From Alphaproteobacteria bacterium (GTDB taxonomy: Bacteria; Pseudomonadota; Alphaproteobacteria; GCA-2731375): DNA of 64,000 bases. Below the pieces are notes generated by a model. That model saw only the letters and a list, made by a program, of their open reading frames with translations. It was not told the origin of the DNA and searched no databases. Position 1 is the first letter of the stretch; each line of letters opens with the position of its first letter. This document shows positions 1-64,000 of the stretch, piece after piece. A program made the position numbers and the translations under genes. The stretch lies in contig CBDDBZ010000032.1 of NCBI GenBank assembly GCA_965225945.1, forward strand, positions 64,001 through 128,000. Direction: 5' to 3'.

Positions 1-342
1 GCGGCGGCAGCGATGGGGCGAGAGCAGGTTGTTCTCGCGCATCACCCGGAGCACCCGCTTGCGGGAAACACGGATGCCACGACAGACCCGAAGCCGAGCC
101 CAGACCTTGCGGTGTCCCTCGCCCTCCCAGGGGGATGCCTCCAGGTCGGCCTCGATGGCCACCAGCAGAGCCTCGTCCGAGATCGAGGGCTTCGGTCCCC
201 GGCGCTTTGCTGGTGGGCGCTCAGCGGTGGCCTGCTGCCGGGATTTCATGGCGTAGAACGAGGAACGGGCAAAACCCCAGGCCGCACAGACCCGCTGGAG
301 GCCGTAGGCCAAACCCGTGCCGGGAGAGGTGGCGGCACTCAT
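1..342 (-). CDS. IS3-family transposase OrfB, N-terminal part (truncated by window edge)
   Basis: Manual translation MSAATSPGTGLAYGLQRVCAAWGFARSSFY...GEGHRKVWARLR...RKRVLRVMRENNLL, typical of the IS3 OrfB HTH region. Confidence 0.8.
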   Translation of the reverse strand, partial: MSAATSPGTGLAYGLQRVCAAWGFARSSFYAMKSRQQATAERPPAKRRGPKPSISDEALLVAIEADLEASPWEGEGHRKVWARLRVCRGIRVSRKRVLRVMRENNLLSPHRCRR

Positions 343-770
343 CGCCGCGACCTCCGCCGCCCCAAAGGGCCGGACGTCTCCGTCTTGGCCTCCAGCAGTT
401 CCACCTGCATGATCAACTCCCCGATCCGCTTCATGGCGATGTCCAGTTCCGCCTTTACCGGATCGCCCTTGCGTTCCTTGAGCGAGGCATCGATCCCGGC
501 GATCGCCTTCTCACGCCACTGCTCGAGCCGGAAAATCTCCACGCCCAACTGCCGCGACAAAAGTTCCACCGGCTCGCCACGCAAAAGCCGCAGGGCAACC
601 TCACGCTTGCGCGTCACCGTCCACCGCTGGCCAAGTCCCAGCGGGCCTGCCGGCGAAACCTGGCCCGGGGAAAACGTGGACGAGCCAAGCTCGCCCTCGT
701 TTACCACAGGCCCATCAACAGCAACTTTGTTTTCAAAATTGTCGGTCATGTTCCGGTCCTCCTTGGACAC
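339..770 (-). CDS. IS3-family transposase OrfA
   Basis: 143-aa ORF with HTH (LRLLRGEPVELLSRQLGVEIFRLEQW) and a coiled-coil C-terminus. Confidence 0.8.
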   Translation of the reverse strand: MSKEDRNMTDNFENKVAVDGPVVNEGELGSSTFSPGQVSPAGPLGLGQRWTVTRKREVALRLLRGEPVELLSRQLGVEIFRLEQWREKAIAGIDASLKERKGDPVKAELDIAMKRIGELIMQVELLEAKTETSGPLGRRRSRR

Positions 771-815
771 TTCGATTAAACCAATTCTGTGTCCAAGGAA
801 ATCGGGTCCGACTCA

Positions 816-1336
816 CCGTTTCCTCAGCCCTCGGCCTCGATGCCCGCCAATGGCGGTGAAAGCTCGATCGGCTCAGCCCCATCAGATCGCACATCCGTCC
901 CATGCTCAATCCGCCTTGCCGCCGCGACCCGGCCCGGACGAGGCCGAAGACGCGCTCCCGCCAGAGCGACCGTTCGCTCCGCGGCAGCTCTCCGAGAGCC
1001 GCAAGGCTTGCCTGAAAAAATCCGCTTCCAAGGCCTGCTGGCCGACCTTCCGCTCCAGCTCGGCGATCCGCCGGCGCGCCAGGCTCAGGGCATCCGGCCG
1101 GACCGCCGGAACAGCACTTTCGGACCCGGCGCGGAGGCATCGCGCCACTCGTAGAGCAGCTTGCGCCGGACCTCGAGCTCGCGTGACAGCGCCGAGACGT
1201 TCTCGCCCGACTCCATCCGCGCCAGCGCCGACAGCTTGAAGTCTCGGCTGAAACGCCGTGCACCTTTTCGTTCCATCAGTTCCTCCTCGGAAGAACTGTC
1301 ACTCATTTCTCTGTGTCAGGACAGGGGTGCGGTCCA
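816..1336 (-). mobile_element. Second IS3-family element, interrupted by the IS3 at 1-815; OrfA frameshifted
   Basis: Terminus TGGACCGCACCCCTGTCCTGACACA from 1336. OrfA pieces are 1085..1306 (RRFSRDFKLSALARMESGENVSALSREL) and 906..1148 (RRIAELERKVGQQALEADFFRQAL). The OrfB start (MCDLMGLSRSSFHRHW) is cut at 816. Confidence 0.8.
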
Positions 1337-1916
1337 TTCTGCTTTTTGGTCCGTTCCGCCCAATAAAGTACAATGACCCCTTTTCTCCCGCAAATCCGTG
1401 AGGAACCTTTTTTCTGTGGACTTCACCGAAATGGATCTTTTCACCTATGCTGATAGCCACCCCGCCTATGGCGAACTCGCGGTCATGCCGAAGGGCGGCT
1501 GTCCCCTGTTCCTGCACCCGGATTACGTGATTGTGGCGGGCGGGTAATTAGTGGCCTAGCCAGGATGATGCAACATGTATAGATCAACAGCGCTGATGAT
1601 TGGAACTTGTGTCTCTATTTTATCGTTCGGAATCGTGAATGCTCAGGAAAAGACCAGGGAGTATCGGGCCGATTCTATTGAAGTTCTTTCGAACAGCGGA
1701 ACGATGAGGTATCGGAGCGATTATGTTGTTACACAAGTCACCGGGGTTGTTGGGAAAGCGGGGATACCTGATGTTATTAAACAAGGAGATACCATTACCG
1801 TTCAGGATAGAACCCTTAGGGCCAGCTTCATTTTTGTGACCGAATGTTTGGTGGAAATGAAATGGGGCGGACAGGTACTTTGTGCTAAAGGGCAAATACA
1901 ATGCCTGGTAGTCGAA

Positions 1917-3367
1917 GGGGATGTCCCGGGCTCTGTTGAAAAGCTGAAGTAGGCGTCGTCCGCCTGGAGCCGCTAGGCTCTGGGTGCTGATTCCATCAAG
2001 GAGAACGACGCCATGACCAAGACTACACGCAACGACCGTTCCTCGGAACCATCCTGTCGGCTCTTGCCATCGATGCCGGAGGCCTTCGACGATCTGCGCA
2101 TGAGCGTCGATCGCTTCTGCCTTTTGGCGGGCCTCGAGTCTTTGAACGAGATGATGTCGGCGGACGCGGAAGCCTTGTGCGGTTCGCGCCACGCCCGCTC
2201 GGGCGAGCGCAAGGGCCATCGATGGGGCACGACCCGGAGCGAGATCGCCTACCACGGCGGCAAAGTGAAGGTCGAGCGCCCTCGGGTGCGGGACTTCGCG
2301 GGTCGGGAGATGAGCCTGCCGAGTTGGGAGCTGCTGTCGGAACCCGAACTCTTGCAAGCCTGGGCGATGAATCTGATGGTGATCAACGTCTCGACCCGCA
2401 AGTATGCCCGCGCGGTGCGCCTGCCGGACGATGCGGGCGGCGATCTGCCGGCGGCATCGGGTGACGCAACCTCGAAGTCGGCGGTCTCGCGCCGTTTCGT
2501 GGCGTTGACGCGAAGCAAGCTGAAGGCCTGGCTGGCGAGCCCGCTCGACGATCTCGATCTCGTGGTGCTCCAGATCGACGGGCTCCATGTCGGCGATCAC
2601 CTGATGGTGGCGGCGATCGGCATCGACACCGGCGGCGCGAAGCACGTGCTGGGCCTGGCCGAGGGCGCGACGGAGAACGCGGCCACGGTGCAAGCCATGC
2701 TCGACAACCTGATCGAGCGCGGTCTCGATCCCGAACGGCCTCGGCTCTACATCGTCGACGGCGCCAAGGCGCTCTCGAAGGCGATCCGGCGGACCTTCGG
2801 GCGGGCGGCGGCCCTCCAGCGCTGCCAGGTGCACAAGGGGCGCAACATCACGGACCGGCTGGACGAGAGCCTCCATGCCGGCGTCAGGAAGGTCTTGCGG
2901 CAGGCCTGGCAGCAGGACGACGCGGCCAAGGCCGAACGGCTCTTGCGCAACCTCGCCCGCCGTCTGGAGCATGACGCACCCGGCGTCTCGGGCTCGATCC
3001 TGGAGGGCCTGGACGAGATCCTGACCGTGATCCGGCTCGGCCTCCCGCCGCAACTTCGACACTCGCTGGCTTGCACCAACGCCATCGAGAACGCGATCGG
3101 CACCGTCCGGACGGTGCAGCGGAACGTCAAGCGCTGGCGCAACGCCGAGATGGCGCTGCGTTGGACCGCCGCCGGCCTCTTGGAGGCGCAAAAGACCTTC
3201 CGCCGCCTCAAGGCCTACCGCCAGCTCCCCGTCCTTGACGCCGCCCTGCGGGAGGCGGTGAGAAAGGCCGGAGCAAAGTCCGTCATTGAAGACATCGAGG
3301 TGGCCGCGTAGCCTCTCGATCAGACGATGCCTATCTCGCACTTTTCAACATTGGGCGGGACATCGCC
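1917..3367 (+). mobile_element. IS256-family insertion sequence
   Basis: IRs GGGGATGTCCCGGGCTCTGTTGAAAAG / CTTTTCAACATTGGGCGGGACATCGCC. 8-bp target duplication TAGTCGAA at 1909-1916 and 3368-3375. Confidence 0.92.
2013..3311 (+). CDS. IS256 (mutator-type) DDE transposase
   Basis: Motifs LQIDG, IVDGAKAL, QRCQVHK, TNAIE, FRRLKAY. Confidence 0.92.
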   Translation: MTKTTRNDRSSEPSCRLLPSMPEAFDDLRMSVDRFCLLAGLESLNEMMSADAEALCGSRHARSGERKGHRWGTTRSEIAYHGGKVKVERPRVRDFAGREMSLPSWELLSEPELLQAWAMNLMVINVSTRKYARAVRLPDDAGGDLPAASGDATSKSAVSRRFVALTRSKLKAWLASPLDDLDLVVLQIDGLHVGDHLMVAAIGIDTGGAKHVLGLAEGATENAATVQAMLDNLIERGLDPERPRLYIVDGAKALSKAIRRTFGRAAALQRCQVHKGRNITDRLDESLHAGVRKVLRQAWQQDDAAKAERLLRNLARRLEHDAPGVSGSILEGLDEILTVIRLGLPPQLRHSLACTNAIENAIGTVRTVQRNVKRWRNAEMALRWTAAGLLEAQKTFRRLKAYRQLPVLDAALREAVRKAGAKSVIEDIEVAA

Positions 3368-3766
3368 TAGTCGAAAGGCTCGAAGACATACCATCCGATA
3401 CAAATGACTATCGTTTATGGATCACTGTTGATCATTGCCGGCCATCCTTCTTAAAAGGAACGAGATGAGGCGTTGGTAAAACCAAAAAAAGGGGCCATTG
3501 TTTCCGTTCTCGCCTCTCGGAAATCTGGACCGGCCCGCACCCAATTCCTCACGGACGGTTGCGTCGCGCCATGTCCGTGTCACTGACTGCGGCGAGCGAC
3601 GAGTGCCAGTCACGACTCGAATGAGCGACGCGACGCGCCACCTCCACACGGCATCGGCTTGCCTCGCCGGCGATCGGCGGCCGCGACGTGGCGGGCGACT
3701 TCGTCGATTGGGGGGCGTCGCCGCCCCTCCCCGCGCGCCCATGCGGGGAAGGGCGAGGTACCAAAT

Positions 3767-5419
3767 CTAAGTCGAATACTGCGCGAAGACCTGGGTGCCG
3801 GCGCGGGCGCGGTAGTCGGTCTTGATGTTGACGAGGGCGACCATGCCCTCGTCGACCTTGGCCTGCGCGCGCTCCAACGCCGGGCGGATCTCGGCCGGCT
3901 CCTCGACGTATTCACTGTAGCAACCGAGCGCCTCGGCCACCTTGTCGTAGCGGGTGTAGCCGAGTTCGCGGCCGGGCTTGACCCCGTCGGGATCGGCCGT
4001 CCAGCCGCCGTTGAGGCTGATCACCACCAGCACCGGGATCTTGTGGCGAACGGCGGTATCCAGCTCCATCGCGTTCAGGCCGAAGGAGCCGTCGCCGTGC
4101 ACCACGATCACCTGGGTGTCCGGCTTCGCCACCTTGGCCCCGAGGCCGAAGGGCAGGCCCACGCCCATGGTGCCGAAGGGGCCGGAATTGAGCCGGTGGC
4201 CCGGCGTATAGGTCGGCATCGACTGGCGGCCGTAGTTCAAGATTTCCTGACCGTCGACCACCAAGATGGCGTCGCGGTCCATGAAATTCTTCACCTCCTC
4301 ACACAGCCTGAGCGGATGGATCGGCACCTCGTCCGAGACCGTGTTGGCGCCGGGCCGCGAACGCTTCTCCGCCTCCTGCTCGCCCAACTGCTTGCGCCAG
4401 GCCTGGTAGGTGTCGTTGTTCACCTTGCCGTCGAGCCTCTCGATCACTTGGTTCAGCACCGCCTTGGCATCACCGACGATGCCGATGTCGATCGGCCGCG
4501 GGCTGGTGCTCACCTCCTCCTCGTCGATGTCGATGCGCACGATGGTGGCGTCCGGGTTGAAGCGCGGTGGTGCTGCGTGGCCGATGATGTAGTTCATCCG
4601 GGTGCCGACCACCATGATCAGGTCGGCCTCGCGGAAGGCGGTCGAGCGCACGGTCATGTAGCAGTAGGGGTGATCCTCGGGGATCACGCCGCGGCCCTGG
4701 GGCGTGGTGTAGAAAGGGATGCCGGCCACGTCGACGAAGGCGGCGAGCTCCGCCGAGGCATCGGACCACAGGATGCCGCCGCCGGAGACGATCACCGGCC
4801 GCTCGGCCTTGGCGAGTGCCTCGACCAGTCGTTCGATCAACGCCGGATCGCCGTGCGGGCGGGCCCTGGCGAGCGGGCGGCCGGAGAGCGTCCAGTCGAT
4901 CTCGCTCTCGTCGATCTTCTGGTAGAGCACGTCGCCCGGCAGGTCGAGATAGACCGGCCCGGGCTTGCCGGCCATCGCCTTCTGGAAGGCGACGTTGACC
5001 ATTTCCGGAATGCGCTTGGGCTGATAGACCCGCTCCGCCCACTTCACGCAGGGCCGCATGAAGGCGACCTGGTCGATCTCCTGAAAGACCTGGCGGCCAT
5101 AGGTGCCATAGGGGCTGGAGCCGCCGATCGCCACCACCGGCACGCAGTCGACCAGCGCGTTGGCGATGCCGGTGACCAGGTTGGTGACGCCGGGTCCGCT
5201 CGCGGCCATGCAGACGCTCGGCTTGTTCAACAGCCGGCTATAGGCCTGGCTCATGAAGGCGGCGGCCTGCTCGTGGCGGACGTCGAGCGGGCGGATGCCC
5301 TCCTTGATGCAGGATTCCTCGGCGAGCAGCATCGGCCCGCCCATGATGAAGAACAGCGTATCGACGCCTTCGCGCTTCAGCGCCTTGGCGAGAATTTCCG
5401 AGCCTGTGAGTTCCGCCAC
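3767..5419 (-). CDS. ThDP-dependent enzyme, oxalyl-CoA decarboxylase / 2-hydroxyacyl-CoA lyase family
   Basis: VRHEQAAAF, SGPGVTN, GPVYLDLP, HRLNSGPFGTMGVG and the GDGSFG ThDP motif. Adjacent to a formyl-CoA transferase-like gene. Confidence 0.85.
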   Translation of the reverse strand: MAELTGSEILAKALKREGVDTLFFIMGGPMLLAEESCIKEGIRPLDVRHEQAAAFMSQAYSRLLNKPSVCMAASGPGVTNLVTGIANALVDCVPVVAIGGSSPYGTYGRQVFQEIDQVAFMRPCVKWAERVYQPKRIPEMVNVAFQKAMAGKPGPVYLDLPGDVLYQKIDESEIDWTLSGRPLARARPHGDPALIERLVEALAKAERPVIVSGGGILWSDASAELAAFVDVAGIPFYTTPQGRGVIPEDHPYCYMTVRSTAFREADLIMVVGTRMNYIIGHAAPPRFNPDATIVRIDIDEEEVSTSPRPIDIGIVGDAKAVLNQVIERLDGKVNNDTYQAWRKQLGEQEAEKRSRPGANTVSDEVPIHPLRLCEEVKNFMDRDAILVVDGQEILNYGRQSMPTYTPGHRLNSGPFGTMGVGLPFGLGAKVAKPDTQVIVVHGDGSFGLNAMELDTAVRHKIPVLVVISLNGGWTADPDGVKPGRELGYTRYDKVAEALGCYSEYVEEPAEIRPALERAQAKVDEGMVALVNIKTDYRARAGTQVFAQYST

Positions 5420-5498
5420 CGTTTCCTCCCTCGTGACAGTGAATGGATCACCGCGCGCGAGTTCGCGCGCGGCGGTGAACAGCTATCGGGGGCGACGG

Positions 5499-6728
5499 CT
5501 AGATCGCGCCCTCGGAGCGGAGCGCCGAGACATCGTCCTCGCTCATGCCCAACCATTCGTCGAGCACGCTCTCGGCGTGCTGGCCCAGCAGCGGCGCCGG
5601 CGCCAGCGGCACCTCGGAATTGGACATCTTCACCGGCCAGGCGGGCATCTTGAAAGAGCCCCGGGTCGGATGCTCGATGGTCTGGAAGATACCGCGCCGT
5701 TCCAGGTTCTCGTCGCCGTGGAGTTCGGCGGTATCGAACACCGCGCCCGCGGGGATGCCTGCCGCGCCCAGGATCTCCATCGCCTCGCGCTTGCTCCGCC
5801 GACGCGTCCACTCGCTCAGCATGGCGTCGATCTCGGCCTCGCGCTCCAGCCGCTTCGCCGGCGTCGCGTAGCGCTCGTCGGCCACCAGCTCGTCCCGCCC
5901 CAGGACCTTGCAGAGCCGTTCCCAATGATGGCTTCCGGCCCGCGTCGTATAGATGTAGACGTAGTCGTTCGGCCCGCCCGGAGCGCAAGGGAAGATGCCG
6001 CTCGGCGCGTTGCCGCCGGTGATCACCTTGGCGCCGGTGCGGGGCGCCGGCTTGCCGGTCTGGGCCTGCACCGCATAGGCGATCCGGGTGTATTGCAGCA
6101 TCGCGTCCTGCATCGCGATCTGAATGCGCTGCCCCTCGCCGGTGGACTTGCGCTGATAGAGCGCGCCCAGAATGGAGATCGCGGCGAGCATGCCGGTTCC
6201 GGTATCGCCGATCGTGGCGCCGGGCTTCATCGGCGGCCCGTCCGCCTCGCCGGTGATCGAGAGCACGCCACCCACCGACTGGCCGATCATGTCGAAGCTG
6301 AGGAAGTTCTCGAACGGGCTGCCCTCGGCGAAGCCCTTGACCTGGGCATAGACGATTGCGGGATTGATCGCCTTCACCACGTCATGGCCCAGCCCCAGGC
6401 GTTCGATCACGCCGGGGCCGAAATTCTCGATGAAGACGTCGGCCTCGGCCACCAGCTGCTTCACCAGCTCGAGGCCGCGCTCGCTCTTCAGGTTGGCGGT
6501 AATGCTCTTCTTGTTGGCGTTGAAGAGCAGGAAATAATAGGAGTCGATCCCCTGATTCTCGGAGGAGGCGAAACGACCCTGATCGCCGCCCTTGGGGTTC
6601 TCCACCTTGACGACCTCGGCACCGAGCCAAGCCAGCGCCTCCGTGCAGGAGGGCCCGGCCTCGAACTGCGTCAGGTCCAGGACCCGGACGCCGGAAAGGG
6701 CGCGCTCGGCACCGTTCGTCGCGTTCAT
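5499..6728 (-). CDS. frc: Family III CoA-transferase (formyl-CoA transferase/CaiB-BaiF)
   Basis: VLDLTQFEAGPSCTEALAWLGAEVVKVE, NANKKS, ENFGPG, IGDTGTG, NDYVYI. Closely resembles Frc. Confidence 0.8.
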   Translation of the reverse strand: MNATNGAERALSGVRVLDLTQFEAGPSCTEALAWLGAEVVKVENPKGGDQGRFASSENQGIDSYYFLLFNANKKSITANLKSERGLELVKQLVAEADVFIENFGPGVIERLGLGHDVVKAINPAIVYAQVKGFAEGSPFENFLSFDMIGQSVGGVLSITGEADGPPMKPGATIGDTGTGMLAAISILGALYQRKSTGEGQRIQIAMQDAMLQYTRIAYAVQAQTGKPAPRTGAKVITGGNAPSGIFPCAPGGPNDYVYIYTTRAGSHHWERLCKVLGRDELVADERYATPAKRLEREAEIDAMLSEWTRRRSKREAMEILGAAGIPAGAVFDTAELHGDENLERRGIFQTIEHPTRGSFKMPAWPVKMSNSEVPLAPAPLLGQHAESVLDEWLGMSEDDVSALRSEGAI

Positions 6729-6834
6729 GTCGTCATTCCCCTAGGTCCGCGCGGAAAATTGGCGCTCCCGCGCCGCGCGCATCTCGGCGATCATATCGGA
6801 ATCCCGCCGCCAAATTCTAGCCGGCGTCAGAAAT

Positions 6835-7752
6835 TCAGTCGCCGAGGCGGGTGCCCGGCGTCAATCCGGCGGATTCGGCGAATTCCATCGCCGAAATCTT
6901 AGCCCCGCCGCCGTGCCGTACCCGTTTCACCAGGATGCCGCCGCGCCCGGCGACGACGGTGAAGCCTGCCTCGCTCACCGAACAGATCTCGCCCACCCGG
7001 CCCGAGGCCTCGGCGCGGGCGGCATCGAATATCTGCAGCCGCTCGCCCTCATGGGTGGTCCAGGCGCCGGGTTGCGGATTGGCGCCCCGGATCAGGTTGT
7101 AGACCTCGGCCACGGAACGGCCCCAGTCGATCTCGACGTTCTCGGGCCGACACCAGCTCTCGTAGGTGGCGCGGGAATGGTCCTGAACGATGCGGGGCGC
7201 GGTCCCGGCGCGAATCAGGTCGATCGCCTCCATCACCGCTTGGACGCCGAGTGGGAAGATCTTCTCGAAATAGACCGTGCCGAGGGTGTCGTCGGGGCCG
7301 ATCTCGACCTCCTTGCGGAGCAGGATCTCGCCTTCGTCGAGGCCGTCGTCCGGCCAGAAGATGGTCAGGCCGGTCTGCTCGGCGCCCCAGATGATCGGCC
7401 AGTTGATCGAGCTCGGGCCTCGGTGCAGCGGCAGCAACGAGGGATGGAAGCATATCGAGCCGTGGGTCGGGATCTCGCGCGCCGCCTCCGGCACGAAGAC
7501 GGTGGTGAAGGCCAGCACCATCAGATCCGGCTCCGAGGCCCGGAGCTGGCCGAGCACCTTCTCGTCGCGGTAGCTCTCGGGCTGGGCGAGGGGCAGGCCA
7601 TGGGCCAACGCCGCCTCCTTGACCGGATCGAGCCTGCCGCCCTTGCCGTCGGGCGCGGTATGGACCGCGACGACGTCGTCCTGGCCCTGTTCCAGGATCG
7701 CCTCCAGGCAGGCTTTGCCGAAGGCTTGTTGACCGTTCAAGATCAGACGCAT
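6835..7752 (-). CDS. Formyltransferase (Fmt superfamily), ALDH1L/10-formyl-THF dehydrogenase N-domain-like
   Basis: GQQAFG, FHPSLLPLHRGPSSINW, FWPDDGLDEG, and the C-terminal Fmt domain YNLIRGANPQPGAW. Confidence 0.85.
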   Translation of the reverse strand: MRLILNGQQAFGKACLEAILEQGQDDVVAVHTAPDGKGGRLDPVKEAALAHGLPLAQPESYRDEKVLGQLRASEPDLMVLAFTTVFVPEAAREIPTHGSICFHPSLLPLHRGPSSINWPIIWGAEQTGLTIFWPDDGLDEGEILLRKEVEIGPDDTLGTVYFEKIFPLGVQAVMEAIDLIRAGTAPRIVQDHSRATYESWCRPENVEIDWGRSVAEVYNLIRGANPQPGAWTTHEGERLQIFDAARAEASGRVGEICSVSEAGFTVVAGRGGILVKRVRHGGGAKISAMEFAESAGLTPGTRLGD

Positions 7753-7777
7753 CACCTCTCCTCCCATGCTTCGGCGC

Positions 7778-8689
7778 TCAGACCGAGCGATACTCGCCCT
7801 CCGAGCGAGGCTTGCCGTCCGTCGCCGCCCGCCCGGTCTCCACCATGTGGATCAAGTGCGAGAGGACGGAGCGTTCCGCCGCCTTGTGCAGATACTCGGG
7901 CACGTCGGTGTACATCCGGGCCACCATGTCCGGGATTCGCCCGTTTCCGTCGGCCAGGCAGGCGAGGATCTGCACTTCCCGCCTCTCCCGGTGGGCGATC
8001 AGGCCCCGGACGTGGTCGAGCGGGCGCTGAATTGCCGGCCCGTGCGTCGGCCAGTAGATCCGCTCCTCCCGCCGGGTGAGCTTGCGGAGGCTTTCCACGT
8101 AGTGCCTCATGTCGCCGTCGGGCGGCGAGACGATGGTGGTCGACCAGCCCATGACGTGATCGCCGGGAAACAGCGTCTCCTCCTCCCTGAGCGTGAAGCA
8201 GAGATGGTTCGAGGTATGGCCCGGGGTATAGACCGCCTCCAGGGTCCAGCCGTCGCCCGAGACGACGTCGCCGTCGGTCAGGCGGACGTCGGGATCGAAA
8301 GCCATGTCGCCGCCCTCCTCGACGTCCTCGTGTCCACCCTCGGCGTCGGGCCGGCCGGAGCCGTGCGGGCCGAAGCCGTAGGTCTTGGCGCCCGTCGCGG
8401 CCTTGAGTGCTGCGGCCGCCGGTGAATGGTCGCGGTGGGTGTGGGTGATGACCAGGTGGCTCACCGTCTCGCCGTCGAGTGCCGCGAGCAGCGCCTCGAC
8501 GTGCGCGGAATCGTCCGGTCCCGGATCGATCACCGCGACATCTCGCCCGGCGCCGACGATGTAAGTGCCGGTGCCGTGGAGGGTGAAGGCGCTCGAGTTC
8601 CGGGCCACGACGCGGCGGATCAGCGGCGTCACCCGGGCGGGCTCGCCGTATTCGAACTCCAGCTCCCGGTCGAAGGTCAACTCGGCCAT
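7778..8689 (-). CDS. MBL-fold metallo-hydrolase (LACTB2-like, C-terminal winged helix)
   Basis: THTHRDH, TPGHTSNH, GDHVMGWST, PTHG. Confidence 0.85.
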   Translation of the reverse strand: MAELTFDRELEFEYGEPARVTPLIRRVVARNSSAFTLHGTGTYIVGAGRDVAVIDPGPDDSAHVEALLAALDGETVSHLVITHTHRDHSPAAAALKAATGAKTYGFGPHGSGRPDAEGGHEDVEEGGDMAFDPDVRLTDGDVVSGDGWTLEAVYTPGHTSNHLCFTLREEETLFPGDHVMGWSTTIVSPPDGDMRHYVESLRKLTRREERIYWPTHGPAIQRPLDHVRGLIAHRERREVQILACLADGNGRIPDMVARMYTDVPEYLHKAAERSVLSHLIHMVETGRAATDGKPRSEGEYRSV

Positions 8690-8695
8690 GCGCCG

Positions 8696-9793
8696 CTACT
8701 CCTCGGCTTTGGCGCGGTAGTCGCGCAAGACGTTCGGGTCCGGATCGGCGCCCAGGCCCGGGCCGTCCGGCACCCGGAACTCAGCCCCCGACGGGAGATT
8801 TAGATCGCCGAAAGGATAGGCCTCCAGGTCGAGATAGATGTGCTCGATCAGGAAGGCGTTGGGGTCCACCGCCAGGAGATGCAGCGTGGCCAGGAAGCCC
8901 GGCCCGAAATAGGGCGAATGCGGCACGCAACTGACGCCCGCCGCCTCGGCCAGCACCGCCACCTTGCGATATTCGGTGATTCCGCCGACCTTGGTGACGC
9001 TCGGCTGGGCGTAAGCGACCGCGCCGAAATCGAACATTTTTTGGAACTCCCATGCCGTGCAGGCGTTCTCGCCGGCGGCGATTGGAATCCCCGACTCGCG
9101 CTGCAATTCGGCCAGCGCATCGAAATCCTCCGGCGGGAAAATCGGCTCCTCCAGCCAATAGAGGTCGAATTCGGCGAGCCGCGCCGCCGCCTCGCGCGCC
9201 TCGCGGGGCGACCAGGGGCAGTTGGTGTCGAGCATGATGGCGACGTCGGGGCCGACGGCCTCGCGCGCCGCCGCCACTTCCCTGGCCTCGGTCTCGTGCA
9301 GCTTGATGTGGCGATAGCCGCGGCCGAGCGCGTGGGCGCAGCGCTCCGCCACCACCTCGGGGTCCTGGTACTTGAAGAGGCTCGCGTAGGCCGGCATGGT
9401 CTCGCGCCCTCGCCCACCCAGAAGCTCGTGCACCGGCTTGCCGGCGGCCTTGCCGGCGATGTCCCAAAGCGCGATGTCGACGCCGCCGATCGCGAACATG
9501 GTGACGCCGTAGCGACCCCAGAGATGGTTCGCCTTCTGCAAGCGCCGCGAGATCCCGGCGATGTCGCGGGCATCCTGGCCGATCAGGGCCGGCGCCACCA
9601 TGTGGTCGAGCGCGGCCTTTGTGGCGTGCGCCGCGCCATAGCCGAAGGCGTCGCCCCAGCCGGAGATCCCGGCATCGGTATCGATCCGCATGAAGACGTA
9701 GTCGAGCGTCCGCCAGTCCCGCCAGTCCTTCGTTGCCCCGGAGGAGGTGAAGGGTATCTCGATCAGCACGCTTTCGACGTTTTCGATTCTCAT
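8696..9793 (-). CDS. Mandelate racemase/muconate lactonizing (enolase superfamily) enzyme
   Basis: VDIALWDIAGK, KLH, MLDTN, WLEEP, AAGEN, PGLG. Confidence 0.85.
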   Translation of the reverse strand: MRIENVESVLIEIPFTSSGATKDWRDWRTLDYVFMRIDTDAGISGWGDAFGYGAAHATKAALDHMVAPALIGQDARDIAGISRRLQKANHLWGRYGVTMFAIGGVDIALWDIAGKAAGKPVHELLGGRGRETMPAYASLFKYQDPEVVAERCAHALGRGYRHIKLHETEAREVAAAREAVGPDVAIMLDTNCPWSPREAREAAARLAEFDLYWLEEPIFPPEDFDALAELQRESGIPIAAGENACTAWEFQKMFDFGAVAYAQPSVTKVGGITEYRKVAVLAEAAGVSCVPHSPYFGPGFLATLHLLAVDPNAFLIEHIYLDLEAYPFGDLNLPSGAEFRVPDGPGLGADPDPNVLRDYRAKAEE

Positions 9794-9925
9794 GGGCGAA
9801 GCCTCAGGTCGCGATGCGGTAGCGGGCGAACGGCCTCCCTGGTTGGCGCCGCATAAAAGCAGAAGCGGCGGGCCGGGGCAAAGCCGGGGGGAAGGGCCGG
9901 CATCGGGGACTTTCAATCCAGGGTC

Positions 9926-10630
9926 TCAGAGGCACCGATCGTGCGGCCGGTCGAACAGCGGAAACAACAACCAGCCACCGACGAAGCCGGCGATGTGCAC
10001 CTCCCAGGCGATCGCGTGCACGCCGCCATCGGGGCTGAGGCCGGTCACGCCGATGAACAGATTGACGCCGATGAAGACCGTCGCCGCCATTACCACCGGG
10101 CGCCGATCGCGCGCGCGGGGAAGGTCGCCAACGCGTTGCGGCGGCCCGGCGGCCATCATGCGAAGGATCGCGCCGAAAAGGCCGGCAATGGCACCCGACG
10201 CCCCCACCACCAACACCGGCGCCGTCGTCACGAGATAGACGATGAAGGTGCCCAGCAGGCCGATCAGTCCCGTCACCAAATAGAACGACAGCATGCGGGC
10301 GCCGCCGATGCGGCGCTCGAGGCCGGTGGCGAAGGCGAGCACGAAACCCATGTTGACCAACAGGTGCAAGGCGTTGGCGTGGAGAAAGGCGTAACCGATG
10401 AGGGAGAGCCAGGGTAGCGGGTCCAGCGGCAAGGCCAGCGTGCCGTCGGCTAAGAGGAAATGGACCGGCGAAAAGCCTCCGTGGTAGAGGATCGCCCGGT
10501 CCCAAGCCTCCGGCAGCGCCAAACGGAGGAGATGCACGGCGAGGCAGACGGCGATGATCCCGCCCGCCACCGGCATGATATTGAAGGCGGGTGGCGAGGG
10601 CTCGTCGCCTCGGGCAGGCACGAAACGCAT
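9926..10630 (-). CDS. Rhomboid-family intramembrane serine protease
   Basis: FLHANALHLLVNM, GASG, AWEVHIAGF and multiple TM segments. Confidence 0.9.
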   Translation of the reverse strand: MRFVPARGDEPSPPAFNIMPVAGGIIAVCLAVHLLRLALPEAWDRAILYHGGFSPVHFLLADGTLALPLDPLPWLSLIGYAFLHANALHLLVNMGFVLAFATGLERRIGGARMLSFYLVTGLIGLLGTFIVYLVTTAPVLVVGASGAIAGLFGAILRMMAAGPPQRVGDLPRARDRRPVVMAATVFIGVNLFIGVTGLSPDGGVHAIAWEVHIAGFVGGWLLFPLFDRPHDRCL

Positions 10631-10661
10631 TTCGATCCTCGGCTGATCGGCAACGACGGCG

Positions 10662-10931
10662 CTAGTGGATGAAATCCAACATATGGTACCCCTACGACGG
10701 TTTCGCGAGCTCGTCCGGAAAGGCGCCCGGTGCGCCGTGATGCGGGCGTATCACAAGCGCCGGGCAACGCGTCCGGCGGGCTCGGGAAGCCGCCCTTCGG
10801 GTCCCATATCCTGGCTTCTCGGGGCGTCGGGCACCCTTGGCGATGTGCCGGCATCGCCGGCGGGCGCCCTCCTGCCGAGAAACCAGGATATGGGATCGTA
10901 GGGGTACCATATGCTGGATTTCATCCACCAG
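10662..10931. mobile_element. MITE-like 270-bp element with 36-bp terminal inverted repeats
   Basis: CTAGTGGATGAAATCCAACATATGGTACCCCTACGA (10662-10697) and its reverse complement at 10896-10931 differ at 2 positions. Internal inverted repeat 10802-10822/10875-10895. No ORF of note. Confidence 0.7.
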
Positions 10932-10958
10932 CATAGGCCGAGTGGTCGAGGGAACAAG

Positions 10959-11712
10959 CTTGCCTATCCGGTTATCACCCACACCCACTATATGTAGTGT
11001 GCACCCATTTTCCTGAGTAAAGCTCGGTGCAGGTCGAAGCGGAGATATCTCCGGCGATGCCGAGCAGGGACTCGGACGGCATTGTAGCGCCTTTTAGGCG
11101 ACACTTTAGCGTGGTGGAAATCCTAATCATTGAGTCGGATTTGGCAAAATGCCACGTTGCATAAAGGACCGTCACTTCATTGAAATTTATCTGAAATCGG
11201 AGGTGAACGACACCGATGGAATATTCCAGGAAATCAGAGCTTCATTGAATTGTAGGATTCGAGTGCCGGATTATTCACAAATAGCTCTGTGAACTGGTTT
11301 TCAAGTTCGCTCAATACGTCATATGAAGTAAACGGATTGAGGATCACGTTCTTGCGTGTCGCTTCGTCTTCGCTGCGACTCAAAACGCGCAGGAGACTAA
11401 CAGGCGCGGACGGGTTCTTCGCAACGATTCGTGCCAGCGCGTCGCTTTCTTCGACTAGTGCCGTCAATCGCTCAGACGATGTCGTTTCATCAGCAGCTTC
11501 CCGTCTGGCCGTGGGTTTCTTCGTTTTTCCCTTGGTCGCCACCGTTCCGTCCCCCGATGTTAAGTACGTGACGTGAATTAAACTCCGGTTCGGTTTTCAG
11601 AACAATCAAGAATTAGCCGGATCGCCTCCTCAATGCGCCTGCGCGGCCCTTGCCTGCAGTCCAAGGAGACACACTACATATAGTGGGTGTGGGTGATAAC
11701 CGGATAGGCAAG
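10959..11712 (-). mobile_element. Non-autonomous IS1595-family (ISSod11-type ends) cassette with passenger gene, copy 1
   Basis: About 44-bp IRs CTTGCCTATCCGGTTATCACCCACACCCACTATATGTAGTGTG. 8-bp target duplication GGAACAAG at 10951-10958 and 11713-11720. No intact transposase. Confidence 0.85.
11234..11542 (-). CDS. Passenger protein with leucine-rich-variant (LRV)-like helical repeats
   Basis: Repeats ARIVAKNPSAPVSLLRVLS / TRKNVILNPFTSYDVLSEL / LFVNNPAL match the LRV pattern (vaxNPntPxxxLxxL). GGGGAC upstream of the GTG start. Confidence 0.65.
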   Translation of the reverse strand: MATKGKTKKPTARREAADETTSSERLTALVEESDALARIVAKNPSAPVSLLRVLSRSEDEATRKNVILNPFTSYDVLSELENQFTELFVNNPALESYNSMKL

Positions 11713-12107
11713 GGAACAAGGAGGCCGGATGCGATTATTCCATTGCGCGGCGCGCGCTCTGGGCTTTGCCGCGGTTGTCACGGGCGCCATCTTCGGCCGC
11801 CCCGGCACCCGCCGGAGGGGCGCGCCCGCCGCGCGCCATGATCGATGCCACCGAGTACCCTTGGCGTGCCTTCGGCCGGGTCAACCGGCAGGGACGGGGG
11901 TTCTGCACCGGCGTCTTGATCGCGCCCGAGGTCGTGCTGACGGCCGCCCATTGTCTCTATGACACCAAGCGGCGTGCTTGGGTGGAGCCGCGTTTCATGC
12001 ATTTCGTCGCCGCCTATCAGAAGGGCCGCTTTCTCTTCGACTCCAAGGTCGCCCGCTTCGAGATCGGCAAGGGCTACGAGCCCGGGGGCGAGCGGCGAAG
12101 TTCGATC

Positions 12108-13983
12108 CTTGCCTATCCGGCAGTACACGACTCGTTCATGTTGGCTTTGGCCTGGGCACCTGGACTGGTGGTTTTCCGGGGACGAGGAAACGAATCAGCT
12201 CAATGGCTTGACGCCTGTCGATAGGATTGACGAGCTGTCGCCTTATCCACTCGAAACCGTATCGGAAGATGGATTTTGCCATCCTTTTGTGGGTTTTGAG
12301 GCGGATCGGCTCGGCCTCGTGGAGCCAATCGCCGACTTTGTGCGCCCAGCAGAAGGTGATGGAAAGGACGGCGGTGAGCTTGGAGATGCGCTCCGGGTCG
12401 GTCATGTGGGTGTCTTCGAGGTTGAAGCCGCGGGTTTTCAAGGCGGCGAAGAGGGTCTCGATTTGCCAGCGCTGGGCGTAGATGGCCAAGGCCTCCTCGG
12501 GCGCGTCGTTGGTCAACGACGATCAACAGTTCGCCGGCTTGAGATGGAGCGCGCGACGAAGACGGGCCTGGCCTTGGGTTTTCTTCCGAGAGGCGCCTGG
12601 CGTTGGAGAGGATGCGGCTTTCCCCGGGTTTGAGGTCGCGAAACAGCTCCCTCGCCTTGACCATGGACCACGCGTGTTGGCGATCTTGATGTTGGATCGG
12701 ATGCGGATGTGAAAGGGGATGGCCTTTTCCTGCAACCATGCCAGCCAGGCGTCGCCGATGAATTCCCGGTCGGCCAGGAGGCTGGCGATCTTGTCGACCC
12801 CGAAGAGCCGGAGGACGTGTTCGAGGATCGCGATCCGCTCCTTGGTATTGGAATTGCCCGCCTTGTCGAGCACCCGCCAGCACACGGGAGCGATGGCGCG
12901 GTTGACGATGCCGATCATCAAGATGTTGACGTCGCGGCGACCCGCGCCAGTTGGTCCGGTCCATGGTCAGCCGCCACGGCCCCGCCTGGAGCCCCATCAT
13001 CGCAACCAGGAACTCGGCGAGGCGATCGTAATCGAAATCGACTTGCTCGAAAAACCGTTGCACCGATAGTTGGAGCTGGATCGCGCGCGCCCCGTGGCAG
13101 GCCAAGTGAGAGAGGTTCACCGTCGAAGACCAAGACGCAAAGGCTCTCAACGGCTCTTGCGAAAGGCGAAGCCGCATCGTAGGTCTCACGCAGGGCGTTG
13201 ATCGGGTTGTTCATGATTTCCCTCTTGACTCGTCGTGGAGTGAATCGGGTCAACTTACGTAAATGCCGTCGTGTACCATGCCCACACCCACTATATGTAG
13301 TGTGCACCCATTTTCCTGAGTAAAGTCGGTGCAGGTCGAAGCGGAGATACGATGCCGAGCGACTCCCATTGTAGCGCCTTTTAGGCGACACTTTAGCGTG
13401 GTGGAAATCCTAATCATTGAGTCGGATTTGGCAAAATGCCACGTTGCATAAAGGACCGTCACTTCATTGAAATTTATCTGAAATCGGAGGTGAACGACAC
13501 CGATGGAATATTCCAGGAAATCAGAGCTTCATTGAATTGTAGGATTCGAGTGCCGGATTATTCACAAATAGCTCTGTGCTGGTTTTCGCGCTCAATACGT
13601 CATATGAAGCGGATTGAGGATCACGTTCTTGCGTGTCGCCGTCTTCGCTGCGACTCAAAACGCGCAGGAGACTAACAGGCGCGGACGGGCTTCGCAACGA
13701 TTCGTGCCAGCGCGTCGCTTTCTTCGACTAGTGCCGTCAATCGCTCAGACGGTCGTTTCATCAGCGCTTCCCGTCTGGCCGTGGGTTTCTTCGTTTTTCC
13801 CTTGGTCGCCACCGTTCCGTCCCCCGATGTTAAGGGCGTGACGTGAATTAAACTCCGGTTCGGTTTTCAGAACAATCAAGAATTAGCCGGATCGCCTCCT
13901 CAATGCGCCTGCGCCGGCCCTTGCCTGCAGTCCAAGGAGACACACTACATATAGTGGGTGTGGGTGATAACCGGATAGGCAAG
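12108..13983 (-). mobile_element. IS1595-type cassette copy 2 (degenerate; left IR split by an IS4 copy)
   Basis: CTTGCCTATCCGG at 12108-12120 and the rest of the element at 13281-13983. 8-bp target duplication GTTCGATC at 12100-12107 and 13984-13991. Confidence 0.85.
12121..13280 (-). pseudogene. Degenerate IS4-family copy (many small indels relative to 14462-15684)
   Basis: Near-identical to the intact IS4 but split into ORF fragments 12136..12516, 12523..12921 and others. Confidence 0.85.
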
Positions 13984-14461
13984 GTTCGATCGAAAGCGCG
14001 AGCGACTGGGCGATCCTGCATCTGGCGCGCGCGGCGGGTCCCGAGGTCGGCTATCTGGGGGTCGCGCACCTCCGCCCCGGGGACGCGCTGGCGCCGAAGC
14101 CCATCTTCACCCTCGCCGGCTACGGCCGCGACCGGCCCTATGCGCTGTCCGCCCACCGGAACTGCGCGTTGCTGCGTTGGGACGGGGCGGCACCGCTGGT
14201 GCACCACGATTGCCGGGCTGAGCATGGCACCTCGGGCGCGCCGATCATCCGGCGCCTCGGGCGGGACTATGTCGTGGTGGCGCTCCACGTCGGCCGGGGC
14301 GAGCTCGGGAGCCGAGAGATCGGCGCCGCCGTGCCCTCCGGCGTCTTCTTCGAGGCGGCGCTCGGGGCGACCGGTCGGCGCGCGCGGCGATCCCCGGGGC
14401 TGGGCCTCTTCATGGCCGGCAGCCGCGCGAAGTGATGCCAACCGAGGTAATACCAACGGAC

Positions 14462-15684
14462 CACAGTACACGACTCGTTCATGCTGGCTTTGGCCTGGGC
14501 ACCTGGACTGGTGGTTTTCCGGGGACGAGGAAACGAATCAGCTCAATGGCTTGACGCCTGTCGATAGGATTGACGAGCTGTCGCCTTATCCACTCGAAAC
14601 CGTATCGGAAGATGGATTTTGCCATCCTTTTGTGGGTTTTGAGGCGGATCGGCTCGGCCTCGTGGAGCCAATCGCCGACTTTGTGCGCCCAGCAGAAGGT
14701 GATGGAAAGGACGGCGGTGAGCTTGGAGATGCGCTCCGGGTCGGTCATGTGGGTGTCTTCGAGGTTGAAGCCACGGGTTTTCAAGGCGGCGAAGAGGGTC
14801 TCGATTTGCCAGCGCTGGGCGTAGATGGCCAAGGCCTCCTCGGGCGCGTCGTTGGTCACGACGATCAACAGTTCGCCGGTCTTGAGATGGAGCGCGGCGA
14901 CGAAGACGGGCCTGGCCTTGGGTTTTCTGGCCTCCGAGAGGCGCCTGGCGTTGGAGAGGATGCGGCTTTCCCCGGGTTTGAGGTCGCGAAACAGCTCCCT
15001 CGCCTTGACCATGCGACCACGCGTGTTGGCGATCTTGATGTTGGATCGGATGCGGATGTGAAAGGGGATGGCCTTTTCCTGCAACCATGCCAGCCAGGCG
15101 TCGCCGATGAATTCCCGGTCGGCCAGGAGGCTGGCGATCTTGTCGACCCCGAAGAGCCGGAGGACGTGTTCGAGGATCGCGATCCGCTCCTTGGTATTGG
15201 AATTGCCCGCCTTGTCGAGCACCCGCCAGCACACGGGAATGGCGATGGCGCGGTTGACGATGCCGATCATCAAGATGTTGACGTCGCGGCGACCCAGCCG
15301 CCAGTTGGTCCGGTCCATGGTCAGCCGCCACGGCCCCGCCTGGAGCCCCATCATCGCGACCAGGAACTCGGCGAGGCGATCGTAATCGAAATCGACTTGC
15401 TCGAAAAACCGTTGCAGGCGCCGATAGTTGGAGCTGGATCGCGCGCGCCCCGGAAAGTGGCAGGCCAAGTGAGAGAGGTTCACCGTCCGGGCGACGAACA
15501 CGCCGAAGACCAAGACGCAAAGGCTCTCCAGACGGCTCTTGCGAAAGGCGAAGCCGCATCGTAGCGTCTCACGCAGGGCGTTGATCGGGTTGTCTCGCAT
15601 GATTTCCCTCTTGACTCGTCGTGGAGTGAATCGGGAATCCTACAACCTTTTCAACGTCCTACGTAAATGCCGTCGTGTACCATG
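14462..15684 (-). mobile_element. IS4-family insertion sequence, intact
   Basis: IRs CACAGTACACGAC / GTCGTGTACCATG. 9-bp target duplication CCAACGGAC at 14453-14461 and 15685-15693. Confidence 0.9.
14479..15600 (-). CDS. IS4-family DDE transposase
   Basis: MDRTNW, LLADREF and the YAQRWQIETLF (YREK-type) motif, followed by LKTRGFNLEDTH. Confidence 0.9.
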   Translation of the reverse strand: MRDNPINALRETLRCGFAFRKSRLESLCVLVFGVFVARTVNLSHLACHFPGRARSSSNYRRLQRFFEQVDFDYDRLAEFLVAMMGLQAGPWRLTMDRTNWRLGRRDVNILMIGIVNRAIAIPVCWRVLDKAGNSNTKERIAILEHVLRLFGVDKIASLLADREFIGDAWLAWLQEKAIPFHIRIRSNIKIANTRGRMVKARELFRDLKPGESRILSNARRLSEARKPKARPVFVAALHLKTGELLIVVTNDAPEEALAIYAQRWQIETLFAALKTRGFNLEDTHMTDPERISKLTAVLSITFCWAHKVGDWLHEAEPIRLKTHKRMAKSIFRYGFEWIRRQLVNPIDRRQAIELIRFLVPGKPPVQVPRPKPA

Positions 15685-15712
15685 CCAACGGACATAAGTC
15701 CTGGCCGCCCCG

Positions 15713-16948
15713 CTACGGCGCGTCGGCGCGGTCGAGGATGGCGCCCAGCAGGACGTCGCAGCCGGCGGCCAGGTCTTCGGCCGTCGCCTCCTCGGCCTCG
15801 TTGTGGCTGATGCCACCCTCGCACGGCACGAAGATCATCGCCGTCGGCGCCACCTCGGAAATGTTGCAGGCATCGTGCCCGGCGCCCGAGGTGATCTCCA
15901 TCGCCGACAGGCCCGAGGCCTCCGCCCCCCTCGCCACCGCCCTGATGCAGTCGGGGTCGAAACGAATCGGCGGCTGATACCAGATCTCCTCGACCACCAG
16001 CTCGAGCCCGATATCGGCGGCGATGCGGCCTGCGCCGGCCTCCAGCCGCGCCTTCATCTCGGAGAGCCGGGTATCGGCCGGATGGCGGATATCGACCGAG
16101 AAGGCGACCCGACCCGGGATCGTGTTGCGGGAGTTCGGCGAAACCACGAACTGGCCGACCGTCGCGCAGGCGCCCGGCTGGTACTCGTGGCCGATGCGGT
16201 TGACCAATTCGACCATCCGCGAGGCACCGACCAGCGCGTCCTTGCGGATCGCCATCGGTGTCGGGCCGGCATGGGCCTCCTGGCCGGTCACGCGCACATC
16301 GAACCAGCGTTGGCCCTGGGCGCCCCGGACGATTCCGATGGTCTTCTCCTCGGCTTCCAGGATCGGGCCCTGTTCGATATGGGCCTCGAAGAAGGCGGCG
16401 ATGTCGCGCCCACCCAGCGGAAATTCGCCGAGATAGCCGATCCGTTCCAACTCCTCCCCCACGCTCTTGCCGTCGAGGTCGACAATGGCGTGCGCCTGTT
16501 CGAGCGTGACCTTGCCGACGTAGGCGCTGGAGCCGGCCATCGCCGGGGCGAAACGGCAACCCTCCTCGTTGGTCCAGACCACCACCTCGATCGCACGCCG
16601 GGTCCGGTGGGCCATGTCGTCGAGCGTGCGGAGCACCTCCAGGCCCGCCAGCACGCCGTAAACGCCGTCGTACTTGCCGCCGGTCGGCTGGGTGTCGAGG
16701 TGGCTTCCGGTCATCACCGGGGCGAGGCCATCGTCGGCGCCGGCGCGCCGGGCGAAGATGTTTCCCATTCGATCGACCCGCACGGTGCAGCCCTGGGCCT
16801 CGCACCACGAGACGAAGAGGTCGCGCCCGTCGCGATCCAGGTCGGTCAACGCCTGGCGATTGACCCCGCCCTTGTCCGTGGCGCCGATCCGCGCCATCTC
16901 CATCAGGCTCGCCCAGAGCCGGTCCTGATTGATCCCGAGATTTCGCAT
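15713..16948 (-). CDS. Zn-dependent M20 amidohydrolase (beta-ureidopropionase / N-carbamoyl-L-amino acid hydrolase)
   Basis: [53 protein letters not shown]. Start taken at [11 protein letters not shown]. Confidence 0.88.
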
Positions 16949-16959
16949 CGCCGGTCTCC

Positions 16960-18078
16960 TCAAGCGCCGATCACGTCCTCGGCCGAGCGATAGGGCATGG
17001 CGAGCTCGCGCGCGACCGCCTCGTAGGTGAGCTTGCCCTCGGCCACGTTGAGCCCGTTGCGGAGGTGCGTGTCCTCGCGCAGCGCCTCCCGCCAGCCCTT
17101 GTCGGCGAGCGCCAGCACGAAGGGCAGCGTCGCGTTGTTGAGCGCGAAGGTCGAGGTCCGGGCGACCGCCCCCGGCATGTTGGCGACGCAGTAATGCACC
17201 ACGTCGTGGCGGATGTAGGTCGGCTCGGCATGGGTCGTCGGCCGCGCGGTCTCGATGCAGCCACCCTGATCGATCGCGACGTCGACCAGCACAGCCCCCC
17301 GGCGCATGCCCTCGACCATCGCCTCGCTCACCAGGCGCGGCGCCGAGGCGCCGGGCACCAAGACCGCGCCGACCACCAGGTCGGCCGACATCACATGTTC
17401 CTCGATCGCGTCGACGGTGGAAAAGATGGTGTTCAGCATCGGCCCGAACTGTAGGTCCAGGTCGTAGAGCCGGCGCAGGTTGATATCGATCACGAAGACC
17501 GCCGCCTCCAGCCCCATCGCCATTCGCGCGGCGTTGGTGCCGACGACGCCGCCACCGAGGATCACCACCTTGGCCGCGCGCACCCCCGGCACGCCGCCCA
17601 GCAGCATGCCGCGTCCACCCTGCTCCATCTCCAGGCAGTGGGCGCCCGCCTGGATCGACATCCGGCCCGCCACCTCGCTCATCGGCGCCAAAAGCGGCAG
17701 GCCGCCAAATTCGTCGGTTACGGTCTCGTAGGCGATGGCGACGACACCGCCCTCCATCAGCGTCGTCGTCAGCTCCGGCGCCGGAGCGAGGTGGAGATAG
17801 GTGAAGAGGAGCTGATCGGCGCGCAGCATCGCGCATTCGTGTCGCTGCGGCTCCTTCACCTTCACGATCATCTCGGCCCGGCCGTAAACCTCCTCCGCCG
17901 TGTCGACGACTTCCGCGCCCACGCCCCGGTAGTCGTCGTCGTCGAGCCCGATGGCCCGGCCGGCGTCGGTCTCGAGCAACACCTCATGGCCGTGATGGCG
18001 GACCTGGCGGACGCTTCCCGGGGTCAGCCCGACCCGGTGTTCCTCGGCCTTGATTTCCCTCGGCACGCCGATCCGCAT
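16960..18078 (-). CDS. ald: Alanine dehydrogenase
   Basis: [66 protein letters not shown]. Confidence 0.93.
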
Positions 18079-18095
18079 CTGCTCACTCCATCCCG

Positions 18096-19433
<1,338 letters not shown>

Positions 19434-19576
19434 CTGTGCTCTCCCGACGGTGCGGTATTTGGGCTGGCCGCAGCCGATCCGCGCGAGCGGCAAAATCACG
19501 GCCCTTGCGTCGGCACTCTAACAGCCCCGAAAATGGGGAAAAAGCGAAACCACGCGGAGCTTCGGGAGAATGAAAG

Positions 19577-21013
19577 ATGGCATCCTTCGACGACTATGAG
19601 AATCACGATGGAATTGGCTTGGCGAGCCTGATACGGGATGGACAGGCCAGCGCCGAGGAGGTGCTGGACGCCGCGATTGAGCGGGTGGAGGCGCGCGACG
19701 GCACGGTGAACGCGGTCACCACGCGGATGTACGACCAGGCGCGGAGCGCCATCGCCGACGGGCTGCCGGAGGGTCCGTTCCGAGGCGTGCCCTACCTGGT
19801 GAAAGACCTCGGCGCCTCCATCGCGGGCGAGCCGACGAACCGGGGCTGCCGCTTTTTCGAGGGCGTGATCGGGACCGAGGATTCCGAGACGGTGCGGCGC
19901 CTGAAGCGGGCCGGCCTGGTGATCTTCGGCCGCACCAATACCTGCGAGCTGGGCCTCAGCCTCACCTGCGAGCCGCAACTCAAGGGCGCGACCAGGAACC
20001 CCTGGAACCCGGCGCATATCTCGGGCGGCTCCAGTGGCGGGGCGGCGGCCGCCGTCGGCGCCCGAATGGTGCCGATGGCCCATGCTTCCGACGGCTTCGG
20101 CTCGATTCGCGCGCCCGCCGCCTGTTGTGGCCTCGTCGGCCTGAAGCCGACCCGGGGCCGCAGCACCATGGCCCCCTTCCTCGGCGAGGGCCTGGGTGGC
20201 ATCTCGACGGAACATGCCGTGACGCTCACCGTGCGCGATAGCGCGGCGCTGCTCGATGCGACCTCCGGGCCCGGCATCGGCGATCCCTACTCGGCGCCGC
20301 CGCCGACCAGACCTTTCCTGGAGGAGGTCGGCGCCGAAGCCGGATCGCTTCGCATCGCCGTCACCCGCAAGACGCCGAACGGGGCGCCGATGAGCGCGGC
20401 GTGTCTCGATCTGCTGGACGAGACAGCGACGCTCTGCGCCGATCTCGGCCATGTCGTCGACGAAGTCGACCCCGATATCGAGGGCGAGAGCGTGGTGGCG
20501 ACCTTCCTGACGCTGATGGCGGTGAATACCGTCGTCAACCTGGCCAGCCATCCGACGAAGGGGCGCGAGGCGCGGCCGGACGAAGTCGAGCGGGTGACTT
20601 GGGCTTCGGCCGAAATGGGCCGGCGGATCGACGGCGCCGCTTATGTCCGCGCGACCCAGGCGGCGCATCGCCTGGGCCGGCGGATGGGCGCCTTTCACCA
20701 GGACTGGGACGTGCTGCTGACACCGGGCCTGGCGCGCACCGCGGTCGAACTCGGCTGGCTCGACATGATGATGGAGGACGTGGACGAATACTGGCGCCGG
20801 GTCTTCGAATTTTCGCCGTTCACGGTGTGGTTCAATTTGACCGGGCAGCCGGCGATGATGCTACCGCTGGCCCAGGCGCCGGACGGCCTGCCGCTGGCGA
20901 CGCAGCTCGTCGGCCGCTTCGGCGACGAGGCGACGATCCTCCGCCTCGCCGCCCAGTTGGAAGCCGCCCGCCCCTGGATCGACCGCAAGCCCGCGCTCGC
21001 CGCCGACGGGTGA
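19577..21013 (+). CDS. Amidase-signature family amidase
   Basis: GVPYLVKDL, GGSSGG, SDGFGSIRAPA, GLKPTRGR. Confidence 0.9.
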   Translation: MASFDDYENHDGIGLASLIRDGQASAEEVLDAAIERVEARDGTVNAVTTRMYDQARSAIADGLPEGPFRGVPYLVKDLGASIAGEPTNRGCRFFEGVIGTEDSETVRRLKRAGLVIFGRTNTCELGLSLTCEPQLKGATRNPWNPAHISGGSSGGAAAAVGARMVPMAHASDGFGSIRAPAACCGLVGLKPTRGRSTMAPFLGEGLGGISTEHAVTLTVRDSAALLDATSGPGIGDPYSAPPPTRPFLEEVGAEAGSLRIAVTRKTPNGAPMSAACLDLLDETATLCADLGHVVDEVDPDIEGESVVATFLTLMAVNTVVNLASHPTKGREARPDEVERVTWASAEMGRRIDGAAYVRATQAAHRLGRRMGAFHQDWDVLLTPGLARTAVELGWLDMMMEDVDEYWRRVFEFSPFTVWFNLTGQPAMMLPLAQAPDGLPLATQLVGRFGDEATILRLAAQLEAARPWIDRKPALAADG

Positions 21014-21095
21014 GCGCGGAATGTGGTAGATATATCGAGGCGCGCGCGCTGCTTCGCGGAGGATCCGCGCCCTTGAGACCGAGGTACCGACGGGC

Positions 21096-22259
21096 ATGAT
21101 CGACGACAGTTCCCGCAAGGCCGTAAGGCGCGCGCCGTCGCGCCGTTCCCTCCTCCGGGCCGGCGTCGGCGGTGCCCTGATCGCCGCCGCGCCCGCCGTC
21201 GTCTCCCGCCGCGCGCGGGCGGCCAAACCGCTCAAGGTCGCGGCTTTTACGGACTATATCAGCACGGAGATGATCGCGGCGTTCAAGGCTAGGACCGGTA
21301 TCGTGGTCGCACTCACGGAAAGCGGGGACGACCAGCAGTTCCTGAGCCAGCTCGAGAATTCGGAGGGGGCGAGCCACGATGTCGTCTTCAACTCGAGCAA
21401 CACGATTCTGCGCTGGTATGCCGCATCCGACGCGGCGCGCTCCGCCCTGCTCGCGCCGATCGACGAATCGCGCCTGGATAGGGACGAGATCATTCCCGCT
21501 ATCTGGGAACGGTCCGGGGAGTTGGGCGCGGTGCGCCGGGGTCGACGTTTCGCCGTGCCGTTCAACTGGGGCACCGAAGTCCTGGTCTACGATTCCGACG
21601 AGCGGAAGTACGAGGTCGGCTCCGTCTCGTGGAAAGATCAATGGGCGCTGGAGAACCAGGGGCGCGTCGCCGTTCGCCCCTTCACCGCACTCACCTCGAT
21701 CGCCCTGATGCAAGGCGGCGGCAGCAAGCTCGACGCGGCGCATCGCGATCGGTTCAAGGCGCGCGAGATGTTCGAGCAGGCCATCCGCTTCGCTATCCAA
21801 CACCATTCCTGGGTTCGCGCGACCTGGACCACCCGGGAGGAGCTGCGCAAGGCGTATTTTGACGATCGCTGCGTCGTCGGCCAAAGCTACGAAAGCATCG
21901 CCATCGAGCTCTGGAAGGCGACACGCGGCAGGCTGAAGTTCGTAGCCCCGAAGGACGGGGCGCTCGCCTGGATGGATACGATCTCGATCTCCGCCCGGGC
22001 GACGAACACGGACGCGATCTATGCCTTCCTCAACTTCTGTCTTTCGCCCGAGGGCGGCGCCATGCACACGCGCGCCACCGGGTACAACTCGGCCGCCGTG
22101 GGCGCGAAGAATTTGCTCGGCGCGAAATACCGGGAGCGTTACGCCTCGGCTTATGGGCGAAAAGGCGAGGCGATCGAGAACTTCTGGTGGCAGCGGCTGG
22201 AGCCGGAATGGTACGTCGCGCTGCGGGACGAATACGTGGCCCGTTGGGGGCTCGCCTAA
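21096..22259 (+). CDS. PotD/PotF-like ABC substrate-binding protein with Tat signal
   Basis: SRRSLL twin-arginine leader, PFNWGT, PKDGALAWMD, AFLNF. Confidence 0.8.
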   Translation: MIDDSSRKAVRRAPSRRSLLRAGVGGALIAAAPAVVSRRARAAKPLKVAAFTDYISTEMIAAFKARTGIVVALTESGDDQQFLSQLENSEGASHDVVFNSSNTILRWYAASDAARSALLAPIDESRLDRDEIIPAIWERSGELGAVRRGRRFAVPFNWGTEVLVYDSDERKYEVGSVSWKDQWALENQGRVAVRPFTALTSIALMQGGGSKLDAAHRDRFKAREMFEQAIRFAIQHHSWVRATWTTREELRKAYFDDRCVVGQSYESIAIELWKATRGRLKFVAPKDGALAWMDTISISARATNTDAIYAFLNFCLSPEGGAMHTRATGYNSAAVGAKNLLGAKYRERYASAYGRKGEAIENFWWQRLEPEWYVALRDEYVARWGLA

Positions 22260-22288
22260 GGTCGAGGTCCGGCCCCGGGCCGACGACC

Positions 22289-22435
22289 TCACCCGGCGCG
22301 ACGCACCTCGACGCACTCCGGCGGGAAGGCGTCCCAGAAATCGGTCTCTTCCAGCTCCGCTCTAAATTTGGCCAACGGCTTCGAGCGATCGTGCCCGGGC
22401 ATGATCGTCGCCATCATCCCTTCGCTCTCGCTCAT
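22289..22435 (-). CDS. Small hypothetical protein (48 aa)
   Basis: GGGGAG SD upstream of ATG, and it fills the gap between the SBP and typA. Function unknown. Confidence 0.35.
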   Translation of the reverse strand: MSESEGMMATIMPGHDRSKPLAKFRAELEETDFWDAFPPECVEVRRAG

Positions 22436-22527
22436 TGCTCTCCCCCTTCTCGGTTTTCTGGACCCGGACGCCGGGCGGGTGTATCTCTCCGGCCGCGTAA
22501 CGCCCACCAGCATTCCGAATCGAGCCC

Positions 22528-24351
22528 ATGTCGCTTCGCAACATCGCCATCATCGCGCATGTCGATCATGGCAAGACCACGTTGGTGGACGCTATGTTCC
22601 GCCTGTCGGGCGCCGTGCGGGGCAACCAGCGCGTCGCCGAGCGGGCGATGGACTACAACGAGCTGGAACGCGAACGCGGCATCACCATCCTCTCGAAGTG
22701 CACCTCGGTGACGTGGCGTGGCACGCGCATCAATATCGTCGACACCCCCGGCCACCAGGACTTCGGCGGCGAGGTCGAACGCATCCTCGACATGGTCGAC
22801 GGCGTGCTGCTGCTGGTCGATGCGGCCGAAGGGCCGATGCCGCAGACCAAGTTCGTGACCCAGAAGGCGCTGGCGCTGGGGCTTCGCCCGATCGTCGTCG
22901 TCAACAAGATGGACCGGGCCGAGCAACGCGCCGAAGTGGTGCTGAGCGAGGTCTTCGACCTCTTCGCGGCTCTGGACGCGAGCGAGGCGCAGCTCGACTT
23001 CACCGCCCTCTTCGCCTCGGCCCGCGACGGCTGGGCGAGCCCGAAGGTGGACGGCGCGCGGGGCGACCTGGCGCCCTTGTTCGAGGCGATCGTCGAGGGC
23101 GTGCCGAGGCCCGAGGTCGACGCGGACGCGCCCTTCCGCATGTTGGCGAGCATGCTGGATCTCGATCCCTATCTCGGCCGGGTGCTGACCGGGCGGATCG
23201 CCTCGGGCCGCCTTTCGGTCAACCAGACGATTCAGGCGCTGGACCCGGCGGGGCGGCGGACCGAGACGGGGCGGGTGACCAAGCTCTTGAGCTATCAGGG
23301 GCTGGAGCGGGTTCCGGTGAAAACGGTCTCGGCTGGCGACATCGTCGCCATCGCCGGCCTCTCCCGCGCCACGGTGGCCGACAGCCTGGTGGCCACCGAG
23401 GTCTTAGAGCCGCTCCCGGCCCGGCCCATCGATCCGCCGACGTTGGCCATGACCTTCGCCATCAACGACGGGCCGCTGGCCGGGCGCGACGGCGACAAGG
23501 TGACGAGCCGGGTGATCCGCGAGCGCCTGTTTCGCGAGGCGGAAGGCAACGTCGCGATCCGCGTGGCGGAGACCGGGGACGCCGACGCCTTCGAGGTCGC
23601 CGGCCGGGGCGAGCTGCAGCTCGGCGTCCTGATCGAGACCATGCGCCGCGAGGGCTTCGAACTCACCATCAGCCGCCCGCGCGTCATCTTCCGCGAGGGC
23701 GACGGCGGCCTGGAGGAGCCTTTGGAGGAGGCCGAGATCGACGTCGACGACGCCTATGCCGGCGTCGTGGTCGAGGCCATGAGCGCGCGCCGGGCCGAGC
23801 TTCGCGACATGCGCCCCTCGGGCGGCGGCAAGACCCGGCTCGTCTTCCACGCCCCCAGCCGCGGGCTGATCGGCTATCACGGGCAGTTCCTGACCGAAAC
23901 TCGGGGTACCGGAATCATGCACCGCTCGGTCGCCGGCTATACGCCCTATAAGGGGGCGATCCAGGATCGGCGGACCGGGACCTTGGTCTCGACCACGCTC
24001 GGCAAGTCGGTGGCCTACGCGCTGTGGAACCTGGAGGCGCGCGGACATCTCTTCATCGGCCCGGGGGAGGCGGTCTATCCCGGCATGGTGATCGGCGAGA
24101 ACAGTCGCGCCGGCGACCTGGAGGTGAACCCGCTTCGGACCAAGCAGCTCACCAACATCCGCGCCGCCGGCAAGGACGACGCGGTCCGCCTTACGCCGCC
24201 GACCCGCCTGGCCCTGGAAGTGGCGCTCGCCTACATCGCCGAGGACGAATTGGTGGAAGTGACGCCGGGCCACATCCGCCTCAGAAAGCGGCACCTGGAC
24301 CCGCACGAGCGACGCCGGGAGCGGCGACGCGCGGCGGCCCTCGACGGCTGA
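22528..24351 (+). CDS. typA: Translational GTPase TypA/BipA
   Basis: [42 protein letters not shown]. Confidence 0.96.
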
Positions 24352-24393
24352 ACGGCGGCGCGAAAGCAAGACCCGCGAAGAGAGGTTCGCAGC

Positions 24394-25116
24394 ATGGATG
24401 CGACGACCATCGGAACCCTGTTGGCCGACCACGTGCTCGACATCGTGGCCCTTGGCATCTACGCCTCCTGCTGGTTCGGCTACCTGCACCTGGCGGAGCG
24501 CGAAGGCCGCGGCGGGCGCAACCTGATCGACGAGATGGCGGCCGGGCGGCGGATCTGGATGCGGACCATGCTGGCGCGCGACAATCGCATGCTCGACCTT
24601 CAGATCGTGCGTAGCGCGGTGCAGACGGGACAGTTCTTCGCCTCGACCTCGATCCTCGTGGTGGCCGGCCTGTTGGCCGTGCTGGGCGCCACCGACAGGG
24701 CGATCGCCGTGGTCGAGGAACTGCCCTTCACGGCAACGACGGACCGCACGCTCTGGGAGATCAAGGTCCTCTGTCTGATGGTCGTCTTTATCTACGCCTT
24801 CTTCAAGTTCATGTGGTCGGTACGGCAATACAACTATTGCGCCGTGCTGATCGGCGCGACCCCGCCGGCCGATGCCCTTGCGGAGGACGCGGGCGAGAGC
24901 GCCGACGACCTGGCCTGGATCGCGACGCTCGCCGCCAAGCACTCCAACCACGGAACCCGGGCCTACTATTTCGGCTTCGCGCTGCTCGCCTGGTTCCTAC
25001 ACCCGCTGCTGGTGATTCCGGTGACGCTCTGGGTGGTGGCGGTGATCTGGCGCCGTGAGCATCGCTCCAATACCCTCGCCCGCCTGCGCGCACTCGACGC
25101 GCGGCGCGAAGCTTGA
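24394..25116 (+). CDS. DUF599 membrane protein
   Basis: RRIWM...RDNRMLD, FFASTS, AFFKFMWSVRQYNY, GTRAYYF. Confidence 0.85.
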   Translation: MDATTIGTLLADHVLDIVALGIYASCWFGYLHLAEREGRGGRNLIDEMAAGRRIWMRTMLARDNRMLDLQIVRSAVQTGQFFASTSILVVAGLLAVLGATDRAIAVVEELPFTATTDRTLWEIKVLCLMVVFIYAFFKFMWSVRQYNYCAVLIGATPPADALAEDAGESADDLAWIATLAAKHSNHGTRAYYFGFALLAWFLHPLLVIPVTLWVVAVIWRREHRSNTLARLRALDARREA

Positions 25117-25131
25117 TCGAAGGCGCGTGCC

Positions 25132-25698
25132 TCAGCGGCCGAAGAGGCGGGCCAGCCAGGCCTTGATGCGTTGCCAGAGAACTCGGCCGAGGAGGTTGCC
25201 GGCATCGAGCGCCTCGCGTGCCTCTGGCGCGTTCACGTCCTCGCCCGGCCCGGCGGCGTCCAGCGCCGCCTGCAAGGCGGTGGCGAAATCCTGGGTCAGG
25301 CGCCCCGCCAGATCGTTCACCAGGCCACCCCGGCCAAATTGCGCGAGCGAGCCGGCGAGCGTGAAATCGACCTCGAGCTCGACCCGAGTGCCCGCGTCCT
25401 GGGCGATCACGGCGAAATCGATTGCGCCCTTGCATTGCGAGCGGCTGCGCTGGTCGAGGCCTTGGCCCTCGATCCGCCCCCTCATCGCCGCCGCGTCGCG
25501 GGCGAGCTGCCCCTCGCCGGCGAAGCTCGCCTGGATCGGGCCGAAGCGCACGGTCATCCGGCCCTCGAGCGCGCCGTCCGCACCCGCCCGCGTCACCTCG
25601 GCACCCGCCAGGCAACCGGCGACCGCGTAGGCGTCGCCGAGAAAGGCCCAAACCTGGTCGGCGGGGTGGGCGACGGTGAAGCTTTGCGCTATTCGCAT
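25132..25698 (-). CDS. coxG: CoxG/SRPBCC-family protein
   Basis: VWAFLGD...AGCLAGA, LAQFGRGGLV. Confidence 0.8.
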   Translation of the reverse strand: MRIAQSFTVAHPADQVWAFLGDAYAVAGCLAGAEVTRAGADGALEGRMTVRFGPIQASFAGEGQLARDAAAMRGRIEGQGLDQRSRSQCKGAIDFAVIAQDAGTRVELEVDFTLAGSLAQFGRGGLVNDLAGRLTQDFATALQAALDAAGPGEDVNAPEAREALDAGNLLGRVLWQRIKAWLARLFGR

Positions 25699-25705
25699 GT
25701 GGCGT

Positions 25706-26182
25706 TTACGCGGGCGCGGCGCGCCGCGTCGCCACGACCTCGGCGATTGCCGCGACGATCCCGGCGTAGCCGGTGCAGCGGCAGAGATTGCCCGCCAGCT
25801 CGAGCCGAATCCGCGCCTCGTCCGCGTCGGCCAAGCGGAGCACGACGTCGCGCGCCGTCACCAGCATCCCCGACGTGCAATAGCCGCATTGCAACCCGTG
25901 GTGCTTGGTGAAGGCAGCACGCAGCGCGGCCATGACGCCATCGGCGCCATGGCCCTCGATCGTGGTGACCTCGGCACCGTCGCAGGCGAGCGTCAATTGC
26001 AGGCAGGCGCGCACCGGCCGGCCGTCGAGCAGCACGTTGCAGGCGCCGCAAACGCCGTGCTCGCAGGCGAGATGGGTCCCCGTCAGCCCGAGCCCATCGC
26101 GCAGGAAGTCGCCCAGATGCGTCCTGTCGGCGACCTCGGCGGTGACCTCGCGGCCGTTGACCGTCAAGGTGATCTCGCTCAT
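25706..26182 (-). CDS. Mo-hydroxylase small [2Fe-2S] subunit (CoxS/CutS-like)
   Basis: CEHGVCGAC, QCGYCTSG, GNLCRCTGY. Confidence 0.9.
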   Translation of the reverse strand: MSEITLTVNGREVTAEVADRTHLGDFLRDGLGLTGTHLACEHGVCGACNVLLDGRPVRACLQLTLACDGAEVTTIEGHGADGVMAALRAAFTKHHGLQCGYCTSGMLVTARDVVLRLADADEARIRLELAGNLCRCTGYAGIVAAIAEVVATRRAAPA

Positions 26183-26988
26183 GGCGCCACCTCCGCCAGG
26201 GCGCGGTGCAACATCACCGCGTGAAGCTGGAGCTCGTAATCGTCGAGCCCGGGTTCCGCCGCGCTCACCACCTCGCGGCAGCGCCCGAGGTCCGCGCCCA
26301 ACAATTCCGCGCCCTCCGCCAGCACGCGGGGCGCCGACGAGGTGGCGCCGATCACCACCCGGGTCGCGCCCGAGGAGGGGTCGTGCAGCACCGCGCCGAT
26401 CGCCTCGGCGAACTCGCCGGGCTTGCGGCAATACTTGCCGTAGGCCCAGCGCGCCTCCGCTCCGGGCTCGGGGATGGCGACGCCCTCGATGATCTCGTCC
26501 AATTCCAGCGCCACCCAGAAGGCGCCCTGCTGGAAGTCCTCGAGCGCTACGGTCCGCTTGGCATTTGTACCCGCGATCACCACCGAGGCACCGAGCGCCA
26601 GCAGCGCCGCCGGCCAGTCGGCGGCCGGATCGCCATGCGCCAGGCTGCCGCCGATGGTGCCGCGGTTGCGGACGGCGCGATAGGCGATAGCGCCGGCGAC
26701 GCCGGCCATGATCTCGCCCAGCCGGCCGGATAGCGCGCCGTCCTCGATATTCGCATGGGTCAGGGCAGCGCCGAGGAAGACCCCGTCGTCGCGCCGCTCG
26801 ATGCGCGCCAGCGCACGAATCCCGGAGATGTCGACCAGCAGGCTCGGCTGCGCCAGGCGCAGGTTCATCATCGCCATCAGCGACTGGCCGCCGGCGATCG
26901 CCTTGCCCTCGAAGCCGGCCTCCCCCAGGAGCGCCGTCGCCTCGGCCACCTCGCGGGCCCGGCGATAAGCGAACGGTGCCGCCTTCAC
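26179..26988 (-). CDS. Mo-hydroxylase FAD-binding medium subunit (CoxM/CutM-like)
   Basis: GTG start KAAPFAY, AGGQSL, VRNRGTIGGSLAHGDPAAD. Confidence 0.88.
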   Translation of the reverse strand: MKAAPFAYRRAREVAEATALLGEAGFEGKAIAGGQSLMAMMNLRLAQPSLLVDISGIRALARIERRDDGVFLGAALTHANIEDGALSGRLGEIMAGVAGAIAYRAVRNRGTIGGSLAHGDPAADWPAALLALGASVVIAGTNAKRTVALEDFQQGAFWVALELDEIIEGVAIPEPGAEARWAYGKYCRKPGEFAEAIGAVLHDPSSGATRVVIGATSSAPRVLAEGAELLGADLGRCREVVSAAEPGLDDYELQLHAVMLHRALAEVAP

Positions 26989-29318
26989 GCTTCCGCCTCC
27001 GCTTGGGCGATCGCCTCGAAGACGCGGCGCGGCGTCATCGGCGTCTCCAGGACTTCCGCGCCGAATTTGCGAAGCGCGTCGTTGATCGCGTTGGCGATCG
27101 CCGCCGGCGGCCCGATCGCGCCGCCCTCGCCGACGCCCTTGATGCCGAAGGCGGTGAAGGGCGAAGGGGTTTCCATATGCTCGATGCGGAAGGCCGGTAT
27201 CTCGGTCGCGCCCGGTATCAGATAGTCGGCGAACGTGGAGGCCAGCGGCTGGCCCTGGGCATCGAAGGGCACCTCCTCCCAGAGCGCGGTGCCGATCCCC
27301 TGGGCGGCGCCACCGATGATCTGGCCATCGACGATCATCGGGTTGACCTTGGTGCCGCAATCCTCGGCGATCACATAGTCGAGGATCCTAACGTCGCCGA
27401 TCTCCGGGTCGAGCGAGACCACGACGGCATGGGTCCCGTAGCTGAAGGCGCCGTGATCGTAGGTCGTCTTGAAGGTGCCCAGTGTCTCCAGCCCCTTCGC
27501 CACCACTTCCTCCGGCAGTTGGTCGGGCCGGGCGTAGACCGCGCCTGCGACCTCGGCGAAGCGGGCCTCGCCCCCCGGCCCCTTGGCGACGCCGTCGGTG
27601 ACCGCCACATCTTCGGGCGCGCATTGCAGCAGATGCGCGCCGACCTCGGCGATCCGTTCCGCCAGCAGCTCGCAGGCCCGGGCGATCGCGCCGCCGGCCA
27701 TCACCATGGAGCGCGAAGCGTAGGTGCCGGTGGAGAAGGGCGTTCGGCCGGTATCGCCGTGCACGACCTGGACCAGGTCGGTGTCTATCCCCAGGACCTC
27801 GGAGGCGACTTGCGCCATCGTGGTTTCCATCCCCTGGCCGTGGCTCTGCACGCCGATCTCAAGCTCGAGCGAACCATCCGGAGCGAGGCGCGCGCGGGCC
27901 TGCTCGTAGCCCGGCAGCACCTCGATGCCGGCACCGGCGAAGACCTTGGTGCCGTGCGCCGTCTGCTCGGTGTAGGTGGCGATGCCGAGGCCGATCAGCC
28001 GGCCGTCGGGCTCGCCGGCCGCCTGGCGTCGCCTGACCGCGTCGAGGTCGATTGCCGAGACGGCGCGGCGCAGGCATTCGGGATAGTCGCCGCTGTCGAA
28101 CAGCTTGCCCACGACGTTGGTGTAGGGCATGGCGTCGGCCGGCGGCAGGCTCGCCTGGCGGATCTCGTGCGGCTCACGCCCGATTTCGCGGGCCAGCGCG
28201 TCGATCACCAGCTCGAGGGCGAAACAGATACCGGTCCTGGAGACGCCGCGATAGGGCTGCAGCGGCGGCTTGTTGGTGGCGATGGTCCGGGTCCGGCAGC
28301 GATAGGCCTCCAGCGCATAGGGGCCGGGAAAGCTGGCGCCGGCCTGCGCCGCCTCGAAACCGCCGTGGAAGGGCCAGATCGAATAGGCCCCCGCGTCGAC
28401 GTCGATGCTCACGTCGAGGCCGAGCAAACGGCCATCCTCGGCGGCATAGAGCTTGACCTCGTAGGCGTGCTCCCGGCAGTTGGCGGCCGCCGTCAGATGC
28501 TCGCGTCGGTCCTCGGTCCAGCGCACCGGATGGTCGAGCTTGGTGGCGAGCCAGGCGATTGCCACCTCCTCCGGCTGCAGCGCGGCCTTGAAGCCGAAGC
28601 CGCCGCCGACGTCGGGCGCGACGACGCGAATGCGCCCCTCCGACCAGCCGAGCGTGAGCGCCAGGCCCTTGCGCACGATGTGCGGCGTCTGGGTCGAGGT
28701 TTGCACCACGAGCTGGTCGCGCACGGGGTCGATATAGGCGAGGACCCCCTTCCCCTCCAGCGGCACCATGCAGTGGCGGTTGAGGCGGATCCGCCGCTCG
28801 ATGACGTGCGCGGCGCTGGCGGCAATGGCTGCCGTATCGCCGTCGATGCGAGTCTCGATCATGATGTTGTCGCCCCACTCGTCGTGGACCAGGGCTGCGT
28901 CGGCGGCCACGGCGGCGGCCATGTCGACGACCGCCGGCAATTCCTCCAGATCCAGCACCACGTCTTGCGCCAAATCCTCCGCCTCGGCGCGGCTGTCGCC
29001 GAGACACATCGCTACCACCTGGCCGACGAAGCGGGTCTTGCCGCTGGCGAGGCTGGGATAGTCGCAGGGCTTGAAGCCGGGAAGCCAGGATTCCGCCCGC
29101 ATCGGCTTGGCATCGGTCATCCGGGCGGCGGTGACGACCTCGTCCCCGCGCCCCGCCGGCACGCCGATATCGCGGATCCGTGCGTGCGCCAGGGGGCTGC
29201 GGACGAAGGCGACCTCGCGCAGTCCGACCATCTTGATGTCGCCGACGAAGCGGCCGCGCCCGGCCAGATGGCGGGCATCCTCCTTGCGCATTCGACTGTG
29301 TCCGATACCGGCGCGCAT
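26985..29318 (-). CDS. Xanthine dehydrogenase-family molybdopterin large subunit (CoxL-like; substrate unknown)
   Basis: DVGGGFG, PYRGVSR, SHGQG, TYASRS, KGVGEGG. Confidence 0.88.
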   Translation of the reverse strand: MRAGIGHSRMRKEDARHLAGRGRFVGDIKMVGLREVAFVRSPLAHARIRDIGVPAGRGDEVVTAARMTDAKPMRAESWLPGFKPCDYPSLASGKTRFVGQVVAMCLGDSRAEAEDLAQDVVLDLEELPAVVDMAAAVAADAALVHDEWGDNIMIETRIDGDTAAIAASAAHVIERRIRLNRHCMVPLEGKGVLAYIDPVRDQLVVQTSTQTPHIVRKGLALTLGWSEGRIRVVAPDVGGGFGFKAALQPEEVAIAWLATKLDHPVRWTEDRREHLTAAANCREHAYEVKLYAAEDGRLLGLDVSIDVDAGAYSIWPFHGGFEAAQAGASFPGPYALEAYRCRTRTIATNKPPLQPYRGVSRTGICFALELVIDALAREIGREPHEIRQASLPPADAMPYTNVVGKLFDSGDYPECLRRAVSAIDLDAVRRRQAAGEPDGRLIGLGIATYTEQTAHGTKVFAGAGIEVLPGYEQARARLAPDGSLELEIGVQSHGQGMETTMAQVASEVLGIDTDLVQVVHGDTGRTPFSTGTYASRSMVMAGGAIARACELLAERIAEVGAHLLQCAPEDVAVTDGVAKGPGGEARFAEVAGAVYARPDQLPEEVVAKGLETLGTFKTTYDHGAFSYGTHAVVVSLDPEIGDVRILDYVIAEDCGTKVNPMIVDGQIIGGAAQGIGTALWEEVPFDAQGQPLASTFADYLIPGATEIPAFRIEHMETPSPFTAFGIKGVGEGGAIGPPAAIANAINDALRKFGAEVLETPMTPRRVFEAIAQAEAEA

Positions 29319-29466
29319 GCTGCCTCCCTCGATTTAACTGTCCTCGCGCCGCCGCCGCGCCAGGTATGTAAGGGGTCCCCTTCGACCCGTTCCACTTCGC
29401 CGAGTTGCGCTATAATAGGCGAGGACGGGGTCGACGAAAGATCCGAGGAGGAAACGGGCGAAAAAG

Positions 29467-29871
29467 ATGCGATTGAGCGAGGCACAAGTGAACGACTATC
29501 GCCGCGACGGCTTCTTGCGCCTCCCGGGTCTGTTCTCGGAAACGGAGGTGGCGGTACTGCGCGGAGAGGTCGCGCGGGTCGCCGACATCCGCTCGGGCGA
29601 GATCCAGCGGGAGGCCGACGACGGCCCGCCCAAGGCCATCTTTCACATGCACGCGCACCGTAGCCGCACCGGCTCGGCGGCGATGGGTGCGTCGGCCCAC
29701 AATCTCTCGGCCGAGAACCGCTGGCAGGCCTACTTCTGCTACAACACCTGCGCCAACCGGGCCCGAGAGGTCGACGCACCCAGGCCCGAGTGGATAAGGG
29801 GCACCGACTTCACGCCGCTGGAGACGATCGACGATACCGCGCTCCTCGCCGACGACGACCGGGCGGCCTGA
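29467..29871 (+). pseudogene. Phytanoyl-CoA dioxygenase (PhyH)-family gene with internal deletion
   Basis: N-terminus LSEAQVNDYRRDGFL and C-terminal SAHNLS..R..YN are present, but the ORF is only 134 aa and lacks the central HxD region. Confidence 0.6.
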
Positions 29872-29981
29872 GAGTTGGACCGATAAGTCCCCGCGGGCGA
29901 GGGCCGGTGATGGCGCCGAAAGCCGGGGATGGCGAGACGGGCTTGCGAAGCCGCGCTCCTGCTCTTTATAAGGTCGGCGAC

Positions 29982-30015
29982 GCGATGGGGGGACCGCCCC
30001 GGCTCCCCCCATCGC
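29982..30015. promoter_or_regulatory. GC-rich hairpin immediately upstream of tRNA-Ser
   Basis: GCGATGGGGGGA...TCCCCCCATCGC, 12-bp stem. Confidence 0.5.
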
Positions 30016-30025
30016 GGCCCCTAGC

Positions 30026-30115
30026 GGAGGGGTGCCGGAGTGGTCGAACGGGGCGGTCTCGAAAACCGTTGTACACGTGAGTGTACCGTGGGTTCGAATC
30101 CCACCCCCTCCGCCA
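30026..30115 (+). tRNA. tRNA-Ser(CGA)
   Basis: GGAGGGG acceptor stem pairing with CCCCTCC, anticodon loop CT-CGA-AA, long variable arm GTACAC/GTGTAC, GGTTCGAATCC, 3' GCCA. Confidence 0.96.
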
Positions 30116-30255
30116 AACATATGTCCCGCATATTCCCGGGAATGCTCTACAACGGGCTTTATAGAAGGGTTATTTGTTCTCAAGCGTATTGCACGGTTGC
30201 GCGCGGTGGCGTAAATTCCCGCTTGGAGTGATGGGCAATTTGATGGTTAAGGGCC

Positions 30256-31452
30256 ATGACGGCACTCACGGCGGCAAAGGTAAAGGCACTCACCAGACCG
30301 GGCATGCACCATGACGGCAGGGGCCTGTATCTAAGAGTCGCGCCAGGCGGCTCGAAAGGCTGGATGCTTCGGGCAACGATTGACGGGCGCCGTCGCGACA
30401 TGGGGCTAGGCGGCTATCGGACCGTTTCGCTGGCCAGGGCGAGGCAGCTTGCCGACGGGCACCGGCTCGCGGTCGCGGAAGGGCGCGATCCGCTGGCCGA
30501 GAAGCGGCGGGAGAAGATGCCCACCTTCCGCGAAGCAGCCGAGACGGTCCATGCGGCGAACCTGCCCCGCTGGCGCAATGGCAAGCACACCGACCAATGG
30601 ATCAACACTCTGCGGACCTACGCCTTTCCGGTCATCGGCAACCTGCGTCTGGACCGGATCACGCGCCGCGACGTGCTGGCGGTACTCACGCCGATATGGA
30701 CCACCAAGCCGGAGACCGCTCGGCGCGTCCGGCAGCGTATCCGCACCGTGCTCAAGTGGGCCATGGCGCATGAGTTTGTCGAGCACAACGCGGCAGGCGA
30801 AGGTATCGACGGCGCGTTGCCGGCAATGCGCCGGTTCAAGGCGCACCATCGCGCCCTGCCCTATGCCGAGATACCGGCCGCGCTCGAAACTATAGACGCC
30901 TCGACCGCCGGCATGGCCGCGAAGCTCTGCCTGCGCTTCCTGATCCTGACTGCCGCCCGCTCGGGCGAGGCGCGCGGCGCAACATGGTCCGAGATGGACC
31001 TCGACAACCGCCTCTGGACCATCCCGGGCGAGCGGATGAAAGGCGGTGCGGAACACCGCGTCCCGTTGTCCGACGCGGCCCTGGCCGTGCTACATGAAGC
31101 CCTGCCATTGGGCGACGATAGCGGGCTGGTCTTCCCGTCGCCTCGTAAGCGCGGCTCCCCGCTCTCCGACATGGCGTTGACAGAATGCTTGCGCAGGGTC
31201 GGGCTCGCCGACCGGGCGACAACGCACGGCTTCCGGTCTACCTTCCGAGACTGGGCAGCCGAGAGCACCAACGCGCCCCATGCCGTCATGGAGCGGGCCT
31301 TGGCGCATACGGTCGCGGATGCGGTCGAGGCGGCATACGCGCGCTCCGACCTGCTAGAGCGGCGCCGGGCGCTGATGGCCGAATGGGGCCACTTTGTGAC
31401 CGGGAACGCCGGCGCGAAGGTCATTTCCTTACGAGGCCGCTATGGCCAGTAG
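30256..31452 (+). CDS. P4-like tyrosine integrase with arm-binding domain
   Basis: DGRGLYLRV, MGLGGY, TAARSGE, MKGGAEHRVPL, HGFRSTFRDW, LAH, AYARSD. Catalytic residues intact. Confidence 0.93.
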   Translation: MTALTAAKVKALTRPGMHHDGRGLYLRVAPGGSKGWMLRATIDGRRRDMGLGGYRTVSLARARQLADGHRLAVAEGRDPLAEKRREKMPTFREAAETVHAANLPRWRNGKHTDQWINTLRTYAFPVIGNLRLDRITRRDVLAVLTPIWTTKPETARRVRQRIRTVLKWAMAHEFVEHNAAGEGIDGALPAMRRFKAHHRALPYAEIPAALETIDASTAGMAAKLCLRFLILTAARSGEARGATWSEMDLDNRLWTIPGERMKGGAEHRVPLSDAALAVLHEALPLGDDSGLVFPSPRKRGSPLSDMALTECLRRVGLADRATTHGFRSTFRDWAAESTNAPHAVMERALAHTVADAVEAAYARSDLLERRRALMAEWGHFVTGNAGAKVISLRGRYGQ

Positions 31453-31843
31453 GGACCCATACGCGAAAGGGCATAGCGCCGCCTTCAGGGTGAATGACAG
31501 GGTTGACAAGCGGCTGTCGATACCGCTCACCCCTGAATATGTGCGCGAGATAACAGATGACCGCCATTGCGAGGCTGCCCTACTCGATAGGGCCGAACGC
31601 ATGACGAAGCGGGGGAAAATGCTCCCGGACTGGCTGATTCAAGAGATAATCAAAATGGCACGAATGGGCCGCGCCCCGCGAGACGTACGGCACGAGCGGA
31701 CGCGGATTTGGGCCCGTGCGGTGGGCACTCTCAAGAGCCGTTTCGGTTTGACCGAGAACACCGCAATCAACCTGGTCGCACGCGACGGCGCCATAGAGAC
31801 GAGCTATGAGGCCGTGAAGAGGGCTATGCAACGGCTAAAGTAA
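31442..31843 (+). CDS. Hypothetical island protein
   Basis: 133-aa ORF overlapping the integrase stop, between the integrase and alpA. Confidence 0.55.
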   Translation: MASRDPYAKGHSAAFRVNDRVDKRLSIPLTPEYVREITDDRHCEAALLDRAERMTKRGKMLPDWLIQEIIKMARMGRAPRDVRHERTRIWARAVGTLKSRFGLTENTAINLVARDGAIETSYEAVKRAMQRLK

Positions 31844-31945
31844 AGCCTAGGAAATGAATTTGGGGACATTTTGTACCCCGGTGTTCCTATAAGCACATGC
31901 AACCAAGTGTCACCTTGCGGGAACAACAACCGCAAGGAGGACGCC

Positions 31946-32152
31946 ATTAGCGACCGCGACCGACTGCTCACGCGCGCTGAAGTGGAAAGCCGCGTCGGGC
32001 TCACGAAGACCTCGATTTACCGAATGATGCGGGCGGGCCAATTCCCGGAGCCGTTGAGGATCAGCACACGCGCCGTTCGATGGTCAGCGTCCGAGATTGA
32101 GGCATGGCTTGCCGACCGCCCGCGGGCGAGCGGCGAAGCGCAAGCCGCCTGA
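31946..32152 (+). CDS. alpA: AlpA-family regulator/excisionase (apparent ATT start)
   Basis: RLLTRAEVESRVGLTKTSIYRMMRAGQFPEPLRISTRAVRWSASEIEAWL. SD AAGGAGG at 31934-31940. Confidence 0.85.
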   Translation: MSDRDRLLTRAEVESRVGLTKTSIYRMMRAGQFPEPLRISTRAVRWSASEIEAWLADRPRASGEAQAA

Positions 32153-32182
32153 AAATGCCTGACAGGGCTTTCAACGGCCGGC

Positions 32183-33508
32183 TGTCGTTCCTCAAATCCT
32201 ATTCTGCGGCGCGGGTGGGTCCGAGACGAACGACCCGGGCGACAGTGTCGGTCGTTGGACCTGGCGGAAAGATTGCAACGGTCGCATCGACCGATATGCA
32301 CAAGCTGAATGTTGGCGCTGTGTTCTTTTTTTCAACGGTGTCGGCGCAGCGGAAACGGGCCGCTCGCTTCTAGCAGCACCTCCTGGGGCAAATGCCGTTG
32401 TCGGTCCTTAGGCCGCGAGGCGCTCGTACCGGTGATGAAGTCCTCCAACTCGAGGAAACGCAACCACCTTTCCGCCGTCGGCCGACTGGACGGGCCGTCC
32501 GTCGGGCGTATCCTTCCCGAGCGCCAAGTGCGTGCGAGACCCGTGGTAGTAGGCGAGGTAGGAACAAAGAATCTGTCGGAGATGGCGCTCGTTGAGAACA
32601 ATGACGTGGTCCAGACAATCTCGCCTGATCGAGCCGATTGCCCTTTCGACGAACGGATTTTGCCATGGGCTTCGCGGCGCCGTCACAACCTCCTCGATGC
32701 CCATCGCCTTCAACCGCGCCCGAAACTCCTGACCGTACGCCCCGTCCCGATCACACATGATATACCGTGGTGCCGTGTCCCACGGAAAAACCTCGCGGAT
32801 CTGCTGCGCCACCCACGCCGTGGTCGGGTGTGCTGTAACACCGACGTGCTCGATGCGCCGCCGTTCGTGGCGTAGCACGATGAAGACGAACAGAACGGCG
32901 AACGTGGCCGTCGGCACCACAAAGAAATCGGCCGAGACGAGGCAGCCGACGTGGTTGTCGAGGAACGTCCGCCACGTCTGCGACGGTGGCTTCCGATGCC
33001 GCACCATGTACCTCGATACCGTCGCCCCCGATGCCTCGATTCCCAGCTTCATGAGTTCGCCGTGGATGCGAGGAGCGCCCCACAAGGGGTTCTCCCGACA
33101 CATTCGACGGATGAGTTCGCGGACATCCTTGGGCACCGGAGGCCGTCCTGGTTTGCCGCGCCTGGATTTCCAGGTCCAGAATGCACGAAATCCCCTGCGG
33201 TGCCAGCCGATGACGGTTTCCGGCCTTACGATCACCAGCACCTCGCGCCAGCGCGGCCAAAGGCGGGAAAGGATGACCCAGAACAAGCGGTCCAGCGTCT
33301 GGAGCCGCGGCCGTCGCCGTTCCCGCTTCAGGATTGCCACCTGCTGGCGGAGGGCGAGGTTTTCCAGGTGTAGCGACGCGCGGCTGAGGAAGCTCTCGCG
33401 CAGCGTGGTGGAGAGAATCATGATGGTCGCTTGCATGCCGACGACGGTAGTCGGCAGTGGCCGGAAACGCTATGATTTCTGCGGCAGATGGGGTTTTGAC
33501 GAGCCACA
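32183..33508 (-). mobile_element. IS481-like element (rve integrase core), copy 1
   Basis: TGT...ACA termini with imperfect IRs (TGTCGTTCCTCAAATCC / TGTGGCTCGTCAAAACC). Near-identical to 50256-51579. Confidence 0.8.
32408..33436 (-). CDS. Integrase-core (rve) DDE transposase
   Basis: LENLALRQQ, WGAPRIHGEL, ADFF, DRD, WQNPFVERAIGSIRRDCLD, GGLHHRY. Confidence 0.88.
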   Translation of the reverse strand: MQATIMILSTTLRESFLSRASLHLENLALRQQVAILKRERRRPRLQTLDRLFWVILSRLWPRWREVLVIVRPETVIGWHRRGFRAFWTWKSRRGKPGRPPVPKDVRELIRRMCRENPLWGAPRIHGELMKLGIEASGATVSRYMVRHRKPPSQTWRTFLDNHVGCLVSADFFVVPTATFAVLFVFIVLRHERRRIEHVGVTAHPTTAWVAQQIREVFPWDTAPRYIMCDRDGAYGQEFRARLKAMGIEEVVTAPRSPWQNPFVERAIGSIRRDCLDHVIVLNERHLRQILCSYLAYYHGSRTHLALGKDTPDGRPVQSADGGKVVAFPRVGGLHHRYERLAA

Positions 33509-33644
33509 GGCGTCTCCTCGGCGGTGCCGGGCAGCCCCGTCGACGGCGGAGGCCTGCCCGTAAGCGCCTTCTGAACCCGCGGAGGTCAGGGTATCACCCT
33601 GCGACTCGCTCTGCTTTCAATTGCCAAGGCCGACGTACAAGCGC

Positions 33645-33672
33645 GGGGAGCGACGCTTCTGCGTCGTTCCCC
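33645..33672 (-). terminator. Stem-loop downstream of the ABC operon
   Basis: GGGGAGCGACGC-TTCT-GCGTCGTTCCCC, about 60 nt after the SBP stop. Confidence 0.5.
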
Positions 33673-33732
33673 ACTTGGCCCATAAGCAATGGCAGCGTCC
33701 GGCGATGGCCTACGCCACGCCTGGGTACTCCG

Positions 33733-34605
33733 TTACTTGTTGGTGATCAGCTCATCCCGGTAGGCCGCGAAGCGGTCCCTCATGAAGCCGGTGCTGATCA
33801 TGCGATCGCAGAACATATCGAGGAAAAACTTCCATTCCGGATCGCCGTAGCGGCAGGCCCAGGTGTTGGGCAGCAGCTGGAAGGGGTGCTCCGGATCCAC
33901 CACATAGGCCCAGTCGTTGGAGCCCACGAAGACCTCGGCGTCGAAATCGCCGTCCATGAACAGATGGGCCTGCTTGGTGCGCACCGGCTCGGCCACGAGT
34001 GCGATCTGCCCGGGGATGTCTATGATCTTCGCCTTCGGGAAGTCGACCTTGACCTGGTTCGCGATTGAGGACCCCAGATTGGCGGCAAAGATTACGTCCG
34101 CGTGATTGAAGTCGGCCGCGGTGCGGAATCGGTCCTTGTTGTCCTTATGGGCGACCGCGACAAACCCTTTGTGGTGAATGGGGCCGGCATAGGCGATGAC
34201 CAATGCCCTGGGCACGGTGTAGGTGAGCGAGGAGACGAATAGGTCGAAGTCCCCCTTGCGAAGGCCCACCGTGGCGTTCTGCCACAATATTTCCTTGAAC
34301 TCGATCTCGACCTCGGTTTCCTTGCCGAGAAACACGGTGGCGTCGTGGAAAATTCCGCGTAGTTTGTTGGTCTTCACATCGAGATAGAAGTTGGGCTTGG
34401 TCTGGGCGAAGCCGACGGTGAGCTTACCTGTCCTCTTCATCTTGGCGAGGACGGAGTCCTCGGCTATGCCGGTCTTGAGCAGCTGGGCGTGGGCCTCTTT
34501 GATCGACCCGCTGGCGGCGATCGCTCCGGCGGCCGCTACCGCGCCTCCGACCCCCACCGCCGTTCGCATCAGGGTTCTCCGATCCATGCTCGGCAATTCA
34601 GTCAT
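33733..34605 (-). CDS. Polar amino-acid ABC substrate-binding protein, Tat-exported
   Basis: MDRRTLMR leader, GKLTVG, VGLRKGDFDL, TVPRA. Confidence 0.85.
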   Translation of the reverse strand: MTELPSMDRRTLMRTAVGVGGAVAAAGAIAASGSIKEAHAQLLKTGIAEDSVLAKMKRTGKLTVGFAQTKPNFYLDVKTNKLRGIFHDATVFLGKETEVEIEFKEILWQNATVGLRKGDFDLFVSSLTYTVPRALVIAYAGPIHHKGFVAVAHKDNKDRFRTAADFNHADVIFAANLGSSIANQVKVDFPKAKIIDIPGQIALVAEPVRTKQAHLFMDGDFDAEVFVGSNDWAYVVDPEHPFQLLPNTWACRYGDPEWKFFLDMFCDRMISTGFMRDRFAAYRDELITNK

Positions 34606-34692
34606 GCTATGTCCCTCCTCGGGTATATGGCGGACCACGACGGACCGCTTTCGTCGATGCGGCCGGACGGCCGCGGTTCTAGGTACGAAGAC

Positions 34693-35355
34693 TCATGTGT
34701 AGCGTTCCCGTATTCGGTCGGTGTACCACTTGAACAGCAGCGCGATCGCGGTGATGAGGACGATGTAGATCAGCGCCGTGACCGACAGAATCGCGATCGG
34801 CTCGAACCAGATGGCACTAAGGCGAAGCGCCTGATACATCAGATCGGGCACCGCGATGACGGAGACCAGTGTAGACGATTTAATGACCACCAGGAACTGG
34901 TTCATGATCGAAGGCGCCATCGTGTAGACGGCTTGCGGCATCACGATGCGGCGCATGATCAGGACGCTTCCCATCCCCTGCGCGCGGCCCACCTCGATGT
35001 GGCCGCGATCGATGCCTTCGATGCCGGCCCGGAACGTCTCCGCCAGGTAGCCCGCCGATTGCACCGCGAGCGCCGCGCAGCCGGCCTCGAAGAAGGTGTT
35101 CGGCCAGCCGATGACCCCGGGCCATACGTAGTTGACCCACATGAGCTGAACGTAGATCGGCGTGGCGCGAAAGAACTCGATGAAGAACCGCGCCGGCCAT
35201 CTGAGCGGCTTGACGTACATCGAAGTCAAGCACAGCGCGAGCCCCACCACCACCGCGCCGGCAAAGCCGATGGCGGTGACCTGCAGCGTCACCACGAGCC
35301 CGTCCATCATGACATCGCGGTGGCGCCACAGCGTACGAGACCAGGCTGAATCCAT
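34693..35355 (-). CDS. Amino-acid ABC permease
   Basis: IEFFRATP, AETFRAGI, IVMPQA, IKSSTLVSVI. Confidence 0.9.
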   Translation of the reverse strand: MDSAWSRTLWRHRDVMMDGLVVTLQVTAIGFAGAVVVGLALCLTSMYVKPLRWPARFFIEFFRATPIYVQLMWVNYVWPGVIGWPNTFFEAGCAALAVQSAGYLAETFRAGIEGIDRGHIEVGRAQGMGSVLIMRRIVMPQAVYTMAPSIMNQFLVVIKSSTLVSVIAVPDLMYQALRLSAIWFEPIAILSVTALIYIVLITAIALLFKWYTDRIRERYT

Positions 35356-35367
35356 AGCCTTGGCCCC

Positions 35368-36075
35368 CTACTTGGTTTTCTCGCGCCAGGGGTCGGAGAA
35401 CCTCTGCGCGAGCGTCGAGAATGTAAAAATCAGCAGGAAGTAGATAATCGCCGCGCCCGAATACAGCGGCAGCGCCTTGCCCGTCGACATCGATACCAGC
35501 GAGACCTGATAGAGCAGATCCGGGACCGCGATCAGCGACACCAGCGTCGTTGCCTTGAACAGCGAGACCAGCTGGTTCATCGCCTCGGGCAGCATGTGGC
35601 GCACCGCCTGGGGCAGGACAATTCGACGCAACGCGAGGGTCCGCGACATGCCGAGCGAGCGGGCCGCCTCGAGATGTCCCTTCGGCACCGCGAGGATGCC
35701 GGCCCGGAAGGTCTCGGTGAAATAGCCGCTGGAGGCGAGGCCGAGGGCGATGACCGCCGCGAGCAACGGCGAGAAGCTGATGTTCCCTCCCAGGACCATG
35801 CTCAGAAGCAGCGGCGGCACGTAGAAGATCCAGATCAGCGTGATGTACTCGGGCGTGTTTCGGCACAGCTCCGTGTATAACATGGCGACGCCGCGCAACA
35901 CGATATTCGAGCTCAGCCGCATAACGGCGGCGACCAGGCCAAGACCGATCGCGACGCCGACGGTCAGGAAGAAGACGTAGAAGTTGTACAAGATACCCGG
36001 GAGCAGGACGGCCCGGTATTCCCAGAATAGCTGCGGATCAAAGGCCCCGAGGGCCTGAGTGAGGCTCTCCGACAT
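35368..36075 (-). CDS. Amino-acid ABC permease
   Basis: YTELCRNTP, ETFRAGILAVPKGHLEAARSLG, IVLPQA, KATTLVSLI. Confidence 0.9.
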   Translation of the reverse strand: MSESLTQALGAFDPQLFWEYRAVLLPGILYNFYVFFLTVGVAIGLGLVAAVMRLSSNIVLRGVAMLYTELCRNTPEYITLIWIFYVPPLLLSMVLGGNISFSPLLAAVIALGLASSGYFTETFRAGILAVPKGHLEAARSLGMSRTLALRRIVLPQAVRHMLPEAMNQLVSLFKATTLVSLIAVPDLLYQVSLVSMSTGKALPLYSGAAIIYFLLIFTFSTLAQRFSDPWREKTK

Positions 36076-36086
36076 CGCGGGGCCAC

Positions 36087-36881
36087 TCAATGCAGGATAG
36101 TGGAGAAAAACTGTCGGCTGCGCTCGCTCTTCGGGTTCATGATGACCTCCTCCGGGGTTCCCTCTTCTTCGATCAGGCCGTCGTGCAACAGCAGCACCCG
36201 GTCGGAGACCTCGCGGGCGAAGCCGATCTCGTGCGTCACCACGATCATGGTCGTGCCTTCTTCGGCGAGCGCACGCATGACACCGAGGACTTCGCCGATC
36301 AGCTCGGGGTCGAGCGACGAGGTCGGCTCGTCGAACAGCATGACTTTCGGCTGCATCGCCAGCGCCCGCGCGATGGCGACCCGCTGCTGCTGCCCGCCCG
36401 AGAGACGCACCGGATACTGATCTTTCTTGTCCAGCAGGTCGATCTTCTCGAGAAGCTGCATCGCAATGTCCTCGACGTCCCGGCGCGGCTGCTTGCGAAC
36501 TCGCAGCGGCGCCTCGATGATGTTCTCGAACGCCGTCATGTGCGGCCACAGATTGAACTGCTGGAAGACCATGCCGATTTCGCTGCGCAGGGCGTTGATC
36601 TCGGCCTGCCGCGCGGGGCGCCGCCGGCCGTTGTCGTCGACCCGGAATCCCATCGGACGGCCGTCGATGTAGGTCTCGCCCGACGTCGGCTCTTCCAGGA
36701 AGTTGATGCATCTGAGCAGCGTCGTCTTGCCCGAGCCGCTCGCTCCCAGCATGGTCAGAACGTCGCCCTTGTGCACCTCCATGGAGATGCCCTTGAGGAC
36801 CTCCAGGTTGCCGAAATTTTTGTGCAGGTCGACGACCTTGACGACCACGTCGGAGTCGGTCGATGGGGATCGATCGCGCAT
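36087..36881 (-). CDS. Amino-acid ABC ATP-binding protein (GlnQ-like)
   Basis: GASGSGKT, VFQQFNL, LSGGQQQRVAIARAL, FDEPTSSLD, VTHE. Confidence 0.92.
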   Translation of the reverse strand: MRDRSPSTDSDVVVKVVDLHKNFGNLEVLKGISMEVHKGDVLTMLGASGSGKTTLLRCINFLEEPTSGETYIDGRPMGFRVDDNGRRRPARQAEINALRSEIGMVFQQFNLWPHMTAFENIIEAPLRVRKQPRRDVEDIAMQLLEKIDLLDKKDQYPVRLSGGQQQRVAIARALAMQPKVMLFDEPTSSLDPELIGEVLGVMRALAEEGTTMIVVTHEIGFAREVSDRVLLLHDGLIEEEGTPEEVIMNPKSERSRQFFSTILH

Positions 36882-37029
36882 GCGTGGCTCCCAGTGTCGC
36901 TTGCGAACCGTTGTCCACCCGGAAGGATAGGGCAATTGGCGGGCCTATGGCACCACCCCGCCTGTGATCGTCAGGCGCGCCTGGCGAAACTCGGCGCCGG
37001 CATGCGCAGTTTGGGTCGCTCGGGTGATG

Positions 37030-37511
37030 AACTCTATCACCCCCAGCTCGACGACGCCATCGACCTCGTCCGCGCTTTTCCGGGCACGGTCTTCATCTTG
37101 AACCATTTCGGCGGCCCCCTCGGGATCGGCCCCTATGCCGGCCGCCGCGAGGAGGTCTTCCAGGACTGGCGCCCCAAGATCGTCGAGCTCGCCAAATCCC
37201 CGAACGTGGTCGCGAAGCTTGGCGGCATCAACATGATCATGAACGGCTTCGGCTGGCACGAGCGGGAGCGGCCGCCGAGCTCGGAAGAGCTGGCCGAGGC
37301 GACCCGGCCCTACTACGAACACACCATCGAGCAATTCGGCACAGACCGCTGCATGTTCGAATCGAACTTTCTCGTGGACAAGCACTCCTGCAGCTACAAT
37401 GTGCTCTGGAACGCCTTCAAGCGCATCGCCAGCGGCTTTTCCGCGGACGAGAAGGCCAGCTTGTTCCACGATACGGCCGCAAGGGTCTACCGGCTCGACG
37501 AGGCGCCCTGA
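37030..37511 (+). pseudogene. C-terminal fragment of amidohydrolase_2-family protein
   Basis: YHPQL, ILNHFGGP, NVVAKLGG, FGTDRCMFESNF. N-terminal half missing. Confidence 0.75.
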
Positions 37512-37521
37512 ACCACCCGCG

Positions 37522-38277
37522 TCAGGGAATGGTGACGCGGCCGCCGCAGGCGATCAGGGTCTGGCCGGTGGTGAAGCTCGATCGCTCGGAGAGCAGGAAG
37601 AGCGCCATCTCGGCGATCTCTTCGGGCCGTCCGAGGCGCTTCAGCGGAGTGGCCTCGATCATGGCCTCGCGGCGCTTCGGATCCATCGGCGCGATCAAGT
37701 CGGTGTCGATCAACCCCGGCGCCACCGTGTTGATCCGGATCTCTGGCGCGAAGGTGGCGGAGCAGTTGCGGACGAAGGCGATCACGGCCGCCTTCGAGGT
37801 GGCGTACTCGATGCCAAGCGGCCGGGGGCGTAGCCCGGCGTCGGAGGCGATGCAGACGATCCGGCCGTAGCCCCGCTCGATCATGCCCTCCTTCACCGCC
37901 ATGATCGGCAGGAAGGTGCCGTCGAGGTTGACGGTCATGATCCGCCGCCAGGTCTCGTAGGTCATCGGCCCGGGCTCGCCGAGTCGGGAGATGCCGGCAT
38001 TGCAGACCAGAAGGTCGACCGGCCTCAGGGCCTGCTCGACCGCACGCACCGCATCGTCGACCTGATCGGGATCGGAGACGTCGGCTTTGACGGCCAAGGC
38101 GGTACCGCCCCCGCCTTCGATCTCCACCTTGACTGCTTCCGCGGCTTCGGAGTCGCGGACGTAGTTGACCGCAACCTTGGCCCCCGCCTCTGCCAGGCGG
38201 CGACAGATCGCCCGGCCGATGCCCCGGGAGCCACCCGTCACCAGCGCCGTTTTCCCGGCAAGCTCACGGTCTGTCAT
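37522..38277 (-). CDS. SDR oxidoreductase (FabG-like)
   Basis: [23 protein letters not shown]. Confidence 0.9.
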
Positions 38278-38785
38278 ACGCCATGAATTCTTGATCTATG
38301 GGCCATCGCCACTTCGGGCAGACCGCAACTCCGACATCCTCAGCCGATCAATCCGACATACCCCGTATGACCGTCGGTTGGAAGGCATGAGGAGTCGGAC
38401 GACTGCATAGTACCGAAGAAGCCTCGATCAAAGCCGAGTAGCAGATCCGCGGTGTGCGCGGCCATGAAGACTGCGACGGTGCGGGCTTCGTCGAAATAGC
38501 GCAGGTCGGCGGCGGCTCTGGTCGCCTCGAACTCGACCCGGATCAGCGATTCGAACTCGCGCTGCATCGTCGATGAAGTCCACGCCCAAAAGAGCGACTG
38601 GGTTGCTGGCACCGTGGGCGCTCGCGTCGCAGTGACCGCCGATGCCGACTGGCAGGCCTTCGTCGCGAAAAGCCTCGAGATGATCGAGGAGATGCAAAAT
38701 AGCATCATGCTGCCCGCCGGCCATTCGCCGCTGCAATAGGAGGTAGGCGAGCCGGGGCGAAGCCAGGGGAAATTATCACGATTTA

Positions 38786-39562
38786 CTAATCGGGGATTAT
38801 GCCACCGTCGACGTTATAGGACTGGCCGGTGATGTTTCTGGCACCGGGCGAGGCCAGAAAGACCGCCATGGCGGCGATATCGGAGGGCTCGTTGGCGCGG
38901 CCAAGCGGGATCGCCTCCGCGCGGCGGCGTTCCATGGCTTCCAGGCTCAAGCCTTCCTGTTCGGCGCGGACGCGCAGGTTGGCCTCCGAGAGCGCTGTCC
39001 GCGTCACGCCGGGGCAGATGGCGTTGACGTTGATGTCGTGTTGGCCGAGCTGCTGCGCGGCGGTCTTGGTCAAGCTGATGACCGCGCCCTTGCTCGCGGC
39101 ATAGGCCACGTTGGAGGTGCCGGCGTATCCCTTGCCGGCGATCGAGGCGATGTTGATGATCCGTCCCCTTCGACGCGGGATCATGACCCGGGCCGCGCTC
39201 TGGAGGCAAAAGAACAGGCCCCTTGCATTGACCCGGTGGATGCGATCCCAATCCGCCTCGGTGATCTCCATGATATCCGCGCGACGCGTCACGCCGGCGT
39301 TGTTAACCAGAATGTCGAGGCGATCGAATTCCGCCACGACACCGGCGATCATCCCCCGGATATCCTCGACATCGCCGACATCGGCGGTGATCGCCGAGGC
39401 ACGGCCGCCCTCGGCGGCGATGCTCCGGGCCGTCTCCTCAGCGAGCGCGGCGTCGATGTCGGCCGCGATCACGGTCGCGCCCGCCGCGGCAAGCGCACTG
39501 GCGCAGGCGGCGCCGATGCCTTGCCCGGCGCCGGTCACGAGGGCGATCTGGTCGTTCGACAT
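38786..39562 (-). CDS. SDR oxidoreductase (polyol dehydrogenase-like)
   Basis: TGAGQGIG, NNAG, YAASK, ITGQSYNVDGG. Confidence 0.9.
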   Translation of the reverse strand: MSNDQIALVTGAGQGIGAACASALAAAGATVIAADIDAALAEETARSIAAEGGRASAITADVGDVEDIRGMIAGVVAEFDRLDILVNNAGVTRRADIMEITEADWDRIHRVNARGLFFCLQSAARVMIPRRRGRIINIASIAGKGYAGTSNVAYAASKGAVISLTKTAAQQLGQHDINVNAICPGVTRTALSEANLRVRAEQEGLSLEAMERRRAEAIPLGRANEPSDIAAMAVFLASPGARNITGQSYNVDGGIIPD

Positions 39563-39738
39563 GTCGGACCTTCTCCAAAAGCGATCCCGTCCAAAGCCCG
39601 AGCATATACGACGATCCCGGACTTGGCTCGCCGCCCGCGCCGTGTGGAATTGGAAAAGGGACAGGTTGCAAGTCTCCTCGGTCGCTGCGCTGAATTAGTC
39701 GGACGGCGACGAGGACGGCGAGGCAGCGGGACGGTGCG

Positions 39739-40707
39739 ATGAAGAGGAAGGTGTTGGGCAGGACGGGACTGGAGGTCCCCATCGTCGGATTGGGCACCGT
39801 CTTCATCGGCGGGCAACTGCAAGGCGGCGCGCCGGGAGAGTTGGACGTGGAGCGCGGGGTCGCGACCGTCGTGGCGGCGATGGAGGCGGGCTGTACGCTG
39901 ATCGACACGGCGCCGAACTATGGCGATACCGTTGCCGAGACCATCATCGGCCGCGCGCTCGCGGCGCGTCCGGATCTGGCCAAGGGCGTGACGGTGACGA
40001 CCAAGGTCGGCCGCACGGCGGCCGGGCGGGACTACGGCTACGATGCGGTGATGCGGAGCGTCGAGGCGAGCCGGGTGCGGCTCGGGCTCGACCGCTTCGA
40101 GATTGTCTACATCCATGATCCCATGGGGCTGCCGCTCGAGGAAGTGCTGGGCAAGGACCGCGCGCTCGGCGCGCTTCGCAAGCTGCAGGACGAAGGCGTC
40201 GTCGGCTTCGTCGGGGCGGCGGCCAACGATCCCGATGCCAACGGCCCCTTCATCGAGACGGGCGAGTTCGACGTCGCCGTCGTGCCGGACGCCTGGAGCC
40301 TGCTGAACCAGAGTGCCGAGCGCTATATCTTCCCGGCGGTTGAAAAGCACGATGTCGGGGTCGCCGTGGCGACACCGATCGAGCGTGGCCTACTCGCCAC
40401 CGGGCCGATCGAAGGGGTGGCGTATTCGGGCCGCGATTTCTCGCCCGAGATTTTGGCGCACGCGGGCGAGATAAAGCGGGTTTGCGACGATCATGGCGTT
40501 CCGATGGTCGCGGCGGCGCTGCAATGGTGTGTCCGCCATCCCTTGGTCGCCACGACCATTCCCGGTGCCAGGACGGTCGAGGAGGCGGTTCAGAACACCG
40601 AAGCGGGCGGCATGGAATTGTCCGGGGCGTTTTGGGCCGATCTCGAGCCGCTGGCGAGGGACTTTAGCGGAGCGGGATATTTTACGCCGGCGTTGACGAG
40701 GCTTTAG
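39739..40707 (+). CDS. Aldo/keto reductase
   Basis: LGRTGL, IDTAPNYG, TTKVG, VYIHDP, TTIPGAR. Confidence 0.9.
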   Translation: MKRKVLGRTGLEVPIVGLGTVFIGGQLQGGAPGELDVERGVATVVAAMEAGCTLIDTAPNYGDTVAETIIGRALAARPDLAKGVTVTTKVGRTAAGRDYGYDAVMRSVEASRVRLGLDRFEIVYIHDPMGLPLEEVLGKDRALGALRKLQDEGVVGFVGAAANDPDANGPFIETGEFDVAVVPDAWSLLNQSAERYIFPAVEKHDVGVAVATPIERGLLATGPIEGVAYSGRDFSPEILAHAGEIKRVCDDHGVPMVAAALQWCVRHPLVATTIPGARTVEEAVQNTEAGGMELSGAFWADLEPLARDFSGAGYFTPALTRL

Positions 40708-40761
40708 GCCTGCGCACGCAGCATCGACATCGAGGAATGACCCGACGGAAGGACCGCGCTG

Positions 40762-41319
40762 ATGACAACGAGTCATAAGATCAAAACTGAGCCTATGACA
40801 GCAGAGACCTTCGCCCCATTCGGTGAGCTATGGGACGCGACAGATCGACCCGACGACCAGCGTTTAGTATGCCCGACTAGCTACACATATGTCGGGAAAA
40901 CCATCGTCAGCGTTATTTGGCAGCCTTACGGCGGATTGACTTTCAATCAAATGGAGCGTCATTTTGGTGTCACGCAGAGCTTCGTTCAATTGTCTGGGTC
41001 TCCTACCGTGGTGTGTGTGGCCGCGCCAACCAATACGGAACTTCCGACCGACGTACCCGACCCCGCCGATGTCCGGGCCTTCCTCATAGATCCCGCGAAG
41101 GGATATTCCTTCAAGAGGGGCACTTGGCATACGAATAGGTATAATCTGGCCCCTCCTGGTTCCACGTTCCTGGTCCTGAATTCAGATCCAAATCCGACCC
41201 AGATAGTAAACTACGAGACGAGTACCGTTGCCATCTATCAAGATCTCGGGTCGGATTTGGAGCCGGAAAGAAGAGACCACGAAGGAAATTTCGGCATCGT
41301 CTTCGAAATCGCGCCATAG
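40762..41319 (+). CDS. Ureidoglycolate lyase (AllA)-like cupin
   Basis: EPMTAETFAPFG, MERH..TQSF, VRAFL, GTWH. Confidence 0.75.
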   Translation: MTTSHKIKTEPMTAETFAPFGELWDATDRPDDQRLVCPTSYTYVGKTIVSVIWQPYGGLTFNQMERHFGVTQSFVQLSGSPTVVCVAAPTNTELPTDVPDPADVRAFLIDPAKGYSFKRGTWHTNRYNLAPPGSTFLVLNSDPNPTQIVNYETSTVAIYQDLGSDLEPERRDHEGNFGIVFEIAP

Positions 41320-41569
41320 GCCGCTCTCGGGAATGTGCCGTCGTTACGCGAGGCGCCTCAGACCTTCGCCTGCCCGGCTCCTGAAACTCGCGGCACAGTC
41401 GTCCAACGCGCGGTACACTGGATCTTCACCTTAGCTCCTCGATTCGGCGCCTCGGCTCCGTCATTTCTTCGCCGACGGCGCCTACGCGGGAGGCCAATGT
41501 ACCATCGAAATCATCAAGCGGTCCCCTGGCGCCAAGGGCGACCCACCGACGCTGCTCGCCACCGACGAC

Positions 41570-42380
41570 CTGAATCCAGCTCCTCCGCCGGCCGATGGCA
41601 GAGCGTCGCCTCCCCGGTCAGCAGCGCCAGTCCGGCGACGACGCCGTAGGCGCCGAGGTTGGAGGAGTTGGCAACCACCAGCACATCGCATTCGGTGGCC
41701 GAGACGATGCCGCCGCCGCAGGCCGTCTTGTCCGCGAGGTTGAGGTCTGGCAGAGCCTCGATCAGGGCTTCACGGATGACGCCGTAGCCGATCTCGTTGC
41801 CACCGTCGGTGACCGAGATGGCCGGCTTGCCGGCGGCCCGCATCAAATCGACGCAGTCGTCGAAGGCATACTGATGCTCGGAGAGCGGAAAAGCGTTCAT
41901 ACTGTAAAGATTACCGTTGACGTTCCGGCCCAGGCGCTCGACCGCGATGAAGGCATCACTCACCTCGGCGATCCGCGAATTGGCGCCATCATCGCTACGC
42001 CTGACCGCCTCGACCGCGACCTCGGCGCCGAGATAGTCGACCAGAAATTCGATCGGCGGCGCGGTCTCGAGGTCGGTGTAGATCGTCACGGCATGGCCGA
42101 TCCGGGCCAGCACCCGGGCCAGGATCACGCTGCCGTAGGGCCCGTCGCTCTCGCCGAGCGGCATCTGCTCCGGTACCCAGGCGCCGGTGACGAGGGCGAT
42201 CCGCATCGGCGTGCCGACCAGCGGCCGCGCCGCGGCCAAGCACAGCGGCTCCTCCTGCCAGCTTCGGGCGATCTCGAAGATGCGCCACTTGAAGCCGCGC
42301 GGAATGCCTCGACGGCGCATCTCGACGGCCAGCAGCTTGTCGATATTGTCGGCGGCGATCAGCACGGCATTGGCCCTCCT
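41570..42380 (-). pseudogene. D-glutamate cyclase/DUF4392-like protein, truncated at both ends
   Basis: GESDGPYG, IAVERLG, DGGNEIGYG, SNLGAYG. Confidence 0.7.
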
Positions 42381-42424
42381 CGGCTGGCGACACGACGAGT
42401 GTAAGCCGACATTCCCCATATGAC

Positions 42425-42690
42425 CGCCGTTTTCGGCGCCAGGATCTGCCCGAACATCCGTCCCGACACGGCGACCTCCGCCATCTGGAACGTAACTTAG
42501 CGGCCGTGGCGGACCATCTTCGCGGCGGCCCAGCCGCCGGGAGCGTCCATCTCCGGGGCGGCTACACTATGAAGACGGATGCGCTCGCCGGCGACCTCGA
42601 TCGTGTCCCCGTCGATCACGCGGGCCGGGTCGATGACGTCGGCCAAGGCGACGGCTGGGAGGAGCGTGAGCAGGAGGGCCAGGCGGACCT
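42425..42690 (-). pseudogene. Thermonuclease (SNase) N-terminal fragment fused to an IS1380 transposase C-terminal scrap
   Basis: Manual translation LLLTLLPAVALAD...RVIDGDTIEVAGERIRLHSVAAPE, then MVRHGR*VTFQMAEVAV. Confidence 0.6.
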
Positions 42691-42710
42691 GTAGGTCGTC
42701 GATCGGCGGG

Positions 42711-43694
42711 TCAAAGCCTTAGCGGTATTTCTGATACATGAACGCGCCGTCCAGGGTCGTCGACACCCGCCTCGCCGAGTAATGTTTCGAAAGCCTCGCG
42801 AATGGCAATCGGGTACTCGGTCGGTCCGATGATGATGCGCTCAATGAGTTCTGGAATCGCTACTCCGACCAGTCCTTCTTCGGGAATGTTTCGAAGCGGA
42901 ATCTTGTACACGGGTTGTGGCGTACTTCCGATGACCTCAATGTCCATGCTAAGATGCTCCGATTTCCCCATCTTTGGTACGTAAATGGCGCGCCACTCTT
43001 TCTCTTCGTTAAAACCTGGATGCTTTGTACAGAGTGTTCCAAACATGAAGGACCGGAATAGAAAGTTAATTATTGTCTCTTGGCCTTGAGCTCTGACAAA
43101 GTCAAAATTGTCTTTGAGCGCCTCTGTTACTTTTCCGAGCTCCGTCCCAAAACCCCCCTTGTCAAGGTATGAAACTGGACTGGAATACGCCTTGAGTGCA
43201 TCGGATCGAGTCAGGAATACCGTGTTGTTGAAAACAAAGGCTACACCCGTCGAGCCGCTGAATGCCCTCCACATCGAGAGACGACCGAAGCTATCCTCCG
43301 AATCAAGGTGTTCAGAAAAACACGTGATGTAGGTGTCAGAACATAGATATGGCTCCCAACCATTAAACAGATCTTCGATTTCCTTTGCGACGCCATTGAA
43401 CATCCTATTCAGCTCTGTCTTCAGTTGACCGCCAATTTCTCCATTGTAAGCCGCCTTCAAGCACTCAAGCCCATGCTGCACCTCCGTAAAATCTCTCATG
43501 CAGGATGTTTTTCGCATCCAAACGGTCTTGGATTTCAGTATTTTCATCGCTGCATCGGCACGCGTGTAGTGCACAAAGCGAATGTTCTCGTCCCGCACCG
43601 CGCATTGTCTCGCGAATGCATAGGGGAAAAAGATCTCCATGAGTTTGATTTGTTCAGGCGTTAAATCCATGTCCGTTATCTCCATAAATATCAT
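42711..43694 (-). CDS. DUF2971-family protein (lower GC than the flanks)
   Basis: VHYT, M.DFTE, ITCFSE, LSMWRAF, KHPGFNEEKEWR, IIIGP. Confidence 0.75.
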   Translation of the reverse strand: MIFMEITDMDLTPEQIKLMEIFFPYAFARQCAVRDENIRFVHYTRADAAMKILKSKTVWMRKTSCMRDFTEVQHGLECLKAAYNGEIGGQLKTELNRMFNGVAKEIEDLFNGWEPYLCSDTYITCFSEHLDSEDSFGRLSMWRAFSGSTGVAFVFNNTVFLTRSDALKAYSSPVSYLDKGGFGTELGKVTEALKDNFDFVRAQGQETIINFLFRSFMFGTLCTKHPGFNEEKEWRAIYVPKMGKSEHLSMDIEVIGSTPQPVYKIPLRNIPEEGLVGVAIPELIERIIIGPTEYPIAIREAFETLLGEAGVDDPGRRVHVSEIPLRL

Positions 43695-43766
43695 TTCTGA
43701 ATCGGGAGCAGATTATTGGGGACATTAGCACACGCGACAATTGCCCGATACCCTAGAAACACAAAC

Positions 43767-44035
43767 TCACCCCACCGCCCCACGCCCACCCGGCAGATGC
43801 CTGTAGAGCGTGCTCGGCGACACCTTCAGCCGCTCCGCCACCTCCGCCACGGAAATGCCGTTCACCCTCAGCATGGCCCTCGCCGCCGTAATGTCCGCCT
43901 CGTTCATCGCCGGTGGCCGTCCACCTGCCCGCCCGCCTTCGCCGCTTCGAGCCCGGCCATGGTCCGCTCGCAGATGATGCCCCGCTCGAACTCGGCCAGG
44001 GCGGCGAACAGGTGGAAGACGAAACTCGCGGCCGA
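43767..44035 (-). pseudogene. Serine resolvase/invertase C-terminal fragment (frameshifted)
   Basis: FHLFAALAEFERGIICERTMAGL, GGRPP, and the HTH VAEVAERLKVSPSTLYR. Confidence 0.75.
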
Positions 44036-44256
44036 GTCCGACGAAGCTCGCCTCACTCGCATCCGTTGCCAGCCTGAATTGGCGCCGGTCGGGGCCAAAT
44101 TGGAAATCATTTCCGTTCTGCCAAATCCGCAATTATTGCGGATATCGGCCAAATTGGCCGTTTCGCCGCCGCACCTCGCGCGGGGGCGGGACGGCACCGT
44201 CCCGAAGCACCGAGGCGCCCCTCGCGGGCGAAGGCGTAACCAGAGTGCCCGAAACG

Positions 44257-45048
44257 CTACGCGCCGGGGCGAAGCTGGCCGGCGAATTGCGCGGTCACGC
44301 CGCCGTCCACCGTGAGGACCGAGCCGGTCATATAGGAAGACGCGTCAGAGGCCAGAAACAGCGCCACCCGCGCCACCTCATCCGCCTCGCCGAGACGGCC
44401 AAGCGGGCGCAGCAGGGTCATCTTCGCCCGCGTTGCTTCGGGATCGCCGCTACGGGCGATCCCCTGTTCGTACATCGGCGTCACCGTGGCGCCGGGGCAG
44501 ATGCAATTCACCCGGACGCCTTGCGCGGCGAAGTCGAGCGCCAAGTTCTTGGTCAGCAGCACGACGCCACCCTTCGACGCGTTATACGCGGCGCCATCCC
44601 GCAGCCCGTCCAGCCCGGCGACGGAGGCGATGTTCACGACCGCCGCGCCCGGCCGGCCGGCCGGCGATGTGTGGCAAGGCATATTTCGAACAGAGATAGA
44701 CACCCTTCAGATTGACCCCGATAACCCGATCCCAATCGGCCTCGTCGGTCGACACGACCGACCCCGTCCTGTGGATTCCGGCATTGTTGACCAGGATGTC
44801 GATCCCCCCGAAAGCCTCGAGGGCGGTTTCAACCATGGCCTGCACACTGTTGGCACCGGCCACATCGCAGGGAACGAAGCGGGCCTCGCCACCGGATTCG
44901 ACAATGTCCCGAACCGCCGTTTCGCCGGCGCGTCGATATCGGCGAGTGTTACCCGCGCACCTTCCGCTGCGAAAAGACCGGCGATAGCGCGTCCCAACCC
45001 CACGGCGCCACCGGTGACAATAGCCCTCCGCCCCATGAGGCTCGTCAT
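44257..45048 (-). pseudogene. SDR oxidoreductase, frameshifted twice
   Basis: TGGAVGLG, NNAG and YNASK occur in three different reading frames. Confidence 0.8.
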
Positions 45049-45368
45049 GAATTGCTCCTTTTCGGCCAAAAATCCCGCAATCCGCCACTCGGACCACGGC
45101 CTGAAAATAGCCGCGATATCGTCAAACCAATAGGTCATCTGGGCAACGTGGGCCGAAGTACGCTTGGAATTCGCACCCTTGTTGATACTCCCACCGTCCG
45201 CTCACCAAGCTCGACGACGCCACCTTTGAGGAAGCCATCACCTCCGCCGCCATCCACGCCGGGATGGAACGGGCGGACGTCACGCCGCGGTTGTCAAATC
45301 GCCGATGAGTGGGAAGCGGACAAAAAACGGAGCCGGGATGAGGTTCTGGCGAACATGAGGAGAATAAC

Positions 45369-46423
45369 GTGAAGCGGAACAAGAACGACGCGGGGGACGC
45401 CGAGGCGATCTGCGAGGCGGTGACACGGCCATCGATGCGGGTGGTGGGGACCAAGAGCTAGGAGCAGCAGAGTGTCCTGATGCTGCACAAGACGCGGCAT
45501 CTGCTTGTTCGCCAGCGGACCATGCTGAGCAATGCGATCCGGGCGCACCTGGCCGAGTTCGGGATCATTGCGCCGGAGGGCCGCCAAGGGGTGGCGACGC
45601 TCTTGGAGGTTCTGGAGAGCGAAGACGATTACCAGATCCCCGCCTTCGCGCAGTTTTCCTTGACCGCTCTGGCCGGGCAGTATCGAGCCTTGCTGGCCGA
45701 GATCAAACTGTTGGAGCGAAGCCTGCACGCCTGGCATCGAAAGAGTGATGTCAGCCGTCGTCTGGCGGAGATCCCGGGTGTCGGCCCGCTCGTCGCCAGC
45801 GCGCTGACGGCGAGCGTCGCGGATCCGGGCATCTTCTCCTCGGGACGCGGCATGGCGGCGTGGATCGGGCTCGTACCGAAGGAGGACTCGACCGGCGGCA
45901 AGCACCGGCTCGGGCCGATCTCCAAACAGGGCAACCGCTACCTTCGATGGCTGCTGGTCACCGGAGCCATGGCGGTGATCCGTCAGGGGATCCGGACCGG
46001 CTTCAGGCGACGGCCTTGGTTGGCGAAATTGGTCGCCAATCGGCCACTCGAGCTGGCGGCTGTGGCACTGGCGAACCGGATCGCGCGGATCGCCTGGGTG
46101 ATCATGTCACGTGGAGAGCGCTACCGGGATCCGGTCGCGCAGGCCGCATAGGAATTCGGGCCCGGCGAAGGCCGGCGCGATAGAACTTGGGAAGGGCAAT
46201 CGACGTCATGCAGCAACGGTCGTGCCGGGGATCGGGAGAGCCCGCTTGGGTCACCGCATCAAATGAATGCGCAATTTTGATCAGGGATCCGATCCGCGGA
46301 ACGCATGAAGGCCAGCGGCCAGAACCGACGTGCCGCACAAACAGGCCGTACAGATGACCGCACCCGACCAGCCCTGCATCGACACCGAGAAAACCCTTGC
46401 CAAGAAGGCGCCGTCCACAGATG
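45369..46423 (+). mobile_element. IS110-family (IS1111-type) element, 5'-truncated with an in-frame TAG at 45459
   Basis: KNDAGDAEAI, IPGVGP, AWIGLVP, STGGK, ISKQGNRYLR, VALANRIARIAW. About 270-nt non-coding right end ending GCCGTCCACAGATG. Confidence 0.8.
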
Positions 46424-46429
46424 ACCCAC

Positions 46430-46531
46430 AGCGACGCTTGCGTTGCCGAGGGAGGTGGAATACTGGTCGCTAACCACGCTACGGGAAAAGCTGGTGAAGA
46501 TTGGAGCCAAGGTCGTCCGCCATGGCCGCTA
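46430..46531 (+). pseudogene. IS1380-family transposase C-terminal remnant, interrupted by IS630
   Basis: LPREVEYWSLTTLREKLVKIGAKVVRHGR, continuing VTFQ after the IS630. Confidence 0.65.
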
Positions 46532-47710
46532 GTGTCCTGATCGATAAATTGATATGATTATATCTCTATTTGTTTTCAGGAGGCGCGATTGATGGCGAGA
46601 GTGGCGGTGACGATCTCTTTGAGCGATGACGAGCGCGCCGAATTGGAGGCGCTGTCTCGTCGTCGCAAGACGTCGCAGGGGCTTGCGCGGCGGGCTCGGA
46701 TCGTCTTGGCGGCGGCGGAAGGGTTGGAGAACAAGGAGATCGCCGTTCGTCTCGAGGCGAGCGCGGACACCGTGGGCAAGTGGCGTCGCCGCTATGCGGC
46801 GGAGGGCCTCGACGGTCTGTACGACGAACCCCGCCCCGGCGCGCCGCGTCAAATCGGCGATGACGCCATCGCGGAAGCGGTCCGGCTGACGCTGGAAGAG
46901 ACGCCGCCGGACGCGACCCATTGGAGCCTTCGCTCGATGGCGCGGGCGAGCGGCCACGCGCCCTCGACCATTCATCGCATCTGGCGGGCCTTCGGCTTGC
47001 AGCCGCATCGCTCGGAGACCTTCAAGCTGTCGAGCGATCCCTTCTTCGTGGAGAAGGTCCGCGACATCGTCGGTCTGTATTTGGCGCCGCCGGATCGTGC
47101 CCTGGTTCTCTGTGTCGACGAAAAGAGCCAGATCCAGGCCTTGGACCGTTCCCAGCCCCTCTTGCCGATGCGCCCCGGGCAGGCGGAGCGGCGCAGCCAC
47201 GACTACAAGCGCCACGGCACGACCTCTCTCTTCGCGGCCCTCGACATCGCCACGGGAGAGATCATCGGCAAATGTTTCCCGCGCCATCGGGCCCGAGAGT
47301 TCCGCAAATTCCTCGACCTCGTCGAGGCGAACGTCCCTGGTGATCTCGACATCCACATCGTCATGGACAACTACGGGACCCACAAGACCAAGGCGATCCG
47401 CGACTGGTTCGCCAAACGGCCGCGCTGGCAGGCCCATTTCACACCCACCAGCGCCTCCTGGCTGAACCAGGTCGAGCGCTGGTTCGGGCTGCTGACCGAC
47501 AAGCAGATCAGGCGCGGCGTCCATCGCTCCACCAAGGAGTTGGAGCGCACCATCCTCGACTACATCGACACGACAAACCAGAACCCCAAACCCTTCAAAT
47601 GGACCAAATCCGCCGATGACATCCTCGGCGCCATCCAGCGCTTCTGCCTCCGAACAATCGAAATCGCTGAACAGCAGGCGAAAATCATGCGAACTTCGGA
47701 ATCGGGACAC
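46532..47710 (+). mobile_element. IS630-family insertion sequence
   Basis: GTGTCC...GGACAC ends flanked by TA (46530-31, 47711-12). Confidence 0.9.
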
Positions 47711-47713
47711 TAG
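46589..47713 (+). CDS. IS630-family transposase
   Basis: [44 protein letters not shown]. Confidence 0.93.
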
Positions 47714-47833
47714 GTTACTTTCCAATTGAATTGCCATGGATTTGGAGGTCATCTGGCGAATGTCGGATAGTAGGCCCTAGAATGCTCGTGCTCACCAGAC
47801 GGACCACCACGAACCGAGAGGGGAGGGGAGGCG

Positions 47834-48694
47834 ATGGCCAAGAAGCTGATCAAAGCGCAGATCAACGACATCAATCTCCAGTATCTGCCGCGTCTCACGG
47901 TGAAAAACGCGGACGAGTACCTGCAGAAATCGGCCGAGCGCAGCGCCCGGGTGCGCAAGAAACTCGCCTGCCGGATCGACGTGCCGTACGGGGACACGCC
48001 GGGGCAGATGCTCGATATCTTTCCCGCCGCGCGCAAGGGCGCACCGGTGCACGTGTTCATTCACGGTGGCTACTGGCGCGCGCTCGACAAGGACATCTAC
48101 AGCCACCTCGCCGGGCCGATGGTCGCGGCCGGCGCTACCGTGGTGTTGCCCAATTACGATCTCTGCCCGAAGGTGCGCATCACCGACATCGTCCACCAGA
48201 TGCGGCGCGCGATCGCCTGGGTCTACAAGAACATCGCCAAGCACAACGGCGATCCCAAAAGGATCTACGTATCCGGCCACTCGGCCGGCGGCCACCTCAC
48301 CGGGATGATGATCGCGACCGACTGGTCGAAGGAGGGTCGCCTGCCGAATGACCTGATCAAGGGAACCGCGCCTTTGAGCGGGCTGTTTGACATCGAGCCG
48401 CATCGCCACTCGCAACTGCAGCCGGACATCCGACTGACGGCCAAAGAAGCCAAAGCCATGAGTCCGATGTACCTGCCTCCCTTCGCAAAAGGGCCCTCGA
48501 TCGTCGCCGTGGGCGGCGCCGAGCCCGACCTGTTCCACTGGCAGTCACTCGAATACGCGGCCCGTCTCAGATTGCACCGGATCAAGGCGGAGTACGTATC
48601 GACGCCAGGCGACAATCATTTCGCCATCGCAGACCGCCTCGGCGACGCCCGGGATCCGTTGACCAAGGCATTGATCGCGCAAATGGGCCTGTAA
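47834..48694 (+). CDS. Alpha/beta hydrolase, arylformamidase (kynurenine formamidase)-like
   Basis: FIHGGYW, GHSAGGHL, SGLFD, NHF. Confidence 0.82.
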   Translation: MAKKLIKAQINDINLQYLPRLTVKNADEYLQKSAERSARVRKKLACRIDVPYGDTPGQMLDIFPAARKGAPVHVFIHGGYWRALDKDIYSHLAGPMVAAGATVVLPNYDLCPKVRITDIVHQMRRAIAWVYKNIAKHNGDPKRIYVSGHSAGGHLTGMMIATDWSKEGRLPNDLIKGTAPLSGLFDIEPHRHSQLQPDIRLTAKEAKAMSPMYLPPFAKGPSIVAVGGAEPDLFHWQSLEYAARLRLHRIKAEYVSTPGDNHFAIADRLGDARDPLTKALIAQMGL

Positions 48695-48920
48695 TCGGAT
48701 CATCCGCAAATCGGCGGCCGAGCGACCGCGCACAGCATCGTCCGCGACCGGCGAGTTCTGCTTCGGTGAAGGGCGCCTGAAAGTCGTTCGAGCGGAAGCC
48801 GATGCCTCGGGCTCCCTCGGCCGAGGCGTGGGCGGAGACCTCCCCCTTGCCGCTCGGTGAGCTGGGGAGGCGCGATTTGACGCATCGTCGAATACGCCCC
48901 ATTCTATATTCCGATAATGG

Positions 48921-49909
48921 ATGGGTATCGGAAGCCAGAAGGGGCGCGCGGCAATGCGCGAGTTGGTCGAGACACGGCGAGCGGGTCGGATTGCCACCTT
49001 GGCCGAGACGACGGAGCGGGCACGGGCCTACTTCGACGCCAGCCAGGCGCGGAATACGCGTCGAGCCTATGCGAGCGGGCTTCGGCACTTTCAGGCTTGG
49101 TGCGAGGGGCGGGGGCTGGAAGCTCTGCCGGCGGCGCCGCAGACGGTCGCGCTCTACTTCGCCGATCATGCCGGGACGCTCAAGGTCTCGACGCTGCAAC
49201 AGCGTCTCTCGGCCATCGCCGGGGTGCACAAGCTCAAGGGCCTCGACAGCCCGACCCGGCACGCGGCGGTGACGACGGTCTGGAGCGGCATCAAGCGGAC
49301 GCATGGCACGGCGCAGCAGGGCAAGGCCCCGGTCCTGGGCACTGACCTCCGCGCCATGCTCGCGGCCCTGCCCGGCAGTCTCACCGGTATTCGCGATCGG
49401 GCCTTGCTGCTGGTCGGCTTCGGCGGAGCTTTCCGACGCTCAGAGCTGGTCGCGCTGGACTGGTCGGACATCGAGGAAACGGCCGAGGGCCTGGTCGTCA
49501 CCCTGAAGCGGTCCAAGACCGACCAGGAGGGCGAGGGCGCCAAAGTCGGCATCCCCGAGGGCGAACGTCCGATACCTGCCCCGACGCGGCGCTCCGTGCC
49601 TGGAAAGAGGCATCAGGCGGCGAGGGTCCTGTGTTCCGAAGCCTCACCCGGCATGGTCGGATTGGCGGGCGATTGTCGGACAAGGGTGTTGCCATCGTGG
49701 TGAAGCGTGCCGCCGCATCGGCCCGCCTCGATCCGTCCCGGTTCTCTGGGCATTCGCTACGAGCTGGGCTGGCGACATCGGCGGCGGCAGCGGGAGCCTC
49801 TGAGCGCGCGATCGGCAATCAGACCCGTCACAAGAGTCTCAAGGTGCTCCGAGGTTACATTCGCGAGGGCAGCCTGTTCCGGGAGAATGCCGCAGCGACC
49901 GTGCTCTGA
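48921..49909 (+). pseudogene. Cre-like tyrosine recombinase, frameshifted near 49560-49630
   Basis: NTRRAY, RDRALLLVGFGGAFRRSEL and SKTDQ in one frame; SGHSLRAG and TRH...Y in another. Confidence 0.8.
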
Positions 49910-50176
49910 GTCAGCGCTACAGTCGCCTACTGAGCCAGTTGCTATGGCCTGTTGTTGCAAAGAACCACCCTGCGAGCCCAAGATACCTTGCTCGGAGTAG
50001 TTGGCCGTTAAATTCCCGAATTTCGGCGGCATCGTTGGTGTAATCGTCGTGAGGCACGGTTCGAGTTTGCAAGAAATCGCCTGAGGCAAGGTGGATTTCT
50101 TGCAATTTCGTGTGATTTTATGTTCTATTTTTCGCTGATTCATGTTATAGTCAAGCTCGTGATTATGAGGGCTCCC

Positions 50177-50255
50177 ATGCGACCGAAGCAGTCTCCCAAG
50201 GCCGATCACGACGACCTCTTCCGTTCGCGCCTCGACCACATCATCAACATGCGCC
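50177..50255 (+). pseudogene. IS5-family transposase N-terminal stub cut by IS481-like copy 2
   Basis: MRPKQSPKADHDDLFRSRLDHIINMR. Confidence 0.65.
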
Positions 50256-51579
50256 TGTAGCTCGTCAAAACCCCATCTGCCGCAGAAATCATAGCGTTTC
50301 CGGCCACTGCCGACTACCGTCGTCGGCATGCAAGCGACCATCATGATTCTCTCCACCACGCTGCGCGAGACCTTCCTCAGCCGCGCGTCGCTACACCTGG
50401 AAAACCTCGCCCTCCGCCAGCAGGTGGCAATCCTGAAGCGGGAACGGCGACGGCCGCGGCTCCAGACGCTGGACCGCTTGTTCTGGGTCATCCTTTCCCG
50501 CCTTTGGCCGCGCTGGCGCGAGGTGCTGGTGATCGTAAGGCCGGAAACCGTCATCGGCTGGCACCGCAGGGGATTTCGTGCATTCTGGACCTGGAAATCC
50601 AGGCGCGGCAAACCAGGACGGCCTCCGGTGCCCAAGGATGTCCGCGAACTCATCCGTCGAATGTGTCGGGAGAACCCCTTGTGGGGCGCTCCTCGCATCC
50701 ACGGCGAACTCATGAAGCTGGGAATCGAGGCATCGGGGGCGACGGTATCGAGGTACATGGCGCGGCATCGGAAGCCACCGTCGCAGACGTGGCGGACGTT
50801 CCTCGACAACCACGTCGGCTGCCTCGTCTCGGCCGATTTCTCTGTGGTGCCGACGGCCACGTTCGCCGTTCTGTTCGTCTTCATCGTGCTGCGCCACGAA
50901 CGGCGGCGCATCGAGCACGTCGGTGTTACAGCACACCCGACCACGGCGTGGGTGGCGCAGCAGATCCGCGAGGTCTTTCCGTGGGACACGGCACCACGGT
51001 ATCTCATTCGTGATCGGGACGGGGCGTACGGTCAGGAGTTTCGGGAGCGGTTGAAGGCGATGGGCATCGAGGAGGTTGTGACGGCGCCGCGAAGCTCATG
51101 GCAAAATCCGTTCGTCGAAAGGGCAATCGGCTCGATCAGGCGAGATTGTCTGGACCACGTCATTGTTCTCAACGAGCGCCATCTCCGACAGATTCTTTGT
51201 TCCTACCTCGCCTACTACCACGGGTCTCGCACGCACTTGGCGCTCGGGAAGGATACGCCCGACGGACGGCCCGTCCAGTCGGCCGACGGCGGAAAGGTGG
51301 TTGCGTTTCCTCGAGTTGGAGGACTTCATCACCGGTACGAGCGCCTCGCGGCCTAAGGACCGACAACGGCATTTGCCCCAGGAGGTGCTGCTAGAAGCGA
51401 GCGGCCCGTCTCCGCTGCGCCGACACCGTTGAGAAAAAGAACAAAGCTCCAGCATTCCGCGTGCATATCGGCCGATGCGACCATTGCAATCTTTCCGCCG
51501 GGTCCAACGGCCGACACCGTCGCCCGGGTCGTTCGTCTCGGATCCGGCCGCGCCGCGGAATAGGTTTTGAGGAACGGCT
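50256..51579 (+). mobile_element. IS481-like element, copy 2 (inverted relative to copy 1)
   Basis: Begins TGTAGCTCGTCAAAACCCC. Transposase 50328..51356. Right IR slightly degenerate. Confidence 0.8.
50328..51356 (+). CDS. Integrase-core (rve) DDE transposase
   Basis: Nearly identical to 32408..33436. Confidence 0.88.
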   Translation: MQATIMILSTTLRETFLSRASLHLENLALRQQVAILKRERRRPRLQTLDRLFWVILSRLWPRWREVLVIVRPETVIGWHRRGFRAFWTWKSRRGKPGRPPVPKDVRELIRRMCRENPLWGAPRIHGELMKLGIEASGATVSRYMARHRKPPSQTWRTFLDNHVGCLVSADFSVVPTATFAVLFVFIVLRHERRRIEHVGVTAHPTTAWVAQQIREVFPWDTAPRYLIRDRDGAYGQEFRERLKAMGIEEVVTAPRSSWQNPFVERAIGSIRRDCLDHVIVLNERHLRQILCSYLAYYHGSRTHLALGKDTPDGRPVQSADGGKVVAFPRVGGLHHRYERLAA

Positions 51580-51721
51580 CCGATTGCGCCTGCCACGAGG
51601 CCGGGCCGGACAAGTTGCGCCAACCGTTGCCCTTGACTTGGCCCGGTTGCGCCGCCACAGATTCGGCGACAGTCCGGGGCGGCAGAGGGAATCGAACGTC
51701 GCCCGGCGTGGAGCGTATCGC

Positions 51722-54007
51722 ATGGCAGCCATCGCCGCCGACATCGCCCAGTTGTTGGACGACGTCCGCCGGCCCGGCGACTTCTGCACCTCCGGCAGCT
51801 TGGAGATCTTTGCCCCGGGACTGGAGGTCGAGGGCGTCGGACCGGTCGCCCTGCCGCTCCTGGCGGCGCAGGCCGAACAGCTGGTCGCCGTCGCCCGCCG
51901 GGCACCTTATGGCCGTGGCGAGCAGACCCTGGTCGACACCGAGGTCCGGCGGACCTGGCAGATCGACGCCGGCCGGGTGCGGCTCACCGGCCGGGGCTGG
52001 GCGCGCACCCTCGAGGCCATCGTCGGCCGCGCGGCGGAAGGCCTGGGCGTAGAAGGGCCGGTCGCGGCTGAGCTTTACAAGCTGCTGGTCTACGACCGAG
52101 GCAGTTTCTTCATCGGCCACCGCGACAGCGAGAAACGGGACGGGATGTTTGCGACGCTGGTCGTCGCGCTGCCTTCGGTCGGCAGCGGCGGCGAGCTGCT
52201 GGTCCGGCACAAGGATCGGGAGGCGCGGCTCGACCTCAGGGTCACCGATCCAGCGGAAGTGGCCTTCGCCGCCTTCTACGCCGACTGCCTGCACGAGGTG
52301 TTGCCGGTAGTCTCGGGCTTTCGGCTGACCCTGGTCTACAATCTCTCGCGCCCGGCGGCGGGCCGGCGGCCGACGCCGCCCGACCACGCAGCCGAACAGA
52401 ACGCGCTGGCCGCGCGGTTGCGCCGCTGGGTCGAGAACGAGGCGTCTGAAGACGCCGCGGCGCCGGACAAGCTGGTCTATCCGCTGGAGCATGCCTACAC
52501 CCTGGCGGGCCTGTCGTTCGCGACGCTGAAAGGGCCGGACGCCGCCAGGGCCGCCACGCTGGCGGCGGCGGCGGAGACCGCCGGGTGCGACGCATACCTG
52601 GCGCTGCTGTCGATCGAGGAGTGGGGCAGCGCCGAGCACGCGGGCCATTACGGCTGGCGTCGCGGCCAGGTCGAGGACGAGTTCGAGCCGATCGAGGTTC
52701 ACGAGAGGAGCCAAGCGCTTACTGATTGGCGGCGGCCCGACCACAGCGATCCGGGGCTTGGACCGCTGCCGTTTGACGAGGACGAGTTGGCGCCTCCCGG
52801 CGCCCTGGACGACATCGCCCCCGACGAGGAGAGCTTCCGCGAGGCAACCGGCAACGAGGGCGCCACGTTCGAACGCAGCTACCGGCGCGTCGCCCTGGTG
52901 CTGTGGCCGCGCGAGCGCTCGTTGGCGGTGCTCAACCAGGGCGGCCTGGCCGCCACCCTGCCGTATCTCGCCGAGCTTGCCGAGCGATGGACGGCGGGCG
53001 GGTCAGACCGGCAGTCGTCGCTCTGGACCGAGGCGCACGAGCTCGCGGGCCACATGCTAGCCTCGTGGCCCAGGCATCCCTGGCAAACCTCCGAGTCGCG
53101 CGGCGAAGTTTTGGCTCTGCTGGCGACGCTCTGCCGGCTCGGGGATGCCGCGCGCATCGAGGCCTTCCTGGGCGACGTGAGCGCGGCCGGCGCCTACGCC
53201 CAGGGCGACAACGAGAGCATCGTCGCGGCGCTGCGCCAGTTGCCGCCGCGAAGCGCCGAGGCGGCGGTCGAGCGCATCGTTGCCGGCAACGCCGCGCGTG
53301 TCCCGGCCGCCTGCGCCAATCTTTTGGCGCTGGCATCGACGTCGGCCATGGCGCCGCGCGCGGCGGCCGCCGCCCTACTCGCGGCACTGCGGGGCGACCC
53401 CGCGCGCGCGCCGCAAGAGGCCTCCTGGAATCGGCCGGAACGCAGGGGGCCCGAGTTCGTCGTCGATCTCTTGGCCGGCCTCGGGCAGATCGACACGGCC
53501 CTCGCCGAGGCGGCGGTCGACACGCTCCTGGCTTGGCCCAAGACCTACGGCATGGACGCAATGCTCGTGCCCGCCGTCGTGGCCCTCGGCGAGACGGCCG
53601 CCAACCAGACGGCCGCCGGCGCGGCGGTGGCACGCCTCGGCGAGGCCGCAGCGGATCACCTGCGCGCCCGCATCGCTCTGCCGCTGGCACCGCCGACCGA
53701 CTGGTCGCGGGACGCCAAGCTCGGCTGCGATTGCCGGCACTGCCGCGAGCTCGGCCTGTTTCTCGCCGACCCCGCGCGCAGCATCTGGCTTTTCAGGGCC
53801 GCCCAAGCCGACCGCGGCCATGTGGAGAGCACCGTCCGCAACAGCCGCTCTGACCTCGAACTGAAGACGCACCGCCAGGGCCGACCTTACACGCTGGAGT
53901 GCACCAAGAACCAAGCAAGCTACCAACGGCGCGTGCGGCAACGCGAGAAGGACCAGGCGAATCTGGCGCTGATCGAAGTGCGGTGGACATCGACGAGGCG
54001 AGGTTGA
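51722..54007 (+). CDS. Large 2OG-Fe(II) oxygenase-domain protein
   Basis: APYGRG..TLVD..VRRTW, YKLLVY, HRD, GGEL, HEV.PV..GFR..LVYNL, followed by a long helical C-terminus with CDCRHC. Confidence 0.8.
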   Translation: MAAIAADIAQLLDDVRRPGDFCTSGSLEIFAPGLEVEGVGPVALPLLAAQAEQLVAVARRAPYGRGEQTLVDTEVRRTWQIDAGRVRLTGRGWARTLEAIVGRAAEGLGVEGPVAAELYKLLVYDRGSFFIGHRDSEKRDGMFATLVVALPSVGSGGELLVRHKDREARLDLRVTDPAEVAFAAFYADCLHEVLPVVSGFRLTLVYNLSRPAAGRRPTPPDHAAEQNALAARLRRWVENEASEDAAAPDKLVYPLEHAYTLAGLSFATLKGPDAARAATLAAAAETAGCDAYLALLSIEEWGSAEHAGHYGWRRGQVEDEFEPIEVHERSQALTDWRRPDHSDPGLGPLPFDEDELAPPGALDDIAPDEESFREATGNEGATFERSYRRVALVLWPRERSLAVLNQGGLAATLPYLAELAERWTAGGSDRQSSLWTEAHELAGHMLASWPRHPWQTSESRGEVLALLATLCRLGDAARIEAFLGDVSAAGAYAQGDNESIVAALRQLPPRSAEAAVERIVAGNAARVPAACANLLALASTSAMAPRAAAAALLAALRGDPARAPQEASWNRPERRGPEFVVDLLAGLGQIDTALAEAAVDTLLAWPKTYGMDAMLVPAVVALGETAANQTAAGAAVARLGEAAADHLRARIALPLAPPTDWSRDAKLGCDCRHCRELGLFLADPARSIWLFRAAQADRGHVESTVRNSRSDLELKTHRQGRPYTLECTKNQASYQRRVRQREKDQANLALIEVRWTSTRRG

Positions 54008-54016
54008 GGCTGCCTC

Positions 54017-54056
54017 TGGCAGAGACGGTTGGATTCCAGTCCCAGTCCCTCCGCCA
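54017..54056. repeat. tRNA-Ser 3'-end-like att remnant forming an imperfect palindrome
   Basis: TGGCAGAGACGGTTGGATTCCAGTCCCAGTCCCTCCGCCA, compared with the tRNA end GGTTCGAATCCCACCCCCTCCGCCA. Confidence 0.55.
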
Positions 54057-54377
54057 ACACTTGAAACATTGATATTAAAAGGATAAATGGAATTTGACTA
54101 ACCCCGAATCGTCTCCTGGTTTCCGCCGCTTACGGACATTGCGTATCGTATGAACGGTCATCGGAGACCACACTGGTCCGCGTTTGGCGGCGCTCATTGA
54201 CCGAATATCTTTTTCCGCACTTTTGGTGGTACGGTACGCGGCAATGATGCGGCGCTTACCCATCGCTTACCGCATTCCCTGATAATTCCCTGATACGCAG
54301 ATTAAATTCCCTGTTCCGTCGAGTAGGGAATTTGCAAAAATTATGCAGTAATATCAGCTGGTTATTGGGGGCGAGTG

Positions 54378-56089
54378 GTAACCGGGGCAAAAGACCGGGC
54401 GGCTAGGCCATTTCCATGCATCGTTGTCTGACGAGGCCGGGTAGAGATGGCACCGGTGTTGCGTTCGGGACCTGGAGACGGTCGCCGAGATAATGCCAAT
54501 ATGAGATCCCGAGCTTTCGGCAGGTCTTCATCAGCCCGATGAAGGTGTCGCGGGCCTGCTTGCCGGCTTGCGAGCGGGTGCCGCCGGACAGTTTTCGCCG
54601 GGTGACCATGGCGCGGATGTCGGTTTCCGAGCCATTGGTGTGGAGCGGCACCTCCGGGCGGTCGAGGACGACCAGCAATTCCTCCCTGTTGGTGTGGATA
54701 CGCGCCAGCAGCCGATCCAGGGTGATGAAGCCTGTTTTCGTGGTGAACAGAGCCTCGAAGCGGCGATACAATTGGCCTCGCCGCCTTGGCGTCGGCTTTT
54801 CGCGATAGGCTTTCAGATCGGCGTAGAGCCGCCAGAGCCGGGCTTGGATGCGTTCCTTCTCCCGGCGCTGAGCCTCGCTGAAAGCGTCCAGTTGGTGGAT
54901 CAGCCGTTCGCTATGAACCCAGCAGAGCGCGTGGCGATCGACGTTGAACTGGCCGGCATCGTCACTCAGAACAACCGTGCCATCCGGGCCGCCATTGAGC
55001 AACCCGTGCGCGGTGATGGCCCCCCACAGCGCGCCCTCGGTGGCGACCTTGACTGGATCGGGATGGACTTTGAGCGCGGCAATCCCAAGCTACTCGAGAT
55101 GGACCATCCAGGCGGCCTCGCCGACAAAGTGGTGGTTCTCCGCCTCGGCCAGCCGAGCGATCACGGTTCCGGCGAGCTTGCGCTTGCGCAGGTAGGAGAA
55201 CGCCGCCTAGTTGATCACATAGTCGCCATGGCCGGCCCGCAGCAGCTCCAGGAAGTTCAACCGGCTCTTGGAAAAGCCGGTGTTGAACCAGGTAAACGCA
55301 TCGTTGCCGATCTGGGTTGTCACCCCATTGCGGTGCGCATGCCGGGCGCCGGTGTCGTCCACGCTGATCCAGGGCGCGGTTTCCAGGCCGGCGCGCAGCA
55401 CCGCTTGCGCCTCGGCGGCAAAAGCTTCCTGGCCCTCGTTCAAAAGCCGCATCACCTGGCGCTTGGAGATATCGACGCCGAGATCGCGCAACAGCCTCGC
55501 CAAGCGTTCCACGCTGGTCTGCGCGCCGTGCTATTGGGCCAACACGAAACGGCGAAGCTCGGGGCCGAAATGACCGCGCGTCCCCGCCGGCAGGGGCGCC
55601 ACCAGGCAACGACCGTCCGGCGTCAGCCAGCGCTCGCGGCGCAACAGAACGTTATGCGGCCGGCAGAGCAGATCCTGGACCAGGTAATCCTCCCAGCCCT
55701 TGAAGCGCGAGCCCGCCGGCGCATCGACGTCGACGACGCGTTTCTCATCAATCGAGACCCGGCCCAACTTGGCCCCGCGCCGCGCCTTGTTGGCAGACCG
55801 CCCCGCCTTCGCCTGTGCCCGCGAGCGCGCTTTCTCGTCCATCCCGCTGGGCTTGATATTCGGGGGACCGTTCAGGCCCTCGAGACGGCGGTTCTCCTCC
55901 CGTAGCGCGGCGATCTCGCCATCCCGTGCCGCGCCCAGCTCAAGCAGCTCCAACACCAACGCCTTGAGGGCCGCGATATCCAGAGCATCAACGTCCAGGG
56001 GCGATTCGGCCATGCGGGGATTGATTCACAACTCGCGCCGAAAAGGAATCCCCTGCACGAAAAAATGCCCGGTGTTTTGCCCCGGTTAC
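54378..56089 (-). mobile_element. IS66-family (single-ORF) element; transposase pseudogene 54403..56013
   Basis: IRs GTAACCGGGGCAAAA / TTTTGCCCCGGTTAC. 9-bp duplication GGGCGAGTG at 54369-77 and 56090-98. Motifs VDDTGARH, SDDAGQF, CWVH, TNGSE. Two in-frame TAG stops. Confidence 0.88.
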
Positions 56090-56283
56090 GGGCGAGTGGA
56101 TCGAAATCGGGCGAAATCGGCGATTTTCCCTGTGAATTCCCTGCATAACAGGGAACTTGGCCGGAGAATGACGGAGACCAGTTCGCTCATGCCTCCCTGT
56201 ACCGCCAAATAAGTTGGGCAAATTCCCGGGCGACGGGGTCCAGGATGCCCTATCGCAATGATGTCGGGTAGGTAGGGAAGACT

Positions 56284-56358
56284 TGGAGCGGGCGATGGGA
56301 TTCGAACCCACGACTTCAACCTTGGCAAGGTTGCGCTCTACCCCTGAGCTACGCCCGC
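56284..56358 (-). tRNA. tRNA-Gly(GCC)
   Basis: GCGGGCGTAGCTCAGGGGTAGAGCGCAACCTTGCCAAGGTTGAAGTCGTGGGTTCGAATCCCATCGCCCGCTCCA. Confidence 0.96.
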
Positions 56359-56689
56359 GCCCGGGGCCGGGATCATAGCCATATCCCCCCCGGTGGCAAG
56401 CCACAATTCATTCCCCAACCCGTCCCGCGGCCCGTCCCAGGGCTTTCCCCGCGCACGCTCGCCTTATTCTCGCCGCCGCCCTCGCACCGAGATGGCCATG
56501 CCACGGTGCCCCGAAGAGCTGTTCGGCCGGCTCGACGCCCTCGTCATCGTGACCACGGCGCACGGCCGCCCACCCGCCGCCCTTGCGGGGCCCGGGCGGC
56601 CACCCTACCCTAGGAAGCAAGCTGGGACGGCGGTGACGCGCCCGCCCGGCGCAGCTACGAGCCGCGCCTCGGCGAGGAGGATGAGAGGG

Positions 56690-57589
56690 ATGGAGGAGCC
56701 GCTGATCGGCCAGGCGCCGGCCGACGTGATCAAGGACACCGATGCCCAGGGCTTCGCCGACGACGTCATGGTCGCCAGCCAGGAGGTGCCGGTGATCGTC
56801 GACTTCTGGGCGCCCTGGTGCGAGCCTTGCAAGCAGTTGACGCCAATCCTGGAGAAGCTGGTGCGCCAGGCCGGCGGCACGGTCCGCCTGGTCAAGCTCA
56901 ACATCGACGAAAACCCGGCGATCGCGCAGCAACTCCGCATCCAGTCGATCCCCGCCGTCTACGCCTTCCGGCACGGCCAGCCGATCGACGGCTTCTCCGG
57001 CGCGTTGCCCGAAAGCCAGGTCCGCGCCTTCGTCGAGCGCCTCACCGGCGACAGCGGACCGAACGAGGTCGAGCGGGCGATCGAGGCGGCCGAGCAGGCG
57101 CGCGAGGCGGGCGATCTCGATCGCGCCGTCGACGTCTTCGGCCAGATCCTCCGGATCGAGCCGCAAAACGTCAATGCGTTGGCCGGTCTGGCGCGGTGCT
57201 ACGTCGGCGCCGGCGAGCTGGAGGAAGCGGCACGGACGCTCGAGATGATCGCGCCGCAGAGCCGCGGGGCGCCCGCCGTCACGGCCGCCCAGGCGGCCTT
57301 GGAGCTGGCCCGCCAGGCGGGCGATGCCGGCGACATCGGCGAGCTTCGGCGCGCGGTCGAGACCGATCCGAACGATCACCAGTCCCGCTTCGACCTGGCC
57401 CAGGCCCTGGTTGTCCAGAGCGCGCGCGAGGAGGCGGTGGACCACCTGCTGGAAATCGTCAAGCGCGACCGGAAGTGGAACGAGGAGGCGGCCCGCAAGC
57501 AACTGCTGACGCTATTCGACGCCTTCGGCGTCGCCGACCCGCTGACCGCCGCCTCCCGGCGGCGGTTGAGCACGCTGCTGTTCTCCTGA
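56690..57589 (+). CDS. ybbN: Thioredoxin-TPR chaperedoxin (YbbN/CnoX)
   Basis: DFWAPWCEPCKQL, IQSIPAV, TPRs, C-terminal RRRLSTLLFS. Confidence 0.9.
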   Translation: MEEPLIGQAPADVIKDTDAQGFADDVMVASQEVPVIVDFWAPWCEPCKQLTPILEKLVRQAGGTVRLVKLNIDENPAIAQQLRIQSIPAVYAFRHGQPIDGFSGALPESQVRAFVERLTGDSGPNEVERAIEAAEQAREAGDLDRAVDVFGQILRIEPQNVNALAGLARCYVGAGELEEAARTLEMIAPQSRGAPAVTAAQAALELARQAGDAGDIGELRRAVETDPNDHQSRFDLAQALVVQSAREEAVDHLLEIVKRDRKWNEEAARKQLLTLFDAFGVADPLTAASRRRLSTLLFS

Positions 57590-57733
57590 CCCGGGCGAGG
57601 CCGGCCGGGCACGCCATACGATGAGCATCGACCTCGAGCGCCCCGCTCGCCCCGCGGGCCACCCGCGAGGGTCCCCTTCCCGGAGCGCGAGCGGGGCGAG
57701 GAGGGAATCGCCGGGAAAGGCGATCGGCGTGCG

Positions 57734-58378
57734 ATGACCACCTTGCCCGAGCGGATCGCCGTCTTCCCGCTGACCGGGGTCCTGCTGCTGCCGAACGAGC
57801 GGCTACCGCTCAACATCTTCGAGCCGCGCTACCTGGAGATGACCCGCGACGCGCTGGCGGGCGAGGGGCTGATCGGCATGATTCAGCCGCTCGATCCCGA
57901 GGATCCCGCGTTCGAGCCGGCGATCTACGAGACCGGTTGCGCGGGCCGCATCACCACTTCGCGCCAGACCCCGGACGGTCGATATCTGATCGTGTTGACG
58001 GGGGTTTCGCGCTTTCGGGTCGCGCGGGAGCTCGAGACCGAGGCCGAGTATCGCCAGGTGATTCCCGACTGGTCGCCGTTCGACGCCGATATCTCGGCCA
58101 ACGAGCAAACGGCGGCAATCGATCGCGAGCGCCTGTCGCGGGTCCTCGAGGCCTTCGCCGCGGCGAACGAGCTGACCTTGGATTGGGATGCGGTGGCGGA
58201 GACGCCGGGCGCCACGTTGGTGAACCAGTTGGCGATGCTGGCGCCGTTCCAGCCGAGCGAGAAGCAGGCGCTGCTGGAATCGCGCGACGCGGGGGAGCGG
58301 GCCCGGGTGCTGACCGCGCTGATGGAGATGGCGCTGATCGGCGGCTTCGGCGGCGAGGACGGCGCGAGTTCGCATTAA
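57734..58378 (+). CDS. Lon protease N-terminal (substrate-binding) domain protein
   Basis: FPL..LLP...LPLNIFEPRY, GCAGRI, EKQALLE. Confidence 0.9.
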   Translation: MTTLPERIAVFPLTGVLLLPNERLPLNIFEPRYLEMTRDALAGEGLIGMIQPLDPEDPAFEPAIYETGCAGRITTSRQTPDGRYLIVLTGVSRFRVARELETEAEYRQVIPDWSPFDADISANEQTAAIDRERLSRVLEAFAAANELTLDWDAVAETPGATLVNQLAMLAPFQPSEKQALLESRDAGERARVLTALMEMALIGGFGGEDGASSH

Positions 58379-58445
58379 TACCAACCGCCATTTATGGCGG
58401 CTGGCATGACCTCGGTTGGCATGATTCCGCGTGAGCGGATGGCGC

Positions 58446-59063
58446 TCAGCCCTCTGGCTCGGTTGGCGCCGTCGCCGGTTTCGCTCGATGTTCCGGCGGA
58501 TAGCGGATCAGCGCGACCAAGCTGGCGAAGCCCGCATCGTCCCCCGCCGCCAAGAGCGGTGCCGCCTCCGCGATCGCGTCCAGGAGGTCGGGCAGCCAAG
58601 CTTGGTCGTTCTTGGTGAAATCCTTCAAGACGAAGCCCTTGACCCGCCTCTTGTCGCCCGGGTGCCCGATGCCCAGCCGGACGCGGCGATAGTCCGGACC
58701 GATATGGGCGTGAATGCCGCGCAGCCCGTTGTGTCCGGCATGCCCGCCGCCCCGCTTCATCTTGAGCTTGCCCGGCACCAAGTCGATCTCGTCGTGCAGG
58801 ACCACGATGTCGGCCGGATCGATCTTGAAGAACCGCGCCGCCTCGCCCACCGCGCGGCCCGACTCGTTCATGTAGGTCGTGGGCTTGAGGGCCAGGGTCC
58901 TGCGATCCCCCACCCGTCCCTCCGCCGCCTGGCCGAAAAAGCGCCGCCGCCACAGCGGGAAGCCATGAGATTCGCAGATCGCGTCGAGCGCCATGAAGCC
59001 GACGTTGTGGCGATTGCGCGCGTAGGCGTCGCCCGGATTGCCCAGTCCGACCAGCAGCAGCAC
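58446..59063 (-). CDS. pth: Peptidyl-tRNA hydrolase
   Basis: VGLGNPG, RHNVGF, KPTTYMNESG, HDEID, GGHAGHNG. Confidence 0.95.
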   Translation of the reverse strand: MLLLVGLGNPGDAYARNRHNVGFMALDAICESHGFPLWRRRFFGQAAEGRVGDRRTLALKPTTYMNESGRAVGEAARFFKIDPADIVVLHDEIDLVPGKLKMKRGGGHAGHNGLRGIHAHIGPDYRRVRLGIGHPGDKRRVKGFVLKDFTKNDQAWLPDLLDAIAEAAPLLAAGDDAGFASLVALIRYPPEHRAKPATAPTEPEG

Positions 59064-59070
59064 GAAGCGA

Positions 59071-59748
59071 CTACTCTTCCTTCGTTTCCTCGGAAGCGGC
59101 CTCGCCCTCGACCTGGTCTTCGCCCTCGATCTCGCCTTCGCCCTCGAGTTCTTCCTCTTTTTCCTCGTCTTCCTCCAGCTGCACGCTCGGCGCGGCGATC
59201 GTGGCGATGGTGAAGTCGCGGTCGGTGATCGCGGCGGTCGTGCCTTCCGGCAAGGTCACCGCGCTGATATGCAGGCTGTCGCCGACCTTGAGGCCGGTGA
59301 GGTCGATTTCGATGTTCTCCGGGATGGCGTCGGCCCGACAGACCACTTCGATCTCGTAGCGCACGACGTTCAAAACGCCGCCTTGACGCAGGCCCGGACT
59401 TTCCTCCTCGTTGGCGAAGACGACCGGGATCGCGATGGTGATCTCCGCGTCCTCGTCGAGGCGCAGGAAGTCGACATGAATTGGCGCGTCGGTGACGACG
59501 TGGAACTGCACCTCGCGGGGCAATACGCGCTGGGTTCTGTCTTCCAAGCGGAGGTCGTAGAGACGGTTCATGAAGCCGCCTCGGTTCAATTCCCGCTCCA
59601 GCTCGCGGCGGTCGATCGAGAGTGCTCTCGGCGCCATCTCGCGTCCGTAGACCACCCCGGGCACGCGGCCTTCGCGGCGGAGCTGGCGGGCCACGCCCTT
59701 ACCGGTTCCCTCGCGTGCCTCGACGCGAATTTCACTGATGTCGTTCAT
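59071..59748 (-). CDS. rplY: 50S ribosomal protein L25/Ctc
   Basis: GKGVARQLRREGRVPGVVYG, HVDF, acidic tail. Confidence 0.95.
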   Translation of the reverse strand: MNDISEIRVEAREGTGKGVARQLRREGRVPGVVYGREMAPRALSIDRRELERELNRGGFMNRLYDLRLEDRTQRVLPREVQFHVVTDAPIHVDFLRLDEDAEITIAIPVVFANEEESPGLRQGGVLNVVRYEIEVVCRADAIPENIEIDLTGLKVGDSLHISAVTLPEGTTAAITDRDFTIATIAAPSVQLEEDEEKEEELEGEGEIEGEDQVEGEAASEETKEE

Positions 59749-59951
59749 CGCTCACCTCCTTCCCGGCCATGCCCGCGCGGGCGGCCGGCGCGACGGCGTT
59801 TCCCGTCATCAATTCGGCGGCGATCATATACGCGCCCCGGCCGGAAAACTCAACGCCCGACGCACCGCTCGACAAGCGGGGTGCATCCGCGCGGGTGGCC
59901 CGGCCACTCCGCGGACACGGATCATGCACGGGCGCGGCGAGGCACGGAAGC

Positions 59952-60884
59952 TCAGTCGAACAGGCTCGAAACCGAGCTTTCCTCGCTGATCCGCCGGATC
60001 GCCTCACCGATCAGCGGCGCGATCTCGACCGCGCGTAGTTTCGCGCTATTCCCCATCGCCTCGGTTGCCTGGATGCTGTCGGTGACGGTCAGCGACACGA
60101 GATCCGAATTCTCCACCCGGGTAACGGCCTCGCCCGACAGCACGCCGTGGGTAACGTACGCGTGGACCGAGGCGGCCCCCTGTTCGGCCAGCGCGTCGGC
60201 CGCGTTGCACAGCGTGCCGGCGCTATCGACGATGTCGTCGAACAGGATGCAGCGCCGGCCCTCGATGTCGCCGATGACATGCATTACCTCGGAGACGCCC
60301 GCCCGTTCGCGACGCTTGTCGACAATCGCCAATTGCGCGCCGATCCGCCGCGCCAGCGCCCGCGCCCGGACGACGCCGCCGACGTCGGGCGAGACCACGG
60401 TCAGGTTGTTCTCCGGCAGTCGCTCCTGGATGTCGCGACTGAAGACCGGCACCGAGAACAAATTATCGGTCGGAATATCGAAGAAACCCTGGATCTGACC
60501 AGCATGGAGATCGAGCGTCAGGACCCGGTTGGCCCCGGCGGTGACGATCAGATTGGCCACCAGCTTGGCCGAAATCGGGGTCCTGGGCCCGGCTTTGCGG
60601 TCCTGTCGGGCATAGCCGAAATAGGGGACGACGGCGGTGATGCGCCGGGCCGAGGCGCGCCTGAGCGCGTCCATGCAGATCAACAGCTCCATCACGTGGT
60701 CGTTGGCCGGGCTGGAGGTCGACTGCACGATGAAGGCGTCCTCGCCCCTGACGTTCTCGTGAATCTCGACAAAAACCTCGCCGTCGGCGAAGCGGCGGAT
60801 GGTCGCCTCGGTGAGCGCGACCGACAGATATTCGGAAATGCCCTCGGCAAGCGGCCTGTTGCTGTTGCCCGCGACCAGCTTCAT
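59952..60884 (-). CDS. prs: Ribose-phosphate pyrophosphokinase
   Basis: [44 protein letters not shown]. Confidence 0.96.
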
Positions 60885-61079
60885 CGCCATGCCTCCCCGC
60901 AAGGTCCTGAGCGACCCGTCCCCCGAGCGCCAACCACCCCCGTCGGCGCCGGACTCTTAACAAGGCGCGATGGCGCTGTAAACGCCGCGTCGTCGCCAGA
61001 CGCGCGCTTGCGTCGAATGCGCGCGGGGATTACATCTTGTCGGCGCCCGAGGGCGCGGCACGCCGAGGAAAAGGCCCGG

Positions 61080-61370
61080 ATGGTCGCGGTTATCTCGCTT
61101 ATCGACGCCGTTCTGCAGATCTACACCTGGATCGTGATCGTCTATGTGATCATGACCTGGTTGGTGCAGTTCAACGTCATGAATATGCGCAACCAGTTCG
61201 TCGCGATGATCGGCAACGTCTTGCATCGATTGACCGAGCCGGTGCTTCGCCCAATTCGCAAAATCATGCCGGACCTCGGCGGCCTCGACATCTCGCCGGT
61301 GGTGTTGCTGCTGCTGCTGTTCTTCCTCAGAAACCTGATCGTCGTCGACGTCCAGAACGCGATCCGATAA
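61080..61370 (+). CDS. yggT: YggT-family membrane protein
   Basis: [18 protein letters not shown]. Confidence 0.9.
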
Positions 61371-61378
61371 GGCGCTTC

Positions 61379-61762
61379 ATGGCCGCATCGACCCGCCGGA
61401 CCGCGCTCGAGAAGTCCGCCGATACCGTGGGACCGGCGCGGCGAGCCGAGGGCACGCTACGTCTCGATTGCCGATTGCGGCCGGGCGCGCGGCGCAATCG
61501 AATTGTCGATATCGCGCCGGGGGCCGACGGCGCGCCCAGGCTCCGCGCCGAGGTCGGGGCCGCGGCGGAGGGCGGCAAGGCCAACCGCGCGCTGATCAAA
61601 CTCGTGGCCGACTTTCTCGGCCTCGCCCCCTCGCGCGTGAGCATTGCGATCGGCGCCACGCGGCACGAAAAGACCCTTGCGATCGAGGCTGCAACGGGCG
61701 AGGAATGGGCCCGGATCGTGGCGGCGCTGACGGCGCTTGGCGAGCAGGAGAAGCGGCGATGA
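61379..61762 (+). CDS. DUF167 (YggU) protein
   Basis: [24 protein letters not shown]. Confidence 0.8.
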
Positions 61763-62646
61763 CGGCGGATATCATCGACGGAAAGGCGTTCGCGGCCGAG
61801 GTGCGAGGCCGGGTGGGCGCGCGGGTCACGGCGCTAAAGGAGGCGCATGGTCCAACCCCGGGCCTGACCGTGGTGCTGGTCGGCGAGGACCCGGCGAGCC
61901 AGGTCTATGTCCGCAACAAGGCCAAGGCCGCGCGCGAGGCCGGCATCGTCTCCGACGAGATCCGCATGGATCGCGGTGTCGGCCAGGGGGAGCTCCTGGC
62001 CGTGGTCCGCCGCCTGAACGACGATTCCTCGGTGCACGGGATTCTCGTTCAGCTCCCGCTCCCCGAACAGGTCGACGAGGCGGAGGTGGTCGACGCCATC
62101 GATCCGGCCAAGGACGTCGACGGCTTTCATATCGTCAATACCGGCCGTCTCGCCGTCGGCCTCGACGCCATGGTGCCCTGCACGCCGCTCGGCTGCCTGA
62201 TGCTGCTGGAAGACCGGTTGGGCGACCTCCAGGGCCTGCGGGCGCTGGTGGTCGGGCGCTCCAATATCGTCGGCAAGCCGATGGCGAGCTTGCTGCTGGC
62301 ACGGCACTGCACGGTGACCATCGCCCACTCCCGCACCCGCGATCTCGCCGGCGAATGCCGCCGGGCCGACATCCTGATCGGCGCCGTCGGCCGGCCGCGA
62401 ATGATCAAAGGCGACTGGATCAAGCCGGGAGCGACGGTGATCGACGTCGGCATCAACCGGATCGACGCCGGCGAGGGCAAGACGCGCCTCGTCGGCGACG
62501 TCGACTTCGAGGCCGCCAAGGAGGTCGCGGGCGCGATCACCCCGGTGCCCGGCGGCGTCGGGCCGATGACCATCGCCTGCCTCCTGGCCAACACGGTGAG
62601 CGCCGCCTGTCACCAGGCCGGCGTGCCGGTGCCGGAGGTCGAATGA
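61759..62646 (+). CDS. folD: Methylene-THF dehydrogenase/cyclohydrolase
   Basis: [52 protein letters not shown]. Confidence 0.96.
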
Positions 62647-62741
62647 CGTCGGCTCGCGCCTGGCGCGCGTGGTTAACGCTTCCTTAGCGGCATCGCCCTA
62701 GCCTCCGTGCCGTTCGCTTCCGCCGGCATGGAGAGGACGCG

Positions 62742-64000
62742 GTGACGACCATCCCTTTGCGCGAGGCTGCGCCCCCGGAAATCGCCGACAAGATGGCCGA
62801 CGCCCGTATCGCCCTGGCCGACCTGTTGCTCGGCCAGGGGCGGACCGAGGAGGCGATCAGGCTCTATCGCGAGATGGCCGAGGACGACCCCGACGCGCAT
62901 GTCGCATGGGGGCGCCTGGGTTTGACGCTCGGCGCGCTCGACCGGCCGGCCGAGGCATCCGTGGCCTTCGCCCGGGCCGTGGCGGGCGCGCCGGATGATC
63001 CGGAGCTTCGTCTCGACCACGCCCGCGCCTGCCTCGCCGCCGGCGATCCGGAGGCGGCGCAAGGGGCTTTCGAAGCGATCCTCGAGCGCTGGCCCGACCA
63101 CCCGGACGCCGCCCGGGGCCTCGTCGAGACGGTCGTCCTGACCGCGAACGGCCTGCTGCGGGTCGGCCGTCCCTCGGCGGCCCGGGCCGTCGTCGCGCCG
63201 GTGACCGTCGCCCATCCCGAATTTGCGATCGGGTGGGAATCCCTCGGCCTCGCCTTGCTGGAGGAAGGGCGGACGGGCGAGGCGAGCGAGGCCTTCGAGA
63301 CCGCGCTTCGCCTCGACGGCGCGCTGCTCGTCGCCATCCTGGGGCTCGCGCGCTGCTACCGCGCCGCCGACGATTTCGCCGGCGCGATCCGGATGTTGGA
63401 GGATCTCGCTCGGCGCCTGCCGGACTCCGCCGACATCGCGCGGGAGCTTGCGCATGCCTACGAGCGCCAAGGGCGTATCGAGGAGGCGGCGGAGCTCCTG
63501 GAACGGTGCGTCGAGTCCGACCCCGAAGACGGCGCCGCGTGGACGATTCTGGCGATGTGCCGAGCGAAATCCGGCGACGCCGAGGCCACCCGGAACGCGG
63601 CCGGACGGGCGCTTGTGCTGGCGCCCGACAACGACACGGCCCGCGTCATCCTCGCCCGGGTAGAATTCGCGGACGGCGCGTCGGATTGCGCGATGGCGCT
63701 GTTGGAACCGGTCGCAGGGCGGCTCGGGAACGACCCGGAGCTGATGAACTCGGCCGCCTTGCTCTACGAGGCGATGCGTCGCCAGGATCGCGCCATACCC
63801 CTCCTCCGCCGGGTTCTGGAGCTCGATCCCACCGATCGCTTCGCCAACTCGCGCCTGCTCGACATCACGCTCGCGCTCTGCGATTGGCGCGACCACGACA
63901 GCTTCATCGGCAAGTTGGCGCACGGGATCGTCACCGACGTGGCGGCGGCCCGGCCGATCGCCCTCGACGTTTTCAACCTGCAGGCGCTGGCGCTCGACTA
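62742..64000 (+). CDS. TPR-repeat protein, probably O-GlcNAc transferase/SPINDLY-like (runs off window)
   Basis: Open frame from GTG 62742 with many TPR-like helices and the CDW motif (LCDWRDHD) near the window end. Confidence 0.7.
   Translation, partial: MTTIPLREAAPPEIADKMADARIALADLLLGQGRTEEAIRLYREMAEDDPDAHVAWGRLGLTLGALDRPAEASVAFARAVAGAPDDPELRLDHARACLAAGDPEAAQGAFEAILERWPDHPDAARGLVETVVLTANGLLRVGRPSAARAVVAPVTVAHPEFAIGWESLGLALLEEGRTGEASEAFETALRLDGALLVAILGLARCYRAADDFAGAIRMLEDLARRLPDSADIARELAHAYERQGRIEEAAELLERCVESDPEDGAAWTILAMCRAKSGDAEATRNAAGRALVLAPDNDTARVILARVEFADGASDCAMALLEPVAGRLGNDPELMNSAALLYEAMRRQDRAIPLLRRVLELDPTDRFANSRLLDITLALCDWRDHDSFIGKLAHGIVTDVAAARPIALDVFNLQALALD

Follow-up and report, generated by a model that had tools for sequence, protein, structure and literature searches.

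A stand-alone ALDH1L1-like formyltransferase as a probable link between the folate one-carbon pool and formyl-CoA pathways

The stand-alone formyltransferase encoded on the minus strand at positions 6835..7752 of the 64,000-nucleotide stretch of alphaproteobacterial DNA analyzed here (the window), termed FT in the following, is a member of a conserved clade. In the window, as in many marine bacteria, its neighbors include genes for the production of formyl-CoA. FT probably moves formyl groups between folate and CoA and would form a natural link of two one-carbon pools. Its context lends strong support to the reaction 10-formyl-THF + CoA <-> formyl-CoA + THF; CoA as the acceptor, the reversibility, and the direction are inferred. 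As a 10-formyl-THF:CoA formyltransferase, FT would couple the folate C1 pool to formyl-CoA pathways, and its net role is most likely the supply of formyl-CoA, a reading to which we assign a probability of roughly 0.55. The case is built on homology, residue conservation, gene linkage, fusions, and co-occurrence.

FT shows the Pfam architecture Formyl_trans_N + Formyl_trans_C. Its open reading frame extends back to 7767, and the methionine of MRLIL at 7752 is the probable start, giving 305 aa; the identical database protein P0008 (305 aa) has the same start. An earlier note on this DNA had described three co-oriented genes, and three minus-strand ORFs were indeed found at 3767–7752. The motifs quoted there for the formyltransferase (GQQAFG, VHTAPD, GSICFHPSLLPLHRGPSSINW, and IFWPDDGLD) are all present in the translation. 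The catalytic residues His108, Ser110, and Asp144 are retained. The same His/Ser/Asp set was invariant in the closest FT homologues (120/120), in the context-labelled rows (16/16), and in both ALDH1L rows.

The closeness to the N-terminal domain of ALDH1L1 (ALDH1L1-N) rather than to the methionyl-tRNA formyltransferase Fmt, which the earlier note had stated, holds by phmmer, BLASTP, and tree. In the phmmer search against the PDB, the ALDH1L1 hydrolase domain scored 190.6 bits and the best Fmt 153.7 bits, while BLASTP gave 41% identity over 250 aa with an ALDH1L-type protein vs 31% with the Fmt of the same genome. In the tree, a branch with an SH-aLRT of 100 separates FT and ALDH1L from Fmt; the core FT clade (20 rows, SH-aLRT 95) excludes ALDH1L. 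The fold search returned TM values of 0.83–0.87 to ALDH1L1-N vs 0.87–0.93 to Fmt and did not separate the two families. FT and ALDH1L1-N share the two-subdomain fold and the His/Ser/Asp site, and both lack the Asn and the loop of Fmt. Unlike ALDH1L1, FT is a stand-alone bacterial protein to which neither a carrier nor an aldehyde dehydrogenase domain is fused. According to PMC6802093, a 4'-phosphopantetheine thiol receives the formyl group from the hydrolase domain of ALDH1L1. The acceptor in ALDH1L1 is thus a tethered pantetheine, whereas the presumed acceptor of FT is free CoA.

The gene at 5499..6728 (minus strand) encodes P0002, a Frc-like family III CoA-transferase (CoA_transf_3, 367 bits). 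Its best NCBIfam scores, both to formyl-CoA transferase models, remained below the cut-offs (NF003809, 399.6, cut-off 442; TIGR03253, 382.4, cut-off 504.2), and its best PDB match was E. coli YfdW with 276 bits. P0003, encoded at 3767..5419 on the same strand, is a ThDP enzyme (TPP_enzyme_N/M/C) of the clade comprising Oxc and the 2-hydroxyacyl-CoA lyases/synthases (HACL/HACS). It stayed under every NCBIfam cut-off (PRK05858, 409.3; HACL, 350.9; Oxc, 333.3/310.6), and its top PDB matches were the bacterial HACL/HACS structures 8vza/8vzc/8vzf (359.9 bits), compared to 266.7 and 239.7 bits for the Oxc entries 2q27 and 2c31. As a correction to the earlier note, P0003 is nearer to bacterial HACL/HACS than to true Oxc, and P0002 is Frc-like, not a true Frc. 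Orthologues of P0003 (60–76% identity) were present in 10 of the 400 sampled genomes, and orthologues of P0002 (52–67% identity) pair with P0003-type genes in six of nine regions fetched from other genomes.

Gene neighborhoods were surveyed at 80 public genome loci with FT. The frc gene lies directly upstream of FT on the same strand at 54 loci, fhs adjoins FT at 58, and at 63 loci one or both are adjacent. Most often, the genes are arranged as tctCBA-(oxc or HACL-like)-frc-FT-fhs. In 12 sampled loci, all 12 frc genes scored above the TIGR03253 cut-off, and the ThDP neighbor was a true Oxc in five and HACL-like in seven. Neither frc nor fhs stands beside FT at 17 loci; at 11 of these, the gene after FT encodes an acyl-CoA dehydrogenase and the row resembles one for valine catabolism. 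In metagenome loci with FT, fhs follows FT in 11/11 and frc is upstream in 10/10 informative cases. In the window fhs is not adjacent to FT; the sole fhs of the genome is located on contig C25. Clean FT-Fhs fusions of 860–925 aa, with linkers rich in Pro/Ala/Ser/Lys, account for 35 protein clusters among 59 'longer' matches. Furthermore, in the eukaryotic transcriptome protein P0160, FT is fused to an Oxc/HACL enzyme with no Frc attached.

Among 400 genomes sampled from the class, with the unpublished genome G240 counted in, 32 contained FT, and 28 of these also hold a true Frc. The four others include G375, with a truncated frc, as well as G283 and G312, which carry a P0003-type HACL. Only nine of the 400 genomes contain Frc without FT. 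The linkage of homologues to formyl-CoA genes, on which the earlier note had made its proposal depend, is thus seen in both the 54/80 loci and the 28/32 genomes.

Using its His/Ser/Asp site as in ALDH1L1-N, FT would shuttle formyl groups from N10 of THF to the pantetheine thiol of free CoA and back. In formyl-CoA pathways, a Frc-type CoA-transferase spends formyl-CoA on activating an acid, after which a ThDP lyase of the Oxc/HACL type remakes it. As formyl-CoA is regenerated in such a cycle, it is catalytic; input is required at start-up, after hydrolytic loss, or on withdrawal of acyl-CoA. A formyl-CoA half-life of 1.9 h in quenched reaction mixtures is given in PMC3720670. Fhs forms 10-formyl-THF from formate and ATP, FT would then hand the formyl group to CoA, and the two enzymes would jointly act as a THF-catalytic formyl-CoA synthetase. 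Priming or replenishing Frc-type cycles with formyl-CoA would be the more likely role of FT; in the window, it would serve a second, non-oxalate pair, the Frc-like transferase and the HACL-type lyase acting on a 2-hydroxy acid. Stoichiometric reasoning points to the supply direction, although, from thioester and 10-formyl-THF hydrolysis energies, formyl-CoA synthesis is mildly uphill under standard conditions.

Of the earlier interpretation, the enzyme-level idea was supported, the proposed purpose was not. The tree, the presence of an fmt-def pair elsewhere in the genome, and the frc linkage support a stand-alone ALDH1L-N-type protein that would interconvert formyl-CoA and 10-formyl-THF on CoA. 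The suggestion that it feeds C1 units into folate without the ATP-dependent Fhs conflicts with the fhs adjacency and the FT-Fhs fusions, which indicate that FT works with Fhs and not in its place. Moreover, draining formyl-CoA into folate would save no ATP, because a Frc-type cycle needs the thioester for the next acid.

A net flux from formyl-CoA and THF to 10-formyl-THF and CoA, draining formyl groups derived from oxalate or 2-hydroxyacids to folate and sparing Fhs and ATP, is an unlikely net role. Such a drain shares the molecular evidence with the supply reading, and its direction is mildly favorable by the hydrolysis energies. Where the acid is activated by a ligase, it is plausible; an example is P0160, in which FT would act on the lyase product since Frc is lacking. 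In G161, HACL is adjoined by a ligase-type gene with weak identity (29%) to an AMP-forming ligase of the host genome; the latter is the last gene of the true oxc-frc operon of the host, and an ATP-derived thioester supply therefore exists there. However, fusions normally join consecutive steps and not parallel routes to one product, which speaks against a drain in view of fhs being adjacent at 58/80 loci and fused in 35 clusters, and each formyl-CoA withdrawn from a Frc cycle would cost another thioester. We ascribe a low probability also to FT being a 10-formyl-THF hydrolase, a functional analogue of PurU that regenerates THF and releases formate, with the frc/fhs linkage reflecting shared formate/folate housekeeping; it is nonetheless a serious competitor of the supply reading. 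Hydrolysis is the activity of the isolated ALDH1L1-N, and the best solved relatives are named 'hydrolase domain'. PurU shares the PF00551 catalytic fold with FT and consumes 10-formyl-THF, and no genome among the 400 sampled contains both (PurU in 0/32 FT genomes vs 86/368 others). In families f64 and f69, one genus has FT and another PurU. PurN (encoded elsewhere in the host genome), Fmt, and FT were the only PF00551 members in the host genome and in four of five checked FT genomes. Much of this complementarity may be lineage structure, and it fits any 10-formyl-THF consumer as well as a PurU-like hydrolase; it does not discriminate, because an equal net effect would arise from FT acting together with Frc or from formyl-CoA hydrolyzing spontaneously. 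A hydrolase beside or fused to Fhs would, in contrast, create a futile ATP-burning cycle, and it leaves the true Frc of 28/32 FT genomes and the FT-Oxc/HACL fusion unexplained. PurU also carries an ACT domain at its N-terminus, is covered by a dedicated HMM (TIGR00655), and is a hydrolase without thiol acceptor, whereas FT lacks the ACT domain and gave no TIGR00655 match.

The remaining alternatives concern the acceptor. Current database names label the FT family 'methionyl-tRNA formyltransferase', but of the identities considered for FT, that of an additional Met-tRNA formyltransferase, or of an enzyme N-formylating some amine metabolite, is the least probable. It has the two-domain architecture and fold of Fmt, and fmt (TIGR00460) was its top NCBIfam match; yet the score of 155.5 bits is below the cut-off of 201.5, and the 47-row Fmt clade excludes FT with an SH-aLRT of 100, contrary to the grouping that would have spoken against the earlier note. 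An Fmt-specific Asn, present in 47/47 Fmt rows, is replaced by Cys106 in FT; this position holds Cys in 120/120 close FT homologues and either Cys or Gln in the 16 context-labelled rows, whereas ALDH1L has Ile. The Fmt (tRNA) loop is five residues shorter in FT, and its motif G[RK]G occurs in 42/50 rows with the Asn vs 4/157 rows without it. FT-side proteins are acidic (median net charge -12 vs 0 for Fmt). The separate canonical fmt for which the earlier note had suggested a search adjoins def elsewhere in the host genome, and def was not found beside FT in any annotated FT locus. Transfer to a protein-bound phosphopantetheine on a carrier encoded in trans, or to another thiol, instead of free CoA is very unlikely. 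ALDH1L1-N acts on carrier-bound pantetheine as described in PMC6802093, and an NRPS has an FT-like first domain (39% identity to FT) that the tree places in its non-Fmt half. However, the neighbors of FT are all enzymes acting on free CoA thioesters, and no carrier-protein gene was found in the window cluster or in annotated canonical loci; the five-gene cluster leaves no space for an ACP gene, as its intergenic gaps measure 6–106 bp and the small flanking ORFs gave no Pfam match.

Formation of formyl-CoA from 10-formyl-THF and CoA is not new chemistry. It was shown in vitro in 2025 for LctF, a stand-alone Fmt-like protein from the lactacystin cluster of Streptomyces lactacystinicus (PMC11730586), which is likened to FT by the described reaction, not by sequence. 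As described, LctF belongs to secondary metabolism and feeds a PKS loading module, whereas FT shares operons of catabolic type with frc, oxc/HACL, and fhs. For the N-domain of HypX, which takes part in CO ligand synthesis for [NiFe]-hydrogenase, formation of formyl-CoA from 10-formyl-THF on bound CoA was proposed from structures (PMC6802093). It shares the formyltransferase fold and the proposed reaction with FT, but is distant (34.6 bits; TM 0.67–0.70 at 15–16% identity); in HypX, a decarbonylase domain resembling enoyl-CoA hydratase is fused and CoA is a prosthetic group. In E. coli, the frc-oxc operon also encodes the acetyl-CoA:oxalate CoA-transferase YfdE, which is described as priming the Frc/Oxc cycle by feeding a CoA thioester to it (PMC3720670), the role proposed here for FT with Fhs. 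YfdE is an unrelated family III CoA-transferase and takes its thioester from acetyl-CoA instead of tapping the folate pool or ATP.

Two further minus-strand genes complete the cluster. An MBL-fold hydrolase with a winged-helix tail (7778..8689; Lactamase_B + BLACT_WH; LACTB2-like), whose gene ends 25 bp upstream of FT, matched 4ad9 in the PDB with 129 bits and is possibly a thioesterase. An acid-sugar-dehydratase-like protein of the enolase superfamily (MR/MLE; 8696..9793; MR_MLE_N + MR_MLE_C) has its probable start at MRIENVES in an ORF open back to 9916 and stayed under all NCBIfam cut-offs. Neither gene was found beside FT across the 80 genome loci, and G312 carries a 54%-identical MR/MLE gene about 4 kb from FT. 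The cluster is flanked by an IS256-family transposase at 2013..3311 (plus strand; NF033543, 221 bits, cut-off 150) and an IS4-family transposase at 14479..15600 (minus strand; NF033591, 264 bits, cut-off 152).

The formyltransferase of the window (FT, 305 aa; 6835–7752, minus strand) is encoded in a tight row of minus-strand genes extending from 3767 to 10630. Its companions encode a rhomboid-family protein (9926–10630), an enolase-superfamily MR/MLE protein (8696–9793 from the likely start), an MBL-fold protein with a winged-helix tail (7778–8689), a family III CoA-transferase (P0002, 5499–6728) and a ThDP enzyme (P0003, 3767–5419). The last five genes, from the MR/MLE gene to the ThDP gene, are separated by 6, 25, 106, and 79 bp. 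FT consists of Formyl_trans_N and Formyl_trans_C only, with no aldehyde dehydrogenase (Aldedh) or carrier-like intermediate domain, and all FT motifs quoted in the earlier note were present in the window translation. The block is flanked by an IS256 transposase gene (2013–3311) and an IS4 transposase gene (14479–15600), and FT was not found in any of the three genomes sampled from the family of the window's genome. Both observations point to acquisition of the block. No gene for formate–THF ligase (Fhs; formate + ATP to 10-formyl-THF) adjoins FT in the window. Riboswitches or other RNA elements were not detected at threshold in window positions 1–16000 (one chance-level miRNA match) or in eight canonical FT loci (one tRNA), and promoter and terminator counts between 3300 and 11200 were within the range of shuffled sequences.

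Database sources currently name the FT family methionyl-tRNA formyltransferase (Fmt). FT scored below every NCBIfam cut-off, including that of fmt (TIGR00460, 155.5 bits vs. an equivalog cut-off of 201.5). Among solved structures, the hydrolase domains of ALDH1L1 matched best (190.6 bits), followed by Fmt (153.7), ArnA (93.8), and, weakly, the HypX N-domain (34.6). By BLASTP, FT is 41% identical over 250 aa to P0248, an ALDH1L-type protein with an Aldedh domain, and 31% identical to the Fmt of its own genome. A confident structure model of FT (pLDDT 95.3) matched ALDH1L1-N and Fmt structures about equally well, so that the fold had no discriminating power.

Residue analysis agreed with the tree (below). 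His108, Ser110, and Asp144 of FT align with His106, Ser108, and Asp142 of ALDH1L1 and were invariant throughout the residue analysis. The catalytic Asn of N-formyltransferases, located two residues before the catalytic His (Asn-x-His...Asp), was present in 47 of 47 Fmt-clade rows. Cys occupies this site in FT (Cys106) and in 120 of 120 close homologues; the 16 context-labelled rows have either Cys or Gln, and ALDH1L has Ile. The Fmt insertion loop, which takes part in binding the tRNA acceptor stem, is five residues shorter in the FT group (median 14 vs. 19 residues), and its G[RK]G motif was found in 42 of the 50 Asn-containing rows vs. 4 of the 157 others. FTs are also acidic (median net charge −12, vs. 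0 for Fmt).

The tree of 90 rows (IQ-TREE quick search, rooted on PurN of the same genome) was built from full-length 50%-cluster representatives of an exhaustive HMMER search, context-labelled FTs, fusions, two ALDH1L-type proteins, the first domain of a nonribosomal peptide synthetase (NRPS), the genome's own Fmt, and two def-fmt fusions. Of the 86 full-length representatives, 20 matched the query only in part and were omitted. A 47-row Fmt clade was separated from everything else with an SH-aLRT support of 100, and FT fell outside it, in agreement with the affinity to ALDH1L proposed in the earlier note. All context-labelled FTs, the fusions, and the FT of the window formed a 20-row clade (SH-aLRT 95). 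By its sequence, FT thus represents a family distinct from Fmt. An assignment as Fmt is unlikely, given the TIGR00460 score, the missing Asn, the shorter loop, the position in the tree, and the presence of a separate canonical fmt next to def (fmt-def-truA, contig C39 of the same genome).

The ALDH1L rows were placed in the non-Fmt half of the tree, outside the FT core, and the N-domains of the ALDH1L-type proteins P0248 and P0256 were sister to the free-standing representative P0215 (support 93). This placement points to an origin of the animal ALDH1L N-domain in a thiol-directed, non-Fmt group of free-standing FT-like proteins. As the closest relatives of this domain found in the tree are free-standing FT-like proteins, the result also supports the pantetheine thiol as its native acceptor. 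The same half of the tree contains the first domain of P0179, a 1519-aa NRPS, which is 39% identical to FT and has an HPSLLP motif and a Glu at the Fmt-Asn site; the formylation domain of P0179 is predicted to be of the thiol-directed rather than the Fmt type.

Neither partner of FT in the window is a canonical enzyme of oxalate degradation. P0003 is closest in structure searches to bacterial 2-hydroxyacyl-CoA lyases/synthases (HACL/HACS; 8vza/8vzc/8vzf, 359.9 bits), ahead of the true oxalyl-CoA decarboxylases (Oxc) of E. coli (266.7 bits) and O. formigenes (239.7 bits), and fails the Oxc model TIGR03254 (310.6 bits vs. a cut-off of 739.4). P0002 resembles formyl-CoA transferase (Frc; YfdW, 276 bits) and fails the Frc cut-offs (TIGR03253, 382.4 vs. 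504.2 bits). In other genomes, orthologues of this Frc-like/HACL pair have varied neighbours.

FT homologues with 58–70% identity were collected from 80 public genome contigs, mostly of marine Alphaproteobacteria (Nisaea, Thalassobaculaceae, Magnetovibrio, Thermohalobaculum, Limibaculum, SAR116) and one SAR324. The order ThDP-frc-FT-fhs was found in 49 loci, in six of which the ThDP position was undetected or off the contig. Examples of an oxc-frc-FT-fhs operon are those of Nisaea denitrificans DSM 18348 (L015), Thermohalobaculum xanthum (L025), and Limibaculum sediminis (L048). Five loci showed frc-FT with no visible fhs, seven showed fhs-FT (Nisaea type), two showed FT-fhs with the upstream side cut off, and six were arranged otherwise or too short. 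Overall, FT was adjoined by frc in 54 loci, by fhs in 58, by one or both in 63, and by neither in 17. The frc gene passed the equivalog cut-off in all 12 sampled loci. The ThDP gene was a true oxc in five of these; in the other seven, ahead of a true frc, it was PRK05858/HACL-like and below all cut-offs (434–498 bits vs. 587; for example, L004:4864-6597, L072:4714-6372, and L081:4696-6432, plus four more). These seven enzymes are either divergent Oxc or lyases for another 2-hydroxyacyl-CoA.

In marine Alphaproteobacteria, the FT operon usually runs tctC-tctB-tctA-(oxc or HACL-like)-frc-FT-fhs; in some cases a GntR/FCD regulator gene is added, and in some a Usp gene follows. Five annotated loci have the tctCBA transporter next to the FT operon (GntR regulator in two, Usp gene in two): four in this order (L016:807-11652, L168:865-10708, L004:379-10719, L160:446-10240) and L025 with the transporter genes downstream. 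The substrate would then be taken up by a tripartite tricarboxylate transporter and not by an oxalate/formate antiporter, so that formate would stay in the cell. The window differs from the usual loci: FT is followed by the Frc-like and then the HACL gene, and the partners are different paralogues. FT therefore accompanies at least three kinds of formyl-CoA enzyme pair, namely Oxc/Frc, HACL-like/Frc, and HACL/Frc-like. MR/MLE and MBL genes were found beside FT in none of the 80 loci. In one sampled genome, G312, a D-2-hydroxyacid dehydrogenase-family gene follows FT on the same strand (L233:6111-7993), and about 4 kb downstream there is an MR/MLE gene 54% identical to that of the window; this arrangement faintly resembles the gene set of the window.

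The remaining 11 of the 80 loci (L020, L053, and similar) have FT between a divergent hemB and a row of acyl-CoA dehydrogenase, hydratase (ECH_2), and 3-hydroxyisobutyrate dehydrogenase genes. In G003, from the family of the window's genome, hemB directly adjoins the dehydrogenase gene at a distance of 173 bp and FT is absent (L227:1461-3771), which would fit an insertion or a loss of FT at this site.

Of 59 longer FT-related proteins, 35 were clean FT-Fhs fusions of 860–925 aa with variable linkers rich in Pro, Ala, Ser, and Lys, and both full domains were recognized by Pfam in all three that were checked; none of the 59 carried an Aldedh fusion. These fusions are known from protein records alone, and in the 11 metagenome loci with FT, recovered by a scan with a fusion protein, a separate fhs followed FT in every case (frc upstream in 10 of 10 informative loci). 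Another fusion, P0160 from a eukaryotic transcriptome (920 aa), joins FT (1–291) through a Pro-rich linker to a complete ThDP enzyme of the Oxc/HACL clade (368–902; 458 bits to 8vzj, 455 bits to 7ayg), and may stem from bacterial contamination of the transcriptome. Seven apparent Frc-FT fusions (P0151, P0156, P0172, P0174, P0177, P0178, P0180) contained Arg-rich scrambled stretches typical of frameshifted read-through; they were therefore rejected as Rosetta-stone evidence and indicate adjacency only.

Linkage to Frc was also seen across 400 genomes of the same class (counts include the unpublished genome G240). FT was present in 31 genomes at E ≤ 1e-60 and in G166, where it is cut by a contig end, and true Frc in 37. 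True Frc occurred in 28 of the 32 FT genomes; nine genomes had Frc without FT and 359 had neither, an association whose significance is overstated by these numbers, as related genomes are not independent. The four FT genomes without a full true Frc comprised one with a truncated frc (G375), two with a P0003-type HACL (G283 and G312), and one that is 81% complete (G143). Of 29 FT loci from this sample, 16 had frc next to FT, 14 had fhs, and 19 had at least one of the two; the adjacent cases spanned at least 12 family codes. The linkage to formyl-CoA enzymes expected in the earlier note was thus borne out both in the 80 loci and in this sample.

FT most likely catalyzes the reaction 10-formyl-THF + CoA ⇌ formyl-CoA + THF, which we infer from context: the catalytic site is kept, no carrier domain was found in FT and no carrier gene nearby, and FT is tied to enzymes of free formyl-CoA as well as to a producer of 10-formyl-THF. 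The CoA/folate transfer put forward in the earlier note is, as a predicted enzyme activity, well supported by this context. As for direction, a Frc/Oxc or Frc-like/HACL cycle would regenerate formyl-CoA with each turn and release only formate; such a cycle would leave no formyl-CoA to spare and would need an initial amount to get going. Fhs followed by FT would convert the cycle's own product, formate, with ATP into formyl-CoA. Such a supply would explain the frc-FT-fhs gene order, the fusion of FT and Fhs as consecutive steps, and the fact that FT travels with Fhs instead of replacing it. The physiological rationale of the earlier note, a drain of formyl groups into folate that bypasses Fhs, is probably reversed, since FT adjoins fhs in 58 of 80 loci and is fused to it in 35 protein clusters. 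The 17 loci without frc or fhs beside FT, and the window without an adjacent fhs, run counter to a supply role. We consider it possible, with a probability of roughly 0.4, that Fhs and FT, mostly separate and in at least 35 protein clusters fused (~880 aa), together act in many bacteria as a natural THF-catalytic formyl-CoA synthetase that uses formate, ATP, and CoA for starting and replenishing Frc-Oxc and Frc-like/HACL cycles, with the thiol-directed non-Fmt group as the stock of the animal ALDH1L N-domain.

A PurU-like hydrolase of 10-formyl-THF would fit part of the data. PurU was found in 86 of the 400 genomes and in none of the 32 with FT; the families f64 and f69 each have one genus with FT and another with PurU. 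Four of five checked FT genomes, like that of the window, contain PurN, Fmt, and FT only; in the latter these are the three PF00551 members, with purN located after purM on contig C11, and PurU is absent. This pattern, much of which may be lineage structure, would equally be expected of any 10-formyl-THF consumer that releases THF. FT itself lacks an ACT domain, and TIGR00655 was absent from its NCBIfam matches at E ≤ 0.001. Furthermore, a plain hydrolase fused to Fhs would constitute a futile cycle, and the dependence of FT on Frc stands against it. A drain of formyl-CoA into folate appears natural only where a ligase activates the acid, as perhaps in the eukaryotic FT-Oxc/HACL fusion; elsewhere, the drained formyl-CoA would have to be replaced by another thioester to activate the next acid, so that no ATP would be saved. 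The formyl transfer is near equilibrium and slightly favours 10-formyl-THF, and FT may simply buffer the formyl-CoA and folate pools, with the flux set by context. Supply of formyl-CoA by Fhs and FT is the reading we prefer.

The own genome offers a further arrangement. Its fhs is a lone gene on contig C25, and contig C37 carries a true oxc (984 bits) and frc (701 bits; L195:6704-11508, minus strand). The place after these two, taken by FT-fhs in other genomes, is occupied here by the gene of an AMP-forming acyl-CoA ligase (FadD7-family, 427 bits, under the cut-off). This ligase may be an ATP-dependent oxalyl- or formyl-CoA synthetase. A general displacement of FT by such a ligase was rejected, as the C37 operon is a single case: none of 12 frc regions from 10 genomes scored Frc-positive and FT-negative contained a ligase, fhs, or complete FT, and one of them, in G166, ends inside an FT gene. 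REP-associated, IS5, and IS256 transposase genes lie just upstream of the C37 genes.

The reaction as such is already known. The stand-alone, Fmt-like LctF forms formyl-CoA from 10-formyl-THF and CoA in vitro (PMC11730586). According to PMC6802093, the N-domain of ALDH1L1 uses His106/Ser108/Asp142 to pass formyl from 10-formyl-THF to the thiol of a 4'-phosphopantetheine, and formyl transfer to CoA was proposed for the HypX N-domain from structures. FT shares the catalytic triad with ALDH1L but lacks its carrier-like and aldehyde dehydrogenase domains. The need to prime the Frc/Oxc cycle is described in the YfdE paper, where formyl-CoA had a half-life of 1.9 h in quenched reaction mixtures (PMC3720670). 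The source of the first and of replacement formyl-CoA is explained only for E. coli, where YfdE primes the cycle, whereas for FT a folate-linked supply is proposed, which, if true, would fill this gap for many oxalate-degrading marine Alphaproteobacteria and correct the methionyl-tRNA formyltransferase annotation of the family. What is new is a predicted ALDH1L-N-like formyl-THF:CoA formyltransferase of primary metabolism, widely conserved with formyl-CoA cycles and Fhs; in the literature outside subscription journals and bioRxiv supplements, we found no paper in which such an enzyme is connected to oxc, frc, fhs, or ALDH1L. Poor activation of formate to formyl-CoA limits formate and formaldehyde pathways that rely on HACL/Oxc carboligation, and a natural Fhs-FT route, fused in some cases and encoded beside HACL-type enzymes, would be a ready-made engineering module.

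Further genes were noted around the block. At the start of the window, a 408-aa ORF (13–1239, plus strand) had no Pfam or NCBIfam match. Within a low-GC stretch (10–14 kb, GC 0.57–0.61), a 152-aa ORF (11766–12224, plus strand) gave a short trypsin-like match (35 bits) as its sole hit and may be a gene remnant. Adjoining the IS4 element, an unrelated nitrogen-compound block (15713–22259) encodes a 707-aa protein whose C-terminal part (297–705) is of the allantoate amidohydrolase type and whose N-terminal 300 aa are unassigned, as well as an AptA-type omega-aminotransferase (752 bits), an amidase, and a PotF/PotD-like binding protein.
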